Source: a virus
Virus genome (UHGV): UHGV-0371280
Length of the DNA stretch: 34,882 nt
Strand: one strand, 5' to 3'
Part shown: positions 1 through 34,882 of the stretch, piece by piece
Position numbering within the stretch: the stretch's first letter is position 1
Layout of the letters: every line of letters starts with the position of its first letter
Made by a program: the position numbers and the translations under genes
The notes under the pieces: generated by a model
Databases searched by the model: none
What the model was told of the DNA's origin: nothing
Seen by the model: the letters and a program-made list of their open reading frames with translations, nothing else

Positions 1-2114
1 CCGATACTCCCGACAATCCCCACCATTGCCTGCTTAAGCAGAATTTCTGTCATCATGGACAGCACGGAACGGGTGAAGCTGCGCCAGTTCTGCTCACTGC
101 CGGTCAGCATCGCCGCCATATTCTGCGCAATACCATCAAAGGTCTGCGCGGCTGCACTTTTAACCTGCGACATACTGTCCGTGGCGCTCTCTTCCCACTC
201 ACTCCAGCCGGACTTCAGGCCTGCCATCCAGCTCCCGCGAAGCTGGTCTTCAGCCGCCCAGGTCTTTTTCTGCTCTGACATGACGTTATTCAGCGCCAGA
301 GGATTATCGCCATACTGTTCCTTCAGGCGCTGTTCTGTGGCTTCCCGCGCTGCCTGCCGGTCAGTCAGCCCCCGGTTTTTCGCATCAATGGCGGCCCGTT
401 TTGCCCGTTGCTGCTGTGCGAATTTATCCGCCTGCTGCGCCAGCGCGTTCAGGCGCTCCTGATACGTAACCTTGTCGCCAAGTGCAGCCAGCTGGCGTTT
501 GTACTCCAGCGTCTCATCTTTATGCGCCAGCAGGGATTTCTCCTGTGCGGATAGCTGGCGACGTTGTGCCGCCTCCTCCAGTACCGCGAACTGATTTTCA
601 GCCTTCCACAAATCCCGGCGCTGCTGGCTGATTTTCTCATTCGCTCCGGCATGCTTCTCCAGCGTCCGGAGTTCTGCCTGAAGCGTCAGCAGGGCAGCAT
701 GAGCACTGTCTTCCTGACGATCGCCCGCAGACACTTTCACGCCGGACTGTTTCGGCTTTTTCAGCGTCGCTTCATAATCCTTTTTCGCCGCCGCCATCAG
801 CGTGTTGTAATCTGCCTGCAGGATTTTCCCGTCTTTCAGTGCCTTGTTCAGTTCTTCCTGACGGGCGGTATATTTCTCCAGCGGTGTCTGCAGCCGTTCG
901 TAAGCCTTCTGCGCCTCTTCGGTATATTTCAGCCGTGACGCTTCGGTATCGCTCTGCTGCTGCGCATTTTTGTCCTGTTGAGTCTGCTGCTCAGCCTTCT
1001 TTCGGGCGGCTTCAAGCGCAAGACGGGCCTTTTCACGATCATCCCAGTAACGCGCCCGCGCTTCATCGTTAACAAAATAATCATCCTTGCGCAGATTCCA
1101 GATGTCGTCTGCTTTCTTAAACGCAGCCTCTGCCTTAATCAGCATCTCCTGCGCGGTATCAGGACGACCAATATCCAGCACCGCATCCCACATGGATTTG
1201 AATGCCCGCGCAGTCCTGTCTGCCCAGGTCTCCAGCGTGCCCATGTTCTCTTTCAGGCGGCGGGTCTGGTCATCAAACCCTTTCGTTGCGGCCTCGTTCG
1301 CCGCCTGCAATGCCCCGGCTTCATCGCCGGAACGCTGCAACTGAGCAACATACGCAATCTGCTCCGCCGTCACGTTATGGAACTGGCGTGCCATCGCCGT
1401 CAGCCCCGACGTCGGGTCTGTGGTCAGCTTCCCGAAGGCTTCAGCGACCTTGTCCACCTCCACGCCGGATGCAGAGGAGAAACGCGCCACACTCTGGCTG
1501 ATCGCCTCAAACTGCTCACCACCACGCACACCGGCATTCACCAGCGCCGTCAGTGACTCGCTGGTCTGGTTAAACGTCAGCCCTGCCGCCTGCCCGGCTC
1601 TGGACAGGACCAGCATACGATCTGCCGTCAGACCCGACTGATGACCGGAAAGGACCAGCGTTTTGTTGAAATCGGACAGGGTTGAGTTGCCCTGATACCA
1701 GGCATACGCCAGCGCACCGGTCGCCACCGCCAGCGAGGTGGCCCCCACCATCGGCAGGGTGATCGCACCGGCAAGCCCCCTGAACATGGGGATCATCCCG
1801 CCGAAGGAGTCCTTCACCTGCCCCCCCTGTTGCAGCAGGATCAGCCACGGACTTTGCCCGCCTGCAAGCTGCGTGGCCACGTCGGTGAACTGTGCAGGCA
1901 GCATACGCATGGCGGCTTTATACTGCCCGACGGAAATCCCCGCTTTCTGTGCAGCCAGCGCCTGTCGGCTCAGCGACTGTTCAACGACTGCCGCTGTTCT
2001 TTTCGCATCACTTTCCGTACCGGAAAAATGACGCCTGACTCTGGCCATCTGCTCGTCAAATCTGGCCGCATCCAGACTCAAATCAACGACCAGATCGCCT
2101 ACCGGTTCAGCCAT
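1..2114 (-). CDS. H: Tail tape measure protein (lambda H-like); 3' end runs off the left edge of the window
   Basis: Reverse-complement from ATG at 2114 translates MAEPVGDLVVDLSLDAARFDEQMARVRRHF..., the lambda gpH N-terminus, and stays open to position 1. Start overlaps the T-frame stop, as in lambda. Confidence 0.92.
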   Translation of the reverse strand, partial: MAEPVGDLVVDLSLDAARFDEQMARVRRHFSGTESDAKRTAAVVEQSLSRQALAAQKAGISVGQYKAAMRMLPAQFTDVATQLAGGQSPWLILLQQGGQVKDSFGGMIPMFRGLAGAITLPMVGATSLAVATGALAYAWYQGNSTLSDFNKTLVLSGHQSGLTADRMLVLSRAGQAAGLTFNQTSESLTALVNAGVRGGEQFEAISQSVARFSSASGVEVDKVAEAFGKLTTDPTSGLTAMARQFHNVTAEQIAYVAQLQRSGDEAGALQAANEAATKGFDDQTRRLKENMGTLETWADRTARAFKSMWDAVLDIGRPDTAQEMLIKAEAAFKKADDIWNLRKDDYFVNDEARARYWDDREKARLALEAARKKAEQQTQQDKNAQQQSDTEASRLKYTEEAQKAYERLQTPLEKYTARQEELNKALKDGKILQADYNTLMAAAKKDYEATLKKPKQSGVKVSAGDRQEDSAHAALLTLQAELRTLEKHAGANEKISQQRRDLWKAENQFAVLEEAAQRRQLSAQEKSLLAHKDETLEYKRQLAALGDKVTYQERLNALAQQADKFAQQQRAKRAAIDAKNRGLTDRQAAREATEQRLKEQYGDNPLALNNVMSEQKKTWAAEDQLRGSWMAGLKSGWSEWEESATDSMSQVKSAAAQTFDGIAQNMAAMLTGSEQNWRSFTRSVLSMMTEILLKQAMVGIVGSI

Positions 2115-2547
2115 ACCGGACTCCTCCTGCGATCCCTTCTGATACTGTCATCAGCATTACGTCATCCTCCGTCATGTCCGCCACATCCGGGGAAGTAGGG
2201 ATAACTTCATTCCCGTCCGGGCCAAAGCGGACACCTCCGGCAAGCCCTGCCGCTTTCTGCATCAGCACATCATCTTCAGGCTCTTCGTCAGCCTCGCGCC
2301 GGTTCAGCAGACTGAAATCCAGCGGATGCATATCCGGATCGCTGAAAAACAGGCTGAGCACGGTGTACGTCAGCCCGGAAAAGTGCATATCCAGCAGAAC
2401 ATCATGAAAATAATGGGTACTGTAAAAGCGGTGCCAGTCGGCATACTCCGTGGATGACATCCCGGCAAGCATGGCACGCCAGTCGGGGCGCCCCATCTCA
2501 CGCGCCAGTTTCAGGGCAAAACTCAGCTCACCATCGAACACTTTCCC
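2107..2547 (-). CDS. T: T-frame portion of the tail assembly chaperone G-T fusion (made by -1 frameshift from G)
   Basis: ORF 2107-2541 (144 aa, ...FDGELSFALKLAREMGRPDWRAMLAGMSSTEYADWHRFY...) matches lambda gpT. It lies in the -1 frame relative to G and has no independent ATG. Confidence 0.88.
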   Translation of the reverse strand, partial: GKVFDGELSFALKLAREMGRPDWRAMLAGMSSTEYADWHRFYSTHYFHDVLLDMHFSGLTYTVLSLFFSDPDMHPLDFSLLNRREADEEPEDDVLMQKAAGLAGGVRFGPDGNEVIPTSPDVADMTEDDVMLMTVSEGIAGGVRYG

Positions 2548-2945
2548 GCAGAAACAGGCTCTGCAGGCCCGGCGTCCTCTGTCTGTTCAGGAGCATCATT
2601 CACCACAAACTCATACATACCGGACAGCCGGTACACCACGTTTTCAGCATGAGAAATTGCCTCCGTGGGCCAGGTGGTAAGCACTTCCTGCTCAATCTGT
2701 TTAACGGCTTCATTCATGGAAGGCATCTGCGTCTTCTGCGGATGGTTATGCCACAGGGACATCGCCACCAGAAACGCGCCGGTTCTGATGGCGTCTTCCA
2801 CAGTAAACTTCCGGTTGCTGTCTGACTCCGCCTGTTCTGCCTGCCGTTTCATCAGGGCGAGATGCTCAATACGCTGCAGGGCTGACAGTTCAGAAAGCGT
2901 GACGGTCACACCGTTATGTTCAAATGATTCGGTTTTCAGGAACAT
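2523..2945 (-). CDS. G: Tail assembly chaperone G
   Basis: 140 aa ORF MFLKTESFEHNGVTVTLSELSALQRIEHLALMKRQAEQ... matches lambda gpG in length and sequence; ATG start. Confidence 0.95.
   Translation of the reverse strand: MFLKTESFEHNGVTVTLSELSALQRIEHLALMKRQAEQAESDSNRKFTVEDAIRTGAFLVAMSLWHNHPQKTQMPSMNEAVKQIEQEVLTTWPTEAISHAENVVYRLSGMYEFVVNDAPEQTEDAGPAEPVSAGKCSMVS
2541..2547 (-). other. Programmed -1 ribosomal frameshift slippery heptamer G_GGA_AAG (G to G-T)
   Basis: Minus strand reads gcG GGA AAG tgt at the G codons ...SAGKC..., 6 codons before the G stop; the T frame opens exactly here. Confidence 0.85.
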
Positions 2946-2960
2946 CGCTGACTCTCCGGA

Positions 2961-3701
2961 TTAACTGGCGGTGACGTTGATTTCTGCAACCGCAGCAAAC
3001 TCACCATTACCGGATACGACCGGAATGTTGACCTTGCCTGCAGCAACACCTTTCACGGTGATGGTCATACCACTGACCGACACGGTGGCTTTTGTTTTAT
3101 CCGCAGACACCGCACGGAAGCTCTTGTCGGTTGCGCCCTCCGGCTGGAATGCCACGGTCAGCGTGGTGCTCTGCCCTTTCACTACGGAAGCACTGGCGGG
3201 TGTCACCGTCATGCCGGTTGTCGCCGTCACCGTGCTGCGATCTTCTGCCATCGACGGACGTCCCACATTGGTGACCTTCACCGTGCGGGTAATCACTTCC
3301 TTCGCCGTCACCGCCTTACCGATACTGCTGACCCAGCCACGGAACACATCGACCGTGCCGTTCGGGAAGCGGATTTTATAGGCACGGGTATCACCTTCAT
3401 TAAACCACGCCAGCAGCGCCTGCTGCCCCTGCTCTCCGGGCATCCACGCCAGCGTGAAGCTGGTATCTCCGGCAGATTTCTGCCCCTGCCCGGTCGCAGT
3501 CCAGTCTGCATCTTTATCATCGAGATAGCTGTCGTCATAGGACTCAGCGGTCAGTTCGCCGGGCGTCAGGTCTTTAACTTTTGCCAGACGCGACCAGTCA
3601 ACGTCTGAAAGCGGATTCGCATAAGGGTCACCGCTCCCCTTATAAACCCACAGGGTGGTCCCGGCACCTTTCACCGGCATTGTAGGATTTGGTACAGGCA
3701 T
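2961..3701 (-). CDS. V: Major tail tube protein V
   Basis: From internal ATG at 3701: [36 protein letters not shown]..., 246 aa as lambda gpV. The ORF-track start at 3731 is an upstream extension. Confidence 0.95.
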
Positions 3702-3708
3702 AGCGTCC

Positions 3709-4104
3709 TCACATTTCATAGGTAATGACATAAGTCAGATCGGCTGAACTCCACAGGCCCGCATCATCGTCGCGCCGGTAGTCATAGCCACTGGCCACCA
3801 TACTGGTGATCAAATCTGACAGTGCCGGGATATCGCTCATCACCGGATAAATCCGGGACTCCATCCACGCATCCAGCTCTGAATCCGGCACCTGAGCAGG
3901 CAGGAAAACTTCGATATGCAGCTCCGCCTGCCAGGTATCGCTGTCCAGCTCTTCGCCCGTGTATTCAGCGCCGGTGAGATAAACGGCAACTGCCGGAAAA
4001 TCCGCCTCATCAAAAACAGCGGGGCGACCATCAAAAAACGTCGCCCCGGTGTCATGCTTCTCCAGTGCATCCAGTACGGCTGCACGGAGTTCAGTATGTT
4101 TCAT
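3709..4104 (-). CDS. U: Tail terminator protein U
   Basis: 131 aa [54 protein letters not shown]... matches lambda gpU; ATGA overlap with the Z stop. Confidence 0.95.
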
Positions 4105-4679
4105 CGCTTTATTACCATTCTCAGTTGATGCTGCAGCGCATAGCCCAGCTCTTTCGGAAGACGTTCACGCCGTATCCGCTCAATATTCTGTTTAAACGCC
4201 GTGGTCAGCGGCACCGCCATCGGGATTTTCACCACATCAATGGGGTAACGGTTTTTCCCGGCCACACGCTGCATGACATGCCACCGGCCATTTTTCAGTT
4301 GCTGAATAAACGCGCCGGGAATACGACGGTTTCCCACCACAAGCACGCTGCCGCCACCTTTCAGGGATGAACGCTGCCCCTTTTTACGACGCCTGCGTCG
4401 GGACAGGACAACCCGCGCGTTACCCAGCTTGATTACGGGCAAATCCCCCCGGTTAACCTTGATTCTGGCCTGCGGATTTTTAACCGTGGCCCTTTTCAGC
4501 CTGGCCCTTTCCTTTACCAGTTTCCGGCGTACCTTTGTCTCACGGGCAACCTGTGACGCCGACTGCGATATCGCGGATGAAGCAACGCGGTTAATGGCCA
4601 TTGCGGCGGCACCGGGCACCGCCGTTCTGCTGATACGGCTGAGGTTTTCAACGGCCTGCTCAAGACCTTTTATGGCCAT
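4101..4679 (-). CDS. Z: Tail completion protein Z
   Basis: 192 aa, same length as lambda gpZ, in the conserved position between FII and U; sequence recognised as gpZ from memory. Confidence 0.93.
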   Translation of the reverse strand: MAIKGLEQAVENLSRISRTAVPGAAAMAINRVASSAISQSASQVARETKVRRKLVKERARLKRATVKNPQARIKVNRGDLPVIKLGNARVVLSRRRRRKKGQRSSLKGGGSVLVVGNRRIPGAFIQQLKNGRWHVMQRVAGKNRYPIDVVKIPMAVPLTTAFKQNIERIRRERLPKELGYALQHQLRMVIKR

Positions 4680-4690
4680 ACATCCCCCTT

Positions 4691-5044
4691 TCAGCGGCGA
4701 CGGTTAACGGCAGGCGGTACGCCCCGCCCAAGCCAGAGATGACAGCTTCCGCCATCATCCGGCGAAATCCGGTCTATCCAGAAGTTTTCCTCACCGATGG
4801 TCAGCGTGTCGCCGCGCCGCAGCTGCCGCACATCATCAGTCCGGACAAACAGGGACGGGCTGGAGCCTTCAACGCGCACGCCCTGTCCGGCATAGCTGAT
4901 ATTTTCAGGGTCATCAAAAACACCACGTATCACAGCACCGGACTGCTCACCGGATGTCATGGTGGCTGACGTTCCCATGTACCCGCGTATCGTTTCATCG
5001 GCGCGGGCAATGGCAGCATCGAACAGGTTATCGAAATCAGCCAC
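4691..5044 (-). CDS. FII: Head-tail joining protein FII
   Basis: 117 aa MADFDNLFDAAIARADETIRGYMGTSATMTSGEQSGAVIRGVFDDPENISYAGQG... matches lambda gpFII. Confidence 0.95.
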   Translation of the reverse strand: MADFDNLFDAAIARADETIRGYMGTSATMTSGEQSGAVIRGVFDDPENISYAGQGVRVEGSSPSLFVRTDDVRQLRRGDTLTIGEENFWIDRISPDDGGSCHLWLGRGVPPAVNRRR

Positions 5045-5055
5045 AGCGCCTCCCG

Positions 5056-5451
5056 TTATTGCATTCTGGCCAGGCCGCGCTCTGTCATTTCAGCTGACAC
5101 ACCGGCAGAGACACGGAACGCCGTTCCCGGCAGCACAAATGCCACAGCCTCATCCCGCGTGGCGTGAAGTGCATCAGTATGCAGCGTCACCAGTGCCACA
5201 ACCGTGACCAGATCAGCCGTATCAGTCACGGTATCCGGCTGCGCTGATACAACCTCATTTTCATGTCCGGTCAGCGCATTTTCCGGGCTGACAGATGTGT
5301 CCTGACCGGCAGCGTCATCCGTGTCATCAAGCTCCTCTTCCAGCTCTGCCACACGGAGCACCAGTTCTTCTTTCGTCCCCGTCAGGCTGACATCACGGTT
5401 CAGTTGCTCACCCAGCACCTGAAGACGGGCAATCAGTTCATCTTTCGTCAT
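5056..5451 (-). CDS. FI: DNA packaging protein FI
   Basis: From ATG at 5451: MTKDELIARLQVLGEQLNRDVSLTGTKEEL..., about 131 aa as lambda gpFI. The ORF-track start at 5490 is a 13-codon extension. Confidence 0.92.
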   Translation of the reverse strand: MTKDELIARLQVLGEQLNRDVSLTGTKEELVLRVAELEEELDDTDDAAGQDTSVSPENALTGHENEVVSAQPDTVTDTADLVTVVALVTLHTDALHATRDEAVAFVLPGTAFRVSAGVSAEMTERGLARMQ

Positions 5452-5492
5452 GGACTCCTCCACAGAGAGAAAATGGCCCCGAAGGGCCATGA

Positions 5493-6518
5493 TTACGCCA
5501 GTTGTACGGACACGAACGCATCAGGGTCAGCCAGCAGCATCAGCGGTGCTGACTGAATCATGGTGAACTCACGCGCCGGATCGCCGGTGGTCACCCAGTT
5601 TTTCGGGTAGCGGGCAGAGGCGTTAATACCTTCGCGCTGTGCGTCCGCATCCTGAATGCAGCCATAGGTGCGCAGACCGCGTGCCTGAGTGTTCCCCAGC
5701 ACCATCGTGTTGTCCGGCAGGAAGTTCTTTTTGACGTCGTTTTCCACGTACTGTCCGGAATACACGACGATCGCCGTATCGCCATACATCCCCTTATAGG
5801 ACACCGCTTCGCCCAGGTCTTTTACCGCTGTCTCCAGCTCGGAATTAGAGCCGCGACGGGTATCCAGCTTCTCCTTGACGGCTTTGAAGGAACGGAACAG
5901 CGCCCAGCCTTTCGGATCAAACACGATGATATTCACCACTCCGCTGGCGTTCAGCGCGTAGGCTTCGATATCGTCGGTCGGGTCATACGTGGACTTGTCA
6001 CGCTTGCTCCACTCCGTACCACCGGACTGTGTGATGTTGTTCGCCGCACTGCGGCCCATATCCACCTCAACCGGATCGAAGGCTTCACCGGTCATGGTGT
6101 ATTTGCCCTTAAGCACAGCAGAAACTGCCTGCATCTCTTCGACCTGAGCAATGGCCAGCTCTTCGTCTCGCATGTTCTGCATGATGATGCGACGGCGGCG
6201 GTAAGCCGGGTCCGCCAGATTCTGCGGATCTTCATCCGGCAGGCGACGCAGGGTCATCTGCGGATTCACCTCATGCTTGGGTTTGACATATCCCGGCGTA
6301 AATTCAGAGGTGGAGCCGCCACGGGAACGGATAACCTCACCGGAAACAATCGGCGAAACGTACAGCGCCATGTTTACCAGTCCCGGAATTTGTGAGAGAT
6401 AGACTTTCTCCGTGGTGAAGGGATAGCTCTCACGGAAAAAGAGACGCAGAAACAGCGGATCAAACTTAAATTTCTTCTCATTTGCCGCCAGCAGCTGGGC
6501 GGTTGTGTACATCGACAT
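5493..6518 (-). CDS. E: Major capsid protein E
   Basis: From ATG at 6518: MSMYTTAQLLAANEKKFKFDPLFLRLFFRESYPFTTEKVYLSQIPGLVNMALYVSPIVSGEVIRSRGGSTSEF..., 341 aa as lambda gpE. Confidence 0.96.
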   Translation of the reverse strand: MSMYTTAQLLAANEKKFKFDPLFLRLFFRESYPFTTEKVYLSQIPGLVNMALYVSPIVSGEVIRSRGGSTSEFTPGYVKPKHEVNPQMTLRRLPDEDPQNLADPAYRRRRIIMQNMRDEELAIAQVEEMQAVSAVLKGKYTMTGEAFDPVEVDMGRSAANNITQSGGTEWSKRDKSTYDPTDDIEAYALNASGVVNIIVFDPKGWALFRSFKAVKEKLDTRRGSNSELETAVKDLGEAVSYKGMYGDTAIVVYSGQYVENDVKKNFLPDNTMVLGNTQARGLRTYGCIQDADAQREGINASARYPKNWVTTGDPAREFTMIQSAPLMLLADPDAFVSVQLA

Positions 6519-6573
6519 AAAAAAATCCCGTAAAAAAAGCCGCACAGGCGGCCTTTAGTGATGAAGGGTAAGG

Positions 6574-6906
6574 TTAAACGATGCTGATTGCCGTTCCGGC
6601 AAACGCGGTCCGTTTTTTCGTCTCGTCGCTGGCAGCCTCCGGCCAGAGCACATCCTCATAACGGAACGTGCCGGACTTGTAGAACGTCAGTGTGGTGCTG
6701 GTCTGGTCAGCAGCAACCGCAAGAATGCCAACGGCAGCACCGTCGGTGGTGCCATCCCACGCAACCAGCTTACGGGTGGAGGTGTCCAGCATCAGCGGGG
6801 TCATTGCAGGCGCTTTCGCACTCAATCCGCCGGGCGCGGTTGCGGTATGAGCCGGGTCACTGTTGCCCAGCGGCTGGTAATGGGTAAAGGTTTCTTTGCT
6901 CGTCAT
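6574..6906 (-). CDS. D: Capsid decoration protein D
   Basis: From ATG at 6906: [43 protein letters not shown]..., 110 aa as lambda gpD. Confidence 0.95.
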
Positions 6907-6915
6907 AAACATCCC

Positions 6916-7521
6916 TTACACTGGTGTGTTCAGCAAATCGTTAACGGCATCAGATGCCGGGTTACCTGCAGCCAGCGGTGCCGGTGCCCCCTGCATCAGA
7001 CGATCCAGCGCAGTGTCACTGCGCGCCTGTGCACTCTGTGGTGCTGCGGCCAGAATACGGCGGGCCGTTTCCACGGTCATACCGGGGGTTTCGGCCAGCA
7101 CGCGTGCCTGTTCTTCGCGTCCGTGAGCCTCCTCACAGTTGAGGATCCCCATAATGCGGCTGTTTTCTGCCGCAACCGCTGCGGTGATCTGCGCGTTCAC
7201 GTCCGGCTGCGCCGCGCTGGCGTTCTCGCCCTCCGTCGCTTGCACCACGCCAGTAACGTCAGCCTGCGAAGCAGTGGCTGAAACAGTTGTTGATTGAGTC
7301 TCTTTGGTCATTCGCCCTCCTGAGAGACGGGATTTACGTGCATCCAGTGCATCACGCATGACGGTGATCGCATCGGTACTGTTAACAAGTTCATCAGCCA
7401 GTCCGGCATCAATGGCCTCCTGACCGCTGTACACTGCAGCCTCGGTATCCAGCACAGCCTGCACGGACAGGCCGGTATATGCCGACACCTTCTGCGCAAA
7501 CATCCGGCGGGTTGCATCCAT
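6916..7521 (-). CDS. Nu3: Scaffolding protein Nu3 (internal in-frame start within C, shared stop)
   Basis: Internal ATG at 7521, in frame with C, gives 201 aa starting MDATRRMFAQKVSAYTGLSVQ..., matching lambda Nu3 length and sequence. Confidence 0.7.
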   Translation of the reverse strand: MDATRRMFAQKVSAYTGLSVQAVLDTEAAVYSGQEAIDAGLADELVNSTDAITVMRDALDARKSRLSGGRMTKETQSTTVSATASQADVTGVVQATEGENASAAQPDVNAQITAAVAAENSRIMGILNCEEAHGREEQARVLAETPGMTVETARRILAAAPQSAQARSDTALDRLMQGAPAPLAAGNPASDAVNDLLNTPV

Positions 7522-8215
7522 CCGGGACTGCAGTGTTTCCCGGACATCACCCGGTAGATGGCTGTAGGGGTTGCCATCCACCTTATGGCTGCCGCTGTAA
7601 ATCAGCGTGATTTCCACGCCCTGTTTCTCCAGCGCAGCGCCGTAATTACTGTGAGCCATCATGACGCCGATGGAGCCTGTCCGGGCGGTCTGCGTGACCA
7701 GACGCCGGGAGGCGGCGCTGGCAAGCAGCTGACCTGCACTGCAGTTCATGTCGTTGGCCAGCGCCCATACCGGCTTTATGTCACGCACACGGGCGATGAT
7801 GTCAGCACAGTCAAATGCTCCCGCCACCATCCCGCCCGGTGTGTCCATATCGAGCAGAATGCCGTCCACCATCGGATCGCTGGCAGCCTGTTGCAGACGG
7901 GCGATAATGCCGTTGTAACCGGTCATTCCCGAATACGGCTGCAGCGCCCGCGTCCGGCTGACCAGCGTACCGGACACCGGCAGCACGGCGATGCCGTTCA
8001 TGACCTGATAACTGCGGGCCTGTCGTGGTCCGTCATCATCACCGGATAACGCCAGCGCCGCGGGTGCCTCTCCGGCAGTCAGGCTGTCGCCGGATACTGC
8101 ATCCGTCAGGCGACTGATCCCAAGCTGGCCTGCAAGCGCACAAAAGAAAACCCGCGCATAGGCGGGTTCAAGCATCAGCGGCTCATTAAAAGCCATGCTG
8201 GCAATATGCGGGAGA

Positions 8216-8235
<20 letters not shown>
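6916..8235 (-). CDS. C: Minor capsid protein C (head maturation protease)
   Basis: In-frame GTG at 8235 gives 439 aa starting (V/M)TAELRNLPHIASMAFNEPLMLEPAYARVFF..., the lambda gpC length. 20-nt overlap with the B stop. Confidence 0.92.
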
Positions 8236-11916
<3,681 letters not shown>

Positions 11917-11942
<26 letters not shown>

Positions 11943-12462
11943 TCAGCAACCCCGGTATCAGTTCATCCAGCGCGGCTGCTTTGTTCATGGCTTTGATGAT
12001 ATCCCGTTTCAGGAAATCAACATGTCGGTTTTCCAGTTCCGGAAAACGCCGCTGCACCGACAGGGGGATCCCGTCGAGAATACTGGCAATTTCACCTGCG
12101 ATCCGCGACAGCACGAAAGTACAGAATGCGGTTTCCACCACTTCAGCGGAGTCTCTGGCATTTTTCAGCTCCTGTGCGTCGGCCTGCGCACGCGTAAGTC
12201 GATGGCGTTCGTACTCAATAGTCCCTGGCTGGAGATCTGTCTCGCTGGCCTGCCGCAGTTCTTCAACTTCCCGGCGCAGCTTTTCGTTCTCAATTTCAGC
12301 ATCCCTTTCGGCATACCATCTTATAACGGCGGCAGAGTCATAAAGCACCTCATTACCCTTGCCACCGCCTCGCAGAACGGGCATTCCCTGTTCCTGCCAG
12401 TTCTGAATGGTACGGATACTCGCACCGAAAATGTCAGCCAGCTGCTTTTTGTTGACTTCCAT
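11917..12462 (-). CDS. Nu1: Terminase small subunit Nu1
   Basis: 181 aa MEVNKKQLADIFGASIRTIQNWQEQGMPVLRGGGKGNEVLYDSAAVIRWYAERDAEIENEKLRREVEELRQ... matches lambda gpNu1. Confidence 0.96.
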
Positions 12463-12680
12463 TGTTCATTCCACGGACAAAAACAGAGAAAGGAAACGAC
12501 AGAGGCCAAAAAGCCCGTTTTCAGCACCTGTCGTTTCCTTTCTTTTCACGGGGTGTTTTAAATAAAAACATTAGGTTACGGCGAAGAAGAACGGAAACGC
12601 CTTAAACCGGAAAATTGTCATAAATAGCGAAAACCCGCGCGCCTTCCGCCCCGTGAGAGCTCAGGTCATCAGAAGGACCC
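12463..12680 (-). other. cos region: cosB closely matching lambda, plus a variant cosN 12-mer at 12640-12651
   Basis: Reverse-complement of 12463-12639 aligns almost base-for-base with the first ~190 nt of lambda (CGCGGGTTTTCGCTATTTATGA.AATTTTCCGGTTTAAGGCGTTTCCGTTCTTCTTCG...GGAAACGACAGGTGCTGAAA...). The position of the cohesive-end 12-mer reads GGGCGGAAGGCG instead of GGGCGGCGACCT. Confidence 0.8.
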
Positions 12681-12799
12681 ACATTAAAGGCAGAATATTC
12701 ACTCTGATATTACGCATTGTTTTGCTTTTGTAGATTCGCAATTTACGGTAAAAATACTTTTGCTATTTCTTCGTACCATAAATGCACAGGAGTATCTTC

Positions 12800-13120
12800 A
12801 TGTCCATAAAGGTATTCAGAAGTGACCTTCAGACTGAGAGTGAATCAGACTATCGTAATTGGCTTGGCGATAATCCAGACGGATATGTTGTCAATGCATT
12901 GAAGCGAACCAGAGGTAAAGGTAATAAATCTGACGAATGCTTTACCAGAATCCATAGAGCATCTTGCAAAACGATTAATCCCTTGAAACGCAAGATCGAT
13001 AAAACAGGATTCACAACTGGAGATTATCAAAAAATATGCTCAACCAACTTCCTCAATGTTGAAAATGAAGCAAAGAAAATGACAGGTCTGACAAGCATCA
13101 TCAAATGTCGATGCATCTAA
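12800..13120 (+). CDS. Hypothetical protein (AT-rich moron on the strand opposite the late genes)
   Basis: 106 aa from ATG 12800 (MSIKVFRSDLQTESESDYRNWLGDNPDGYVVNALKRTRGKGNK...), preceded by CAGGAGTA 6 nt upstream. Noticeably AT-rich compared with the flanking phage genes. No family recognised. Confidence 0.5.
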   Translation: MSIKVFRSDLQTESESDYRNWLGDNPDGYVVNALKRTRGKGNKSDECFTRIHRASCKTINPLKRKIDKTGFTTGDYQKICSTNFLNVENEAKKMTGLTSIIKCRCI

Positions 13121-13337
13121 AGCGTCATGTAATTAACATGTTCACAACACTCTCCGGGTGACCGCTAATGCTGTTGTCAGCCAAAAACTCTACGTTTCGA
13201 TTATGCCAATTTTGCACCGCCCGATGCCGATAAATGCGAAAATCCGGCGACTATGTAGCGTAATCAAATCAACGAGATACCACTTTCATGAAATAATTAT
13301 CATCTGTCAGTTCAATATCAATGTTGAGAGAGAATAA

Positions 13338-13490
13338 ATGAGAGGAATGCCAAGAGGAAGTCGAGGACAGAGGGCTGTCCAATCAACTGCAAGAAGAGCA
13401 AGACGATCAAATGCCAGCCATTCTGACCAATTAGGATGCCTGGCACTAATCATCGTTGGCCTGATATTTATCTATTTCATGGCTAATTAG
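13338..13490 (+). CDS. Possible small tail-anchored membrane peptide (50 aa)
   Basis: ATG 13338 to TAG 13488-13490: MRGMPRGSRGQRAVQSTARRARRSNASHSDQLGCLALIIVGLIFIYFMAN. Arg-rich N-terminus and one C-terminal hydrophobic helix. Purine-rich stretch upstream. Below the ORF-track size cutoff; coding status unproven. Confidence 0.25.
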   Translation: MRGMPRGSRGQRAVQSTARRARRSNASHSDQLGCLALIIVGLIFIYFMAN

Positions 13491-13500
13491 CAAAGATTGC

Positions 13501-13944
13501 TCATCTTACACACTGCGTGCGAATGTATTGCTGCAAGCCTCGGATCATTTTATCACTGGTTTCAATCCGCTTTCTAAGGGTGAAATAATCCCGTTGAGCG
13601 GTGTCAGTAAGTCTGGGGCTGGTGCCATCATCCACGCCGGAGGCGGCGGTGATTTTATGCATGTCTGGACAGACAGCTTTGACGCGCAGCCACTTACGCC
13701 CAGCAGAAACATCAGCACGAAGACTTTCGATAGTCGCGTTAGCATCAGCAAGCTCCTTTGTGTATCTGGCGTCGAGTTCTGCTACATCACGTTGACGCTT
13801 CTGCATATCAGCGATAGTGGATGCGGCTTTGTCGCGCTGCTCTTTGTAGGCGATGGCGTTATCACGGTAATGATTAACAGCCCATAACAGGCAGACGATG
13901 ATGCAGATAATCAGAGCGGAGATAATCGCGGTTACTCTGCTCAT
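13501..13944 (-). CDS. Rz: Spanin inner-membrane subunit Rz (i-spanin), divergent from lambda Rz
   Basis: From ATG 13944: [39 protein letters not shown]... with N-terminal TM and coiled-coil body. ATGA overlap with the lysozyme stop. C-terminal two-thirds differ from lambda Rz. Confidence 0.85.
13545..13745 (-). CDS. Rz1: Spanin outer-membrane lipoprotein Rz1 (o-spanin), embedded in Rz in the +1 frame
   Basis: From ATG 13745: [56 protein letters not shown]...; lipobox VSGC and proline-rich mature part, wholly inside Rz. Confidence 0.7.
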
Positions 13945-14018
13945 TGCTGCCCCCACAAACAGACTTCACGCTCAATCTCACGACGAGTCATCAGGCCTTT
14001 CCATTGCTTACCGCCAGC
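13828..14018. repeat. Left arm of an imperfect inverted repeat (R 3' end plus Rz 5' end); partner at 14379-14569
   Basis: The first 84 nt of the two Rz genes compared directly show about 5 mismatches, and the final 25 lysozyme codons differ at about 4-5 positions. The arms are in inverted orientation around a ~360 bp spacer (R codons ~21-140). Confidence 0.75.
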
Positions 14019-14375
14019 GTATATCCAGCGACGTAGCTGGTCACATGCGCCTTTGATATCGCCCTGGTTTATTTTGCGAAGAAGCGTCGATGTTCTGAAA
14101 TTGCCAGCACCCACGTTGTAAACGAATGAGTAAAGAGCGCCGCGCGTTGTTTCCGGTATATCGACTTTGATGTACGGGTTAATTTGTCTGGCGACCGTGG
14201 CAAGGTCTTTATTCAAGAGTGTTTTGCATTCTGCTTTGGTATACGTTTTACCGAGCATGATGTCTTTTCCTGTATGCCCGTGACATACAGTCCATACACC
14301 AACAATATCTTTGTATGGTATGTAGCTGACACCTTCCAGACCATCGTTACCACTTGGGCCAGTGATTAACACTGA
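13941..14375 (-). pseudogene. R: Endolysin R (T4-lysozyme fold, phage-21 SAR-endolysin type), 5'-truncated and lacking the N-terminal SAR segment
   Basis: ...[144 protein letters not shown] matches phage 21 R from about residue 22 to the end. Upstream of about 14376 the minus-strand frame is only the antisense of the opposing lysozyme remnant; no ATG or SD. Confidence 0.85.
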
Positions 14376-14378
14376 TGC

Positions 14379-14456
14379 GCTGGCGGTAAGCAATGGAAAG
14401 GTCTCATGACTCGTCGTGAGATTGAGCGTGAAATCTGTTTGTGGGGTCAGCAATGA
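14379..14456 (+). pseudogene. Lysozyme R 3' remnant (last 25 codons plus stop) of a second prophage
   Basis: Plus-strand frame reads [25 protein letters not shown], homologous to the C-terminus of the minus-strand lysozyme, ending in TGA overlapping the Rz ATG. A stop codon lies immediately upstream at 14373-14375. Confidence 0.8.
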
Positions 14457-14569
14457 ACAGAGTAACCGCGATTATCTCCGCTCTGGTTATCTGCATCGTC
14501 GTCTGCCTGTCATGGGGTGTTAATCATTACCGTGATAACGCCATCGCCTACAAAGAACAGCGCGACAAA
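14379..14569. repeat. Right arm of the same inverted repeat (lysozyme 3' remnant plus Rz 5' end)
   Basis: See the left arm at 13828-14018; same evidence. Confidence 0.75.
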
Positions 14570-14917
14570 AATGCCAGAGAACTGAAGCTGGCGAACGCGG
14601 CAATTACTGACATGCAGATGCGTCAGCGTGATGTTGCTGCGCTCGATGCAAAATACACGAAGGAGTTAGCTGATGCGAAAGCTGAAAATGATGTTCTGCG
14701 TGATGATGTTGCCGCTGGTCGTCGTCGGTTGCACATCAAAGCAGTCTGTCAGTCAGTGCGTGAAGCCACCACCGCCTCCGGCGTGGATAATGCAGCCTCC
14801 CCCCGACTGGCAGACACCGCTGAACGGGATTATTTCACCCTCCGGGAACGACTGGTAATGATGCAGGCCCAACTTGAAGGTGCTCAGCAATACATAACCG
14901 AGCAGTGTTTAAAGTAA
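14453..14917 (+). CDS. Rz: Spanin inner-membrane subunit Rz (lambda-like)
   Basis: From ATG 14453: [80 protein letters not shown]..., very close to lambda Rz. Confidence 0.9.
14673..14858 (+). CDS. Rz1: Spanin outer-membrane lipoprotein Rz1 (lambda-like), embedded in Rz
   Basis: [61 protein letters not shown]; lipobox VVGC; AGGAG 7 nt upstream of ATG 14673. Confidence 0.85.
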
Positions 14918-15054
14918 AATCTTAACTACAATATGATTCATTTTGATGATTGTTTCATAAGGAACAGTGAAGTAAGATCTAAGAGGAGTTAAATTTTATA
15001 CAGTATAATCATAATATTGCAGCAAGGTGGTTATAATTGAAAGAATATTTAGAT

Positions 15055-16512
15055 ATGAATACATCTCATGTAAGAGTTGTTACTCATATGTGTGGGTTCC
15101 TGGTTTGGCTCTATAGTCTTTCAATGTTGCCACCAATGGTTGTAGCATTGTTTTATAAAGAAAAAAGCCTGTTCGTTTTCTTTATAACTTTCGTTATATT
15201 TTTTTGCATTGGTGGCGGAGCGTGGTATACAACTAAGAAATCTGGCATTCAATTACGTACCCGTGATGGGTTTATTATAATTGTAATGTTTTGGATTTTG
15301 TTTTCTGTTATTAGTGCATTCCCTTTATGGATTGACTCAGAACTTAATTTAACGTTCATTGATGCTCTGTTTGAAGGGGTTTCTGGAATAACAACAACAG
15401 GAGCAACTGTAATTGATGATGTTAGTTCATTACCTCGGGCATATTTGTACTATCGGTCACAGTTAAATTTTATAGGTGGTTTAGGAGTTATTGTTCTGGC
15501 GGTTGCTGTATTGCCATTATTGGGTATTGGTGGTGCAAAGCTTTATCAGTCAGAAATGCCGGGGCCATTTAAGGATGACAAACTCACTCCCCGCCTGGCC
15601 GATACGTCACGGACACTGTGGATAACTTATTCTTTATTAGGTATTGCTTGTATTGTCTGTTATAGACTTGCAGGAATGCCTTTGTTTGATGCTATTTGTC
15701 ACGGGATTTCCACAGTTTCGCTTGGTGGTTTCTCAACTCATAGCGAGAGTATCGGATATTTTAATAACTATTTGGTTGAGCTGGTGGCTGGTTCTTTTTC
15801 CCTGCTATCGGCTTTCAACTTCACTCTTTGGTATATTGTTATTAGCAGGAAAACGATAAAACCTTTAATCAGAGATATTGAACTTCGTTTCTTTCTGTTA
15901 ATAGCCTTAGGGGTGATCATTGTTACCTCTTTCCAGGTCTGGCATATAGGTATGTATGACTTGCATGGAAGTTTTATTCATTCGTTTTTTCTTGCCAGCT
16001 CCATGCTCACTGATAATGGTTTAGCTACGCAGGATTATGCAAGTTGGCCCACGCACACGATAGTGTTTTTGCTGTTGTCAAGTTTCTTTGGGGGATGTAT
16101 AGGTTCAACTTGTGGTGGAATTAAGTCACTTCGATTTCTTATACTTTTCAAACAAAGCAAACACGAGATAAATCAGCTTTCTCATCCCAGAGCGTTGTTG
16201 AGTGTAAATGTAGGAGGGAAGATAGTTACAGATCGTGTAATGAGGTCTGTATGGAGTTTCTTTTTTCTTTATACTCTCTTCACGGTGTTTTTTATACTGG
16301 TGTTAAATGGTATGGGATATGATTTTCTTACATCATTTGCAACAGTGGCTGCATGTATTAATAATATGGGATTAGGTTTTGGGGCTACTGCATCGTCATT
16401 CGGAGTGCTTAATGACATTGCAAAATGTTTAATGTGCATAGCTATGATTCTTGGTCGCCTTGAAATTTATCCTGTTATTATATTGTTTTCAGGTTTTTTT
16501 TGGCGCTCCTAA
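15055..16512 (+). CDS. trkG: Trk-system potassium uptake membrane protein TrkG (prophage cargo)
   Basis: From ATG 15055: MNTSHVRVVTHMCGFLVWLYSLSMLPPMVVALFYKEKSLFVFFITFVIFFCIGGGAWYTTKKSGIQLRTRDGF..., 485 aa, polytopic. Recognised as Rac-prophage TrkG (TrkH paralogue) from memory. Strongly AT-rich codon usage. Confidence 0.93.
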   Translation: MNTSHVRVVTHMCGFLVWLYSLSMLPPMVVALFYKEKSLFVFFITFVIFFCIGGGAWYTTKKSGIQLRTRDGFIIIVMFWILFSVISAFPLWIDSELNLTFIDALFEGVSGITTTGATVIDDVSSLPRAYLYYRSQLNFIGGLGVIVLAVAVLPLLGIGGAKLYQSEMPGPFKDDKLTPRLADTSRTLWITYSLLGIACIVCYRLAGMPLFDAICHGISTVSLGGFSTHSESIGYFNNYLVELVAGSFSLLSAFNFTLWYIVISRKTIKPLIRDIELRFFLLIALGVIIVTSFQVWHIGMYDLHGSFIHSFFLASSMLTDNGLATQDYASWPTHTIVFLLLSSFFGGCIGSTCGGIKSLRFLILFKQSKHEINQLSHPRALLSVNVGGKIVTDRVMRSVWSFFFLYTLFTVFFILVLNGMGYDFLTSFATVAACINNMGLGFGATASSFGVLNDIAKCLMCIAMILGRLEIYPVIILFSGFFWRS

Positions 16513-16598
16513 TATATGGCTGATTTATAATTGTGAGTTTAATATTATGTTGACTCACTCATTGATCCAATACCTAACTTTACCAGCAACCCCTCCGT

Positions 16599-16633
16599 CC
16601 CCAGTAGCACTGGCTGCTGGGGTGCGTTTTATT
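16599..16633 (+). terminator. Possible intrinsic terminator downstream of trkG
   Basis: CCCCAGTAG-cactgg-CTGCTGGGG forms a 9-bp stem (one G-U pair), followed by tgcgTTTTaTT. The U-tract is set back 4 nt from the stem, so this is weak. Confidence 0.35.
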
Positions 16634-16649
16634 CATAAAGCAAGGCTGT

Positions 16650-17444
16650 ATGAGCGAGAAATTAAAGATAGTCTATCGCCCATTACAAGAATTGTCACCG
16701 TATGCGCACAACGCCAGGACGCACAGCCCTGAGCAGGTGGCACAACTGGTAGAAAGTATTAAGCAATTCGGCTGGACTAATCCGGTGCTGATTGACGAAA
16801 AGGGCGAAATTATTGCGGGTCACGGTCGTGTTATGGCGGCTGAAATGCTCAAAATGGATTCTGTTCCGGTCATTGTTCTGTCTGGCCTGACGGATGAGCA
16901 GAAAAAGGCGTACCGCCTGGCAGATAATCGCCTGCCGATGAATGCTGGCTGGGATGAAGATCTGTTGCGGATGGAGCTGTCGGACCTAATCAATGCTGAT
17001 TTTGATGTCTCCCTGACAGGCTTCATCCCGACAGAAATTGATGAACTGTTGACGGATGTTTTGCCCGGTACAGGAAATGAGGAGGAGCCGTATACGACGA
17101 AAATTGATACGCCTGTTTATGAGCCGTCGGGCGGTAAACCGGATATCAGTGAACTGTACGACGATACGAAAACTCAGGAGCTGATCAGCCGGATACGTTC
17201 GGCGTCCCTTGATCCTGATATTGAGAAATTCCTCCTGTGTGCGGCAGAACGTCACACAGTGTTTAATTTCAGCAGAATTGCGGACTATTACGCTCATGCC
17301 CCCGCTGAAATTCAGTGCCTTTTCGAGGAGTCGGCGCTGGTGATCATTGATTATCAGCAGGCTATTGAAAATGGATTTGTCCGAATGACGCAGCGCATGG
17401 TGGAGATCATGCATGGCGGGGAGGAGGAGGAGGAATATGCGTGA
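16650..17444 (+). CDS. ParB-like nuclease domain protein (ParB/sulfiredoxin fold)
   Basis: 264 aa; N-terminal domain has the ParB/Srx signature ...VLIDEKGEIIAGHGRVMAAEMLKMDSVPVIVL...; acidic C-terminus (GGEEEEEYA). Probably the full-length form of the short Rac ynaK fragment known from K-12 (from memory, unverified). Confidence 0.8.
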   Translation: MSEKLKIVYRPLQELSPYAHNARTHSPEQVAQLVESIKQFGWTNPVLIDEKGEIIAGHGRVMAAEMLKMDSVPVIVLSGLTDEQKKAYRLADNRLPMNAGWDEDLLRMELSDLINADFDVSLTGFIPTEIDELLTDVLPGTGNEEEPYTTKIDTPVYEPSGGKPDISELYDDTKTQELISRIRSASLDPDIEKFLLCAAERHTVFNFSRIADYYAHAPAEIQCLFEESALVIIDYQQAIENGFVRMTQRMVEIMHGGEEEEEYA

Positions 17445-18369
17445 TGATTTTTGCGCCTTTATTCTGACTCACGGGCGACCGGACAAAGTTCTGACTTACC
17501 GGACGTTGCGTCGTGCTGGCTATACCGGGAAAATTTTTATCGTTGTTGATGATGAAGATAAGACACGGCATCAGTACATGGCTGAATTTGGTGAACAGGT
17601 GCTGGTATTTTCCAAAGCCGATATTGCCAGTCGTTTTGACGAAGCCGATAATTTTGGTGATCGCCGCTCAATTTTTTACGCCCGTAATGCCTGTTTCGAC
17701 CTGGCAAAACTGGTCGGGTGTAAATACTTCATTCAGCTCGATGATGATTATCACGAGTTCCAGTTTCGGGTGGATCGCAACTATGACCAGGCCTATTTCC
17801 CGATAAGGAAACTGGATGCGATCCTTTCTGAAATGCTGGCGTATTACGAATCAATACCCGCGCTTTCCATCGCTATGTCGCAGGGCGGGGATTTTCTTGG
17901 TGACAATGGCGGCCATGCTTCGTGGGTGAAACGCAAGGCAATGAACAGCTTTATCTGTTCGGTTGATCGACCGTTCTCATTCATGGGGCGCATTAACGAG
18001 GATGTGAATACGTACACGAATCTCGGTCGCTGTGGTGAATTGTTTATGACGATCGGTGCTGTCCAGTTAGGGCAGAAACAGACGCAGAAAAACAGCGGCG
18101 GAATGACCGAGCTGTATCTGGATTCCGGAACCTACGTTAAAAGTTTTTACTCCGTCATGTATTCGCCGTCGTGCGTAAAAATCTCACTGATGGGTGCCAG
18201 CCATAAACGCATTCACCATCAGGTCACCTGGAACAACGCTGCAGTAAAAATCCTTCACGAAAAATACAGGAAGAAGACACCCTGCATATCAATGGGGGTG
18301 ACAAATGATTCCGTATTCGAAAGTCGAGTCTCTGGCAGCGTGCCGGATGACTGCACAACAAATCGCTGA
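17437..18369 (+). CDS. Hypothetical protein with a DxD motif (GT-A-like fold is a hypothesis), translationally coupled to the ParB-like gene
   Basis: Start at ATG 17437 (MRDDFCAFILTHGRPDKV...), with GGAGGAGGAGG directly upstream and an 8-nt overlap with the ParB-like stop. Motifs IFIVVDDEDKT and FIQLDDDYHEF. No confident family assignment. Confidence 0.6.
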   Translation: MRDDFCAFILTHGRPDKVLTYRTLRRAGYTGKIFIVVDDEDKTRHQYMAEFGEQVLVFSKADIASRFDEADNFGDRRSIFYARNACFDLAKLVGCKYFIQLDDDYHEFQFRVDRNYDQAYFPIRKLDAILSEMLAYYESIPALSIAMSQGGDFLGDNGGHASWVKRKAMNSFICSVDRPFSFMGRINEDVNTYTNLGRCGELFMTIGAVQLGQKQTQKNSGGMTELYLDSGTYVKSFYSVMYSPSCVKISLMGASHKRIHHQVTWNNAAVKILHEKYRKKTPCISMGVTNDSVFESRVSGSVPDDCTTNR

Positions 18370-18556
18370 CGTTCTGGATGTTGATCTGAACCGACTGAAA
18401 GAAAATCGGGAAGCAATGACAGATTTTTATGCGGCCATCCGTAAGGGCAGAGCGAAAGGTGAAGCCGAGTTACGAGCGGCATTGTTTAAGCTTGCCAGAA
18501 AAGGGGATGCCTTTGCTCTGCGCGAACTACTCAGGGTGGATAAAAATCAGGACTAA
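18305..18556 (+). CDS. Small hypothetical protein (possible helix-turn-helix); start may be ATG 18347
   Basis: 83 aa ORF ...MTAQQIADVLDVDLNRLKENREAMTDFYAAIRKGRAKGEAELRAALFKLARKGDAFALRELLRVDKNQD, immediately upstream of terS in the same orientation. Confidence 0.45.
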   Translation: MIPYSKVESLAACRMTAQQIADVLDVDLNRLKENREAMTDFYAAIRKGRAKGEAELRAALFKLARKGDAFALRELLRVDKNQD

Positions 18557-18559
18557 CTG

Positions 18560-19654
18560 ATGAGCAGACCGGACTGGGGGGCGTTGCAGCAGGAGTATAT
18601 TGCTGAATACACCCGCTCCGGTATATCTCCGGTGGCATGGTGTGAAGCAAGGGGACTGAACTACGCAACAGCCCGTCGTTACATCAAAAAAACTCCGAAA
18701 AATGCGCAGAAAGAAATGCGCAAAACTGCGCAAAAAAGTGCGCGAAAAAAAACTGCGCAGACTGCGCAAAGGCAGAACGGAAAATCTCAGAAAAAAAAGG
18801 CTGTATCCGATGCACTCCTGATTGAGGGGGACACGGAAGAAATTTCGTTCTGCCCCGATGAATTCGGTATTTCTGACCAGCAGGCAAAATTCGCCATGTT
18901 GGTTGCTCAGGGGAAAAAGCCGACAGAGGCATACCGACTGGCTGGTTATGAGGGGCAAGGTGCGACAGCTAACAGCAACGCCAGCCGTATGCTTAGAAAT
19001 GCCAGGGTTTATCGTGCTATCAGCTACTTCCGCAATCAGTACCAGAAACGCTATACCGCAGACCTGGATTTACTGGTGAGCCAGTTGATGGCCATTGTCC
19101 AGGCCGACCCCAATCAGTTGGCACAATTTCGCCGTGTTAACTGCCGTTATTGCTGGGGCGAGAATCATCTCTACCAGTGGCGTGATATTGCAGAATTCGA
19201 TAAGGCTGCGGCACAGGCCTCCAGAGATGGTAAACCCGAGCCGGAATATGGAGGCCTCGGCTTTGTTGATAACGCCATACCCAATCCTGATTGCCCGAAG
19301 TGCTGCGGTGAGGGAACAGGACAGCTTTATATGGCTGATACCACACTGCTTGATGGGGATGCGCGGCAATTATATGCAGGGTCAAAGCTCGGAAAATACG
19401 GTGTTGAGATCCTGCTGGAGGATAAGGCTGCCGCCCGGCGTGAATTGTTGCGTTTGCTTTCTGCTGGCGGGGCATTATGTGCAGATAAGCGGCTACAGGA
19501 ACTGGAAATTGAACGGCGCAGAATAGAGAACCAGAAGCTGCGCAAAGAGATCGAAACGGTGGAGGATAATGAACATCCCCAGCCTGTGGCGATCAATATT
19601 AATGTGGTTGATGCCAGATTAAGGAGTGATGAAGATGATCTCTCCGACGCTTAA
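18560..19654 (+). CDS. Terminase small subunit (Terminase_2-like core with N-terminal HTH, lysine-rich linker and C-terminal Cys-rich segment)
   Basis: 364 aa; core FCPDEFGISDQQAKFAMLVAQGKKPTEAYRLAGYEGQGATANSNASRMLRNARVYRAISYF resembles the small-terminase signature. Cys cluster CRYCWGENH...CPKCCGEG. Sits directly upstream of terL with a 20-nt overlap. Confidence 0.75.
   Translation: MSRPDWGALQQEYIAEYTRSGISPVAWCEARGLNYATARRYIKKTPKNAQKEMRKTAQKSARKKTAQTAQRQNGKSQKKKAVSDALLIEGDTEEISFCPDEFGISDQQAKFAMLVAQGKKPTEAYRLAGYEGQGATANSNASRMLRNARVYRAISYFRNQYQKRYTADLDLLVSQLMAIVQADPNQLAQFRRVNCRYCWGENHLYQWRDIAEFDKAAAQASRDGKPEPEYGGLGFVDNAIPNPDCPKCCGEGTGQLYMADTTLLDGDARQLYAGSKLGKYGVEILLEDKAAARRELLRLLSAGGALCADKRLQELEIERRRIENQKLRKEIETVEDNEHPQPVAININVVDARLRSDEDDLSDA
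18703..18768. repeat. Six direct TGCGC(A/G) repeats at roughly helical spacing inside terS
   Basis: TGCGC at 18703, 18716, 18727, 18739, 18754 and 18763 (spacings 13, 11, 12, 15, 9 nt), within the region encoding the K/A/Q-rich linker. Confidence 0.5.
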
Positions 19655-20936
19655 TGTGCCTCAGGCGCGATTTCTTTCAATGCCCCATAAATTTAAAGCC
19701 TATATTGCTGGTTTTGGCTCGGGCAAAACATGGGTTGGGTGTGGCGGCATATGCAAGGGGATTTGGGAGCATCCAGGTATAAATCAGGGATATTTTGCGC
19801 CAACGTATCCCCAAATTCGCGATATTTTTTACCCTACAGTGGAAGAAGTTGCTGCTGACTGGGGATTGAACGTAAAAATTAATGAGGGAAATAAAGAGGT
19901 TCACTTTTATTACGGACGCCAGTATCGGGGAACCACTATCTGCAGATCGATGGAGAAGCCACAAACGATCGTCGGTTTCAAAATTGGTAATGCGCTGGTG
20001 GATGAACTGGACATTTTGCCGAAGGAAAAAGCCAGAACGGCGTGGCGCAAGATAATTGCGCGTATGCGTTATAAGATTGATGGACTTCGCAACGGTATTG
20101 ACGTTACAACCACGCCGGAAGGATTCAAATTTGTCTACGAGCAGTTTGTTAAAGCCGTGCGTGAAAAAACAGAGCTGGCCTCACTGTATGGTCTGGTGCA
20201 GGCATCTACTTTCGATAATGAAAAGAACCTGCCAGCAGATTACATTCCTTCACTTCTTGAATCATACCCTCCAGAGCTGATTAAAGCCTATCTTCTAGGA
20301 CGGTTTACTAACCTGACAAGTGGTACTGTTTACCATCAGTTTGACCGGAAACTGAATAATTGCGAAGAAGTGGAGCAGCCAGGGGAGCCGATTTATATTG
20401 GGATGGATTTTAACGTTGGAAAGATGGCGGGAATCGTCCATGTGCTGCGTTTGGGGCTTCCATGTGCGGTAACTGAAATCATCAATGCCTACGATACGCC
20501 GGATATGATCCGCCTCATTAAAGAACGCTTCTGGCTGTATGACGGGCATGATTACCGGAAAGTGAGGGAGATTTATATTTATCCAGATGCTTCCGGAGAT
20601 TCCAGAAAATCAAGTAACGCAAGTACGACGGATATAGCCCAGCTTAAGCAGGCAGGTTTTAACGTTGTGGTGAACAGCTCGAACTCGCCAGTAAAAGATC
20701 GCGTTAACTCAATGAATGCAATGTTCTGCAATGCCAATGGTGAGCGTCGCTATAAAGTTAATGTGAAGCGTTGTCCGGTATATGCCGAATCTCTGGAGCA
20801 ACAGGTCTGGGATGATAAGGGGGAGCCTGATAAAAAATCTGGCAATGATCACCCGAATGATGCCGGAGGTTATTTCATCGTTAAGCAATTCCCTATTGTC
20901 AAACCGACCGGAAGAGTCACATCACTTCGGATTTAA
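19635..20936 (+). CDS. Terminase large subunit
   Basis: Walker A-like AYIAGFGSGKTWVGCG near the N-terminus and C-terminal acidic nuclease-type motifs (IYIGMDFN, IYPDASGD). AAGGAG 8 nt upstream of ATG 19635; alternative starts at 19626 and 19629. Confidence 0.85.
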   Translation: MISPTLNVPQARFLSMPHKFKAYIAGFGSGKTWVGCGGICKGIWEHPGINQGYFAPTYPQIRDIFYPTVEEVAADWGLNVKINEGNKEVHFYYGRQYRGTTICRSMEKPQTIVGFKIGNALVDELDILPKEKARTAWRKIIARMRYKIDGLRNGIDVTTTPEGFKFVYEQFVKAVREKTELASLYGLVQASTFDNEKNLPADYIPSLLESYPPELIKAYLLGRFTNLTSGTVYHQFDRKLNNCEEVEQPGEPIYIGMDFNVGKMAGIVHVLRLGLPCAVTEIINAYDTPDMIRLIKERFWLYDGHDYRKVREIYIYPDASGDSRKSSNASTTDIAQLKQAGFNVVVNSSNSPVKDRVNSMNAMFCNANGERRYKVNVKRCPVYAESLEQQVWDDKGEPDKKSGNDHPNDAGGYFIVKQFPIVKPTGRVTSLRI

Positions 20937-20938
20937 TT

Positions 20939-22345
20939 ATGGCTGATATATCAACACCCAACCTCGACTATAACGATATGCTGGAGGCGTGGGATATTAA
21001 CGACGCATTGATGGGCGGTACGCTTGAAATGCGCAGGCAGGGGGAAAATTATCTCCCCAAATGGCCTAATGAAGATGAAGACGCTTATAAAAAACGCCTG
21101 TCTGTGGCTACGTTACTTCCTGTGTATGAAGAAAGCATCAAACAAAATATTGGGCGCATATTTGCAGAGCCGACAGTATTGAGTGAGGAAACGCCGGAAA
21201 AAATCAGGGAATATGCAGAAAATATCGACATGGAGGGGAGCCGACTGGATGTGTGGGCGCAGCAATTTTTCAGTCTCGCATTTCAGTATGGTGTGGCACA
21301 TGCGCTGGTGGACTATCCACGAACGGATATGAACGAGATTCGGACAAAAGCCGATGAAAACGCGGCCGGTGGTCGCCCGTACGTTACGATGCTGAATCCA
21401 CGCCAGGTTATTGGATGGAAATCGAAAGTTGAAAAAGGGAAAGTTGTTCTCACTGATTTGCGTATAAAAGAGGTCATCATTATTGATGGTGATGATTTCG
21501 GGCAGAAGAAGGTGGAGCAGATCCGCCATATTATGCCCCGTCGAGTAGAAATTTATCGACGCAGCGAAGGTACTAATGGCGAATCTGTCTGGATGCTTCA
21601 TGAGTCATGGAATACCAGCCGTGATGATATTCCTCTGGTAACACTGTATACGAAGAAAACAGGGTTTATGCGTGGTACACCGCCATTGCTTAATCTTGGC
21701 TTGCTGAATATCAAGCACTGGCAAAGCCAGAGCGAGCAGGACAATATTCTTCATGTTGCCCGCGTTCCATTGCTGGTGGCCTACGGGCTGGACAGGAATG
21801 AAGAACTGACGGTTGGTGCATCCACGGCTACGATTTTTGAGGACAGAACAAAAAATGGCCTCGAATATGTTGAACATAGTGGCGCAGCGATAGAATCTGG
21901 CGAAACATCACTTGAGAAGCTGGAAAATCAGATGCGTCATGCCGGCGCTAAACTTCTGCGGGCTGAAAATACATCCACCAAATCTGTTGATCAGACTAAT
22001 GAAGAGCGGATGCAGGAACACTCGCCGCTTTATACAATGGCGAACTCCCTCGAAGATGCCCTCGATAATATTCTCCAGATAATGGCGGAATGGAGCGGAG
22101 AGAGTTGCGGTGGCAATGTGGATGTGCGCACTGAACTGGATGTATCTGCCCAGGTGTTTGACTCATCCTCCGCGCTGGCTGTTCAGTCATTGCGTCAGGG
22201 CGGTGATATACGTCAGATTGATGCGGTTCGGGTGTTGCAGGCGTTGAAATTTATCGATCAGGATTCCCGTCCAGAGGATGTGATCGATGAATTAAAAAAT
22301 CAGAGTGTAATGTTGATGGAAATCAATGATGCAAACCGTGAATGA
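20939..22345 (+). CDS. Portal protein (putative)
   Basis: 468 aa directly downstream of terL, the canonical portal position and size. Family not determined. Confidence 0.65.
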   Translation: MADISTPNLDYNDMLEAWDINDALMGGTLEMRRQGENYLPKWPNEDEDAYKKRLSVATLLPVYEESIKQNIGRIFAEPTVLSEETPEKIREYAENIDMEGSRLDVWAQQFFSLAFQYGVAHALVDYPRTDMNEIRTKADENAAGGRPYVTMLNPRQVIGWKSKVEKGKVVLTDLRIKEVIIIDGDDFGQKKVEQIRHIMPRRVEIYRRSEGTNGESVWMLHESWNTSRDDIPLVTLYTKKTGFMRGTPPLLNLGLLNIKHWQSQSEQDNILHVARVPLLVAYGLDRNEELTVGASTATIFEDRTKNGLEYVEHSGAAIESGETSLEKLENQMRHAGAKLLRAENTSTKSVDQTNEERMQEHSPLYTMANSLEDALDNILQIMAEWSGESCGGNVDVRTELDVSAQVFDSSSALAVQSLRQGGDIRQIDAVRVLQALKFIDQDSRPEDVIDELKNQSVMLMEINDANRE

Positions 22346-23441
22346 ACGGCTGCGTGATGAATCAATTGCTCATGCAGTCTGGATATCCCGCTATAGCACT
22401 GGTGTGGCTGCCAGAATGGTGAAAATACTGAATGACAGCGATGCGGAGCTTACAGCTCGCCTGCTGGTAGCACTGGACAGCCTCGATCCTGGTAGTTTTA
22501 CCGTTACGCGCCTGGAGTCACTTCTGGCGAGTGTCAGAGAGGTTAACCGCGCTGCTATTAACAGCATGTTTACCAGTCTCTCCGGAGAGCTGAACGAGCT
22601 GGCAATTTATGAGGCTGGTTATCAGTTAAGTCTGTTTGATTCTCTGCTACCTGATTTTGTTGCTGATGTTCACCCTCTGGTTGGTATATTTTCTGATGCA
22701 CTTTACGCCGCTGCAATGGCGCGACCATTCCAGGGACGACTGCTCAGTGAGTGGGCCTTGGATCTTGAGGCGGATCGGCTCAGACGCATAACAAATACGG
22801 TGCGTCAGGGTTTTTTGCTGGGGGATACCAATGAGCAGATCGCAAGAAAAATTCGGGGACATGTCAGCAAGGGATTTCAGGATGGTGCATTGCAGATGAG
22901 CCGGGCTAATGCGGCCAGCATTGCAAAAACAGCGGTTGGACATCTTGCTGCTACTGCCCGTGAGAGTTTTGCCAGCGCGAATAATGATTTGATTAAGGGT
23001 AAGCAATGGTTATCAACGCTTGATAATCGTACTACGCCACAATGTCGAATCAGGGATCGCCTCAAATATACGCTGGATAATAAACCTGTAGGTCACAGTG
23101 TGCCTTATTTGCATGGGCCGGGAAAAATTCATTTCTGCTGCCGCTCAACGGAAACGTTCATTCTGAAATCAGCGAAGGAACTGGGTATTGATGTTCGTGA
23201 TATTTCCCCGGCTGAGCGGGCCAGCATGGATGGCGTGGTGGCCGGAGATACAACCTACAGGGAATGGTTTTTGCGTCAGCCTTACACCAGACAAAAACAG
23301 ATTGTGGGGGAAACCCGGGCAAAGCTGATTCGGGATGGCGGTATGTCGCCAGATGAATTTTACACCGATAAAGGCGAATGGCTGACGCTGAAGCAACTCC
23401 GTGAGCGTGATGCACAGGTATTCAGAAAAGCAGGGATTTAA
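22326..23441 (+). CDS. Head morphogenesis protein (SPP1 gp7 / Mu F-like, putative)
   Basis: 371 aa; C-terminal segment ...NRTTPQCRIRDRLKYTLDNKPVGHSVPYLHGPGKIHFCCRST... resembles the Mu F-like motif. Follows the portal gene with a 20-nt overlap. Confidence 0.6.
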   Translation: MMQTVNERLRDESIAHAVWISRYSTGVAARMVKILNDSDAELTARLLVALDSLDPGSFTVTRLESLLASVREVNRAAINSMFTSLSGELNELAIYEAGYQLSLFDSLLPDFVADVHPLVGIFSDALYAAAMARPFQGRLLSEWALDLEADRLRRITNTVRQGFLLGDTNEQIARKIRGHVSKGFQDGALQMSRANAASIAKTAVGHLAATARESFASANNDLIKGKQWLSTLDNRTTPQCRIRDRLKYTLDNKPVGHSVPYLHGPGKIHFCCRSTETFILKSAKELGIDVRDISPAERASMDGVVAGDTTYREWFLRQPYTRQKQIVGETRAKLIRDGGMSPDEFYTDKGEWLTLKQLRERDAQVFRKAGI

Positions 23442-23460
23442 ATAAATCATTTATTACAAC

Positions 23461-23488
23461 AGGCTACCTTCGGGTGGCCTTTTTTATT
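23461..23488 (+). terminator. Intrinsic terminator (UUCG-type tetraloop hairpin plus U-tract)
   Basis: AGGCUACC-uucg-GGUGGCCU followed by TTTTTTATT. Preceded by an AT palindrome AATAAATcATTTATT (23441-23455) overlapping the upstream stop codon. Confidence 0.6.
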
Positions 23489-23545
23489 GCTGCGATCCGG
23501 ATGGTGAGCAGCGTAACTGTCGGAAGACTTAAACCAGGTACTAAT

Positions 23546-24310
23546 ATGAAACTGAAAACGGTCGAGATTAACGGAAAACAATACGCAGAAATTGATACTG
23601 CTGGCCTGCCAGTTTATGTGCACGACGATGGTAAAGAAATCGGCTTCGATGCACCGCTGGCGATAAAAAAAATTACAGAGCTTAATGGCGAGGCAAAAAA
23701 TCATCGCCTGGCTAAAGAAGCTGCAGAGGAAAAACTGGCTAAGTTTGCCGCTATCGAAGACCCGAAGAAGGCGATCGAGGCACTGGAAATGCTGTTAAAA
23801 ATCGACCAGAAAAAGCTGATCGATGCGGGACAGGTTGACCAGGTTAAGGCAGAAATTACGAAAAATTTTCAGCAGCAATTAGATGAAGAAAAGCAACGCT
23901 CTCAGATGCTGGAGACGCAGCTTTACGATTCTATGATTGGCGGTAGTTTTGCGGGTTCAAAATATATTGCCGATAAAATTGCGATCCCGGCAGATTTATT
24001 ACAAGCCCGCTTCGGGCAGGCATTCAAAGTGGAAGAAGGGAAGATCGTTGCTTATGACGCTTCCGGCAACAAAATTTATTCCCGCGCGAAGCCTGGCGAA
24101 CTGGCGCAGTTTGATGAGGCGCTGGAGTTCCTTGTCGAAAATTACCCTCAGAAAGACTACATCCTGAAAGCCAGTGGCAACAATGGCGGCGGCTCCCGTC
24201 CGACACAGCATGATATTGGTCAGAAAACGATGAAACGCTCTGCTTTTGATGCACTGGATGTTGCAGGTAAGCAAAACGCATTGAAAGACGGTATCACAAT
24301 CGTTGATTAA
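23546..24310 (+). CDS. Scaffolding protein (putative)
   Basis: 254 aa from ATG 23546 (MKLKTVEINGKQYAEIDTAGLPVYVHDDGKEIGF...), K/E/A-rich with predicted coiled-coil character, sitting between the head morphogenesis and capsid genes. The ORF-track start at 23474 lies inside the terminator. Confidence 0.5.
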   Translation: MKLKTVEINGKQYAEIDTAGLPVYVHDDGKEIGFDAPLAIKKITELNGEAKNHRLAKEAAEEKLAKFAAIEDPKKAIEALEMLLKIDQKKLIDAGQVDQVKAEITKNFQQQLDEEKQRSQMLETQLYDSMIGGSFAGSKYIADKIAIPADLLQARFGQAFKVEEGKIVAYDASGNKIYSRAKPGELAQFDEALEFLVENYPQKDYILKASGNNGGGSRPTQHDIGQKTMKRSAFDALDVAGKQNALKDGITIVD

Positions 24311-24408
24311 CACATTTGTCAGCTTCCGGATGGGAGCTGGTGTCAGGGCTGGATAGCTCATTACTCCATCTATTCACAATTACGCAAATTTTTAAGGAAT
24401 ATTTAATT

Positions 24409-25548
24409 ATGGCTGGAAATACCCTGACCGGGTTGATCCCGACTATTTATACCGCCCTGGATGTTGTATCCCGTGAGCAGGTAGGTTTTATCCCTGCGGT
24501 AGCAAAAAACGTAAAAGCTGACGCCGCAGCAAAAGATCAGACGGTAACCGCGCCAGTTGCGCCTGAGGCGAAAACCGAAGATATCGTACCGGGGCCGTCA
24601 GCTCCGAATACCGGTGATCAAAATATTGGCACTGTTGATGTAAAAATTACTAAATCCAAAATGGCACCGGTTAAATGGAATGGTGAAGAACAACTGGCTC
24701 TTGGCCCTTCAGGGACTTACAACACCATTCTGGCTGATCAGTTCAAGCAGGCTTTTCGCGCCCTTGCAAACGAGGTTGAGGCTGATCTTGGTGCGTTGTA
24801 TTTCGGTGCTTCCCGCGCCGTGGGAACCGCAGGGACAACGCCGTTTGGTGTTAAAGATGATCTTTCTGATGCTGCTCTGGCTCGTCAGGTTCTGGAGGAT
24901 AACGGCGCACCGACAACCGATCTGCAGATGGTGCTTGGCTCCACTGCCATTGCTAATTTGCGCGGAAAACAGTCTGTATTGTTTAAAGTGAATGAATCCG
25001 GCACTGAACAGCTACTGCGTGAGGGCGTGTTGGGGCGTCTGGAGGGATTCAATATTCACAGTTCGGCAGGTGTGAAACGAGCGCCAAAGGTTGCTGCAAC
25101 TGGTTATCTCGTGAATGGAGAGAAAAAAGAAGGCGATGTTCTTATTTCCATTGATACTGGTTCGGGGAGTATTTCTGCAGGTCAGATTGTTACGTTCGCT
25201 GGTGATCCGAATCAGTATGTTGTGGCAGCAGCGACCAGCAATCTGATTACTCTTGCAGCGCCCGGACTGCGTCAGGATCTGGCCGATGATACTGCCATCA
25301 CAGTTGTTGGGGCCTTTACGGCAAATATGGCGTTTGATCGCAACGCGTTTCTGCTGGCATCCCGTACTCCGGCAATGCCGGAAGGTGGCGATAATGCTGA
25401 TGATGTAATGAATGTTACGGACCCGATTTCAGGGATTACGTTCCAGATTGCACTGTATCGTCAGTATCGCCAGGTGCGCTATGAAGTTGGACTGGCATGG
25501 GGTGTTTCATCAGTGAAGCCGGCACATGGTTGTCTGATTCTTGGTTAA
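24409..25548 (+). CDS. Major capsid protein (putative)
   Basis: 379 aa from ATG 24409 (MAGNTLTGLIPTIYTALDVVSREQVGFIPAVAKNVK...), with AAGGAA upstream, after the scaffold gene and followed by a strong terminator. Confidence 0.6.
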   Translation: MAGNTLTGLIPTIYTALDVVSREQVGFIPAVAKNVKADAAAKDQTVTAPVAPEAKTEDIVPGPSAPNTGDQNIGTVDVKITKSKMAPVKWNGEEQLALGPSGTYNTILADQFKQAFRALANEVEADLGALYFGASRAVGTAGTTPFGVKDDLSDAALARQVLEDNGAPTTDLQMVLGSTAIANLRGKQSVLFKVNESGTEQLLREGVLGRLEGFNIHSSAGVKRAPKVAATGYLVNGEKKEGDVLISIDTGSGSISAGQIVTFAGDPNQYVVAAATSNLITLAAPGLRQDLADDTAITVVGAFTANMAFDRNAFLLASRTPAMPEGGDNADDVMNVTDPISGITFQIALYRQYRQVRYEVGLAWGVSSVKPAHGCLILG

Positions 25549-25556
25549 ACATTCAA

Positions 25557-25579
25557 ACGGGGCTTCGGCCCCATTTTTA
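25557..25579 (+). terminator. Intrinsic terminator after the capsid gene
   Basis: GGGGC-uucg-GCCCC perfect stem-loop followed directly by ATTTTT. Confidence 0.7.
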
Positions 25580-25590
25580 ATGGGGGGCAT

Positions 25591-25767
25591 ATGGCCGGAT
25601 TAACTAAAGAGCAAAGAGCACAGCGTGAAGCCGCACAAAAAACGCAAATTGAGTTAGTGGTTATGGTGACCGATTATCAGATGTTTCCCGGCGCACCAAC
25701 TATCGCTAATGTTCATCCTGATGAAGTTGACAACTGGAAGGCTATGGGCTGGAAAACTCAGGAGTAA
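25591..25767 (+). CDS. Small hypothetical protein (58 aa)
   Basis: MAGLTKEQRAQREAAQKTQIELVVMVTDYQMFPGAPTIANVHPDEVDNWKAMGWKTQE; GGGGGG 3 nt upstream of the ATG (short spacing). Stop lies 3 nt before the next gene. Below the ORF-track cutoff. Confidence 0.35.
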   Translation: MAGLTKEQRAQREAAQKTQIELVVMVTDYQMFPGAPTIANVHPDEVDNWKAMGWKTQE

Positions 25768-25770
25768 CAC

Positions 25771-26166
25771 ATGATCACTTACGTGACCTGTGATGACGTT
25801 GATAATGCGTTTGGGAACGCCTGGACGAGTGAGAACGCTAAAAATAAAGCTGTTTTAATGGCTAATGCCTGGCTTAATGGCTTCAACCTGAAAATTAACC
25901 CATCCCGTATTCCGGAAGAGGTAAAACTTGCGGGAGCATATGCAGCCAGAATTGCCTCATTCGGTAAGTTGTTTCAGCAGAAAAATGATTCTGGCGTTGT
26001 TATCAGTAAAGCCGTGTCGGCTGACGGGGTCAGTGTATCGAAATCATTTTCTGAGTTGCCAGCAAACAGCACTGCATTGCTTGAACCCGATTTACAGCTT
26101 GCGATAGCACTGCTGAAACCGTACGGACTTAGTCGCTCACAAGTCAGGGTTGTGAGGGGGGGATAA
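25771..26166 (+). CDS. Head-tail connector / head completion protein (putative, by position)
   Basis: 131 aa; AGGAG 6 nt upstream; first of four tightly packed ~130 aa genes between capsid and tail tube. Confidence 0.4.
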   Translation: MITYVTCDDVDNAFGNAWTSENAKNKAVLMANAWLNGFNLKINPSRIPEEVKLAGAYAARIASFGKLFQQKNDSGVVISKAVSADGVSVSKSFSELPANSTALLEPDLQLAIALLKPYGLSRSQVRVVRGG

Positions 26167-26549
26167 TGGGGCTTCGTGAAGAGATTCAGTCAGAGGTTGC
26201 CGCTGCTTTTGATGAGGATTTAGCGGACGCCGTGAGTGATTTTTCTGGTTCTTACGTTACGCACCGGCACTGGGATCCTGTGACGGAAACTGGCGGCGAA
26301 TCCACCGCAATCTATACCGGGCGAGGCGTGTTGACACGTTATAAGCTGGGCAGAATTGATGGGATTAATATTTTGCATGGTGACCTTAAATTAACCGCTC
26401 TGGTATGCGAGGTTACGGATAAACCAGCTGTCGACCATATTATTGAGATTTATGATCCTGTATCAAGGCAGTTACAACGATACGAGGTAATTACAGCAAG
26501 TGTAGATCCTTCCGCATCAGTTTACTCTATCCAGTTAAGGAGAGCGTAA
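26166..26549 (+). CDS. Head closure / neck protein (putative, by position)
   Basis: 127 aa; TAATG overlap with the upstream gene. Confidence 0.4.
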   Translation: MGLREEIQSEVAAAFDEDLADAVSDFSGSYVTHRHWDPVTETGGESTAIYTGRGVLTRYKLGRIDGINILHGDLKLTALVCEVTDKPAVDHIIEIYDPVSRQLQRYEVITASVDPSASVYSIQLRRA

Positions 26550-26930
26550 ATGGCAAAGGCATGGGATATAGAACCGTCAATATTTGCCGGGATGATTGAG
26601 GAAGATGTAGGGCTGAAGATTCGCTACATCGCTATTCAGATTCTTACTGCTATTGATATTGCTGCTCCGGTTGATACCGGACGTTTCAGAAATAACAACC
26701 TGGTGTCGTTACAGCATCCCGATTTTGGTATATCTGATAACGTGGATCCGAACGGTACGATTGCTGTTCAGCGTGGGATCGGGGTTATTTCGAAAGCTGC
26801 AAATTACGGAGTTATTTATATCCAGAATAACCTTCCTTATGCAGAGGCTCTTGAAAACGGTCATTCACAACAAGCGCCAACTGGCGTGTATGCCAACGCT
26901 TTTCATGGTGTTTTACAGGCTTACAAATGA
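26550..26930 (+). CDS. HK97 gp10-like head-tail joining protein (putative)
   Basis: 126 aa with ...IAAPVDTGRFRNNN..., resembling the gp10-family VDTGxLR signature. Confidence 0.5.
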   Translation: MAKAWDIEPSIFAGMIEEDVGLKIRYIAIQILTAIDIAAPVDTGRFRNNNLVSLQHPDFGISDNVDPNGTIAVQRGIGVISKAANYGVIYIQNNLPYAEALENGHSQQAPTGVYANAFHGVLQAYK

Positions 26931-27319
26931 CGTTTACTGAAATCAGAAATACGGTTATTTCCAGAATGACGGCACAGACGATTATTGATGGAAAAGACGT
27001 ATTGTATCCGAACGCGCCAACGTTCGATCCTTCCGGTAAGTTAATCTGGGCGCGGTTAAGTAATATTCCCGGGCAGGCTGGAGTTAATGAAATTGGCGCG
27101 GGGCCGATTGTTTATCGCACGGGGATAATCATTATTCAGTTATTTGTCCCCGCAGGTTCTGGTTCAAAACTCATTACTGAGACAGCCGATAAATTGCGGG
27201 AACTGTTTGAGTTTCAGGATGACGATCGTCTCAGTTACCAGGCTGTTTCCTCAATAGCCGTTGGCGAAAAGAATGGCTGGTTCCAGCTTAATCTTCAAAT
27301 TCCATATCGCGCGCTCTAG
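26927..27319 (+). CDS. Tail completion / tail terminator protein (putative, by position)
   Basis: 130 aa; 4-nt overlap with the upstream gene; directly precedes the tail tube gene. Confidence 0.4.
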   Translation: MTFTEIRNTVISRMTAQTIIDGKDVLYPNAPTFDPSGKLIWARLSNIPGQAGVNEIGAGPIVYRTGIIIIQLFVPAGSGSKLITETADKLRELFEFQDDDRLSYQAVSSIAVGEKNGWFQLNLQIPYRAL

Positions 27320-27345
27320 CGCAATTAATGACATAGGAGGCTCCT

Positions 27346-28308
27346 GTGAGTTCAGGTGCAAAGGTTATCTCGGCATTTATCCGGGAGACGGTTGCAGGCA
27401 CTACGCCAGCAAGTGGTGACTGGAGTTTATTAAAACGCACAAGCTGGGGAGTAAAACCCACCCAGAATAAAGGCGAAAATAATGAGATTGGTGGCTCCCG
27501 GATGGCTCAGGGGGCGACGCCTGGCACTGTGGATGTCGGCGGTGATGTTGGTACCAAATTTCGCTGGGGTCAACATGATGATTTTCTTGCATCCTGTTTC
27601 GGCGCGGAATGGTCAGGCGATTCTCTGACAATGGGGAATGAGCGAATAACATTTTCTCTGGCGACCTATGCGTCCGATGTCGGAATTGCCTCTGTCGTCA
27701 GAGGAGCGCAGGTTGGCTCATGGAAAATGCAGATCCCTAACGACGGCGATATTACAGCGACCGTAACCTTTGCCGGACTGGACTGGGAATCAAAGGCCGA
27801 TGATACGAATTTTATCAAAGGCGAACCTGTGGATAGTGCAGGAAAGCTACGTTATTCGTTTAAGGAGGTTTCAGCAGTAAGCCTGAATGGTGTTGCCGGA
27901 GGTAACGGTTTTTGTATCGACAGTTTTGATATTCAGTTCGATAACAAACTCCAGACACAGCGTTGTATCGGGACTGGCTCGCCTTATGCAGGAGCAAATA
28001 TTCCGACTACTTTTACACCGTCCGGTACGGTGACGCTTTCATGGTCTAAAGCCGCGTGGGAAATCTGGAGTAAAACACTGACTGGAGAAACAGTTCCGTT
28101 CAGCTTCACGCTTTCGAATGGAGAGGGGGCATACACTTTCAGTTTCCCGAAGGTTCAGGTGTCAGGTGAATGGCCTGATGGGGGTAATAGCGACATTATC
28201 CAGGTTCAATTGAGCATTACCGCAGCAGATGAAGCACCTACGATAACCAGAAAAAAAAATTCCCCGGCTGCCGTGATCGCAAAAGCCAGTGCTGAGGCGA
28301 TTAGTTGA
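27346..28308 (+). CDS. Major tail tube protein (putative)
   Basis: 320 aa, GTG start with AGGAGG 5 nt upstream, immediately before the chaperone and tape measure genes. Confidence 0.55.
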   Translation: MSSGAKVISAFIRETVAGTTPASGDWSLLKRTSWGVKPTQNKGENNEIGGSRMAQGATPGTVDVGGDVGTKFRWGQHDDFLASCFGAEWSGDSLTMGNERITFSLATYASDVGIASVVRGAQVGSWKMQIPNDGDITATVTFAGLDWESKADDTNFIKGEPVDSAGKLRYSFKEVSAVSLNGVAGGNGFCIDSFDIQFDNKLQTQRCIGTGSPYAGANIPTTFTPSGTVTLSWSKAAWEIWSKTLTGETVPFSFTLSNGEGAYTFSFPKVQVSGEWPDGGNSDIIQVQLSITAADEAPTITRKKNSPAAVIAKASAEAIS

Positions 28309-28356
28309 TTTTCCGTTATTCCTCCTGTGGTACTGCCCTACAGGGGGACGCATTGA

Positions 28357-28818
28357 ATGAGGTTATGGATGTTTATTCTTAATCAGAAAATTATCATTGG
28401 TGGAGAACGCTGGTTTACGCCAATGAAGGACTTAAAACCTGTAGACGGGTTAAAACTGTTGGTGGCAAGCAGCGATAACGATCAGTATCGCTCCCGTAAT
28501 GCATTAATCCGTCGCCACATTGAGAAAATGGATGCCAGTTTGCACGTCGGAACGAAGGAGTTTGATATTTCAAAGGTTTCCGAGGTGGATTCTGTTGATG
28601 ATTTACTCATTGATAATGCCGCTCGTTATCTGCTGAAAGACTGGAAAGGGGTTGGTGAACTGGTTAATGGTGTTGAGGTTGCACTGGAATATACGGCAGA
28701 ACGAGGGATCGCGCTGCTTAAGCAGAATCCAGAGTTGTACTGGCAGATCCTTGCAGAAGCAGCCAGCATCGCCCAGGGTAAAGAGCAGCAGAAGCAGGAT
28801 ACGATAAAAAAGCCATAG
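28357..28818 (+). CDS. Tail assembly chaperone (G-like)
   Basis: 153 aa; GGGGGA 7 nt upstream of ATG 28357; terminates 6 nt after an A_AAA_AAG slippery site, with an open -1 frame continuing to 29126. Confidence 0.75.
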   Translation: MRLWMFILNQKIIIGGERWFTPMKDLKPVDGLKLLVASSDNDQYRSRNALIRRHIEKMDASLHVGTKEFDISKVSEVDSVDDLLIDNAARYLLKDWKGVGELVNGVEVALEYTAERGIALLKQNPELYWQILAEAASIAQGKEQQKQDTIKKP

Positions 28819-29126
28819 CTGCCCAGCGGTGGTTATCGGAGTTCGGGGGAGAAAGGGGGGAAAAGGCAAGATGGAAGCGAGAAAAACTCAGGTTGCCACC
28901 GATACCGGAACCAGAAATAGACCCGGTGCTTAAGGAGTTGTTGTACGCCTATTCGGTAATATCCCGTGCCCGACGTTATGCTGGAATGGCTGGGGTGCCT
29001 TTGCCTTTATCTCTGACAGAGATAAATGAATATTTAGCCACTCATCCGGTATTGATTGAGCGCGATGAATTTGAAGCAGTGATCTTTGCACTGGATGACC
29101 AGTATTTTCAGGAGCAGTGTGTGTAG
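28357..29126 (+). CDS. Tail assembly chaperone G-T-like fusion product (via -1 frameshift at 28806-28812)
   Basis: Joined frames predict about 256 aa: G-like body plus extension ...AIAAQRWLSEFGGERGEKARWKREKLRLPPIPEPEIDPVLKELLYAYSVISRARRYAGMAGVPLPLSLTEINEYLATHPVLIERDEFEAVIFALDDQYFQEQCV. Confidence 0.7.
28806..28812 (+). other. Programmed -1 frameshift slippery heptamer A_AAA_AAG
   Basis: Zero-frame codons ata AAA AAG cca TAG; the -1 frame is open from 28782 and continues to the stop at 29124-29126. Confidence 0.8.
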
Positions 29127-29246
29127 TTGTTAATTACGTACACTCTGTTACAGAGATGTGATGGTGTCTTTAATTAAATCGATGATGCTCCTGGAGAAAA
29201 GCATTGCGTGGCCTCGTAATCGCTATATCTACTATTATGTCGCCTG

Positions 29247-29272
29247 AAACCCACTTCGCGGTGGGTTTTTTG
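29247..29272 (+). terminator. Intrinsic terminator between the chaperone and tape measure genes
   Basis: AAACCCAC-uucgcg-GUGGGUUU 8-bp stem, with the T-run TTTTTT continuing from the 3' arm. Confidence 0.6.
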
Positions 29273-29291
29273 TTGTCAGGAGTTTTAATAA

Positions 29292-32200
29292 ATGGCAGAG
29301 CAAACCTCGCGTCTCGCAATAATTATTGATAGCACTGGAGCGAAAAATAATGCTGACAATCTGACCTCCTCATTAGTCAAAATGACGCAGGCTGGGGAAA
29401 CTGCTGCAAATAGCGCAGGGAAAGTGACTAAGGCAACAGAAGATGAGAAGAACGCGCTCGCAAAATTAAAAGCAGCTATTGATCCAGTTGGTGCCGCAAT
29501 TGATACTGTCGGTCGACGCTATTCTGAATTAAAGAAATTTTTCGATAAAGGGCTTATTGATAAAGAAGAATATGAATTTCTTGTCCGTAAACTTAATGAA
29601 ACCACAGAGGAATTGAGCGGGGTTGCGCAAGCGCAGAGAGAAGCCGAGAAGGCCGGAAAACTTGCTGCCGCCCAGCAGGAAGCGCAGGCTCAGGCCTTTC
29701 AAAGAATGCTGGACAAGATCGACCCTCTGGCTGCGGCGCTAAGAAATCTTGAACAACAGCATGATGAACTTAATGCTGCGTTTGCATCCGGGAAAATAAA
29801 TGGTTCTCAGTTTGAGAATTATAGCCGAAAAATACAGGAAACACGGCGAGAGCTTACCGGAGAGGCTCAGGCAGAGCGAGAAGCAGCAAAAGCGCATGAT
29901 GAACAGGTTGTTGCTTTGCAACGTCTGATTGCTCAACTTGATCCTGTCGGAACTGCTTTTAATCGTCTGGTAGAACAACAGAAACAGCTCAATGAAGCAA
30001 AAGCTAAGGGGATGCTTTCTCCTGAAATGTATGAGGAGCTTTCTGGAAAACTTCGTGCTATGCGGAGTGAGCTTGAGGTTACTCAATCACAATTAAGCAA
30101 AACCGGAATGTCGGCAAAACAAACGGCTTTTGCTATGCGCATGTTGCCTGCACAAATGACGGATATTGTTGTTGGGTTGTCCACTGGTCAGTCGCCATTT
30201 ATGGTGTTAATGCAGCAGGGCGGCCAGCTAAAAGATATGTTCGGTGGGATTGGCCCGGCGATCAAAGGGGTAGGTTCTTATGTGCTGGGATTAATTAATC
30301 CTTTTACCCTGGCCGCAGCAGCCGTTGGGGTCTTAGGACTGGCTTACTATAAAGGCTCTCAGGAGCAGGACGAATTTAATAAATCTCTTATTCTTACCGG
30401 AAATCAGTTGGGGACAACCAGCGGGCAATTGGGCGATTTAGCTCAACGTGCCGGGAATGCGGCTGATTCGACAACTGGTGCTGCGGCGGCAGTATTAAAT
30501 CAGCTTGTGCGTTCGGGAAAGGTAGCGAGCAGTTCGCTGGAGCAAGTGACGACAGCGATAGTAAAAACGAGCGAAGTAACAGGAATATCAACCGAACAAC
30601 TGGTTAATGACTTCAATGAAATTGCAAAGGATCCTGTCAGTGCCATATCAAAACTTAATGATCAGTACCATTTTCTGACACTTGCGACTTATAACCAGAT
30701 TAAGGCGCTACAGGATGAAGGGAACCAGCAGGAGGCCGCCCGCATTGCGACAGAAGAATACTCATCCTCAATGATCCAGCGCACCAACCAGATTAAAGAA
30801 AATCTTGGTTATCTTGAGACTGCATGGAAAGCTGTCGCAGACTCCGCAAAATGGGCATGGGATTCCATGCTGGATATTGGCCGTGAGGCCTCCCTTGATC
30901 AAAAAATCTCAGATGTTCTCCGTCAAATTGATGAAATAGAAAAAAATACCCGATCCGGAGTTTTCGGGTTAGGTGGCATTGGAGATGGCGGAGCTCAAAA
31001 TAAAAGGCTGGCACGATTAAAGCAGCAATTGGGCGTACTTCAAGCAGAAAAAATTGCTCAGGACGTACTAAATTCATCAATAAACGATTACAACAAGCGA
31101 CAACAGGAAGGAATTGAACTCAGACAGAGAGCAGATGCCTTTTCAAAACAATATCAGACCCGGGAGCAGCAGAGAGCTAGTGAACTTGCAAAACTGGAAA
31201 AGCTAAAGAATCAGTATTCAAAGGAAGAATATAATAATCTTATCGCTCAAATAAATGAGCGTTATAAAGATCCAAAGCAACCAAAGGCGAAAGATTATTC
31301 TGATGATGCAGCCCAACGAATGATTGATCATCTGAATCAACAGAATGCGTTACTAAGTTCACAAGCTGAGTTGACCGTTAAATTAAGTTCCTCTGAACAG
31401 GAACTGGTTAAGTGGCGTCAGCGGATTGCCGACCTAGAGTCACGACCATCATCGAAATTAACCCAGGATCAGAAATCGCTTCTCTTACACCGGGAAGAAA
31501 TAACCACGTTGATGGAGAAAAATGTTGCGATTGAAAAAAATAACAGGCTAATCAAGGAATCCGCCGAAATAACAGCATGGCGTGATTCATTGCAGGCTTC
31601 GATTGATAATCGTCAGCAGGGGTATGATATTCAGATTGCTGGTTATGGGGTTGGCGGTAAAAATCAGCAACGCCAGCAGGAATTACTGCGGATTGAACAT
31701 GGATATAACAATCAGCGTCTGCAACTTGAACGTGACTATGCAGATAAATCCCGTGGAATGTCAGATCATGTTTTTCAAGAGAAAATGCAGGCTCTGAATG
31801 ATGCTCTGGAACGGGAAAAAGAAATTGTCAGACAGAAAAACGAGCAGCTCGATATTCAGGCAGGAGACTGGGTTAGTGGTGCCTCCCAGGGATTCAATAA
31901 CTGGCTGGATGACACTAAGGATATCAGTGAGCAGATAAAATCAACCACGACTCAGATGTTTGATGGGATGACCGATGCGCTGGGTGATTTTGTCACGACA
32001 GGCAAGGCAAATTTTCGTTCTTTCGCTACTTCCGTGATTTCGGATCTTAGTCGAATAGCATTAAAGGCTTCAATTACTGGGATTTTCGACAGCATTAGTA
32101 ACAGTTCTTCTGGGGGGATTTTAGGAACTATCGGGAGTGCTATTAGTAAATTTATTCCGAATGCAAAGGGCGGTGTTTATGAGTCTCCGTCATTGAGCAC

Positions 32201-32525
32201 GTATTCGAACGGTATTTATGATTCCCCGCAATTTTTTGCTTTTGCAAAAGGGGCTGGTGTTTTTGGTGAGGCTGGACCGGAAGCCATTATGCCATTAACA
32301 CGAACTTCCGATGGTTCTCTTGGTGTCAGAGCTATTAATAGTAAAAGTGGTAATGGAGGCGGAGATATTACCTATGCCCCTGTATACCAAATCACTATTC
32401 AAAATGACGGCCAGAATGGAGAGATTGGCCCTCAGGCAATAAAAGCACTTATGGGGATGGTTGATCAGCGGGTGCAGGGCAATCTGTTAAATATGCGACG
32501 TGATGGGGGAATGTTAAGTGGCTAA
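29292..32525 (+). CDS. Tail tape measure protein (lambda H-like)
   Basis: 1077 aa; conserved block [39 protein letters not shown] parallels lambda [40 protein letters not shown]; C-terminus [35 protein letters not shown] is also H-like; long coiled-coil middle. Confidence 0.93.
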
Positions 32526-32856
32526 TACGGAAGAATTTCACTGGTTACCAGAGGATGGAATGAAAACAGAAAATAAACCATCGATAAAAACTGTAAGATT
32601 TGGCGATGGTTATGAGCAACGAAGTCCAAATGGACTTAATCATTCTCTGCGCGTTTTCACCTGTGATTTCAAAGTTGAGGCGAATGAACGTGATTCATTT
32701 GAAAAATTTTTAGCCCGGCATGAAGGCTATAAATCTTTTTTTTGGCGCCCGCCGGGTATTAACAGAAAAATCAGAGTGGTGTGTCGAACGTGGTCAGCGA
32801 CAGAACATATCACCTATACCGATTTTTCGTGTCAGTTTGACGAAGTGGTGATCTGA
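32518..32856 (+). CDS. M: Minor tail protein M
   Basis: 112 aa with ...[24 protein letters not shown]...KSFFWRPP..., aligning with lambda gpM (RKVRFGDGYSQRAPAGLN...KSFLWTPP). GTG start overlapping the tape-measure stop. Confidence 0.9.
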
Positions 32857-33554
32857 TGCAGGACATACAACAGGAAACGCTGAATGAATGCATTCGTGCG
32901 GAGCAGTCGGCCAGCGTGGTGCTCTGGGAAATCGACCTGACCGAGGTAGGCGGGGATCGCTACTTTTTCTGTAATGAGCAGAACGAAAAAGGTGAGTCTG
33001 TCACCTGGCAGAGTCGGCAGTATCAGGCCTATCCCATTCAGGGGAGTGGATTTGAGATGAACGGCAAGGGCAGTGCTGCCCGTCCGACACTGACGGTCTC
33101 TAACCTGCACGGCATGATCACCGGGATGGCGGAAGATCTGCAGAGTCTGGTCGGTGGAACGGTGGTCCGGCGTAAGGTTTACGCCCGCTTTCTGGATGCG
33201 GTGAACTTCGTCAACGGAAACAGCGAAGCCGATCCGGAGCAGGAGGTGATCAGCCGCTGGCGCATCGAGCAGTGCAGCGAACTGAGCGCGGTCAGTGCCT
33301 CTTTTGTACTGTCCACGCCGACTGAAACGGATGGCGCTGTTTTTCCGGGACGTATCATGCTGGCCAACACCTGCACCTGGACCTATCGCGGCGATGAGTG
33401 CGGTTATAGCGGTCCGGCGGTCGCGGATGAATATGACCAGCCGACGTCCGATATCACGAAGGATAAATGCAGCAAATGCCTGAGTGGCTGTAAGTTTCGC
33501 AATAATGTCGGCAACTTTGGCAGCTTCCTTTCCATTAACAAACTTTCGCAGTAA
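32856..33554 (+). CDS. L: Minor tail protein L
   Basis: 232 aa [72 protein letters not shown]..., near-identical to lambda gpL. Confidence 0.95.
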   Translation: MQDIQQETLNECIRAEQSASVVLWEIDLTEVGGDRYFFCNEQNEKGESVTWQSRQYQAYPIQGSGFEMNGKGSAARPTLTVSNLHGMITGMAEDLQSLVGGTVVRRKVYARFLDAVNFVNGNSEADPEQEVISRWRIEQCSELSAVSASFVLSTPTETDGAVFPGRIMLANTCTWTYRGDECGYSGPAVADEYDQPTSDITKDKCSKCLSGCKFRNNVGNFGSFLSINKLSQ

Positions 33555-33559
33555 ATCCC

Positions 33560-33715
33560 ATGACAGAGACAGAATCAGCGATTCTGGCGCACGCCCGGCG
33601 ATGTGCGCCAGCGGAGTCGTGCGGCTTCGTGGTGAGAACGCCGGAGGAGGAAAGATATTTTCCCTGCGTGAATATCTCCGGTGAACCGTTACGCCACCAG
33701 TCATCCCCGCGATGA
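33560..33715 (+). pseudogene. K: Tail assembly protein K, 5' fragment (codons 1-43) fused to antisense K sequence; stops after 51 codons
   Basis: MTETESAILAHARRCAPAESCGFVVRTPEEERYFPCVNISGEP matches the lambda gpK N-terminus, then reads LRHQSSPR*. Breakpoint about 33683-33688. Confidence 0.8.
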
Positions 33716-33867
33716 AAATCCGGCATCTCAATTCCCGCCAGATGGTAAGCGTCCCGGAACAGCGTGTAACAGTCCGTTACCCCGTGCTCAAAGCGCCGCC
33801 CGGTGAGATGCGGCACACAGCGGAATTTATGAATCGCCCCCCGGCAGACCAGCCACCACGGCAAATC
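33685..33867 (-). pseudogene. K: Inverted internal fragment of K (about codons 89-149)
   Basis: Minus strand encodes DLPWWLVCRGAIHKFRCVPHLTGRRFEHGVTDCYTLFRDAYHLAGIEMPDFHRGDDWWRNG, the gpK middle region, bounded on both sides by plus-strand K and I sequence. Confidence 0.8.
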
Positions 33868-33868
33868 C

Positions 33869-34339
33869 ATGGCACGCATCTGCCTTTACGGGGATTTACA
33901 ACGATTTGGCCGCCGCATCGACCTTCGAGTGAAAACGGGGTCCGAAGCCATCCGGGCGCTGGCCATGCAGATCCCGGCATTTCGTCAGAAACTGAGCGAC
34001 GGCTGGTACCAGGTACGCATTGCCGGGCGTGATGCAGGTGAAACCGAATTGTCTGCCCGTCTTAATGAGCCGCTGGAAAATGGTGCCGTGATCCATATCG
34101 TGCCGCGTCTGGCAGGAGCCAAAAGTGGCGGTGTGTTTCAGGCTGTGCTGGGGGCGGCTGTTATGGCGGTTGCTATATGGATGAAAGGCAGATGCGTGCC
34201 ATGCCCGGTGACGCCAGAGGGAGTGTGTGCGTCGCTGCCATTTGTCGGTGTACCTCTCTCGTTTGCTCAGTTGTTCAGGAATATGGTGCAGCAGCTCGCT
34301 GTCACCACAGTAAATGGCGGCATGATTCGGCACCGATGA
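33869..34339 (+). pseudogene. I: Tail assembly protein I, 5' portion (about codons 1-100) running into antisense K sequence
   Basis: MARICLYGDLQRFGRRIDLRVKTGSEAIRALAMQIPAFRQKLSDGWYQVRIAGRD...VPRLAGAKSGGVFQAVLGAA matches the lambda gpI N-terminus. From about 34170-34184 the frame is antisense of the K 3' end (IWMKGRCVPCPV...). Confidence 0.75.
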
Positions 34340-34531
34340 ACCAAAGCAGCACAGCAGCACGTCGCCAGGCTGCGCCTCTGTCAGTGCGACACGGTAAAAA
34401 CCAGTCGCCTCCATATTGTCAAGATAGAGATTCTGACCGTTACGCCACCAGTCATCCCCGCGATGAAAATCCGGCATCTCAATCCCCGCCAGATGATAAG
34501 CATCCCGGAACAGCGTGTAACAGTCCGTCAC
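34184..34531 (-). pseudogene. K: Inverted fragment of K (about codons 118-233)
   Basis: Minus strand encodes VTDCYTLFRDAYHLAGIEMPDFHRGDDWWRNGQNLYLDNMEATGFYRVALTEAQPGDVLLCCFGSSVPNHAAIYCGDSELLHHIPEQLSKRERYTDKWQRRTHSLWRHRAWHASAF. Its 5' end abuts the ATG of the next plus-strand K copy. Confidence 0.8.
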
Positions 34532-34882
34532 ATGACACAGACAGAATCAGCGATTCTGGCGCACGCCCGGCGATGTGCGCCAGCGGAGTCGTGCGGCTTC
34601 GTGGTAAGCACGCCGGAGGGGGAAAGATATTTCCCCTGCGTGAATATCTCCGGTGAGCCGGAGGCGTATTTCCGTATGTCGCCGGAAGACTGGCTGCAGG
34701 CAGAAATGCAGGGTGAGATTGTGGCGCTGGTCCACAGCCACCCCGGTGGTCTGCCCTGGCTGAGTGAGGCCGACCGGCGGCTGCAGGTGCAGAGTGATTT
34801 GCCGTGGTGGCTGGTCTGCCGGGGGACGATTCATAAGTTCCGCTGTGTGCCGCATCTCACCGGGCGGCGTTTTGAGCACGGG
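34532..34882 (+). CDS. K: Tail assembly protein K, N-terminal 116 codons of a second copy; runs off the right edge
   Basis: MTQTESAILAHARRCAPAESCGFVVSTPEGERYFPCVNISGEPEAYFRMSPEDWLQAEMQGEIVALVHSHPGGLPWLSEADRRLQVQSDLPWWLVCRGTIHKFRCVPHLTGRRFEH... is colinear with lambda gpK to the window end. Confidence 0.85.
   Translation, partial: MTQTESAILAHARRCAPAESCGFVVSTPEGERYFPCVNISGEPEAYFRMSPEDWLQAEMQGEIVALVHSHPGGLPWLSEADRRLQVQSDLPWWLVCRGTIHKFRCVPHLTGRRFEHG

What the first reader, a model, noticed from the sequence alone, without database searches (positions are those of the whole stretch)
12640..12651. Variant cosN 12-mer in an otherwise lambda-identical cos and terminase
cosB and the Nu1/A terminase are almost identical to lambda, but the cohesive-end position reads GGGCGGAAGGCG rather than the canonical GGGCGGCGACCT. 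Six consecutive positions differ in the right half-site, which is unlikely to be sequencing noise. Either this cos cannot be nicked by its lambda-type terminase (packaging-dead), or it is an unreported cosN variant.
Basis: partly seen in the sequence, partly recalled or inferred. Interest (0 to 1): 0.5.

Follow-up and report, generated by a model that had tools for sequence, protein, structure and literature searches.

The report
Natural minority cosN allele of lambda-like phages
The odd 12-base "sticky end" is real, but it is a recurring natural version of the lambda packaging cut site that differs only where the cutting enzyme is known not to care, so it is ordinary and not a broken site.

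Summary
The 12-mer GGGCGGAAGGCG is present on the minus strand at 12651..12640, exactly where lambda has GGGCGGCGACCT. Five of twelve bases differ (bp 7, 8, 9, 10, 12; C11 is kept), not six. The rest is lambda-like:
- cosQ GGGTCCT and both flanking CG dinucleotides are present.
- R3, R2 and R1 are identical to lambda.
- Nu1 and gpA each differ from lambda at 3 residues.

The same 12-mer occurs in two deposited complete phage genomes (PhiR46_1, YDC107_1). It also occurs in 78 IMG/VR contigs, in about 6% of lambda-type cos sites in an unbiased sample, and in roughly 100-200 complete E. coli genomes.

No gpA or Nu1 residue co-varies with the allele. Identical gpA proteins occur with both alleles. 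The allele pairs with three cosB types.

Published genetics (Feiss et al. 2015, PMC4669245) shows that bp 7-12 of cosN tolerate mutation and vary naturally, while bp 1-6, the flanking CGs and cosQ are conserved. This site fits that rule.

Verdict: a functional, pre-existing minority cosN allele, a further member of a known class. cosN is not what would make it packaging-dead. This copy does sit in a lambda-type module cut off inside gene R by a head-to-head junction with a Rac-type prophage.

The parts
12674..12680 (-). cosQ heptamer GGGTCCT (packaging-termination element). It lies 22 nt upstream of cohesive-end bp 1, versus 23 nt in lambda.
   Evidence: Read directly. GGGTCCT was present in all but 3 of 187 lambda-type cos loci examined. 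The conservation and role of cosQ come from PMC4669245.
12640..12651 (-). cosN cohesive-end 12-mer, variant allele 5'-GGGCGGAAGGCG-3'. bp 1 = 12651 and bp 12 = 12640. The inferred top-strand nick is between 12652 and 12651. The inferred bottom-strand nick is between 12640 and 12639.
   Evidence: The nick positions are inferred by homology with lambda and were not measured.
12638..12653 (-). Full 16-bp cosN (the 12-mer plus the two conserved flanking CG dinucleotides). Twofold-symmetric pairs (-1,14), (0,13) and (2,11) are retained, (3,10) and (6,7) are lost, and (4,9) is gained.
   Evidence: Symmetry computed. The 16-bp definition comes from PMC9026076.
12463..12639 (-). cosB, the terminase small-subunit binding region. 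R3 (lambda bp 50-65, AGGCGTTTCCGTTCTT) is at 12587-12602. R2 (AGAAAGGAAACGACAG) is at 12528-12543. R1 (CTGTCGTTTCCTTTCT) is at 12487-12502. The I1 region lies between R3 and R2.
   Evidence: The alignment to lambda is ungapped, with 9/177 mismatches and none in R3, R2 or R1. R3 coordinates are from PMC9026076. R2 and R1 were located here as the 16-bp inverted pair.
11917..12462 (-). Nu1 (TerS), 181 aa
   Evidence: Pfam Phage_Nu1, E = 2.4e-101. 3 aa differences from lambda.
10017..11942 (-). A (TerL, gpA), 641 aa, with ATPase and endonuclease domains
   Evidence: Pfam GpA_ATPase and GpA_nuclease. 3 aa differences from lambda. It differs by one residue (I459V) from gpA of four loci that have canonical cosN.
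13501..14374 (-). Rz and a 5'-truncated R lysozyme of the lambda-type module. This is the upstream limit of the module in this window.
   Evidence: Pfam Phage_lysis and Phage_lysozyme. The junction is at 14374/14375.

Best explanation
This is a functional lambda-type cos site carrying a natural minority allele of cosN.

Proposed mechanism:
1. Nu1 (TerS) dimers bind R3/R2/R1 of cosB. These are identical to lambda and at the same ungapped distance from cosN.
2. That binding anchors one gpA (TerL) protomer, which nicks the bottom strand between bp 12 and 13. This nick is positioned by distance from R3 and is largely indifferent to the sequence at bp 7-12.
3. A second gpA protomer nicks the top strand just left of bp 1. 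That nick depends on the left half-site (bp 1-6) and the flanking CG, all conserved here.
4. Strand separation gives 12-nt 5' overhangs: GGGCGGAAGGCG on the left end and CGCCTTCCGCCC on the right end. These are perfectly complementary to each other and anneal about as strongly as lambda's.
5. cosQ (GGGTCCT) is present for termination.

Shown here: the sequence anatomy, the recurrence of the allele in complete phages and many prophages, and the absence of any terminase co-variation. Taken from the literature: anchoring by R3 and the tolerance of bp 7-12. Inferred: that the nicks fall at the homologous positions in this allele.

Whether this particular copy is ever packaged is a separate matter. 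Its prophage module is cut off inside gene R.
For: - Same 12-mer in the complete phage genomes PhiR46_1 and YDC107_1. PhiR46_1 is an N15-like phage with telL/telR, ParAB, cI and a full lambda-type head and tail module, and its listed host is ECOR13.
- 78 IMG/VR contigs carry the exact variant. In a flank-anchored scan blind to the allele, 7 of 120 were variant, 112 canonical and 1 T12G.
- Roughly 100-200 of 4148 matching E. coli records carry it.
- gpA is intact in 32/44 variant loci versus 35/59 canonical loci.
- No gpA or Nu1 residue is fixed between alleles (best association 0.35). Two full-length gpA and four Nu1 sequences occur with both alleles.
- Only bp 7, 8, 9, 10 and 12 are perfectly allele-linked. 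The same upstream 45-mer occurs with both alleles.
- The allele pairs with three cosB types.
- Duplex dG37 is -17.8 versus -18.2 kcal/mol, with 10/12 GC in both.
- Literature: many bp 7-12 mutations have minimal effect; C11G has no phenotype while G2C costs about 10-fold; N15 and phiD326 differ at bp 9 and 12, and Gifsy-1 at bp 8, 9 and 11; lambda TerL gives equal yields with cosN-lambda and cosN-N15; bp 1-6, the flanking CGs and cosQ are conserved (PMC4669245; PMC9026076).
- Another right-half allele occurs in an isolated phage: PhiR70_1, GGGCGGAGACCT.
Against: - No direct measurement of termini or cleavage exists for this allele.
- PhiR46_1's viability rests on GenBank metadata (named phage, separate propagation host). 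I could not find the source paper.
- No naturally tested allele changes as many as five of the six right-half bases, so full efficiency is extrapolated.
- Two symmetric pairs, (3,10) and (6,7), are lost.
- The window's cosQ-cosN spacer is 1 nt shorter than lambda's. The effect of that on termination is unknown.
- This copy lacks S, Q and all early genes on its upstream side.
Confidence: 0.85

Rival explanations
1. The site is packaging-dead. The five changes in the right half-site prevent lambda-type terminase from nicking, so the site is a decaying relic.
For: Five of the six right-half bases differ and two of lambda's five symmetric base pairs are lost. This copy lies in a truncated prophage module.
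Against: The identical allele is kept on at least 30 different upstream backgrounds, with 3 cosB types, next to intact terminase genes and in complete phage genomes. Decay would give scattered variants, not one recurrent haplotype with cosQ, bp 1-6 and the CG flanks all intact. The literature shows that bp 7-12 are tolerant to change (PMC4669245).
Confidence: 0.05
2. A co-evolved specificity switch: variant-cosN phages carry a gpA endonuclease adapted to the new right half-site, forming a new terminase-cosN pair.
For: Mutations in A that extend the endonuclease specificity of lambda terminase have been described (from memory: Arens et al. 1999, J Bacteriol; not checked here).
Against: No gpA or Nu1 residue separates the allele groups. 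Identical gpA proteins occur with both alleles. In residues 480-560, 29 of 32 variant loci are identical to a canonical locus. The window's gpA is one conservative change away from gpA of canonical-cosN loci.
Confidence: 0.03
3. Sequencing or assembly artefact at this position.
For: The window does contain one suspicious join 1.7 kb away, at 14374/14375, that no complete E. coli genome shares.
Against: The exact 25-mer spanning the variant recurs in 78 IMG/VR contigs, 2 phage records and many complete genomes. Three genomes match 100% over 141 nt.
Confidence: 0.01
4. The allele is functional and also selected. It defines a second cohesive-end compatibility group whose ends cannot anneal with canonical ends, isolating these phages from mixed-cos packaging products.
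For: The distribution is almost biallelic, with hardly any intermediates. There are 5 mismatches against the canonical end, leaving only the 6-bp left half (dG about -8 kcal/mol). A 2-base mismatch already lowers yield about 4-fold (PMC4669245). The 22-nt cosQ spacing is exclusive to the variant.
Against: Both ends of a phage chromosome normally derive from the same cos sequence, so no cost or benefit is obvious. The pattern is equally explained by a one-off import from a diverged lineage followed by neutral hitch-hiking and recombination.
Confidence: 0.06

Closest known systems
Phage lambda cos (cosQ-cosN-cosB with Nu1/A terminase)
   Same: cosQ heptamer; bp 1-6 of the cohesive end; both flanking CG dinucleotides; ungapped cosN-to-R3 distance; R3, R2 and R1 identical; Nu1 and gpA each 3 aa different.
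   Different: Cohesive-end bp 7, 8, 9, 10 and 12 (CGACCT becomes AAGGCG). The cosQ-cosN spacer is 22 nt instead of 23 and unrelated in sequence.
Natural right-half cosN variants described by Feiss and co-workers: N15 and phiD326 (bp 9, 12), Gifsy-1 (bp 8, 9, 11), mEp213/LLS (GGGCGGCGCGCT)
   Same: Changes are confined to bp 7-12, with bp 1-6, the CG flanks and cosQ kept (PMC4669245; PMC12315714). N15's end was read here as GGGCGGCGTCCG.
   Different: Those alleles change 2-3 bases, while this one changes 5. N15 and Gifsy-1 have their own diverged terminases and cosB, whereas this allele sits next to an essentially lambda terminase and cosB.
Escherichia phages PhiR46_1 (PV340565.1) and YDC107_1 (CP025712.1)
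   Same: Identical 12-mer and flanks, lambda-type cosB, and Nu1/A head module.
   Different: They are N15-like linear-plasmid prophages (telL/telR, ParAB) with a 23-nt lambda-like cosQ spacer. The window's copy is chromosomal, has a 22-nt spacer, and is most like the O177:H21 and ETEC H10407 prophages.

Membership tests
Lambda-like cos site (12-nt 5' cohesive ends) | [quoted passage not shown] | tested here: met
   Identical to lambda.
Lambda-like cos site (12-nt 5' cohesive ends) | Conserved CG dinucleotides flanking both nick positions | tested here: met
   The sequence reads ACG|GGGCGGAAGGCG|CGCGGG. The criterion comes from PMC4669245.
Lambda-like cos site (12-nt 5' cohesive ends) | cosQ heptamer GGGTCCT upstream of cosN | tested here: met
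   At 12680..12674, with a 22-nt gap versus 23 nt in lambda.
Lambda-like cos site (12-nt 5' cohesive ends) | cosB with R3-I1-R2-R1 at the lambda distance from cosN | tested here: met
   Ungapped alignment from bp 13 to 189, with R3, R2 and R1 identical.
Lambda-like cos site (12-nt 5' cohesive ends) | Adjacent Nu1-type TerS and gpA-type TerL genes | tested here: met
   Pfam Phage_Nu1, GpA_ATPase and GpA_nuclease.
Lambda-like cos site (12-nt 5' cohesive ends) | Terminase actually makes nicks staggered by 12 bp at this site | not testable with these tools
   This needs virion DNA termini or an in vitro cleavage assay.
Canonical lambda / 21 / phi80 / 434 cohesive-end sequence GGGCGGCGACCT | Identical 12-mer | tested here: not met
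   5 of 12 positions differ.
Natural right-half cosN variants (Feiss 2015; Vahanian 2017) | Differences from lambda confined to bp 7-12 | tested here: met
   Only bp 7, 8, 9, 10 and 12 differ, and these are the only perfectly allele-linked positions in 189 loci.
Natural right-half cosN variants (Feiss 2015; Vahanian 2017) | Carried by phages that are viable | tested here: inconclusive
   PhiR46_1 is deposited as a complete phage genome with a propagation host. No paper or termini data were found.
Natural right-half cosN variants (Feiss 2015; Vahanian 2017) | No terminase specificity change required | tested here: met
   There is no co-varying residue, and identical gpA and Nu1 sequences occur with both alleles. 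This is sequence association, not an assay.

The most novel reading that the evidence does not exclude
The two discrete alleles (canonical, and AAGGCG at about 5-6%) may be mutually non-annealing cohesive-end compatibility types served by one and the same terminase. The variant would have entered E. coli lambda-type and 21-type phages from a diverged lineage together with a 22-nt cosQ spacer, then persisted because mixed-end chromosomes are inviable. On this reading the sticky end itself acts as a small barrier to genetic exchange.
Probability: 0.12. Interest if true: 0.45.

Novelty: new member of a known kind. Interest (0 to 1): 0.15.

Why it matters
It matters little for discovery. The site follows the published rule that the right half of lambda's cohesive end is free to vary.

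It has some practical value:
- Tools and annotators that locate cos by the literal string GGGCGGCGACCT will miss about 5% of lambda-type cos sites in E. coli.
- The allele is a natural five-base test of how little the bottom-strand nick depends on sequence.
- The near-absence of intermediates, and the exclusive link to a 22-nt cosQ spacer, give a small handle on how cos modules are exchanged among lambdoid phages.

Tried and rejected
- **Sequencing error.** Rejected because the 12-mer recurs independently.
- **Co-evolved terminase.** Rejected by per-residue association tests on 67 gpA and 109 Nu1 sequences.
- **Donor lineage with a different cosB.** I scanned IMG/VR for the 12-mer plus CG flanks while excluding the lambda TTTT run. 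That gave 59 hits, none with cosQ, essentially all chance matches in GC-rich contigs. Only L266/L297 lie upstream of a gpA-family terminase, and that case is unresolved.
- **Degenerate-hexamer scan of GTDB genomes.** This gave mostly chance hits plus lambda contamination. After filtering, 16 sites were canonical and 1 was variant (Escherichia sp. E1V33).
- **Literature search for the 12-mer string.** It returned only irrelevant plant and Streptomyces papers.
- **Source paper for the PhiR (ECOR-derived) phages.** Four searches did not find it, and a Nature 2026 paper that mentions ECOR13 was not it.
- **Vahanian et al. 2017.** The paper is not held in the library.
- **Exact allele count in E. 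coli genomes.** This was not possible. BLAST ties between full and partial alignments allow only a bracket of about 107-213 records, taken from the spread ranking.

Full report
**Observation**

The + strand at 12640-12651 reads CGCCTTCCGCCC, so the phage-sense (minus) strand reads 5'-GGGCGGAAGGCG-3'. An ungapped comparison with lambda (PV340536.1) puts this 12-mer exactly at the cohesive-end position. Five positions differ from GGGCGGCGACCT: bp 7, 8, 9, 10 and 12.

The surroundings are lambda-like:
- cosB bp 13-189 has 9/177 mismatches, none in R3, R2 or R1.
- Nu1 (12462..11917) has 3 amino-acid differences from lambda.
- gpA (11942..10017) has 3 amino-acid differences from lambda.
- Pfam confirms Phage_Nu1, GpA_ATPase and GpA_nuclease.

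Background divergence is about 1.8%, so five changes in six adjacent bases is a block difference, not noise.

**Anatomy**

Reading the minus strand:
- cosQ GGGTCCT at 12680..12674.
- A 22-nt spacer ending in ACG.
- The 12-mer at 12651..12640.
- CGCGGGTTTTCGC immediately after it.
- R3 at 12602..12587, R2 at 12543..12528 and R1 at 12502..12487.
- The Nu1 ATG at 12462.

Both CG dinucleotides that flank the expected nick positions are present. Of lambda's five twofold-symmetric base pairs in the 16-bp cosN, (-1,14), (0,13) and (2,11) are kept, (3,10) and (6,7) are lost, and (4,9) is gained. Both overhangs have 10/12 GC. Their predicted duplex stabilities are almost equal, at -17.8 versus -18.2 kcal/mol.

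**Is it unique?**

It is not unique.
- The same 12-mer with the same flanks occurs in Escherichia phage PhiR46_1 (PV340565.1) and YDC107_1 (CP025712.1).
- PhiR46_1 is a complete N15-like linear-plasmid phage with telL/telR, ParA/ParB, primase, cI, lysis genes and a full lambda-type head and tail module. It was deposited with a propagation host, ECOR13.
- An IMG/VR scan anchored only on the conserved flank GGGTTTTCGCTATTTATGA, and therefore blind to the allele, gave 112 canonical, 7 variant and 1 T12G among 120 loci.
- An exact-variant scan found 78 IMG/VR contigs.
- Among 5,426 complete E. coli genomes, a 55-nt diagnostic probe ranks roughly 100-200 records as variant and about 1,800 as clearly canonical.
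- Three genomes match the window 100% over 141 nt, including its particular upstream flank: O177:H21, DX6 and TW14425.
- PhiR70_1 carries yet another right-half allele, GGGCGGAGACCT. N15 reads GGGCGGCGTCCG.

**Does the terminase co-vary?**

It does not. I extracted 67 full-length gpA sequences (32 variant, 35 other) and 109 Nu1 sequences.
- No residue is fixed between allele groups. The best association is 0.35, at gpA residue 9, the end of the gene nearest cos.
- Two complete gpA sequences and four Nu1 sequences occur with both alleles.
- In gpA residues 480-560, 29 of 32 variant loci are identical to a canonical locus.
- The window's gpA is one conservative change (I459V) from the gpA of four canonical-cosN loci.
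- gpA is intact at least as often next to the variant (32/44) as next to the canonical site (35/59).

**How tightly is the allele delimited?**

- Only bp 7, 8, 9, 10 and 12 are perfectly linked to the allele. Everything else is shuffled.
- The most common canonical upstream 45-mer also occurs with the variant, in 11 loci.
- The variant is found with three cosB types: lambda-type R3; a CATGTCGG type, which occurs in phage IdasGreatGrand and which I recall as 21-like; and a TGGTGG type.
- One residual linkage stands out. A 22-nt cosQ-cosN spacer, as in the window, is seen in 28 of 79 variant loci and in 0 of 105 canonical loci. This suggests the allele arrived with a diverged left flank and later recombined onto lambda-like flanks.
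- I found no donor lineage with an unrelated cosB.

**What is known**

Feiss et al. 2015 (PMC4669245) state the following:
- Many mutations in bp 7-12 of cosN have minimal effect, while symmetric changes in the left half are severe. G2C costs about 10-fold, and C11G has no phenotype.
- The asymmetry depends on the proximity of cosB.
- N15 and phiD326 differ from lambda at bp 9 and 12, and Gifsy-1 at bp 8, 9 and 11.
- Lambda TerL gives equal yields with cosN-lambda and cosN-N15.
[quoted passage not shown]"

PMC9026076 adds that TerL endonuclease centres are not highly sequence-specific, and that R3-bound TerS is thought to anchor the TerL that nicks between bp 12 and 13. The 12-mer string is absent from phage papers in the searchable library.

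**Mechanism (best explanation, confidence about 0.85)**

1. Nu1 binds the unchanged R sites.
2. An anchored gpA nicks the bottom strand after bp 12, irrespective of the sequence at bp 7-12.
3. A second gpA nicks the top strand before bp 1, using the conserved left half-site.
4. The resulting ends, GGGCGGAAGGCG and CGCCTTCCGCCC, anneal to each other normally.

The anatomy, the recurrence of the allele and the lack of terminase co-variation are shown here. Anchoring and right-half tolerance come from the literature. The exact nick positions for this allele are inferred.

**Rivals**

- Dead site: contradicted by conservation of one haplotype on many backgrounds and in complete phages.
- Co-evolved terminase: contradicted.
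- Artefact: contradicted by independent recurrence.
- Selected compatibility type: not excluded, but unsupported beyond the near-biallelic pattern.

**This particular copy**

- Upstream of cos, the lambda-type module runs through a small opposite-strand ORF (12782-13120) and Rz (13956..13501) into an R lysozyme gene that stops at about 14374, missing about 21 N-terminal codons.
- At 14375 a Rac-type prophage begins on the other strand. It carries the last ~80 nt of rrrD, then Rz, trkG, and a P22-capsid-type morphogenesis cluster running to the end of the window.
- The two R/Rz copies form a 94% inverted repeat.
- None of 5,426 complete E. coli genomes spans this junction.
- The module therefore lacks S, Q and all early genes on this side. 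Either the prophage is rearranged or defective, or the contig is mis-joined.
- If this copy is not packaged, that would be the reason, not cosN.

**Verdict**

The interpretation as an anomaly does not hold. This is a further member of the known class of right-half cosN variants, already present in public phage genomes. Interest is low.

Noticed in passing
window 13828-14569 (junction at 14374/14375): Head-to-head junction. A 5'-truncated lambda-type R lysozyme gene on the minus strand abuts the last ~80 nt of a Rac-type rrrD on the + strand, giving a 195-nt inverted repeat that is 94% complementary. No complete E. coli genome among 5,426 spans the junction. It is either a real foldback rearrangement or a mis-assembly at the repeated R/Rz genes.
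   Followed up: partly
window 14375-34882 (+ strand): Second prophage of Rac type: Rz, trkG (about 15055-16512), a ParB-like gene, small and large terminase, portal (DUF4055), P22-type major capsid, tail genes, tape measure (29292-32525), then L and K. It is 99.9% identical to prophages in many E. coli genomes, for example LD26-1.
   Followed up: partly
window 12652-12680, and 79 variant versus 105 canonical loci: The cosQ-to-cosN spacer is 22 nt in the window and in 28 of 79 variant-cosN loci, but 23 nt in all 105 canonical loci with a recognisable cosQ. The functional consequence for packaging termination is unknown.
   Followed up: partly
window 12782-13120 (+ strand): A 112-aa ORF with no Pfam match lies between Rz and cos, on the strand opposite to the phage late genes. 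An annotated hypothetical protein occupies the same place in the O177:H21 prophage (WP_000025002.1). It is a possible moron.
   Followed up: no
L266 1720-1740 and L297 3609-3629 (IMG/VR, about 70% GC): The 20-mer CGGGGCGGAAGGCGCGCGGG (the same 12-mer plus flanks) sits in an intergenic spot 2.8 kb upstream of a gpA-family large terminase, on the same strand. No cosQ is present. It may be a cos site with the same cohesive end in an unrelated high-GC phage, or a chance match.
   Followed up: partly
L326 (PV340577.1, phage PhiR70_1) 64-75: A further cosN allele, GGGCGGAGACCT (single C7A), in a deposited phage genome with a lambda-like cosB.
   Followed up: no
GTDB loci L225, L231, L233, L237, L239, L240, L242, L247-L249: Canonical lambda cos with lambda cosB appears in assemblies of unrelated taxa, including Raphidiopsis, Oceanobacillus, Aeromicrobium, Leeuwenhoekiella, Archangium, Alicyclobacillus, Marinifilum, Neobacillus and Shewanella. 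Several lie at contig ends that start exactly at GGGCGG. This is most likely lambda DNA contamination of those assemblies.
   Followed up: no
L151 and L159 (IMG/VR contig 3300045988_113976, 56 kb): One metagenomic viral contig yielded two loci, each with a variant cos, on opposite strands. It may hold two cos sites or be an inverted duplication.
   Followed up: no

What the first reader, a model, noticed from the sequence alone, without database searches (positions are those of the whole stretch)
12681..13500. AT-rich opposite-strand moron between the spanin genes and cos
In lambda this slot holds bor. Here a 106 aa lysine-rich, Cys-containing protein of no recognisable family is encoded on the strand opposite the late operon, with its own SD and markedly lower GC than its neighbours, suggesting independent acquisition and independent expression.
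Basis: partly seen in the sequence, partly recalled or inferred. Interest (0 to 1): 0.42.

Follow-up and report, generated by a model that had tools for sequence, protein, structure and literature searches.

The report
Phage moron encoding solo restriction-sensor domain
A small, AT-rich gene inserted backwards between a prophage's lysis genes and its DNA-packaging site is real and conserved, and it encodes a stand-alone copy of an undescribed zinc-type domain that other bacteria build into anti-phage restriction enzymes, so it probably acts in phage-host conflict rather than as a Bor-like surface protein.

Summary
Window 12800-13120 (+) encodes a 106-aa basic protein (pI 9.4, 12 Lys, 5 Cys) with an AGGAG Shine-Dalgarno site. 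It lies in a 0.38-0.41 GC island (about 12686-13500) between cos and Rz/Rz1, opposite to the late operon.

It is a true moron. It occurs in only 54 of 5426 complete E. coli genomes. Sibling prophages with the same Nu1/cos and Rz carry ylcI+iss(bor) or a DUF4406 gene in this slot. In 65 of 67 IMG/VR loci its relatives (49-100% identity) sit in the same lysis-to-packaging gap, always on the opposite strand, next to at least four kinds of small terminase. dN/dS is 0.10-0.26.

No curated library (Pfam, PHROGs, NCBIfam, PADLOC, PDB) matches it, and a confident AlphaFold model (pLDDT 88) has no Foldseek match.

An exhaustive search found an uncurated superfamily with invariant W, G, H, C, K and C. 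Some members are fused to McrA-type HNH nucleases or to a PD-T4-6-like defence kinase. The sister group (hhalign 99.9%) is the C-terminal half of the third gene of an enterobacterial McrB-McrC-X operon.

Best reading, at low confidence: an effector-less recognition domain that antagonises type IV restriction. Autonomous defence is nearly as likely. Expression is untested.

The parts
11917..12462 (-). Nu1/nohD small terminase, the first gene of the packaging module. It forms the left flank of the slot.
   Evidence: ORF. Annotated nohD DNA-packaging protein WP_000453611.1 in identical prophages.
12484..12685 (.). cos region. It contains a perfect inverted repeat GAAAGGAAACGACAG/CTGTCGTTTCCTTTC (12488-12545, lambda-type Nu1 R-sites by my own knowledge), a cosN-like segment around 12633-12650, and a cosQ-like GGGTCCT (reverse complement) around 12676-12682.
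   Evidence: Window 12560-12654 is 90-97% identical to the cos of lambda-like phages, annotated 'cos site' in phage DE3. Sequence read. The element names rest on knowledge of lambda cos and were not tested here.
12686..12799 (+). Upstream region of the moron gene (GC 0.37). It holds a weak candidate promoter, TTTACG (12742-12747), 16 nt, TGc-TATTTC (12761-12769), and the AGGAG Shine-Dalgarno site at 12789-12793.
   Evidence: Sequence. The consensus scan found no + strand promoter at its threshold. My own scoring reached only 7/12 here, against 10/12 in homologues.
12800..13120 (+). Moron gene of 106 aa (WP_000025002.1), a stand-alone copy of an undescribed alpha/beta domain whose His and Cys residues look like zinc ligands. 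Residues invariant across the superfamily are W21, G28, H52, C56, K78 and C105. F6, Y18, V30, N32, T72, Y76, C80 and C103 are nearly invariant.
13121..13500 (.). A 380-bp 3' spacer that is inherited with the gene. No annotated feature, no Rfam match and no intrinsic terminator were found.
   Evidence: Found only in the same 54 E. coli genomes as the gene, with no feature annotated under it. Scans.
13338..13490 (+). A doubtful 50-aa ORF with an Arg-rich N-terminus and a hydrophobic tail. It is probably not a gene.
   Evidence: The ORF appears. The exact sequence is absent from a collection of 15 billion predicted proteins, although the DNA occurs on hundreds of contigs. It has no family hit and PGAP does not annotate it.
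13501..13944 (-). Rz (i-spanin), with Rz1 (o-spanin lipoprotein, 13545-13751) embedded in another frame. It is the last gene of the late lysis cassette and forms the right flank of the slot.
   Evidence: PF03245, E 6e-39. Annotated 'lysis protein'. The Rz1 ORF with a lipobox (LGVSGC) is.

Best explanation
The gene is a horizontally mobile phage moron. It is transcribed from its own promoter against the late operon, so it is made in the lysogen or right after DNA entry and is silenced by convergent late transcription.

Its product is a 12-kDa basic protein consisting of one copy of an undescribed alpha/beta domain, probably held together by a His-Cys3 zinc site (H52, C56, C103, C105). In cellular proteins the same domain is the non-catalytic module of anti-phage effectors. 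It is the N-terminal domain of McrA-type HNH type IV restriction enzymes, the C-terminal domain of a PD-T4-6-like Ser/Thr kinase, and, as the closest relative, the C-terminal half of the third subunit of an enterobacterial McrB-McrC-X system.

The phage copy keeps every invariant residue but lacks the roughly 100-aa N-terminal domain of that third subunit and carries no effector. I propose that it binds the same ligand as the cellular versions, most likely a modified or foreign DNA feature or possibly the McrBC machinery itself, without triggering cleavage. It would thereby shield phage or lysogen DNA from this class of type IV restriction, acting as a competitive or dominant-negative antagonist.

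Shown here: the gene is real, mobile, fixed in its slot and under purifying selection. It is homologous to the defence-protein domains and lacks effector and docking domains.

Inferred: zinc binding, the ligand, expression timing and the direction of action (anti-restriction rather than defence).
For: - Real and selected: homologues of the same length at 57-68% identity and dN/dS of 0.10-0.26.
- Moron behaviour: low GC, presence in 54 of 5426 E. coli genomes, and alternative cargo in sibling prophages.
- Fixed slot: 65 of 67 viral loci have packaging and/or lysis markers on the opposite strand, and the gene starts 46-51 bp from terS or just across cos.
- Own promoter in homologues: TTGCCA-16-TATATT/TATAAT with a TGn element.
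- Domain confidently folded: pLDDT 87.7, pTM 0.80, all five models above 84.
- Fusion partners: the C-terminal halves of P0034, P0035, P0037, P0074, P0097 and P0098 match the McrA-type 'mREase_IV' profile at E 1e-20 to 1e-25, P0069 carries HNH_2, and the P0084 kinase matches PD-T4-6 at E 1e-49. L027 is a further HNH fusion, recognised by eye from its motif only.
- Sister group: the phage family aligns end to end with residues ~96-205 of the X protein (hhalign 99.9%, E 7e-32).
- The X gene is always the third gene after McrB-McrC, at four different chromosomal sites in Enterobacterales.
- No trace of the X N-terminal domain was found in 85 phage loci or the window.
- No acidic residue is invariant, so a metal-dependent catalytic centre is unlikely.
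- General principle that modification-dependent restriction enzymes pair a sensing domain with a separate nuclease domain: abstract of PMC6765204.
- The E. coli prophages carrying the cassette encode two DNA methyltransferases, which would make their DNA a type IV target.
Against: - There is no expression, binding or phenotype data.
- The window's own promoter is weak.
- Known lambdoid anti-restriction genes (ral, lar) are early genes, not late-region morons (my own knowledge).
- The three-gene McrBC-X system is almost absent from E. coli. Only 2 of 5426 genomes have a distant McrC relative, and in the one examined the X domain is deleted. An antagonist would therefore have little to antagonise in this host.
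- 49 of 85 superfamily representatives are stand-alone. The three distant ones whose neighbourhood was examined sit among ordinary chromosomal genes without a conserved partner, so solo copies appear to have an autonomous role.
- Membrane-anchored effector-less forms (P0026, P0046, P0058, P0068) fit a blocking or defence role better.
- The ligand is unknown, and the kinase fusion shows that the domain is not tied to nucleases.
Confidence: 0.3

Rival explanations
1. Autonomous prophage-encoded defence or superinfection exclusion. The lysogen makes the solo domain, which binds an incoming phage's DNA (for example a hypermodified base) or another phage component and blocks its use. It needs no nuclease, or it works in trans with a host nuclease.
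For: - The slot and orientation are those of lysogen-expressed morons such as bor/iss.
- Every recognisable fusion partner is an anti-phage effector.
- Effector-less solo forms dominate the superfamily (49 of 85), and membrane-tethered forms with one to three copies exist.
- A protein of this kind would be useful in E. coli whether or not McrBC-X is present.
- Prophage hotspots commonly carry defence genes (abstracts of PMC9122126, PMC10884400 and PMC8585504).
Against: - No hit to any PADLOC defence model.
- I know of no precedent for protection by a 12-kDa reader domain alone.
- The sister family works as part of a three-protein McrBC machine, and the phage copy lacks the docking domain.
Confidence: 0.25
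2. Lysogenic-conversion or regulatory DNA-binding protein unrelated to restriction. A small basic zinc protein that alters host or prophage gene expression, or some other aspect of host fitness, as Bor/Iss alters serum resistance.
For: - It occupies the same slot as iss/bor and ylcI.
- The protein is basic (pI 9.45).
- Distant solo members lie beside housekeeping genes.
Against: - There is no signal peptide or lipobox, and no HTH or other known regulator fold.
- The recurrent links to McrBC, McrA-type HNH and the PD-T4-6 kinase point to conflict systems.
Confidence: 0.15
3. The domain is itself a minimal enzyme, for example a degenerate PD-(D/E)xK-like nuclease or a Cys/His hydrolase, and the phage copy acts catalytically.
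For: - The predicted secondary-structure order alpha-beta-beta-beta-alpha-beta is the core order of the PD-(D/E)xK fold.
- H52 and K78 are invariant and lie on strands.
Against: - No acidic residue is invariant.
- All Foldseek matches are insignificant (best E 0.22, TM 0.41).
- The His/Cys pattern HxxxC...CxC or CxxC is typical of a structural zinc site.
- The domain is repeatedly fused to genuine nucleases, which argues for a recognition role.
Confidence: 0.05
4. A non-functional passenger, meaning a decaying remnant or spurious ORF in AT-rich filler DNA.
For: The window lacks a good promoter and a terminator, and all E. coli copies are nearly identical and so give no information on selection.
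Against: - Length, start codon and 36 invariant residues are kept across 18 clusters at 57-68% identity.
- dN/dS is 0.10-0.26.
- Slot, orientation and promoter are conserved across genera.
Confidence: 0.03

Closest known systems
Third gene ('X', about 205 aa, unnamed and without Pfam family) of a McrB(DUF8426-AAA_5-McrB_lid)-McrC-X operon in Enterobacterales (P0024, P0122-P0134)
   Same: The whole 106-aa phage protein aligns with the C-terminal half of X (hhalign 99.9%, E 7e-32, 37% identity). Shared features include the 'LKSSEGK' insert, HxxxC, FTGGxYxKxC and the C-terminal Cys pair. The host clade is the same.
   Different: The phage protein lacks the conserved roughly 100-aa N-terminal domain of X. 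It is not next to McrBC. It lies in a phage late region on the opposite strand.
McrA-type HNH type IV (modification-dependent) restriction endonucleases (EcoKMcrA; PADLOC mREase_IV PDLC03656)
   Same: More distant members of the superfamily (33-39% identity) carry the domain where EcoKMcrA carries its N-terminal specificity domain NEco, followed by a McrA-like HNH domain (NEco in the abstract of PMC7145662).
   Different: The window protein has no HNH domain. The domain is not NEco: Foldseek against the PDB library (entries to April 2026) returned no significant match of any kind, and I understand from the literature, not from a check here, that EcoKMcrA structures are deposited.
Lambda Bor / Iss lipoprotein and YlcI, the usual occupants of this slot
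   Same: The position between Rz and cos is the same, as are the opposite strand and the moron behaviour. Sibling prophages with 96%-identical Nu1/cos carry ylcI+iss here.
   Different: There is no sequence or fold relationship, no signal peptide and no lipobox. The protein is cytoplasmic, basic and Cys/His-rich.
PD-T4-6 Ser/Thr-kinase defence system
   Same: One superfamily member (P0084) has a PD-T4-6-like kinase (E 1e-49) with this domain at its C-terminus, the position expected for a sensor.
   Different: The window protein has no kinase. This is a single fusion example, and the role of the domain in it is unknown.

Membership tests
Phage moron (extra gene unit inserted between conserved genes of related phages) | Present in some closely related phages and absent from others at the same position | tested here: met
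   The cassette is in 54 of 5426 E. coli genomes. Siblings with the same Nu1/cos and Rz carry ylcI+iss or DUF4406 instead. Homology breaks at 12654 and at about 13567.
Phage moron | Base composition different from the flanking genes | tested here: met
   GC is 0.38-0.41 against 0.51-0.54 in the flanks. Homologues are also below their locus GC in 5 of 7 cases.
Phage moron | Own promoter allowing expression from the repressed prophage | tested here: inconclusive
   The window has no + strand site at the scan threshold, and the best by-eye candidate is weak. Homologues have 10/12 consensus promoters with an extended -10 element. No transcription data were available.
Phage moron | Own transcription terminator | tested here: not met
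   No + strand intrinsic terminator was found in 13121-13500. This is a frequent but not obligatory feature.
Lambda Bor/Iss lipoprotein | Homology to Bor (Pfam Lambda_Bor) plus a signal peptide and lipobox Cys | tested here: not met
   No Pfam hit at E<=1. The N-terminus MSIKVFRSDLQTESE is hydrophilic and has no lipobox.
McrBC-associated X protein family (P0024-like) | C-terminal domain homologous over its full length | tested here: met
   hhalign 99.9%, E 7e-32, 110 aligned columns. phmmer E 4.9e-13, 41% identity.
McrBC-associated X protein family (P0024-like) | Conserved roughly 100-aa N-terminal domain (MIYKDFY...SYLLAAMKYL) | tested here: not met
   tblastn of 14 N-terminal domains against the window and 85 phage loci gave nothing below E 0.5.
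McrBC-associated X protein family (P0024-like) | Encoded immediately downstream of McrB-McrC | tested here: not met
   The window neighbours are cos/Nu1 and Rz. X genes follow McrC at all 4 sites examined.
McrA-like type IV restriction endonuclease | HNH (beta-beta-alpha-Me) nuclease domain | tested here: not met
   The 106-aa protein has no HNH hit in Pfam or PADLOC. Only distant fused relatives have one.
Structural zinc-binding domain | Four conserved Cys/His ligands with knuckle-like spacing | tested here: met
   H52, C56 and C105 are invariant and C103 is at least 90% conserved across 51 sequences down to about 30% identity. The spacing is HxxxC ... CxC or CxxC. Three McrBC-X members have HxC in place of the first Cys of the pair.
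Structural zinc-binding domain | Actual metal binding and ligand geometry | not testable with these tools
ICP-MS or a crystal structure is needed.
Modified-DNA reader domain (as SRA, EVE/PUA or NEco in type IV enzymes) | Binds DNA carrying a modified base | not testable with these tools
   This is inferred only from the domain's position in McrA-like fusions and its association with McrBC. There is no fold similarity to any solved reader.
Known anti-phage defence systems (PADLOC 2.0) | Match to a defence-protein model | tested here: not met
   0 families at E<=1.

The most novel reading that the evidence does not exclude
The domain is a previously undescribed fold of foreign- or modified-DNA sensor used by several classes of defence proteins: a three-gene McrBC-X system, McrA-like HNH enzymes and a PD-T4-6-like kinase. 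Temperate enterobacterial phages would have captured it as a stand-alone 106-aa protein, placed at the DNA end next to cos/terS. There it would act as a decoy that switches off this branch of type IV restriction. That would make it a new family of anti-restriction proteins, derived from the host's own sensor.
Probability: 0.25. Interest if true: 0.7.

Novelty: new variant of a known kind. Interest (0 to 1): 0.5.

Why it matters
Morons in the lysis-to-packaging gap of lambdoid prophages are a known source of lysogenic-conversion and conflict genes, but most remain 'hypothetical'. This one gives a handle on three things at once.

1. It defines a protein domain with no Pfam model, no solved structure and no structural neighbour, which recurs in type IV restriction enzymes and a defence kinase across many bacterial phyla and an Asgard archaeon.
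2. It points to an undescribed three-gene variant of McrBC in Enterobacterales.
3. It offers a cheap, testable candidate (a 321-bp gene) for either a new anti-type-IV-restriction protein or a new single-gene exclusion factor.

Either result would add a new piece to the phage-host conflict picture and identify what this sensor domain recognises. If neither holds, it remains an ordinary, well-behaved moron of unknown function.

Tried and rejected
- Curated profile libraries (Pfam, PHROGs, PADLOC, NCBIfam) gave nothing for the 106-aa protein or the 50-aa ORF. Scanning all 51 superfamily members against Pfam gave only weak DUF6233 hits in 3 members, over the HxxxC motif.
- A profile search of PDB sequences returned only chance hits such as mGluR1.
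- Foldseek with two models against PDB and BFVD gave nothing significant. The papain-like peptidases low in the first list are noise, with RMSD around 10 A.
- Rfam on 12300-13700 returned only sub-threshold miRNA-like hits, caused by the cosB inverted repeat.
- The Bor/Iss analogue reading was rejected because there is no lipobox and no homology.
- The 'degraded fragment of a known gene' reading was rejected because the protein matches the full length of intact homologues.
- The 50-aa ORF at 13338-13490 was rejected as a gene for now, because it is never called in 15 billion predicted proteins.
- A conserved operon partner for distant solo homologues was not found.
- The 287-aa HNH plus MazG neighbours seen in some loci are absent from most loci, so they are not partners.
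- A split gene for the X N-terminal domain in phages was not found.
- The search for related loci with the broad alignment A2 failed because it had no conserved stretch. A1 was used instead.
- The literature has no paper mentioning WP_000025002. A text search of the McrBC census paper PMC11090510 for terms such as 'third gene' and 'zinc' found no passage describing this domain.
Full report
**1. The observation**

The late operon of a lambda-like prophage runs on the minus strand of the window. It comprises large terminase (10017-11942), Nu1/nohD (11917-12462), then cos, then Rz (13501-13944) with embedded Rz1 (13545-13751), and an endolysin.

Window 12560-12654 is 90-97% identical to the cos of lambda-like phages and is annotated 'cos site' in phage DE3. 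By my own knowledge of lambda, the perfect inverted repeat at 12488-12545 corresponds to the Nu1 R-sites, and a cosQ-like GGGTCCT lies at about 12676-12682.

Between cos and Rz, on the plus strand, lies one convincing ORF at 12800-13120, 106 aa long. AGGAG sits 7 nt before its ATG. All homologues begin at that ATG and not at the in-frame ATG at 12782. The protein has 12 Lys, 8 Arg and 5 Cys, and a pI of 9.45.

GC content is 0.38 in the ORF and 0.40 over 12655-13500, compared with 0.51-0.54 in the flanking genes.

**2. It is a real gene and a real moron**

RefSeq annotates the gene as hypothetical protein WP_000025002.1 in identical prophages of E. coli O177:H21, ETEC H10407 and other strains. 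A word-indexed search of 5.8 billion proteins found 17 clusters at 57-68% identity, nearly all exactly 106 aa, in Leclercia, Pseudescherichia and metagenomes. Their alignment has 36 invariant positions, including H52, C56, C80, C103 and C105. Where dS is not saturated, dN/dS is 0.10-0.26.

The gene and the 380 bp that follow it occur together in the same 54 of 5426 complete E. coli genomes, at 98% identity or more. Prophages with 96%-identical Nu1/cos and a related Rz carry ylcI plus iss (the bor homologue) in this slot, also on the opposite strand, or a DUF4406 gene. Homology to these siblings ends at 12654 and resumes inside Rz. Within E. coli, the cassette with its lysis genes is joined either to a lambda-type Nu1/gpA head module or to a DUF1441/ClpP-capsid-fusion module.

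**3. The slot is conserved far beyond E. coli**

The 59-65% identical homologues sit between the lysis cassette and the packaging genes, on the opposite strand. This holds in prophages with Terminase_2/Terminase_6N, DUF2280/Terminase_6C or DUF1441/GpA terminases and in Klebsiella phage ST846-OXA48phi9.2.

IMG/VR holds 67 loci with relatives at 49-100% identity. A marker search found a packaging gene to the left and/or a lysis gene to the right in 65 of them, and both in 42. Every marker lay on the opposite strand. The gene starts 46-51 bp from the terS start, about 95 bp from a 287-aa HNH gene, or 335-369 bp from Nu1/DUF1441 with cos in between. The distance to the lysis genes varies from 134 bp to more than 4 kb. 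The gene is therefore anchored to the packaging-side boundary.

A second allele of 108 aa, 49% identical, occupies the same slot next to a 99%-identical Nu1 in about 33 further E. coli genomes, where it is mostly unannotated.

**4. Expression**

The consensus scan found no plus-strand promoter or terminator in the window's island. The best candidate by eye is weak: TTTACG, 16 nt, TGcTATTTC.

The homologues do have 10/12 matches, TTGCCA-16-TATATT/TATAGT, or TATAAT preceded by TGn, lying 26-29 nt before the ATG and overlapping the divergent terS start codon. Because the gene opposes the late operon, it must use its own promoter. By analogy with lambda bor (established knowledge), it should be expressed in the lysogen and opposed by late transcription. 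This is inference, and no transcript data could be consulted.

**5. What the protein is**

Pfam, PHROGs, PADLOC and NCBIfam give nothing at E<=1. An exhaustive phmmer search of 1.84 billion cluster representatives gave 85 hits at E<=1e-3. Of these, 49 are stand-alone proteins of 85-135 aa, 7 are fragments and 29 are longer.

Across 51 members, down to about 30% identity, W21, G28, H52, C56, K78 and C105 are invariant. F6, Y18, V30, N32, T72, Y76, C80 and C103 are at least 90% conserved. No acidic residue is invariant. The pattern HxxxC ... CxC or CxxC looks like a structural zinc site.

AlphaFold2 with this alignment gives a confident small alpha/beta domain (pLDDT 87.7, pTM 0.80, all five models above 84). 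Foldseek finds no significant neighbour in the PDB (best E 0.22, TM 0.41) or in BFVD (best E 0.46). A profile search of PDB sequences also finds nothing. No Pfam model covers any of the 51 members, apart from weak DUF6233 hits over the HxxxC motif in three.

A scan of one genome per species found the close family only in Enterobacterales (Citrobacter, Cedecea, Brenneria). Distant members turned up in Chloroflexi, Planctomycetes, Bacteroidetes, Actinobacteria, Acidobacteria, Gemmatimonadetes, Binatia, an alphaproteobacterium and a Helarchaeota MAG.

**6. Company the domain keeps**

- McrA-type HNH fusions. Six longer members (P0034, P0035, P0037, P0074, P0097, P0098) have the domain at the N-terminus (twice in P0035), followed by an HNH domain. 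That domain matches the 277-position McrA-type 'Type IV methyl-directed restriction enzyme' profile over positions about 175-258, with E 1e-20 to 1e-25.
- Other nuclease fusions. P0051 is a weaker case of the same kind. P0069 has HNH_2. A planctomycete protein (L027) carries a further HNH motif, recognised by eye only. P0072 ends in a probable PD-(D/E)xK domain, supported only by weak hits to Hjc and YraN-like models.
- Kinase fusion. P0084 is a PD-T4-6-like Ser/Thr kinase (E 1e-49) with the domain at its C-terminus.
- Membrane-anchored forms. P0026, P0046, P0058 and P0068 have an N-terminal membrane anchor and one to three copies of the domain, with no effector.
- McrBC-X operon. This is the most telling case. 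The closest non-solo relative, P0024 (41% identity, E 5e-13), belongs to a family of about 205-aa proteins, P0122-P0134. Their gene is always the third gene directly after McrB (DUF8426-AAA_5-McrB_lid) and McrC. This holds at four different chromosomal places in Enterobacterales, one of them a defence island with HsdR, a helicase-PLD protein and AbiE.
- Profile comparison. The phage family aligns end to end with residues about 96-205 of this 'X' protein (probability 99.9%, E 7e-32).
- Missing docking domain. The conserved N-terminal domain of X is found nowhere in the window or in 85 phage loci.

**7. How it most likely works**

The domain is the non-catalytic module of several unrelated anti-phage effectors. 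In modification-dependent restriction enzymes that module is the sensing domain (abstract of PMC6765204). The phage protein keeps all invariant residues but has neither an effector nor a docking domain. Whatever it does, it most likely does by binding.

I favour, at about 0.3, an antagonist role. In this reading the protein competes for the ligand of the McrBC-X or HNH-fused enzymes, or poisons their assembly. That would protect the DNA of phages that themselves encode two DNA methyltransferases. In cos phages the gene lies at the end of the virion DNA that, by my knowledge of lambda, enters the cell first.

Several points count against this. Known lambdoid anti-restriction genes are early genes. 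The McrBC-X system is nearly absent from E. coli: only 2 of 5426 genomes have a distant McrC relative, and in the one examined the X domain is replaced by an HTH fragment. Most superfamily members are solo proteins, and the three distant ones whose context was examined lie among ordinary chromosomal genes.

Autonomous exclusion or defence by binding is nearly as likely, at about 0.25. A non-conflict lysogenic-conversion role (0.15), a minimal enzyme (0.05) and a dead passenger (0.03) follow. I hold the class-level statement at about 0.85: this is a genuine, mobile, selected moron that encodes a solo copy of a domain associated with type IV restriction and defence proteins.

**8. Novelty and verdict**

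The kind of element is well known: a moron in the bor slot. The protein family is uncurated and appears to be a new fold. Its link to an undescribed three-gene McrBC variant and to McrA-like enzymes was not found in the literature searched. I rate it a new variant of a known kind, with interest 0.5. It is a cheap and well-defined candidate for a new anti-restriction or exclusion protein, but there are no functional data.

Noticed in passing
window 13828-14569 (junction at about 14375-14378): The prophage endolysin gene (minus strand) is truncated at its 5' end. It abuts an inverted copy of the R-3'end/Rz-5'end (arms 13828-14022 and 14375-14569, 195 nt, 94% complementary). This is followed by a Rac-type rzpR-like Rz (14441-14917 +), trkG (15037-16512 +) and a second phage structural module. 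The junction is present in none of 5426 complete E. coli genomes. It is either a rearrangement between two prophages or an assembly chimera.
   Followed up: partly
L094 5001-5327 (IMG/VR), and E. coli genomes such as NZ_CP010121.1 3090030-3090630: A second, 49%-identical allele of the same family (108 aa, ending CHWCI) occupies the same slot next to a 99%-identical Nu1. It is found in about 33 complete E. coli genomes, where it is mostly unannotated.
   Followed up: partly
L103 2702-6627; L107, L109, L111 (same layout): A three-gene operon in Enterobacterales: McrB (DUF8426-AAA_5-McrB_lid, about 655 aa), McrC (about 443 aa) and an unnamed protein of about 205 aa. The C-terminal half of that third protein is the domain of the window's moron. 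The operon occurs at four different chromosomal sites, and it appears to be an undescribed McrBC variant.
   Followed up: partly
L112 6386-7033 (E. coli GDSC2227PM, NZ_CP135595.1): In this E. coli genome the third gene after HsdR-McrB-McrC keeps its N-terminal domain. After 'VVRFHSEDA' its sensor domain is replaced by an HTH/antitoxin-like fragment. The same genome also carries the moron cassette (hit H113). This is a single case, so no inference was drawn.
   Followed up: partly
L020 (NZ_CP174001.1, whole 43,337-bp record): An E. coli SZQ1 record deposited as a circular 'plasmid' is a complete lambdoid phage genome, running from integrase to tail fibres. It carries the moron cassette between Rz and a DUF1441-type terminase. 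It may be an excised or replicating phage.
   Followed up: no
window 13338-13490 (+): A 50-aa ORF with an Arg-rich N-terminus and a hydrophobic C-terminal tail lies in the 3' spacer of the cassette. It has a higher GC content (0.45) than the rest of the island. No gene caller in the 15-billion-protein collection ever calls it. A promoter-like site on the minus strand (13321-13293) points antisense towards the moron gene.
   Followed up: partly
window 12488-12545: A perfect 15-nt inverted repeat GAAAGGAAACGACAG / CTGTCGTTTCCTTTC lies between the Nu1 start and cosN. It causes spurious sub-threshold miRNA hits in Rfam. By knowledge of lambda, these are terminase (Nu1) R-sites of cosB.
   Followed up: no
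L004 2101-4272: In one Leclercia prophage the Mu-F-like head protein is 723 aa instead of 367 aa, with only faint PT-HINT and an Intein_splicing Pfam hit. This suggests an intein insertion in a head-morphogenesis gene.
   Followed up: no

What the first reader, a model, noticed from the sequence alone, without database searches (positions are those of the whole stretch)
16650..18556. Uncharacterised cargo pair: ParB-like nuclease-domain protein translationally coupled to a DxD-motif protein
The two genes overlap by 8 nt with GGAGGAGGAGG placed for coupled translation, so they likely act together. The second protein carries motifs IFIVVDDEDKT and QLDDDYHEF, reminiscent of nucleotide-sugar transferase (GT-A) folds, though this is only a motif-level guess. 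The pair sits with trkG between the lysis and packaging modules, a classic moron slot, followed by a small possible HTH protein. ParB-like proteins next to terminase genes in phages are poorly understood; candidate roles include DNA modification, anti-defence or packaging-linked nucleotide chemistry.
Basis: inference. Interest (0 to 1): 0.6.

Follow-up and report, generated by a model that had tools for sequence, protein, structure and literature searches.

The report
Phage sugar-transferase with obligate ParB-like partner
Two overlapping late genes of a Rac-type E. coli prophage encode a sugar-transferring enzyme of a DNA-glycosylating family and a ParB-like partner; the pair is always found together in phages of bacteria and archaea, yet lacks the enzyme that normally prepares DNA to receive the sugar, so its target is unknown.

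Summary
Genes at 16650-17444 (264 aa) and 17437-18369 (310 aa) overlap by 8 nt behind a GGAGG run, and both are under strong purifying selection (dN/dS 0.06-0.10).

The second protein is not merely DxD-like. It belongs to Pfam TAGT (TET-associated glycosyltransferase, E 5.5e-35), has a GT-A fold and an intact R...DDD...ED catalytic signature.

The first protein has three parts: a ParB/Srx NTP-binding domain, a disordered linker with an invariant YTxKIxxPxYEP motif, and an undescribed C-terminal domain (CTD).

- TAGT loci with room upstream carry the partner gene in 140/140 viral and 78/78 genomic cases.
- 79/79 CTD loci carry TAGT downstream.
- The ParB N-domain is optional. The CTD is the constant partner.
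- The full-length form sits just upstream of terminase genes (85/100).

So the pair is part of the late/packaging operon. Low-GC trkG is the moron, not the pair.

No TET/JBP dioxygenase, ThyA-like hydroxymethylase or C5-methyltransferase occurs in the Rac prophage, in two complete small phage genomes, or recurrently in the surveyed loci.

Best reading (about 0.5): a two-component, ParB-assisted glycosyltransferase that modifies phage DNA before packaging, on an unknown acceptor. I class it as a new variant of a known kind, of moderate to high interest.

The parts
16599..16622 (+). Terminator-like hairpin closing the low-GC trkG moron. It marks the upstream boundary of the module (context only).
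   Evidence: 10-bp stem with 7 GC pairs, followed by a T-run. GC steps from 34-40% to 47-50% here.
16650..17444 (+). Partner gene (ynaK-type, 264 aa): ParB/Srx N-domain, linker and C-terminal TAGT-partner domain.
   Evidence: phrog_620 1.5e-90 and PF02195 1.2e-6. PGAP names it 'ParB/Srx family N-terminal domain-containing protein / ynaK'. dN/dS about 0.1.
16650..17054 (+). ParB/Srx NTP-binding-type N-domain plus helical extension (residues 1-135). Box residues are N21-x-R23, S36 and G57-H-G-R60.
   Evidence: Foldseek matches Noc 7nfu, PadC 6ryk, and MxParB and BsParB bound to CDP. phmmer hits Spo0J and ParB. It matches the N-termini of phage DNA methyltransferases: PADLOC MTase_II 2.5e-38 and phrog_498 1.2e-50.
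17091..17126 (+). Invariant linear motif Y148-T-x-K-I-x-x-P-x-Y-E-P159 inside a linker predicted to be disordered (residues 137-169).
   Evidence: pLDDT below 50, yet at least 80% conserved across 140 non-redundant partners and invariant in A5.
17157..17414 (+). C-terminal domain (residues 170-255, helical). This is the part always coupled to TAGT, and no Pfam family covers it.
   Evidence: Stand-alone CTD proteins of about 130 aa precede TAGT in about 24 non-redundant loci. 79/79 CTD loci have TAGT downstream. No Pfam hit. 1195 clusters at 50% identity.
17418..17435 (+). GGAGG-rich run, a Shine-Dalgarno-like sequence for the downstream gene. It also encodes the acidic tail of the partner.
   Evidence: Read directly from the sequence.
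17437..17444 (+). 8-nt stop/start overlap (ATGCGTGA).
   Evidence: An 8-nt or 11-nt overlap occurs in 106/133 non-redundant pairs.
17437..18369 (+). TAGT-family GT-A glycosyltransferase gene (310 aa).
   Evidence: PF20691 5.5e-35, 121.6 bits against a cut-off of 27.5. phrog_842 1.4e-103. PGAP name 'GREB1-related protein'. dN/dS 0.06-0.10.
17437..18102 (+). GT-A catalytic core (residues 1-222), with R14 (17476-17478), D102-D103-D104 (17740-17748) and E188-D189 (17998-18003).
   Evidence: AF2 pLDDT is about 90 over most of the core, with four low-confidence loop segments inside it. Foldseek matches GT-A enzymes 6p61, 9jn3 and 1qg8 and viral TAGT models at 6.6e-21. The named residues are invariant in A1 and A4.
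18103..18300 (+). Conserved C-terminal extension (residues 223-288) outside the Pfam TAGT model. It contains GTYxKSFYS and H260-H261 (18214-18219) and is a candidate acceptor- or partner-binding region.
   Evidence: The Pfam match ends at residue 222. The extension has many invariant residues. Its AF2 confidence is low.
18347..18556 (+). Small ORF (69 aa from the PGAP start, 83 aa from 18305) overlapping the TAGT 3' end. It resembles a segment of terminase small subunits.
   Evidence: phrog_309 8.3e-23. PGAP CDS.
18560..20936 (+). Terminase small (18560-19654) and large (19626-20936) subunit genes, the conserved downstream neighbours.
   Evidence: Terminase_2 and phrog_51. PGAP annotation. A TerL of this type follows TAGT in 78 non-redundant loci.

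Best explanation
The pair is a two-component glycosyltransferase system belonging to the phage late/packaging operon.

The 310-aa protein is a catalytically intact GT-A enzyme of the TAGT family. That family includes the T2/T6 second-glucose DNA transferase and the phage 5hmC DNA transferases. The kinetoplastid base-J transferase JGT is a structural relative of the phage GT-A DNA enzymes.

The 264-aa protein is its obligate partner. Its conserved linker motif and C-terminal domain bind or activate the transferase. Its N-terminal ParB/Srx NTP-binding module engages double-stranded phage DNA. The same module is fused to phage DNA methyltransferases, and it is required by ParB-dependent phage thymine dioxygenases on dsDNA.

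The two genes are translated together from overlapping reading frames just before the terminase genes. The complex transfers a sugar from a nucleotide-sugar donor onto replicated phage DNA before or during packaging. The next host's nucleases or other DNA-sensing defences then meet modified DNA.

The acceptor is not a phage-made 5-hydroxymethylpyrimidine, because no enzyme that could make one is present.

Shown here: family memberships, fold, intact catalytic residues, obligatory co-occurrence, conserved overlap, linkage to terminase, and absence of a dioxygenase or hydroxymethylase.

Inferred: physical complex, DNA as the acceptor, timing, and protective role.
For: - TAGT membership and GT-A fold.
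- Invariant R14, D102-D104 and D189 (E188 invariant in A4) match the R...DDD...ED signature of tested phage DNA GT-A enzymes.
- Characterised relatives act on DNA: the T2/T6 enzyme (PMC13216743, PMC13390438), phage 5hmC GT-A enzymes and JGT (bioRxiv 10.1101/2023.12.21.572611).
- The partner is present upstream in 140/140 viral and 78/78 genomic loci that have room. TAGT is downstream in 79/79 CTD loci.
- Overlap of 8 or 11 nt in 106/133 pairs.
- TAGT orthologues are 39-47% identical across viruses of E. coli, Lactobacillus, Nocardia and Haloarcula, and 27% in a Porphyromonas phage. The acceptor must therefore exist in all these hosts, which favours nucleic acid.
- TAGT is basic (median pI 9.0) and the partner acidic (4.7).
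- The N-domain is the type fused to phage DNA methyltransferases. It has the same layout and box residues as 5mYOX-activating ParB176.
- The full-length partner form is linked to TerL in 85/100 loci, against 7/29 for the CTD-only form (Fisher p = 1.4e-9).
- Genes inserted into the module are sugar-tailoring or extra GT genes: GalE-like epimerase, radical SAM, SAM-MTase and a second TAGT. This resembles known DNA-glycan pathways.
- Both genes are under purifying selection.
Against: - No acceptor-generating enzyme exists. The whole Rac prophage and the complete phages c5 and phi jlb1 lack one. So does the Pfam-annotated context, and no recurrent neighbour family fits one.
- No Leloir glycosyltransferase is known to glycosylate an unmodified DNA base.
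- The partner is acidic and has no recognisable DNA-binding domain.
- Pyle et al. judged GT contigs lacking 5mYOX or ThyS 'less likely' to be DNA pathways.
- GREB1, which carries a glycosyltransferase domain related to this family, glycosylates a protein (PMC7968844).
- TET-type and T-even-type TAGTs need no such partner.
- AF2 confidence is low for the CTD and for the TAGT C-terminal extension.
- No complex was modelled and there are no experimental data.
- I could not run a direct TET/JBP profile over every ORF, so rare or very divergent dioxygenases are not excluded.
Confidence: 0.5

Rival explanations
1. Protein glycosylation. The transferase glycosylates a protein. The leading candidate is its own partner, at the invariant Tyr/Thr residues of the disordered YTxKIxxPxYEP linker, in the manner of glycogenin or GREB1. 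A packaging or virion protein is the alternative. The ParB-like protein would then be substrate or scaffold rather than a DNA-targeting subunit.
For: - The motif has invariant Y148, T149 and Y157 in a segment predicted to be disordered.
- A self-contained acceptor would explain why the two-gene module works in any host and needs no hydroxymethylase.
- GREB1 is a protein O-GlcNAc transferase.
- Generic GT-A structural hits include glycogenin and peptide S-glycosyltransferases.
- The partner is acidic and lacks a DNA-binding domain.
Against: - The characterised close relatives of the family act on DNA.
- The N-domain is the kind fused to DNA methyltransferases.
- A packaging-protein acceptor is unlikely, because at least four unrelated terminase types follow the pair.
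- Tandem TAGTs and sugar-tailoring genes resemble DNA-glycan pathways.
- There is no direct evidence for a modified partner.
Confidence: 0.2
2. Moron or defence cargo. The pair is accessory cargo expressed for the lysogen's benefit. One version has it glycosylating the DNA of superinfecting phages that carry 5hmC or 5hmU, so blocking their replication. Another has it act as an anti-defence factor unrelated to packaging.
For: - The pair lies next to the trkG moron, between the lysis and packaging genes.
- Pyle et al. speculate that prophage GTs could hypermodify invading genomes.
- The acceptor is missing from the phage's own DNA.
Against: - GC content equals that of the late operon.
- No promoter-like site occurs above chance, and the only strong signal is the terminator that ends trkG.
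- Synteny with terminase is invariant in phages of distant hosts, including virulent or cos phages such as c5, where the pair are ORF1 and ORF2 next to cos.
- The pair occurs in archaeal viruses and in many phyla where hmC phages are not known.
- No PADLOC defence model matches the transferase.
Confidence: 0.1
3. Cell-envelope glycan modification. The GT-A enzyme modifies a surface polymer such as LPS or teichoic acid, as prophage TarP or Gtr systems do. This would give lysogenic conversion or superinfection exclusion.
For: TarP is the top solved structural match for related phage GT-A enzymes. The fold hits here include polysaccharide GT-A enzymes.
Against: - Orthologues at about 39-47% identity, with invariant C-terminal regions, occur in viruses of Gram-negative, Gram-positive, actinobacterial and archaeal hosts whose envelopes share no acceptor.
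- No membrane or flippase partner is present.
- The obligate partner is a ParB-type protein.
- The pair sits in late-operon context.
Confidence: 0.05
4. Evolutionary remnant. The pair is what is left of a TET-ParB-GT hypermodification cluster after the dioxygenase was lost, and it no longer has a function.
For: The family is named for its association with TET/JBP. Here the TET is absent. E. coli K-12 Rac carries only a truncated ynaK; this rests on my own knowledge of the K-12 annotation.
Against: - dN/dS is 0.06-0.10.
- All catalytic residues are invariant.
- The TET-less arrangement is the rule in more than 200 non-redundant loci across many phyla. It is not a sporadic decay product.
Confidence: 0.03

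Closest known systems
TAGT family (Pfam PF20691), including the T2/T6 beta-glucosyl-HMC-alpha-glucosyltransferase and the phage 5mYOX-associated GT-A DNA glycosyltransferases (Pyle et al.). Structural relative: kinetoplastid JGT. GREB1 has a related glycosyltransferase domain.
   Same: The profile match is well above the Pfam threshold. The fold is GT-A and the R...DDD...ED active-site signature is intact. The gene is phage-encoded and lies near ParB-like and terminase genes. Tandem GT and epimerase variants occur, as in known DNA-glycan clusters.
   Different: No TET/JBP dioxygenase, C5-methyltransferase or ThyA-like hydroxymethylase accompanies it, so the usual acceptor (5hmC, 5hmU or glucosyl-5hmC) is not made. 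It carries a conserved 65-residue C-terminal extension outside the Pfam model. It has an obligate CTD partner, which the T-even-type enzyme checked here lacks and which the TET-type enzymes did not need when tested.
ParB-dependent phage thymine dioxygenases and their activator ParBs (O'Toole et al., PNAS 2026, PMC13229309)
   Same: The partner has the same layout: ParB NTP-binding domain, short helical segment, disordered linker and C-terminal domain, with no DNA-binding HTH. The box residues are spaced the same way (N-x-R, S, R). It is a dedicated accessory protein encoded next to a post-replicative DNA-modifying enzyme and near terminase genes. The enzyme has a conserved C-terminal extension.
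   Different: The enzyme is a glycosyltransferase, not an Fe/2OG dioxygenase. Here the C-terminal domain alone can be the partner (CTD-only forms), whereas ParB176 needs both domains. Whether the two C-terminal domains are homologous could not be tested, because no ParB176 sequence is held.
Phage ParB-domain-DNA methyltransferase fusions (ParB-CTPase fold survey, PMC12704722; PADLOC MTase_II; phrog_498)
   Same: The N-terminal 140 residues match the N-termini of these fusions far better (E 1e-38 to 1e-50) than they match partition ParBs (E 1e-6). Both are enriched in prophages. Both pair a ParB module with a DNA-modifying catalytic unit.
   Different: Here the catalytic unit is a separate polypeptide joined through a CTD adaptor, and the chemistry is glycosyl transfer rather than methyl transfer.
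Chromosome and plasmid partition ParB/Spo0J/Noc (CTP-dependent DNA clamps)
   Same: The fold of the N-terminal domain and the conserved Box II arginine (G57-H-G-R60).
   Different: It has no HTH parS-binding domain, no canonical dimerisation domain by sequence and no ParA partner. The catalytic Glu of GERR is replaced by His. It lies in a late-operon context. It is not a partition protein.

Membership tests
TAGT (Pfam PF20691, TET-associated glycosyltransferase) | Profile match above the curated gathering score | tested here: met
   121.6 bits against a cut-off of 27.5, E 5.5e-35, residues 8-222. phrog_842 1.4e-103. Top BFVD structural matches are TAGT proteins, at 6.6e-21.
TAGT (Pfam PF20691, TET-associated glycosyltransferase) | GT-A fold with the R...DDD...ED(Y/F) active-site signature | tested here: met
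   The AF2 core has pLDDT of about 90 over most of residues 1-215. Foldseek matches GT-A enzymes. R14, D102-D104 and D189 are invariant in A1 and A4; E188 is invariant in A4 only. The motif is as described.
TAGT (Pfam PF20691, TET-associated glycosyltransferase) | Genomic association with a TET/JBP (5mYOX) dioxygenase or a ThyA-like hydroxymethylase that supplies the acceptor | tested here: not met
   None in the whole Rac prophage. None in complete phages c5 and phi jlb1. No PF12851 within 8 kb in Pfam-annotated contigs. No recurrent candidate family in 143 non-redundant loci.
TAGT (Pfam PF20691, TET-associated glycosyltransferase) | Transfers a sugar to hydroxymethylpyrimidine, or to glycosylated hydroxymethylpyrimidine, in DNA | not testable with these tools
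   Needs nucleoside LC-MS of DNA after expression.
ParB-CTPase fold / ParB N-terminal domain (PF02195) | Sequence and structural match to the ParB/Srx N-domain | tested here: met
   PF02195 at 28.9 bits against 26.3, which is marginal. Spo0J and ParB by phmmer. Foldseek matches Noc, PadC, and MxParB and BsParB bound to CDP at 1e-5 to 1e-4.
ParB-CTPase fold / ParB N-terminal domain (PF02195) | Nucleotide-binding box residues (Box I Q/N-x-R; Box II GxxR arginine) | tested here: inconclusive
   N21 and G57-x-G59-R60 are invariant in A5 and R23 is mostly conserved. The GERR Glu and the first Arg are replaced by His and Gly (H58 nearly invariant). NTP binding itself was not tested.
Partition ParB (ParABS systems) | HTH parS-binding domain, C-terminal dimerisation domain and a ParA partner | tested here: not met
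   TIGR00180 scores only 38.5 against a cut-off of 58.45 and covers the N-domain only. No HTH or ParB-C Pfam hit. No ParA gene in the prophage.
5mYOX-activating phage ParBs (O'Toole et al. 2026) | NBD, short helical segment, disordered linker and CTD, with no DNA-binding domain | tested here: met
   In the AF2 model, residues 1-95 are the NBD, helices span 103-134, residues 137-169 are disordered and the CTD at 172-254 is helical.
5mYOX-activating phage ParBs (O'Toole et al. 2026) | Encoded next to, and required by, a 5-methylpyrimidine dioxygenase | tested here: not met
   The downstream gene is TAGT in every locus examined. No dioxygenase was found.
Phage moron (lysogenic-conversion cargo) | Atypical composition and autonomous promoter and terminator, inserted between conserved modules | tested here: not met
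   The pair has 47-50% GC like the packaging genes, and no promoter-like excess. Synteny with terminase is conserved. trkG, at 34-40% GC with its own terminator hairpin, does meet the definition.

The most novel reading that the evidence does not exclude
The CTD/ParB-TAGT pair installs a sugar directly on DNA that has had no prior hydroxymethylation. The site could be a canonical base, the backbone or a DNA end. That would be a previously unknown kind of post-replicative DNA glycosylation. It would be carried by a portable two-gene module present in E. coli Rac-type prophages and in viruses of many bacterial phyla and archaea. The undescribed C-terminal domain would be the adaptor that makes the chemistry or the substrate access possible.
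Probability: 0.2. Interest if true: 0.85.

Novelty: new variant of a known kind. Interest (0 to 1): 0.6.

Why it matters
All known phage DNA glycosylation starts from a hydroxyl group installed by a dedicated enzyme, giving 5hmC, 5hmU or 5hoC. This module keeps an intact DNA-type glycosyltransferase under strong selection, always with a dedicated partner and usually next to the packaging genes, but has no such enzyme.

Two outcomes are possible. Either there is an unrecognised acceptor, which would mean a new DNA modification or a new protein glycosylation linked to packaging. Or ParB-type adaptors regulate a wider range of DNA-modifying enzymes than the dioxygenases shown in 2026.

The module is in about one in six to one in three complete E. 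coli genomes, within the well-studied Rac prophage lineage. The question can therefore be tested directly with standard genetics and nucleoside mass spectrometry.

The result also corrects two annotations. 'Partition protein/nuclease' and 'beta-glucosyl-HMC-alpha-glucosyltransferase' are both likely to mislead.

Tried and rejected
1. PxYEP motif. This motif occurs in the N-terminal extension of the T-even-type TAGT of Aeromonas phage Ah1 and looked like the partner's linker motif fused in cis. Aligning four homologues showed it is not conserved, so it is a chance match.

2. Direct TET/JBP profile scan. I had no seed sequence or offline Pfam model, and the supplementary files of the 2026 paper are not held. 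I replaced the scan with four checks:
- Pfam-annotated contigs.
- Complete annotated phage genomes.
- Clustering of 2378 neighbour ORFs, followed by Pfam scans of recurrent families and of genes flanking or inserted in the module.
- The whole Rac prophage annotation.
Rare or very divergent dioxygenases are therefore not formally excluded.

3. Iyer et al. 2013 (NAR), which defined TAGT, could not be read by DOI, PMC id or PMID. What I say about it comes from citing papers and my own memory.

I used PDB and BFVD instead.

5. CTD alignment A6, which included the divergent Porphyromonas sequence, gave no searchable pattern. A narrower alignment, A7, worked.

6. Sequence search of TAGT against solved structures found nothing meaningful.

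7. The PADLOC defence models gave no hit for the transferase. The only hit for the partner was a methyltransferase N-terminus.

8. The 'partition ParB' and 'nuclease' readings were rejected for lack of an HTH domain, a ParA partner or nuclease features.

9. No complex model could be made.
Full report
**1. What is in the sequence**

The window from about 14.4 kb rightwards is the late region of a Rac-type lambdoid prophage of E. coli. The gene order is:
- Rz/Rz1, 14441-14917
- trkG, 15037-16512
- a 264-aa gene, 16650-17444
- a 310-aa gene, 17437-18369
- a small ORF, 18305/18347-18556
- terminase small subunit, 18560-19654
- terminase large subunit, 19626-20936
- portal, from 20939

The first gene stops at TGA 17442-17444 and the second starts at ATG 17437, an 8-nt overlap. 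The run GGGGAGGAGGAGGAGGAA at 17418-17435 puts several GGAGG copies 3-9 nt ahead of the ATG.

The same 1.9-kb segment occurs at 95-100% identity in 867 (full length) to 1580 of 5426 complete E. coli genomes. There it is annotated 'ynaK: ParB/Srx family N-terminal domain-containing protein' and 'GREB1-related protein' or 'hypothetical protein'. Pairwise dN/dS between E. coli variants is 0.09-0.10 for the first gene and 0.06-0.10 for the second.

**2. The second protein**

It matches Pfam PF20691, TAGT (TET-associated glycosyltransferase), at E 5.5e-35 (121.6 bits; cut-off 27.5) over residues 8-222. It matches PHROG 842 at 1.4e-103.

An AlphaFold2 model built on 25 homologues has a mostly confident core, with pLDDT of about 90 over residues 1-215 apart from four low-confidence loop segments. 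The core superposes on GT-A glycosyltransferases such as 6p61, AvpGT 9jn3 and SpsA 1qg8 (E about 3e-5). Its best viral matches are other TAGT proteins (6.6e-21).

R14, D68, D102-D103-D104, D189 and H260-H261 are invariant in both alignments, and E188 is invariant in A4. The alignments reach a Porphyromonas phage (27% identity) and the archaeal halovirus HHTV-2 (41%). This is the R...DDD...ED signature described for experimentally tested phage DNA GT-A enzymes (bioRxiv 10.1101/2023.12.21.572611).

PF20691 includes the T2/T6 enzyme that adds the second glucose to glucosyl-5hmC in DNA (PMC13216743, PMC13390438). The base-J transferase JGT is a structural relative of the phage GT-A DNA enzymes. 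GREB1 carries a related glycosyltransferase domain.

A further conserved segment, residues 223-288, contains GTYxKSFYS and the HH pair. It lies outside the Pfam model and was modelled with low confidence.

**3. The first protein**

Only the N-terminal 95 residues reach Pfam ParB_N, and marginally. Structurally, residues 1-135 match the NTP-binding domains of Noc, PadC and ParB.

This N-domain is far closer to the N-termini of phage DNA methyltransferases than to partition ParBs. It matches PADLOC MTase_II at 2.5e-38 and phrog_498 at 1.2e-50.

The model then shows, in order:
- helices at 103-134;
- a disordered stretch at 137-169, which nevertheless carries the invariant motif Y148-T-x-K-I-x-x-P-x-Y-E-P159;
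- a helical C-terminal domain (CTD) at 172-254.

This layout (NBD, short helical piece, unstructured linker, CTD, no DNA-binding domain) is the one reported for ParB176, the activator of a phage thymine dioxygenase. So is the spacing of N21-x-R23, S36 and R60 (PMC13229309). The CTD has no Pfam family.

**4. Co-occurrence**

I collected TAGT-encoding loci from IMG/VR with three differently anchored alignments. With loci already held, that gave 238 loci, or 143 after removing transferases more than 90% identical.

- Every locus with room upstream (140/140) has a homologue of the first gene on the same strand.
- In 133 it is directly adjacent.
- The stop/start overlap is 8 nt in 50 pairs and 11 nt in 56.
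- In 80 loci from one-genome-per-species bacterial and archaeal genomes, 78/78 with room have the partner. These span Bacteroidota, Bacillota, Ignavibacteria, Kiritimatiellae, Alphaproteobacteria, candidate phyla and archaeal MAGs.

About 24 non-redundant partners are only about 130 aa long and consist of the linker motif plus CTD, with no ParB N-domain. An example lies in Vibrio jumbo phage pv27.

The CTD is also the best-conserved part of the protein across 140 partners.

Starting instead from the CTD, 79/79 loci carry TAGT downstream, 74 of them adjacent. The CTD family has 1195 clusters at 50% identity in 1.84 billion representatives, almost always at the C-terminus.

The constant unit is therefore CTD plus TAGT. 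The ParB N-domain is an add-on present in roughly 80%.

**5. Context**

The full-length form is followed by a large terminase gene within 4 kb in 85 of 100 loci with room. The CTD-only form is in 7 of 29 (Fisher p = 1.4e-9). CTD-only pairs mostly sit in replication modules of larger phages.

The order partner, TAGT, terS/terL, portal holds for several unrelated terminase types. It also holds in cultured phages:
- L. gasseri phi jlb1;
- L. delbrueckii c5, where the pair are ORF1 and ORF2 beside cos;
- Nocardia NTR1, where terL follows TAGT directly with no annotated terS;
- Porphyromonas phage005b;
- halovirus HHTV-2, where terL lies about 2.9 kb further downstream.

In the window the pair has the GC content of the packaging genes (47-50%). 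trkG is at 34-40% and ends in a strong terminator-like hairpin at 16599-16622. trkG is the moron. The pair belongs to the late operon.

**6. The missing enzyme**

Known TAGT-type pathways need a hydroxyl acceptor made by a TET/JBP dioxygenase, usually with a C5-methyltransferase, or by a ThyA-like enzyme. None is present.

- The complete Rac prophage (int to tail) in NZ_CP104117 contains no dioxygenase, hydroxymethylase or DNA methyltransferase.
- The complete genomes of c5 (31.8 kb) and phi jlb1 (38.3 kb) have none. Their only sizeable unknowns are negative: c5 ORF25 has no Pfam match, and the 1.4-kb gap in jlb1 has no ORF of 80 aa or more.
- Contigs with precomputed Pfam labels show no PF12851 within 8 kb.
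- Clustering 2378 neighbour ORFs found no recurrent family beyond terminases, portals and replication proteins.
- Single genes inserted between partner and TAGT are a radical-SAM enzyme, a SAM methyltransferase-like protein, GalE-like NAD epimerases or a second TAGT. These are sugar-tailoring or chain-extending functions, not base-activating ones.

Pyle et al. noted that about 65% of their GT contigs lacked 5mYOX or ThyS, and they set those contigs aside.

**7. Interpretation**

I commit to a two-component glycosyltransferase of the late operon. The CTD and linker of the partner bind or activate TAGT. Where present, the ParB N-domain provides NTP-gated engagement of dsDNA, by analogy with ParB-dependent dioxygenases and ParB-methyltransferase fusions. 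The target is replicated phage DNA before packaging (confidence about 0.5).

The strongest arguments for DNA are:
- the activities of the characterised relatives;
- the kind of N-domain;
- the basic transferase (median pI 9.0) paired with an acidic partner (4.7);
- the terminase linkage;
- the resemblance of module variants to DNA-glycan clusters;
- the fact that orthologues at about 39-47% identity work in viruses of hosts as different as E. coli, Lactobacillus, Nocardia and Haloarcula. The acceptor must therefore be universal.

The main weakness is chemical. Without a hydroxymethyl or hydroxy base there is no precedent for the acceptor.

The chief rival (0.2) is that the acceptor is a protein, most attractively the partner's own invariant Tyr/Thr-containing linker. 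Moron or defence cargo (0.1), envelope glycan modification (0.05) and a decaying remnant (0.03) fit the data poorly.

**8. Comparison with what is known, and novelty**

Membership of the TAGT family and of the ParB/Srx fold is established. Membership of the 'TET-associated' pathway fails on its defining genomic feature. Membership of partition ParBs fails on domain content.

ParB genes near phage TET/GT/terminase clusters were noted earlier (Burke et al., PMC8256090, citing Aravind and co-workers). A ParB-dependent dioxygenase was demonstrated in 2026.

I found no description of the following in the searchable literature:
- a TET-less, obligately partnered TAGT subfamily;
- the identification of the CTD rather than the ParB domain as the constant partner;
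- its near-universal placement before terminase genes.

I could not read Iyer et al. 2013, which may show such neighbourhoods. I therefore rate this a new variant of a known kind, with interest 0.6. It is not a new family. It does pose a sharp question, what is glycosylated, that is directly testable in a common E. coli prophage.

**9. Limits**

- There are no experimental data.
- No model of the complex was made.
- AF2 confidence is low for the CTD and for the transferase C-terminal extension.
- The locus surveys depend on conserved peptide patterns and return the best 80 matches per scan, so they sample this subfamily rather than all TAGTs.
- The absence of a dioxygenase rests on annotation, Pfam scans of selected ORFs and family clustering. 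It does not rest on an exhaustive profile search.

Noticed in passing
window 1-14453 (junction at about 14378/14379): The left 14.4 kb is the structural and late region of a different, lambda-like prophage on the minus strand (tape measure, S49 protease, portal, terminase, lysozyme). Rac-like sequence begins at 14379, inside the 3' end of the rrrD lysozyme gene. The ORF at 13941-14453 (-) is a chimera. None of 5426 complete E. coli genomes contains this junction. It is either a rearrangement between two prophages or an assembly chimera.
   Followed up: partly
window 15037-16622: trkG is a typical moron. Its GC is 34-40% against about 50% in the flanks, and it is followed by a 10-bp-stem terminator-like hairpin at 16599-16622.
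   Followed up: yes
window 18305-18556: The small ORF overlapping the 3' end of the transferase matches positions 145-218 of a terminase small-subunit profile (phrog_309, 8.3e-23). The E. coli transferase has a lineage-specific tail of about 22 residues that reads into this ORF. Relatives in Klebsiella and Salmonella stop about 20 residues earlier.
   Followed up: partly
L009 8459-8878; L144 3952-4344; L110 35-418 and about 20 other loci: Stand-alone partner proteins of about 130 aa consist of the linker motif plus CTD only, with no ParB N-domain. They sit mostly in replication modules of larger phages, including the 191-kb Vibrio phage pv27.
   Followed up: yes
L188 936-1904; L144 4334-5185; L112 9126-10010; L110 434-1456; L154 4921-5940; L215 6105-7082; L096, L114, L284, L295, L297: Module variants carry an extra gene between or beside the pair. 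These are a radical-SAM enzyme, SAM methyltransferase-like proteins, GalE-like NAD epimerases (one epimerase family is in 9 loci) or a second TAGT paralogue. This suggests tailored or two-sugar glycans.
   Followed up: partly
L007 11350-12746 (Lactobacillus phage phi jlb1): A 1.4-kb stretch with no ORF of 80 aa or more lies immediately upstream of the ParB-TAGT-terminase block. It may hold the packaging site or a non-coding RNA.
   Followed up: no
P0266 (433 aa): This partner homologue has two tandem ParB N-domains before the CTD.
   Followed up: no
L130 8141-9361 and 11478-12737: A TnpB/Cas12f-like gene and an RRXRR-HNH gene flank a CTD-TAGT pair on a 192-kb viral contig.
   Followed up: no
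phage records NC_024206, NC_019449, NC_021340, PP754928 and others: Public annotations call the transferase 'beta-glucosyl-HMC-alpha-glucosyltransferase' and the partner 'ParB-like partition protein/nuclease'. These names are carried over from PHROG labels. The phages concerned have no hydroxymethylcytosine pathway.
   Followed up: yes
window 14441-14917 and 14673-14858: An Rz spanin gene has an embedded +1-frame Rz1-like lipoprotein ORF ([20 protein letters not shown]...). This is the ordinary lambdoid arrangement.
   Followed up: no

What the first reader, a model, noticed from the sequence alone, without database searches (positions are those of the whole stretch)
33560..34882. K/I tail-assembly genes scrambled into five segments of alternating orientation
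Left to right: K codons 1-43 (+), K codons ~149 to 89 inverted, I codons 1 to ~100 (+), K codons ~233 to 118 inverted, then K codons 1-116 (+) to the window edge. Junctions alternate tail-to-tail and head-to-head. Two direct repeats (33560-33684 vs 34532-34656, and 33685-33776 vs 34440-34531) differ at a few positions each, so they come from diverged K alleles rather than one duplication. The first junction shows microhomology (TGA/CCG). This pattern fits template-switch or fold-back rearrangement between multiple lambdoid prophages, or a chimeric assembly.
Basis: seen in the sequence. Interest (0 to 1): 0.65.

Follow-up and report, generated by a model that had tools for sequence, protein, structure and literature searches.

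The report
Scrambled tail genes, probably assembly artefact
The last 1.3 kb of this E. coli prophage sequence really is a patchwork of tail-gene pieces that alternate in orientation, but the evidence suggests it arose when the sequence was produced (a contig end inside genes shared by several prophages), not in the cell.

Summary
After an intact L gene come K nt 1-125 (+), K codons 149-89 (-), I codons 1-105 (+), K codons 233-118 (-) and K codons 1-117 (+), from two K alleles.

I rate it as most likely not a biological structure, for these reasons:
- The window ends exactly where piece E should continue into piece D. E + rc(D) + C rebuild one gap-free 995-nt K-I stretch with a complete 247-aa K.
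- All junctions are blunt strand flips, with jumps of 296-415 nt.
- A fifth junction of the same kind lies at 14378/14379 inside the lysozyme gene rrrD. It joins a lambda-like prophage (minus strand) head-to-head to the Rac-like prophage that carries L-K.
- Allele switches fall inside exact shared stretches (rrrD nt 319-398, K nt 541-699). Half of the break ends sit directly after sites that vary between natural alleles, as expected for assembly-graph nodes.
- No junction is found in 5,426 complete E. coli genomes or in three large contig collections. Contigs with the identical tape-measure protein have normal L-K-I-J.

A real multi-step template-switch rearrangement in a dead prophage is not excluded (about 0.25). 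Reads or PCR would decide.

The parts
32856..33554 (+). Intact minor tail protein L gene of the Rac-like prophage (P1). It is the last normal gene before the scramble.
   Evidence: 232-aa ORF. Pfam Phage_tail_L, 7e-98. Colinear with L001.
33560..33684 (+). Segment A: K gene (tail tip assembly protein, C40 peptidase), P1 allele, nt 1-125 (codons 1-41 plus 2 nt).
   Evidence: Continuous with L. 99.7 % to L001 26622-27310. Junction detail.
33685..33867 (-). Segment B: K codons 149->89, P1 allele, reverse-complemented.
   Evidence: 100 % to L001 27628->27446. Also 100 % to L005-L007.
33868..34183 (+). Segment C: 1 nt upstream plus codons 1-105 of tail assembly protein I.
   Evidence: 100 % to L001 27861-28176. 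Pfam Lambda_tail_I, 2.7e-24.
34184..34531 (-). Segment D: K codons 233->118 (NlpC/P60 domain), second allele K'. The left 159 nt (34184-34342, K nt 699-541) are identical in both alleles.
   Evidence: 93 % to L001 and 98 % to L002. Allele alignment. Pfam.
34532..34882 (+). Segment E: K' codons 1-117 (JAB domain). It starts at the natural ATG and ends at the window edge, exactly where D would continue.
   Evidence: E + rc(D) is an in-frame K' 1-233 that aligns in one piece with natural K alleles at up to 99.4 %. E + rc(D) + C gives 995 nt, gap-free, with a complete 247-aa K.
33868..33887 (.). One arm of the 20-nt exact inverted repeat (other arm 34184-34203). It is K nt 680-699, the overlap between tiles D and C.
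13941..14378 (-). Lysozyme rrrD, codons 165->21, antisense. It carries the P2 allele for nt 498-399 (13941-14040) and the P1 allele for nt 398-61 (14041-14378). It ends bluntly at junction J0.
   Evidence: This hybrid is not seen in 5,426 complete genomes; the best match is 98.4 %.
14379..14456 (+). rrrD of P1, codons 141-165, sense. It begins immediately after a common P1/P2 SNP (nt 420). J0 (14378/14379) is a fifth blunt strand flip. Nt 14379-14401 is an exact inverted copy of 13996-14018.
1..14378 (-). Late region of a lambda-like prophage (P2): tape measure H (codons 1-704, running off the left end), T, G, V, U, Z, FII, FI, E, D, C, B, W, A, Nu1, Rz, rrrD.
14379..33684 (+). Late region of a Rac-like prophage (P1): Rz, trkG, terminase, portal, head, tail tube, tape measure, M, L and the 5' end of K. 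It differs from E. coli LD26-1 by 4 SNPs in 19,306 nt, with no indels.

Best explanation
The scramble is most likely not a structure of the living genome. It is a product of contig construction inside genes that several lambdoid prophages of one E. coli genome share.

The window reads as a walk around the 'bubble' formed by two prophage late regions, P2 on the minus strand and P1 on the plus strand. These regions share the lysis gene rrrD at one end and the tail genes K/I at the other. At both shared ends the walk turns round illegally: short pieces of 125-351 nt are laid down in the wrong orientation and joined bluntly. The path slips from one allele to the other inside stretches where the alleles are identical. 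The sequence stops when it would have to re-enter a piece it has already used.

Shown here: the anatomy, the tiling, the second junction, the allele switches, and the absence of the junctions elsewhere.

Inferred: that software did this (graph traversal, scaffolding, or node concatenation that ignored orientation). I could not identify which program.
For: 1. The window ends at K' nt 351, and D's right end is K' nt 352. E + rc(D) + C rebuild one gap-free 995-nt K-I stretch with a complete 247-aa K. A random window or contig end would hit that base with a chance of about 1/1000.

2. A fifth blunt strand flip, J0 at 14378/14379, lies in rrrD, the other gene cluster shared by the two prophages. 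It joins P2(-) to P1(+) head-to-head.

3. Left of J0 the rrrD copy changes from the P2 allele to the P1 allele inside an 80-nt identical stretch (nt 319-398). In D the P1/K' change can only lie in the 159-nt identical stretch, K nt 541-699. This is how paths cross between repeat copies in an assembly graph.

4. D has the orientation of P2's own K. D -> rc(E) -> L2, M2 and the end of H2 would lead back to window position 1, so the walk nearly closes.

5. Five of 10 break ends come directly after sites that vary between natural alleles: K 264, 351, 447, 995 and rrrD 420 (P about 0.016). Seven of 10 are on codon boundaries (P about 0.02), which third-position SNPs would explain.

6. The overlap sequences appear as exact inverted repeats at the far end of the traversed piece (20 nt and 23 nt).

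7. None of four junctions tested (J0, A|B, B|C, D|E) spans in 5,426 complete E. coli genomes, and no place there holds 80 % of 33400-34882. Junction strings are absent from genome, metagenome and viral contig collections. Chimeric ORF products are not on record.

8. Three of the contigs with the identical 1077-aa tape-measure protein (L005-L007) reach through K-I; they are colinear and match pieces A-C at 100 %. L004 is colinear too, with a different K/I allele. Ninety other K loci hold no inverted fragments.

9. K, I and rrrD are multi-copy, with a median of 2-4 places per genome.
Against: - Standard de Bruijn or overlap assemblers cannot create a blunt junction without reads that contain it. 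I could not name a program that produces exactly this output.
- The two overlap lengths (20 and 23 nt) do not fit one k.
- The E|D boundary has no overlap at all.
- The flanking 33.7 kb is of very high quality (4 SNPs and no indels against a complete genome; H open over 704 codons). The data behind it were therefore good.
- Two plus-strand pieces begin at, or 1 nt before, the start codons of K and I, and both head-to-head junctions carry start codons on both strands. SNP-delimited nodes do not explain this.
- The SNP and codon statistics are post hoc and only moderately significant.
- The source assembly and its reads were not available.
Confidence: 0.5

Rival explanations
1. Real in vivo rearrangement. 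In this strain the Rac-like prophage suffered one or several replication-based strand-switch events (fork template switching or MMBIR-like, 'chromoanasynthesis' in miniature) inside rrrD and K/I. This left a dead prophage with inverted, deleted and duplicated gene pieces. The assembler followed the true junctions, crossed to other prophage copies inside identical stretches, and stopped at the inverted repeat D/rc(D).
For: - Each blunt flip is within one allele and jumps only 296-415 nt, a scale compatible with switching across a replication fork.
- Graph assemblers need junction-spanning reads, which a clonal rearrangement would provide at full depth.
- Stopping exactly at K' nt 351 is also what an assembler does at the edge of an exact inverted repeat.
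- The surrounding sequence is of high quality.
- Prophage decay is common.
Against: - At least five illegitimate, strand-switching junctions with 0-1 nt (once 3-4 nt) of microhomology are needed, at two sites 19 kb apart. Both sites happen to be the genes shared with other prophages.
- Template switching normally uses 2 or more nt of microhomology.
- Break ends correlate with allelic SNP sites and codon phase, which molecular breakage should not do.
- Nothing similar is found in 5,426 complete genomes, in 90 other K loci, or in the closest relatives.
Confidence: 0.25
2. Chimeric DNA molecules made in vitro and then faithfully assembled. Candidates are strand-displacement whole-genome amplification (MDA), fold-back priming during library preparation, or chimeric long reads at a contig end that were later polished with short reads.
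For: - In MDA long-read data, inverted chimeras outnumber direct ones about 9:1, partners lie within about 1 kb, and reads can carry several alternating segments (bioRxiv 10.1101/2022.08.13.503872).
- Ligation-prepared nanopore libraries give 0.18-7.33 % inverted-repeat chimeric reads (PMC13141652).
- All five junctions here are inverted, with jumps of 296-415 nt within one allele.
Against: - MDA chimeras usually show 3-30 nt of overlap. Here there is 0-1 nt at four of five junctions.
- Four flips in 1.2 kb is far denser than one event per 3-11 kb.
- Nanopore fold-back reads turn round with no offset, not 300-400 nt.
- Random chimeras would be at low depth and should not coincide with SNP sites or start codons.
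- It would have to happen independently at both shared gene clusters.
Confidence: 0.2
3. Programmed DNA inversion: a site-specific invertase (Pin/Gin/shufflon type) shuffles domain-sized cassettes of K and I to vary the tail tip.
For: - The tiles match protein domains: E is JAB, D is NlpC/P60, C is the Lambda_tail_I domain.
- Both head-to-head junctions carry start codons on both strands.
Against: - No pair of recombination-site repeats flanks any piece. The only inverted repeats are the 20-nt tile overlap and the diverged gene copies themselves.
- No invertase gene lies in the window.
- No intact K or I ORF results from the arrangement.
- No other locus among 90, or among 5,426 genomes, shows any alternative arrangement.
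- K and I are conserved assembly factors, not receptor-binding proteins (general knowledge).
Confidence: 0.02

Closest known systems
Repeat-induced misassembly or chimeric contig end in multi-copy lambdoid prophage genes
   Same: - It sits in the last 1.2 kb of the sequence.
- It lies in genes present 2-4 times per E. coli genome.
- Alleles switch inside identical stretches.
- The sequence ends at a repeat boundary.
- The junctions are unique to this sequence.
   Different: Ordinary misassemblies join through a shared repeat, so the junction looks homologous. Here the joins are blunt and flip strand, and there are five of them.
MDA or library inverted chimeras (strand-displacement template switching)
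   Same: Orientation alternates, the partner lies a few hundred nt away on the opposite strand of the same locus, and several segments follow one another.
   Different: There is almost no junction overlap, the density is much higher, and the break ends coincide with allelic SNPs, codon boundaries and start codons.
Fold-back inversions or MMBIR-type complex rearrangements (serial replication template switches)
   Same: A chain of strand switches with short jumps produces inverted, deleted and duplicated pieces.
   Different: Microhomology of 2-6 nt is typical of these events but nearly absent here. I know of no bacterial prophage precedent (own knowledge; not searched for here) and found none among the genomes and loci compared. 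Two separate sites are affected.
Lambda tail tip genes L-K-I-J (normal arrangement)
   Same: The pieces are 93-100 % identical to natural K and I genes, and together they rebuild a complete K and the 5' part of I.
   Different: Order and orientation are broken, so no intact K or I ORF exists in the window. J is absent because the window ends.

Membership tests
Lambda gpK-type tail tip assembly protein (Prok-JAB + NlpC/P60) | One continuous ORF of about 247 aa with an N-terminal JAB/MPN domain and a C-terminal NlpC/P60 domain, located between L and I. | tested here: not met
   Both domains are found only after joining E + rc(D) in silico. The window itself has no continuous K ORF. The restored sequence does encode a full 247-aa K.
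Lambda gpI-type tail assembly protein | A complete ORF of about 200-223 aa with the Lambda_tail_I N-terminal domain, overlapping the end of K and followed by J. | tested here: not met
   Only codons 1-105 are present (Lambda_tail_I, 2.7e-24). The ORF then runs into antisense K. J is not in the window.
Repeat-induced assembly artefact | Lies in sequence present in several copies in the genome, at or near a contig end. | tested here: met
   K/I has a median of 4 places per genome and rrrD a median of 2. The scramble occupies the last 1.2 kb, and the window ends on a breakpoint.
Repeat-induced assembly artefact | Path changes between repeat copies inside stretches where the copies are identical. 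| tested here: met
   The P2->P1 change lies within rrrD nt 319-398. The P1->K' change lies within K nt 541-699.
Repeat-induced assembly artefact | Junctions are not supported by reads, or are not reproducible in an independent assembly. | not testable with these tools
   No reads or source assembly were available. As an indirect test, four junctions (J0, A|B, B|C, D|E) do not span in 5,426 complete genomes, and junction strings are absent from three contig collections.
Repeat-induced assembly artefact | Junctions lie within a shared repeat at least as long as the overlap or k-mer used. | tested here: not met
   Junctions are blunt, with 0-1 nt of overlap and once 3-4 nt. The overlap sequences (20 and 23 nt) sit at the far end of the traversed piece.
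MDA-type inverted chimera | Adjacent segments lie on opposite strands of the same locus within about 10 kb. | tested here: met
   All five junctions flip strand within one allele, with jumps of 296-415 nt.
MDA-type inverted chimera | A short overlap (3-30 nt) at the junction. | tested here: not met
   Four of five junctions have 0-1 nt.
Site-specific invertase switch (Gin/Pin/shufflon) | Inverted recombination sites flank each invertible segment, with a nearby recombinase gene. | tested here: not met
   No such repeats were found. No recombinase appears among the window ORFs or the annotated homologous regions.
Replication template-switch (MMBIR/FoSTeS-like) rearrangement | Microhomology of 2 or more nt at most junctions, and clonal presence in the genome. 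| tested here: inconclusive
   The microhomology criterion is not met at four of five junctions. Clonality cannot be tested without reads.

The most novel reading that the evidence does not exclude
The junctions are real and clonal. A single catastrophic replication event in an E. coli prophage made at least five nearly blunt strand switches, each jumping 300-400 nt, at two sites 19 kb apart. That would be a bacterial, kilobase-scale counterpart of chromoanasynthesis, caught with both parental alleles still recognisable.
Probability: 0.2. Interest if true: 0.45.

Novelty: not a real feature. Interest (0 to 1): 0.12.

Why it matters
If it is an artefact, as I think most likely, the main value is as a caution. 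This 34.9-kb sequence should not be read as one phage or prophage. It fuses the late regions of two different prophages head-to-head at 14378/14379 and ends in a scrambled K/I. Gene content, synteny or 'novel ORF' calls from 13.9-14.5 kb and 33.6-34.9 kb would be wrong.

It also gives a recognisable signature for this kind of error:
- blunt strand flips with jumps of 300-400 nt;
- tiles that rebuild a colinear gene when flipped back;
- allele changes inside identical stretches;
- termination on a breakpoint.

If it is real, it would document an unusually dense series of template switches in a bacterial genome. That would interest people who study replication-based rearrangement, but it has no evident functional consequence beyond inactivating a prophage.

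Tried and rejected
- **Source contig.** I tried to find it through exact chimeric ORF products. Six products across the junctions and one Rz2 variant were not on record.
- **Junction strings in public collections.** No hits in genome, metagenome or viral contigs.
- **One combined 300-nt query of all five junctions.** It was uninformative because half-matches passed the E-value limit. I replaced it with four separate 100-nt queries.
- **L004.** This is a metagenome scaffold in which K is not called and a minus-strand ORF appears instead. It turned out to be a colinear K of another allele, not a scramble.
- **Possible 11-nt similarity upstream of the D|E junction** (hits covering 61 % of the query). 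It is a chance 7-8/11 resemblance between antisense K codons 118-121 and the natural L-K spacer. I noted it but it is not convincing as microhomology.
- **Restriction-site or cloning origin.** CATG or CCATGG occurs at the two head-to-head junctions, but the other break ends carry no such site. Rejected.
- **Language-model-generated or noisy long-read sequence.** Rejected for the bulk of the window: P1 differs from a complete genome by 4 SNPs in 19.3 kb, and its variant tape-measure protein exists in 16 public contigs.
- **ORF-fragment-based (protein-guided) assembler.** It could explain the codon-phase and ATG-start pieces. It would still need overlaps at the junctions, so this remains speculation.
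- **Paired-end mate geometry.** A strand flip plus an offset of about one insert size fits only two of the five junctions.
- **Simple inversions.** A single inversion, or homologous recombination between inverted prophages, cannot give head-to-head gene fragments.

Full report
**What is there.** The window is E. coli prophage DNA. Positions 14379-33684 are the late region of a Rac-like prophage, called P1 here. It carries the 3' end of rrrD, then Rz, trkG, terminase, portal, head genes, tail tube, a 1077-aa tape-measure protein, M and L. It differs from strain LD26-1 by only 4 substitutions in 19,306 nt, with no indels.

After the intact L gene (32856-33554) the K gene starts normally at 33560. 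I mapped the tail of the window onto the colinear L-K-I of LD26-1. This gives five pieces:

| Piece | Window | Strand | Content | Identity to LD26-1 |
|---|---|---|---|---|
| A | to 33684 | + | K nt 1-125 | 99.7 % |
| B | 33685-33867 | - | K codons 149->89 | 100 % |
| C | 33868-34183 | + | 1 nt + I codons 1-105 | 100 % |
| D | 34184-34531 | - | K codons 233->118 | 93 % |
| E | 34532-34882 | + | K codons 1-117 | 95 % |

**Junction anatomy.** I compared each junction with its parental sequences on both sides. B|C, C|D and D|E are blunt, with 0-1 shared nucleotide. A|B has CCG after one mismatch, or a 4-nt ACCG if the local K carried the natural GAA variant of codon 42. Every junction is a strand flip. 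The jump along the gene is 322, 415, 296 and 351 nt.

**The last three pieces are one gene cut in three.** E + rc(D) is an in-frame K' 1-233. It aligns in one piece with natural K alleles at up to 99.4 %. E + rc(D) + C, dropping the 20 nt that C shares with D, is exactly 995 nt. It aligns without gaps to natural K-I and encodes a complete 247-aa K plus I 1-105. So 33868-34882 is one colinear K-I stretch cut at nt 351|352 and at nt 680-699. The order of the pieces is reversed, and only the middle piece is reverse-complemented.

The window ends at K' nt 351, and D's right end is K' nt 352. The sequence therefore stops exactly where it would have to re-enter a piece it already contains.

**A second junction of the same kind.** Positions 1-14378 belong to a different, lambda-like prophage (P2) on the minus strand. 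It runs from tape measure H, open over 704 codons to the left edge, through T, G, V, U, Z, FII, FI, E, D, C, B, W, A, Nu1 and Rz to rrrD.

At 14378/14379 the antisense rrrD stops bluntly at codon 21. It is followed by sense rrrD from codon 141, a jump of 360 nt. No complete genome spans this point.

Aligning the lysis cassettes shows more. Left of the junction, rrrD carries the P2 allele for nt 498-399. For nt 398-61 it carries the P1 allele at all 14 diagnostic sites. The change of allele therefore lies in an 80-nt stretch where the alleles are identical. That hybrid is absent from 5,426 complete genomes, where the best match is 98.4 %. The P1 sequence right of the junction starts immediately after a common SNP at nt 420.

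In the same way, K of P1 and K' are identical over nt 541-699. D can therefore begin as P1 and end as K'.

Together these points change the picture. Every blunt flip is within one allele. Every change of allele is inside an identical stretch.

**The overall shape.** P2(-) and P1(+) are joined by turn-arounds inside the two gene clusters they share, rrrD and K/I. D has the orientation of P2's own K. In a natural P2, D -> rc(E) -> L, M and the end of H would lead back to window position 1. The sequence thus looks like a nearly closed walk around the bubble that two prophage late regions form in an assembly graph.

At J0 and at C|D the walk enters a piece at one end and runs through it. It then leaves by a connection that belongs to the entry end. 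The overlap sequences therefore appear as exact inverted repeats some 300 nt apart: 23 nt at 13996-14018 vs 14379-14401, and 20 nt at 33868-33887 vs 34184-34203.

**Break ends and allelic variation.** Seven of 10 independent break ends fall on codon boundaries (P = 0.02). I compared the break positions with 56 distinct K-I alleles and 39 rrrD alleles from viral contigs. Five of 10 break ends come directly after a polymorphic site: K 264, 351, 447, 995 and rrrD 420 (P = 0.016). K nt 126 is also polymorphic in E. coli genomes. Most such sites are third codon positions, which would explain the codon phase.

Break points set by differences between repeat copies are a property of assembly graphs, not of DNA breakage. 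These statistics are post hoc and moderate, so I use them only as support.

**Absence elsewhere.**
- No place in 5,426 complete E. coli genomes holds 80 % of 33400-34882.
- None of four junctions tested there with 100-nt probes spans.
- Junction strings are absent from the genome, metagenome and viral contig collections.
- Six chimeric ORF products are not on record.
- Sixteen public contigs carry the identical variant tape-measure protein. Of the six shown, L005-L007 are colinear through K-I with pieces A-C at 100 %. L004 is colinear with a different allele. L008 and L009 end before K.
- Ninety other K loci contain no inverted K/I fragments.

**What does not fit.** Ordinary de Bruijn or overlap assemblers cannot invent a blunt junction, and I could not name the program responsible. 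The overlaps of 20 and 23 nt do not fit one k, and E|D has no overlap.

Two plus-strand pieces begin at the ATG of K, or 1 nt before the ATG of I. At B|C a CCATGG palindrome puts an in-frame ATG before K codon 89 on the minus strand. D ends on a GTG. The tiles also match protein domains. I have no firm explanation for this gene-aware look. Conservation blocks between alleles tend to follow domains, and an ORF-fragment-based assembler exists, but both ideas are speculative.

**Alternatives.**
- *A real in vivo multi-switch rearrangement (0.25).* It would supply the junction reads and would also explain termination at the D/rc(D) inverted repeat. However, it needs at least five almost blunt illegitimate joins at exactly the two shared gene clusters. 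It also does not explain the SNP and codon bias.
- *In vitro chimeras (0.2).* Orientation and distance match what is reported for MDA and ligation libraries. The missing overlaps, the density of four flips in 1.2 kb, and the positional biases do not match.
- *A programmed invertase system (0.02).* It fails for lack of recombination sites, a recombinase, intact products or any second arrangement.

**Verdict.** Most likely this is not a biological feature: about 0.7 for an artefact of assembly or library combined. The whole window is a head-to-head fusion of two prophages. Reads, long reads or PCR across the five junctions would settle it.

Noticed in passing
window 14378/14379: A head-to-head blunt junction inside the lysozyme gene rrrD (antisense codon 21 | sense codon 141). 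It fuses a lambda-like prophage late region (1-14378, minus strand) to a Rac-like one (14379 onward, plus strand). No complete E. coli genome spans it, so the window should not be treated as one phage.
   Followed up: yes
window 13941-14378: The rrrD copy left of that junction is a hybrid: P2 allele for nt 399-498 and P1 allele for nt 61-398. The switch lies inside an 80-nt identical stretch. This combination is not seen in 5,426 complete genomes (best match 98.4 %).
   Followed up: yes
window 15037-16512: The host-type potassium transporter gene trkG sits between the lysis genes and the terminase of the Rac-like prophage, in the lowest-GC stretch of the window (about 37.5 % against 45-50 % around it). 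This is the known Rac cargo gene, here inside an apparently complete late region.
   Followed up: partly
window 1-12000 vs 12000-33000: Sharp composition change: 54-61 % GC in the lambda-like head and tail genes against 37-50 % in the Rac-like region. GC skew changes sign near 14 kb, consistent with the two opposed transcription directions.
   Followed up: no
window 20685, 22690, 31657, 33155: These are the only four differences from E. coli LD26-1 over 19.3 kb. Three are non-synonymous: terminase P->S, minor head protein S->F, and tape measure D789G. The D789G tape-measure protein occurs in 16 public contigs.
   Followed up: partly
window 33868-33871 and 34531-34534: Both head-to-head junctions contain CATG, which gives start codons on both strands at B|C (an in-frame ATG before K codon 89). 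At D|E a natural GTG (codon 118) lies back-to-back with the ATG of K'. Unexplained.
   Followed up: partly
L004 10265-11008 (ENA ERZ28659261 scaffold_353): In this metagenome scaffold, which carries the identical tape-measure protein, K is colinear but no K gene was called; a 136-aa minus-strand ORF was called instead. Its K 5' half resembles the K' allele (98.6 %) while the 3' half is only 88 % to K'. This is an example of natural K mosaicism.
   Followed up: partly
L010 18071-19297 (E. coli A25, prophage next to the bio operon): The prophage carrying one of the closest K' alleles (99.4 %) has Nu1 followed almost directly by M. Most head and tail genes appear to be deleted, so it is a decayed lambda-like prophage.
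   Followed up: no

What the first reader, a model, noticed from the sequence alone, without database searches (positions are those of the whole stretch)
33869..34202. 19-bp inverted repeat of the K/I overlap sequence flanking the I fragment
ATGGCACGCATCTGCCTTT (the I start embedded in the K 3' end) occurs at 33869-33887 and as its exact reverse complement at 34184-34202. The I 5' segment is thus bracketed by inverted copies of the same junction sequence, each attached to a different inverted K piece. This is the signature expected if the natural K/I overlap acted as a recombination or template-switch point twice.
Basis: seen in the sequence. Interest (0 to 1): 0.45.

Follow-up and report, generated by a model that had tools for sequence, protein, structure and literature searches.

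The report
Scrambled tail-gene pieces at contig end
The 20-base inverted repeat is real in the sequence, but it is only the small overlap left where two pieces of ordinary lambda-type tail genes (K and I) were joined back-to-front in a unique jumble at the very end of the sequence, which is most likely a sequencing or assembly artefact and not a recombination site.

Summary
The repeat exists. It is 20 bp, not 19 (33868-33887 / 34184-34203), and none is expected by chance. It is not a site. The last 1.3 kb of the window is five pieces of the lambdoid L-K-I region on alternating strands: A (K codons 1-41, +), B (K 89-149, -), C (I 1-105, +), D (K 118-233, -) and E (K 1-117, +). The window ends exactly where D and E would abut. 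The 20-mer is the stretch R1384-1403 shared by C and D, and its length equals C (316 nt) minus the fold-back offset at junction J3 (296 nt). A sixth piece boundary of the same kind lies 19 kb away in the lysozyme gene (14378|14379). All five junctions are strand switches. They are blunt or nearly so (0, 1, 0, 0 and up to 4 nt of microhomology), join two parts of the same allele, and restart 296-415 nt away. Changes between the two prophage alleles happen separately, in register, inside identical stretches. No junction occurs in 5,426 complete E. coli genomes, 50,697 phage records, PLSDB, IMG/VR, GTDB representatives or JGI metagenomes. Best reading: chimeric contig end (about 0.6). A genuine one-off rearrangement stays possible (about 0.25). 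Interest is low.

The parts
32856..33554 (+). Intact tail gene L (232 aa), the last undisturbed gene of the Rac-type prophage module
   Evidence: ORF. It is 99.97% identical to the LD26-1 Rac-type prophage. The same protein sits in canonical L-K-I-J contexts in all 10 places read.
33560..33684 (+). Piece A: K (allele K1, Rac type) codons 1-41 plus 2 nt (R705-829)
   Evidence: 0 mismatches to the Rac-type K gene in 125 nt. Junction J1 at 33684|33685 has 1 nt of microhomology.
33685..33867 (-). Piece B: K1 codons 89-149 (R1151 to 969), inverted. R830-968 and R1152-1383 are missing on either side.
   Evidence: 100% identical to Rac-type references on the minus strand.
33868..33887 (+). Left arm of the 20-bp inverted repeat, the first 20 nt of piece C (R1384-1403; K 3' end and I start codon)
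   Evidence: The blunt junction J2 lies immediately to its left.
33868..34183 (+). Piece C: 1 nt plus I codons 1-105 (R1384-1699), Rac type. It includes the last 65 nt of K.
   Evidence: 100% identical to Rac-type references. Pfam Lambda_tail_I matches residues 1-84.
34184..34203 (-). Right arm of the 20-bp inverted repeat, the first 20 nt of piece D (R1403 to 1384)
   Evidence: The blunt junction J3 lies immediately to its left. The arm is naturally continuous with the rest of K on the minus strand.
34184..34531 (-). Piece D: K codons 118-233, inverted. It is K2 type at R1056-1241 and Rac (K1) type at R1287 and R1337.
   Evidence: 24 mismatches to Rac-type K and 2 to Ecol_881 K. The best natural match in 5,426 genomes is 99.4%, never 100%.
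34532..34882 (+). Piece E: K2 codons 1-117 (R705-1055). It ends at the last base of the window, one base before D's inner end (R1056).
   Evidence: 2 mismatches to PhiR30_1 K. E + rc(D) matches single natural K genes at 99.4% over 699 nt. Junction J4 has up to 4 nt (TCAC) of microhomology.
14041..14378 (-). Rac-type lysozyme (rrrD) nt 61 to about 398, inverted. Further left it continues in register into the lambda-like prophage's lysozyme, Rz and late genes (window 1-14040, minus strand).
   Evidence: 0 mismatches to Rac rrrD over nt 61-360 against 14 to DX6. For nt 361-498 the counts are 0 to DX6 and 7 to Rac.
14379..14456 (+). Rac-type rrrD from codon 141 to its end, on the right side of the blunt head-to-head junction J0 (14378|14379), followed by Rz, trkG and the Rac-type late genes
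   Evidence: No complete E. coli genome covers this junction.

Best explanation
The 20-bp inverted repeat is a geometric by-product of a chimeric sequence end and is not a functional or recombinogenic element. The record is a 34.9-kb contig whose two ends lie inside lambdoid tail genes (H and K). Its last 1.3 kb, and one internal point in the lysozyme gene, consist of short stretches of two prophages' multi-copy genes joined on alternating strands. Shown: each strand switch joins two parts of the same allele, restarts 296-415 nt away in gene coordinates, and is blunt or nearly blunt. Changes between the two prophage alleles occur separately, in register, inside stretches identical in both. Piece C starts at R1384 because of the preceding switch, and the next switch restarts 296 nt behind C's end at R1403. 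The two pieces therefore share R1384-1403 in opposite orientation, which is the repeat. Inferred: this is what one expects when mates of a read pair are butt-joined in the wrong relative orientation, since mates come from the same fragment, lie on opposite strands and sit a few hundred nt apart. Fold-back chimeric reads taken into a consensus would give the same result. The assembler also crosses between near-identical prophage copies. On this reading the arrangement most likely does not exist in the organism's DNA.
For: Piece map and base-level junctions. All five junctions are strand switches with microhomology of 0 (J0), 1 (J1), 0 (J2), 0 (J3) and up to 4 nt (J4). Random blunt joins would give 0 nt 56% of the time and 1 nt 28% of the time. 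Offsets are 360, 322, 415, 296 and 351 nt (mean 349, sd 45). Such a narrow range has P of about 0.004 for random breakpoints in 1 kb, a post hoc figure. The junctions are intra-allelic. A, B and C have 0 mismatches to the Rac type. The left arm of J0 has 0 mismatches to Rac rrrD over 300 nt against 14 to the lambda-like allele, then switches in register. D is K2 type at 24 of 24 sites and then K1 type at the last 2. E + rc(D) is a single natural K gene elsewhere, and the window ends exactly at their split. Uniqueness: 0 of 5,426 complete E. coli genomes, 0 of 50,697 phage records and 0 of 72,556 plasmids hold at least 80% of 33400-34882 in one place. The same holds for J0. Exact junction strings have 0 hits in IMG/VR, GTDB representatives and JGI metagenomes, and the chimeric ORFs are not on record. 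The breakpoints fall in the lysis cassette and in K/I, the segments shared among lambdoid prophages. Many IMG/VR contigs end within a few hundred nt of the 19-mer. The pieces show no decay (0 mismatches) although K and I are destroyed and J is absent.
Against: No reads, coverage or assembly metadata are available, so the artefact is inferred and not shown. Standard de Bruijn or overlap assemblers do not normally butt-join pieces without overlap, and I cannot name the program or step responsible. Eight or nine of 11 piece ends fall on codon boundaries (binomial p about 0.001-0.009, post hoc), which a read-pair artefact does not explain. The searched collections lack draft E. coli assemblies as DNA and Shigella genomes, so 'unique' means unique within what was searched. 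The K1 typing of the distal part of D rests on only two sites.
Confidence: 0.6

Rival explanations
1. A genuine, very recent complex rearrangement in the cell. Repeated fold-back strand switching during replication or repair (FoSTeS/MMBIR-like, 'DEL-INV-DEL' and inverted-duplication patterns) occurred within a Rac-type prophage. Homologous exchanges with a second lambdoid prophage then joined the two, killing the tail-tip genes. The 20-mer would again be only the overlap of two pieces.
For: Every junction is an intramolecular (same-allele) strand switch with a short, similar offset, which is the geometry of fold-back template switching. The A-B-C part is a classic inversion flanked by two deletions. 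The in-register allele switches look like ordinary homologous recombination between prophages. The left half of the window could be produced by a small inversion in rrrD followed by a large inversion through homologous recombination with the other prophage's lysozyme gene (inference).
Against: Three of five junctions have no microhomology at all, and E. coli has no efficient blunt end-joining pathway (established knowledge). At least five illegitimate events plus two homologous ones would be needed at two loci 19 kb apart, yet the pieces carry no mutations. No junction is seen in any other genome or contig. The sequence stops exactly at a breakpoint.
Confidence: 0.25
2. An amplification artefact in the DNA itself: multiple-displacement-amplification-type chimeras (phi29 strand displacement) that were then assembled faithfully.
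For: In MDA, 85% of chimeras are inverted joins with an intervening deletion, and they are mostly intramolecular and proximal (PMC1855051). This matches the strand switches, the deletions beside B and the same-allele rule.
Against: 93.5% of proximal inverted MDA chimeras show at least 2 nt of complementarity at the join, whereas here only 1 of 5 does. MDA chimeras are individually rare, and five would have to reach the consensus of one contig. This rival is a sub-case of 'not present in the organism' and overlaps with the best explanation.
Confidence: 0.08
3. The K/I overlap 19/20-mer is itself a recombination or template-switch hot spot, or a crossover site for a site-specific invertase (as in Hin/Gin/Pin switches or shufflons), and was used twice.
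For: Two breakpoints fall within 20 nt of each other in gene coordinates (roughly 4-6% by chance in a 1-kb region, my estimate). The repeat length resembles shufflon 19-bp repeats. One IMG/VR contig (L084) has a natural same-strand mosaic joint 7 nt upstream of the 19-mer.
Against: The breakpoints lie at opposite ends of the 20-mer and not inside it, and both joins are blunt. Flipping the segment between the arms does not restore any native arrangement (reasoning). Identical junction types occur where the sequence is absent. 0 of 120 other contigs carry the 19-mer on both strands or next to a strand switch. No recombinase gene lies in or beside the region: the ORFs there are only K/I fragments, and pinR lies about 8 kb beyond I in the reference.
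Confidence: 0.03

Closest known systems
Canonical lambda-type tail-tip gene cluster L-K-I-J, in which the I start codon lies inside the 3' end of K
   Same: All pieces are ordinary sequence of this cluster at 99-100% identity to natural alleles. The 19-mer is the normal K/I overlap, present once per contig in at least 120 IMG/VR contigs and in thousands of E. coli prophages.
   Different: Here the cluster is cut into five pieces on alternating strands, two stretches of K are missing, I is truncated after codon 105 and J is absent.
Inverted chimeric joins made in vitro or in silico (MDA chimeras, Lasken and Stockwell 2007, PMC1855051; fold-back chimeric reads; mis-oriented read pairs)
   Same: Strand switch, short distance between joined points, both sides from the same molecule, and intervening deletions.
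   Different: MDA joins usually show at least 2 nt of complementarity, and here most show none. The offset is unusually uniform at about 350 nt, which fits a library insert length better than strand displacement (inference).
Replication-based complex rearrangements (FoSTeS/MMBIR, fold-back inversions, DEL-INV-DEL)
   Same: Several closely spaced breakpoints, alternating orientation, and small deletions and duplications.
   Different: Those junctions typically carry microhomology or short insertions. No independent evidence shows that this arrangement exists in a cell.
Site-specific inversion systems (Pin/Gin/Hin switches; Rci shufflons with 19-bp repeats)
   Same: A short inverted repeat flanking a segment inside phage tail genes.
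   Different: There is no recombinase next to it and no conserved crossover site, the flanks are not native on the outer sides, and the repeat is simply gene sequence.

Membership tests
Site-specific DNA inversion switch (Hin/Gin/Pin invertase or Rci shufflon) | A serine or tyrosine recombinase gene adjacent to the invertible segment | tested here: not met
   All ORFs from 32856 to 34882 are L or fragments of K and I. In the intact reference prophage pinR lies about 8 kb beyond I, outside the window.
Site-specific DNA inversion switch (Hin/Gin/Pin invertase or Rci shufflon) | Inverted crossover sites whose outer flanks are the native, continuous sequence, so that flipping the interior gives a second native arrangement | tested here: not met
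   The left arm's outer flank is an unrelated inverted K piece joined bluntly (J2). Flipping 33888-34183 leaves an orphan 20-mer.
Site-specific DNA inversion switch (Hin/Gin/Pin invertase or Rci shufflon) | The same repeat recurs as an inverted pair in related elements | tested here: not met
   0 of 120 IMG/VR contigs with the 19-mer carry it on both strands.
Inversion by homologous recombination between inverted repeats | Crossover in register within shared homology, so that genes stay colinear across the junction | tested here: not met
   All five strand-switch junctions join non-corresponding positions 296-415 nt apart with 0-4 nt of shared sequence. Only the two allele switches, which involve no strand change, are in register.
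Template-switch / MDA-type inverted chimera | Inverted orientation of the joined segments, which lie close together on the same molecule | tested here: met
   5 of 5 junctions are strand switches, the offsets are 296-415 nt, and both sides of each junction are of the same allele.
Template-switch / MDA-type inverted chimera | Priming microhomology (at least 2 nt) at most junctions; 93.5% for proximal inverted MDA chimeras (PMC1855051) | tested here: not met
   Microhomology is 0, 1, 0, 0 and up to 4 nt, a distribution that matches random blunt joins.
Assembly / read-pair artefact | Junctions unsupported by concordant reads, with abnormal coverage or pair orientation at the breakpoints | not testable with these tools
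   No reads or assembly metadata are available for the window.
Assembly / read-pair artefact | Breakpoints confined to multi-copy repeats, located at a contig end, and not reproduced in any independent assembly | tested here: met
   The junctions lie only in the lysozyme and K/I genes shared by lambdoid prophages, and the window ends at a breakpoint. No junction is found in any collection searched.
Lambda K/I gene overlap (what the 19-mer is) | The sequence lies at the 3' end of K and contains the I start codon in canonical L-K-I-J clusters | tested here: met
   The 19-mer is at R1385-1403 of the reference cluster, inside K (R705-1448) and at the annotated start of I. The flanks are canonical in 119 of 120 contigs upstream and 120 of 120 downstream.

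The most novel reading that the evidence does not exclude
The scramble is real DNA: a one-off, chromoanasynthesis-like burst of homology-independent fold-back strand switches with a constant step of about 350 nt, confined to prophage genes of one E. coli strain and combined with inter-prophage homologous exchange. That would point to an unrecognised replication or repair accident, perhaps during prophage induction or in situ replication, able to shatter and re-join a few hundred bases at a time without microhomology.
Probability: 0.2. Interest if true: 0.5.

Novelty: not a real feature. Interest (0 to 1): 0.1.

Why it matters
If this is an artefact, which is the likely case, it matters only as a quality warning. 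The last 1.3 kb and the 14378|14379 join of this record should not be used for annotating K/I, for prophage typing or for inferring recombination sites. The constant offset of about 350 nt combined with same-allele strand switching is a usable signature for flagging similar chimeric contig ends. If the DNA is real, it would be a rare bacterial example of multi-breakpoint, microhomology-free fold-back rearrangement.

Tried and rejected
(1) Collapsed-repeat idea: that the missing K stretches (R830-968, R1152-1383) are the parts identical between the two alleles. Rejected, because they carry more K1/K2 differences than the retained parts.
(2) Domain-based cuts. The Pfam edges (JAB 4-98, NlpC/P60 111-224, Lambda_tail_I 1-84) do not coincide with the piece edges.
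(3) A common sequence motif or restriction site at the ten cut positions. None was seen on reading the junction alignments.
(4) Structural or regulatory role. The repeat pairs trivially in a single-strand fold, there are no Rfam families, and no promoter or terminator excess.
(5) Finding the source record or an independent copy. Four junction-specific ORFs, five junction strings across three collections and three BLAST collections all came back empty.
(6) D and E as pieces of two unrelated alleles. Rejected, because E + rc(D) is one natural K allele at 99.4%.
(7) Literature on the closest phages (the PhiR series) gave nothing relevant.
(8) Simple conservative inversions. These fail because sequence is both lost (371 nt of K1) and duplicated (the 20-mer).

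Full report
OBSERVATION. The reported 19-mer is present exactly as described, at 33869-33887 (+) and as its reverse complement at 34184-34202. No further copies exist with up to 2 mismatches, and none appears in 100 shuffles. The repeat finder extends it by one base to 20 nt (33868-33887 / 34184-34203), with 296 nt between the arms. The same call shows that the surroundings hold larger repeats: direct repeats of 140 and 96 nt and an 87-nt inverted repeat that reaches the last base of the window.

WHAT THE WINDOW IS. Positions 14379-33688 are 99.97% identical (5 mismatches in 19,310 nt) to a trkG-linked, Rac-type prophage present in hundreds of E. coli genomes. Positions 1-14378 are the lysis, terminase, head and tail genes of a lambda-like prophage on the minus strand, 98-99.6% identical to PhiR30_1 and to a DX6 prophage. 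The window starts inside the tape-measure gene H and ends inside K, so it looks like a whole contig with both ends in lambdoid tail genes.

ANATOMY OF THE END. I mapped the end against canonical L-K-I clusters, using R coordinates in which L = 1-699, K = 705-1448 and I starts at 1385. The last 1.3 kb is five pieces on alternating strands:
- A: up to 33684 = up to R829 (+)
- B: 33685-33867 = R1151 to 969 (-)
- C: 33868-34183 = R1384 to 1699 (+)
- D: 34184-34531 = R1403 to 1056 (-)
- E: 34532-34882 = R705 to 1055 (+)

A, B and C have 0 mismatches to the Rac-type allele (K1). D and E belong to a second allele (K2). Joined as E + rc(D) they match single natural K genes at 99.4% over all 699 nt. 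D and E are therefore the two halves of one gene, split at codon 117/118 with one half flipped, and the window ends exactly at that split. The 20-mer is simply R1384-1403, the stretch contained in both C (which starts at R1384) and D (which starts at R1403). Its length equals C (316 nt) minus the offset of the fold-back at J3 (1699 - 1403 = 296).

JUNCTIONS. Base-level alignments give these microhomologies:
- J1 (33684|33685): 1 nt
- J2 (33867|33868): 0 nt
- J3 (34183|34184): 0 nt
- J4 (34531|34532): up to 4 nt
- J0 (14378|14379), which joins lysozyme codon 21 (-) to lysozyme codon 141 (+): 0 nt

This distribution is what random blunt joins would give. All five junctions are strand switches. 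In gene coordinates each restarts 296-415 nt from where the previous piece stopped (360, 322, 415, 296, 351; mean 349, sd 45). Random breakpoints in a 1-kb region would give so narrow a range with P of about 0.004, a post hoc figure.

SAME-ALLELE RULE. The left arm of J0 looked at first like the lambda-like prophage's lysozyme. Site by site, however, nt 61-360 have 0 mismatches to the Rac-type rrrD and 14 to the DX6 allele, and the sequence changes in register to the lambda-like allele between nt 319 and 398. Likewise D is K2 type at 24 of 24 discriminating sites (R1058-1241) but Rac type at the two distal ones (R1287, R1337). No natural allele in 5,426 genomes matches D exactly. Every blunt strand switch therefore joins two parts of the same allele (J0 Rac|Rac; J1 and J2 K1|K1; J3 K1|K1-like; J4 K2|K2). 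Changes between prophages happen separately, without strand change, inside stretches identical in both. Both arms of the 20-mer probably derive from the same K1 sequence, although that rests on only two sites.

UNIQUENESS. No complete E. coli genome (5,426), phage record (50,697) or PLSDB plasmid holds at least 80% of 33400-34882 in one place. The best matches are canonical L-K-I covered in pieces. The same holds for J0. Exact junction strings have no hit in IMG/VR for J0-J4, in GTDB representatives for J3 and J4 or in JGI metagenomes for J3 and J0. Four junction-specific ORFs are not on record. The neighbouring L protein is extremely common and sits in a canonical L-K-I-J context in all 10 distinct neighbourhoods read.

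The 19-mer occurs in at least 120 IMG/VR contigs. It is never on both strands of a contig, its flanks are canonical in 119 of 120 (upstream) and 120 of 120 (downstream), and none of the 120 contigs has L-K-I pieces on both strands. L084 has a same-strand natural mosaic joint 7 nt upstream of it, and L110 has a direct partial duplication of L-K-I. Many of these contigs end within a few hundred nt of the 19-mer, which shows that this multi-copy region routinely breaks assemblies.

MECHANISM. Shown: the piece map, blunt same-allele strand switches with an offset of about 350 nt, in-register allele switches, the end of the record at a breakpoint, and uniqueness. Inferred: the most economical single cause is technical. 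Two mates of a read pair come from one fragment (hence the same allele), lie on opposite strands and sit a few hundred nt apart. Butt-joining them as sequenced gives exactly right-end-to-right-end or left-end-to-left-end junctions with an offset of insert length minus read length and no microhomology. Fold-back chimeric reads would do the same. In-register crossings between near-identical prophage copies are the usual repeat error of assemblers. I cannot name the program or show reads, so this stays an inference (confidence about 0.6 that the arrangement is not in the organism's DNA by this route). MDA-type chimeras (PMC1855051) match the orientation and proximity but not the lack of microhomology.

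A genuine in vivo fold-back or template-switch cascade remains possible (about 0.25). It would need at least five illegitimate blunt joins at two loci plus two homologous exchanges, all very recent since the pieces carry no mutations. A recombination site in the 20-mer is essentially excluded. The breakpoints lie at its two ends, the joins are blunt, flipping the interior restores nothing native, no recombinase is nearby, and junctions of the same kind occur where the sequence is absent.

FUNCTION. None is expected. K is reduced to a 51-aa fusion ORF, I to a 156-aa fusion that keeps only its N-terminal domain, and the NlpC/P60 half of K lies on the other strand. J is absent. No Rfam family, promoter excess or terminator excess is present, and the single-strand fold pairs the repeat trivially.

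UNEXPLAINED. Eight or nine of 11 piece ends fall on codon boundaries (B = K codons 89-149, D = 118-233, E = 1-117, C = 1 nt + I codons 1-105, and both sides of J0). The binomial p is 0.001-0.009, post hoc. Neither the artefact nor the in vivo model predicts this, and the Pfam domain edges do not coincide with the piece edges.

VERDICT. The repeat is the overlap of two back-to-front pieces in a unique, probably artefactual scramble at a contig end. Interest is low. Reads or resequencing would settle it.

Noticed in passing
window 14378|14379 (context 13577-14841): A blunt head-to-head join inside the phage lysozyme gene links a lambda-like late region (minus strand, 1-14378) to the Rac-type late region (plus strand). 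The 300-340 nt left of the join are Rac-type rrrD in reverse orientation, changing in register to the lambda-like allele further left. No complete E. coli genome has this junction.
   Followed up: yes
window 14378-34882, all piece ends: Eight or nine of 11 piece ends fall exactly on codon boundaries, and three pieces start, in coding orientation, at ATG, ATG and GTG. Binomial p is about 0.001-0.009, post hoc. No explanation was found, and the ends do not coincide with Pfam domain edges.
   Followed up: partly
window J0-J4: The distance between the end of one piece and the start of the next, in gene coordinates, is nearly constant (296-415 nt, mean 349). This suggests a characteristic length such as a sequencing-library insert.
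   Followed up: partly
window 34870 (R1043): A T where all six reference K alleles have C, 12 nt from the end of the window. It is either a private SNP or a contig-end error.
   Followed up: no
window 15037-16512: The potassium transporter gene trkG is carried between the lysis cassette and the terminase genes of an apparently complete Rac-type prophage with P22-type capsid and portal genes. This is the same layout as in hundreds of E. coli genomes, unlike the deleted Rac of K-12.
   Followed up: partly
L110 1344-4903 (IMG/VR contig): A direct partial duplication of the tail cluster: L-K-I up to R1674, followed about 100 nt later by L from R193 through K, I and J. The first copy stops within 25 nt of where the window's I fragment stops (R1699).
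   Followed up: partly
L084 about 7558 (IMGVR_UViG_2703718852_000003): A natural same-strand mosaic joint 7 nt upstream of the 19-mer. A gene unrelated to K precedes a Rac-type I gene, so the I start can act as a module boundary.
   Followed up: partly
L007 (E. coli DX6) 6781-7523 and 8553-11131; L138 (E. coli A25) 7591-7971: In DX6 both K and the tape-measure gene of the closest lambda-like prophage are annotated as frameshifted pseudogenes. In A25 the K2-type prophage has a large deletion that fuses the terminase region directly to M.
   Followed up: no
K gene alleles, R1008-1054: Natural K alleles are mosaics. The K2/A25 allele is PhiR30-like up to about R1010 and Ecol_881-like from R1058, so the natural switch lies just before the D/E split (R1055|1056).
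   Followed up: partly
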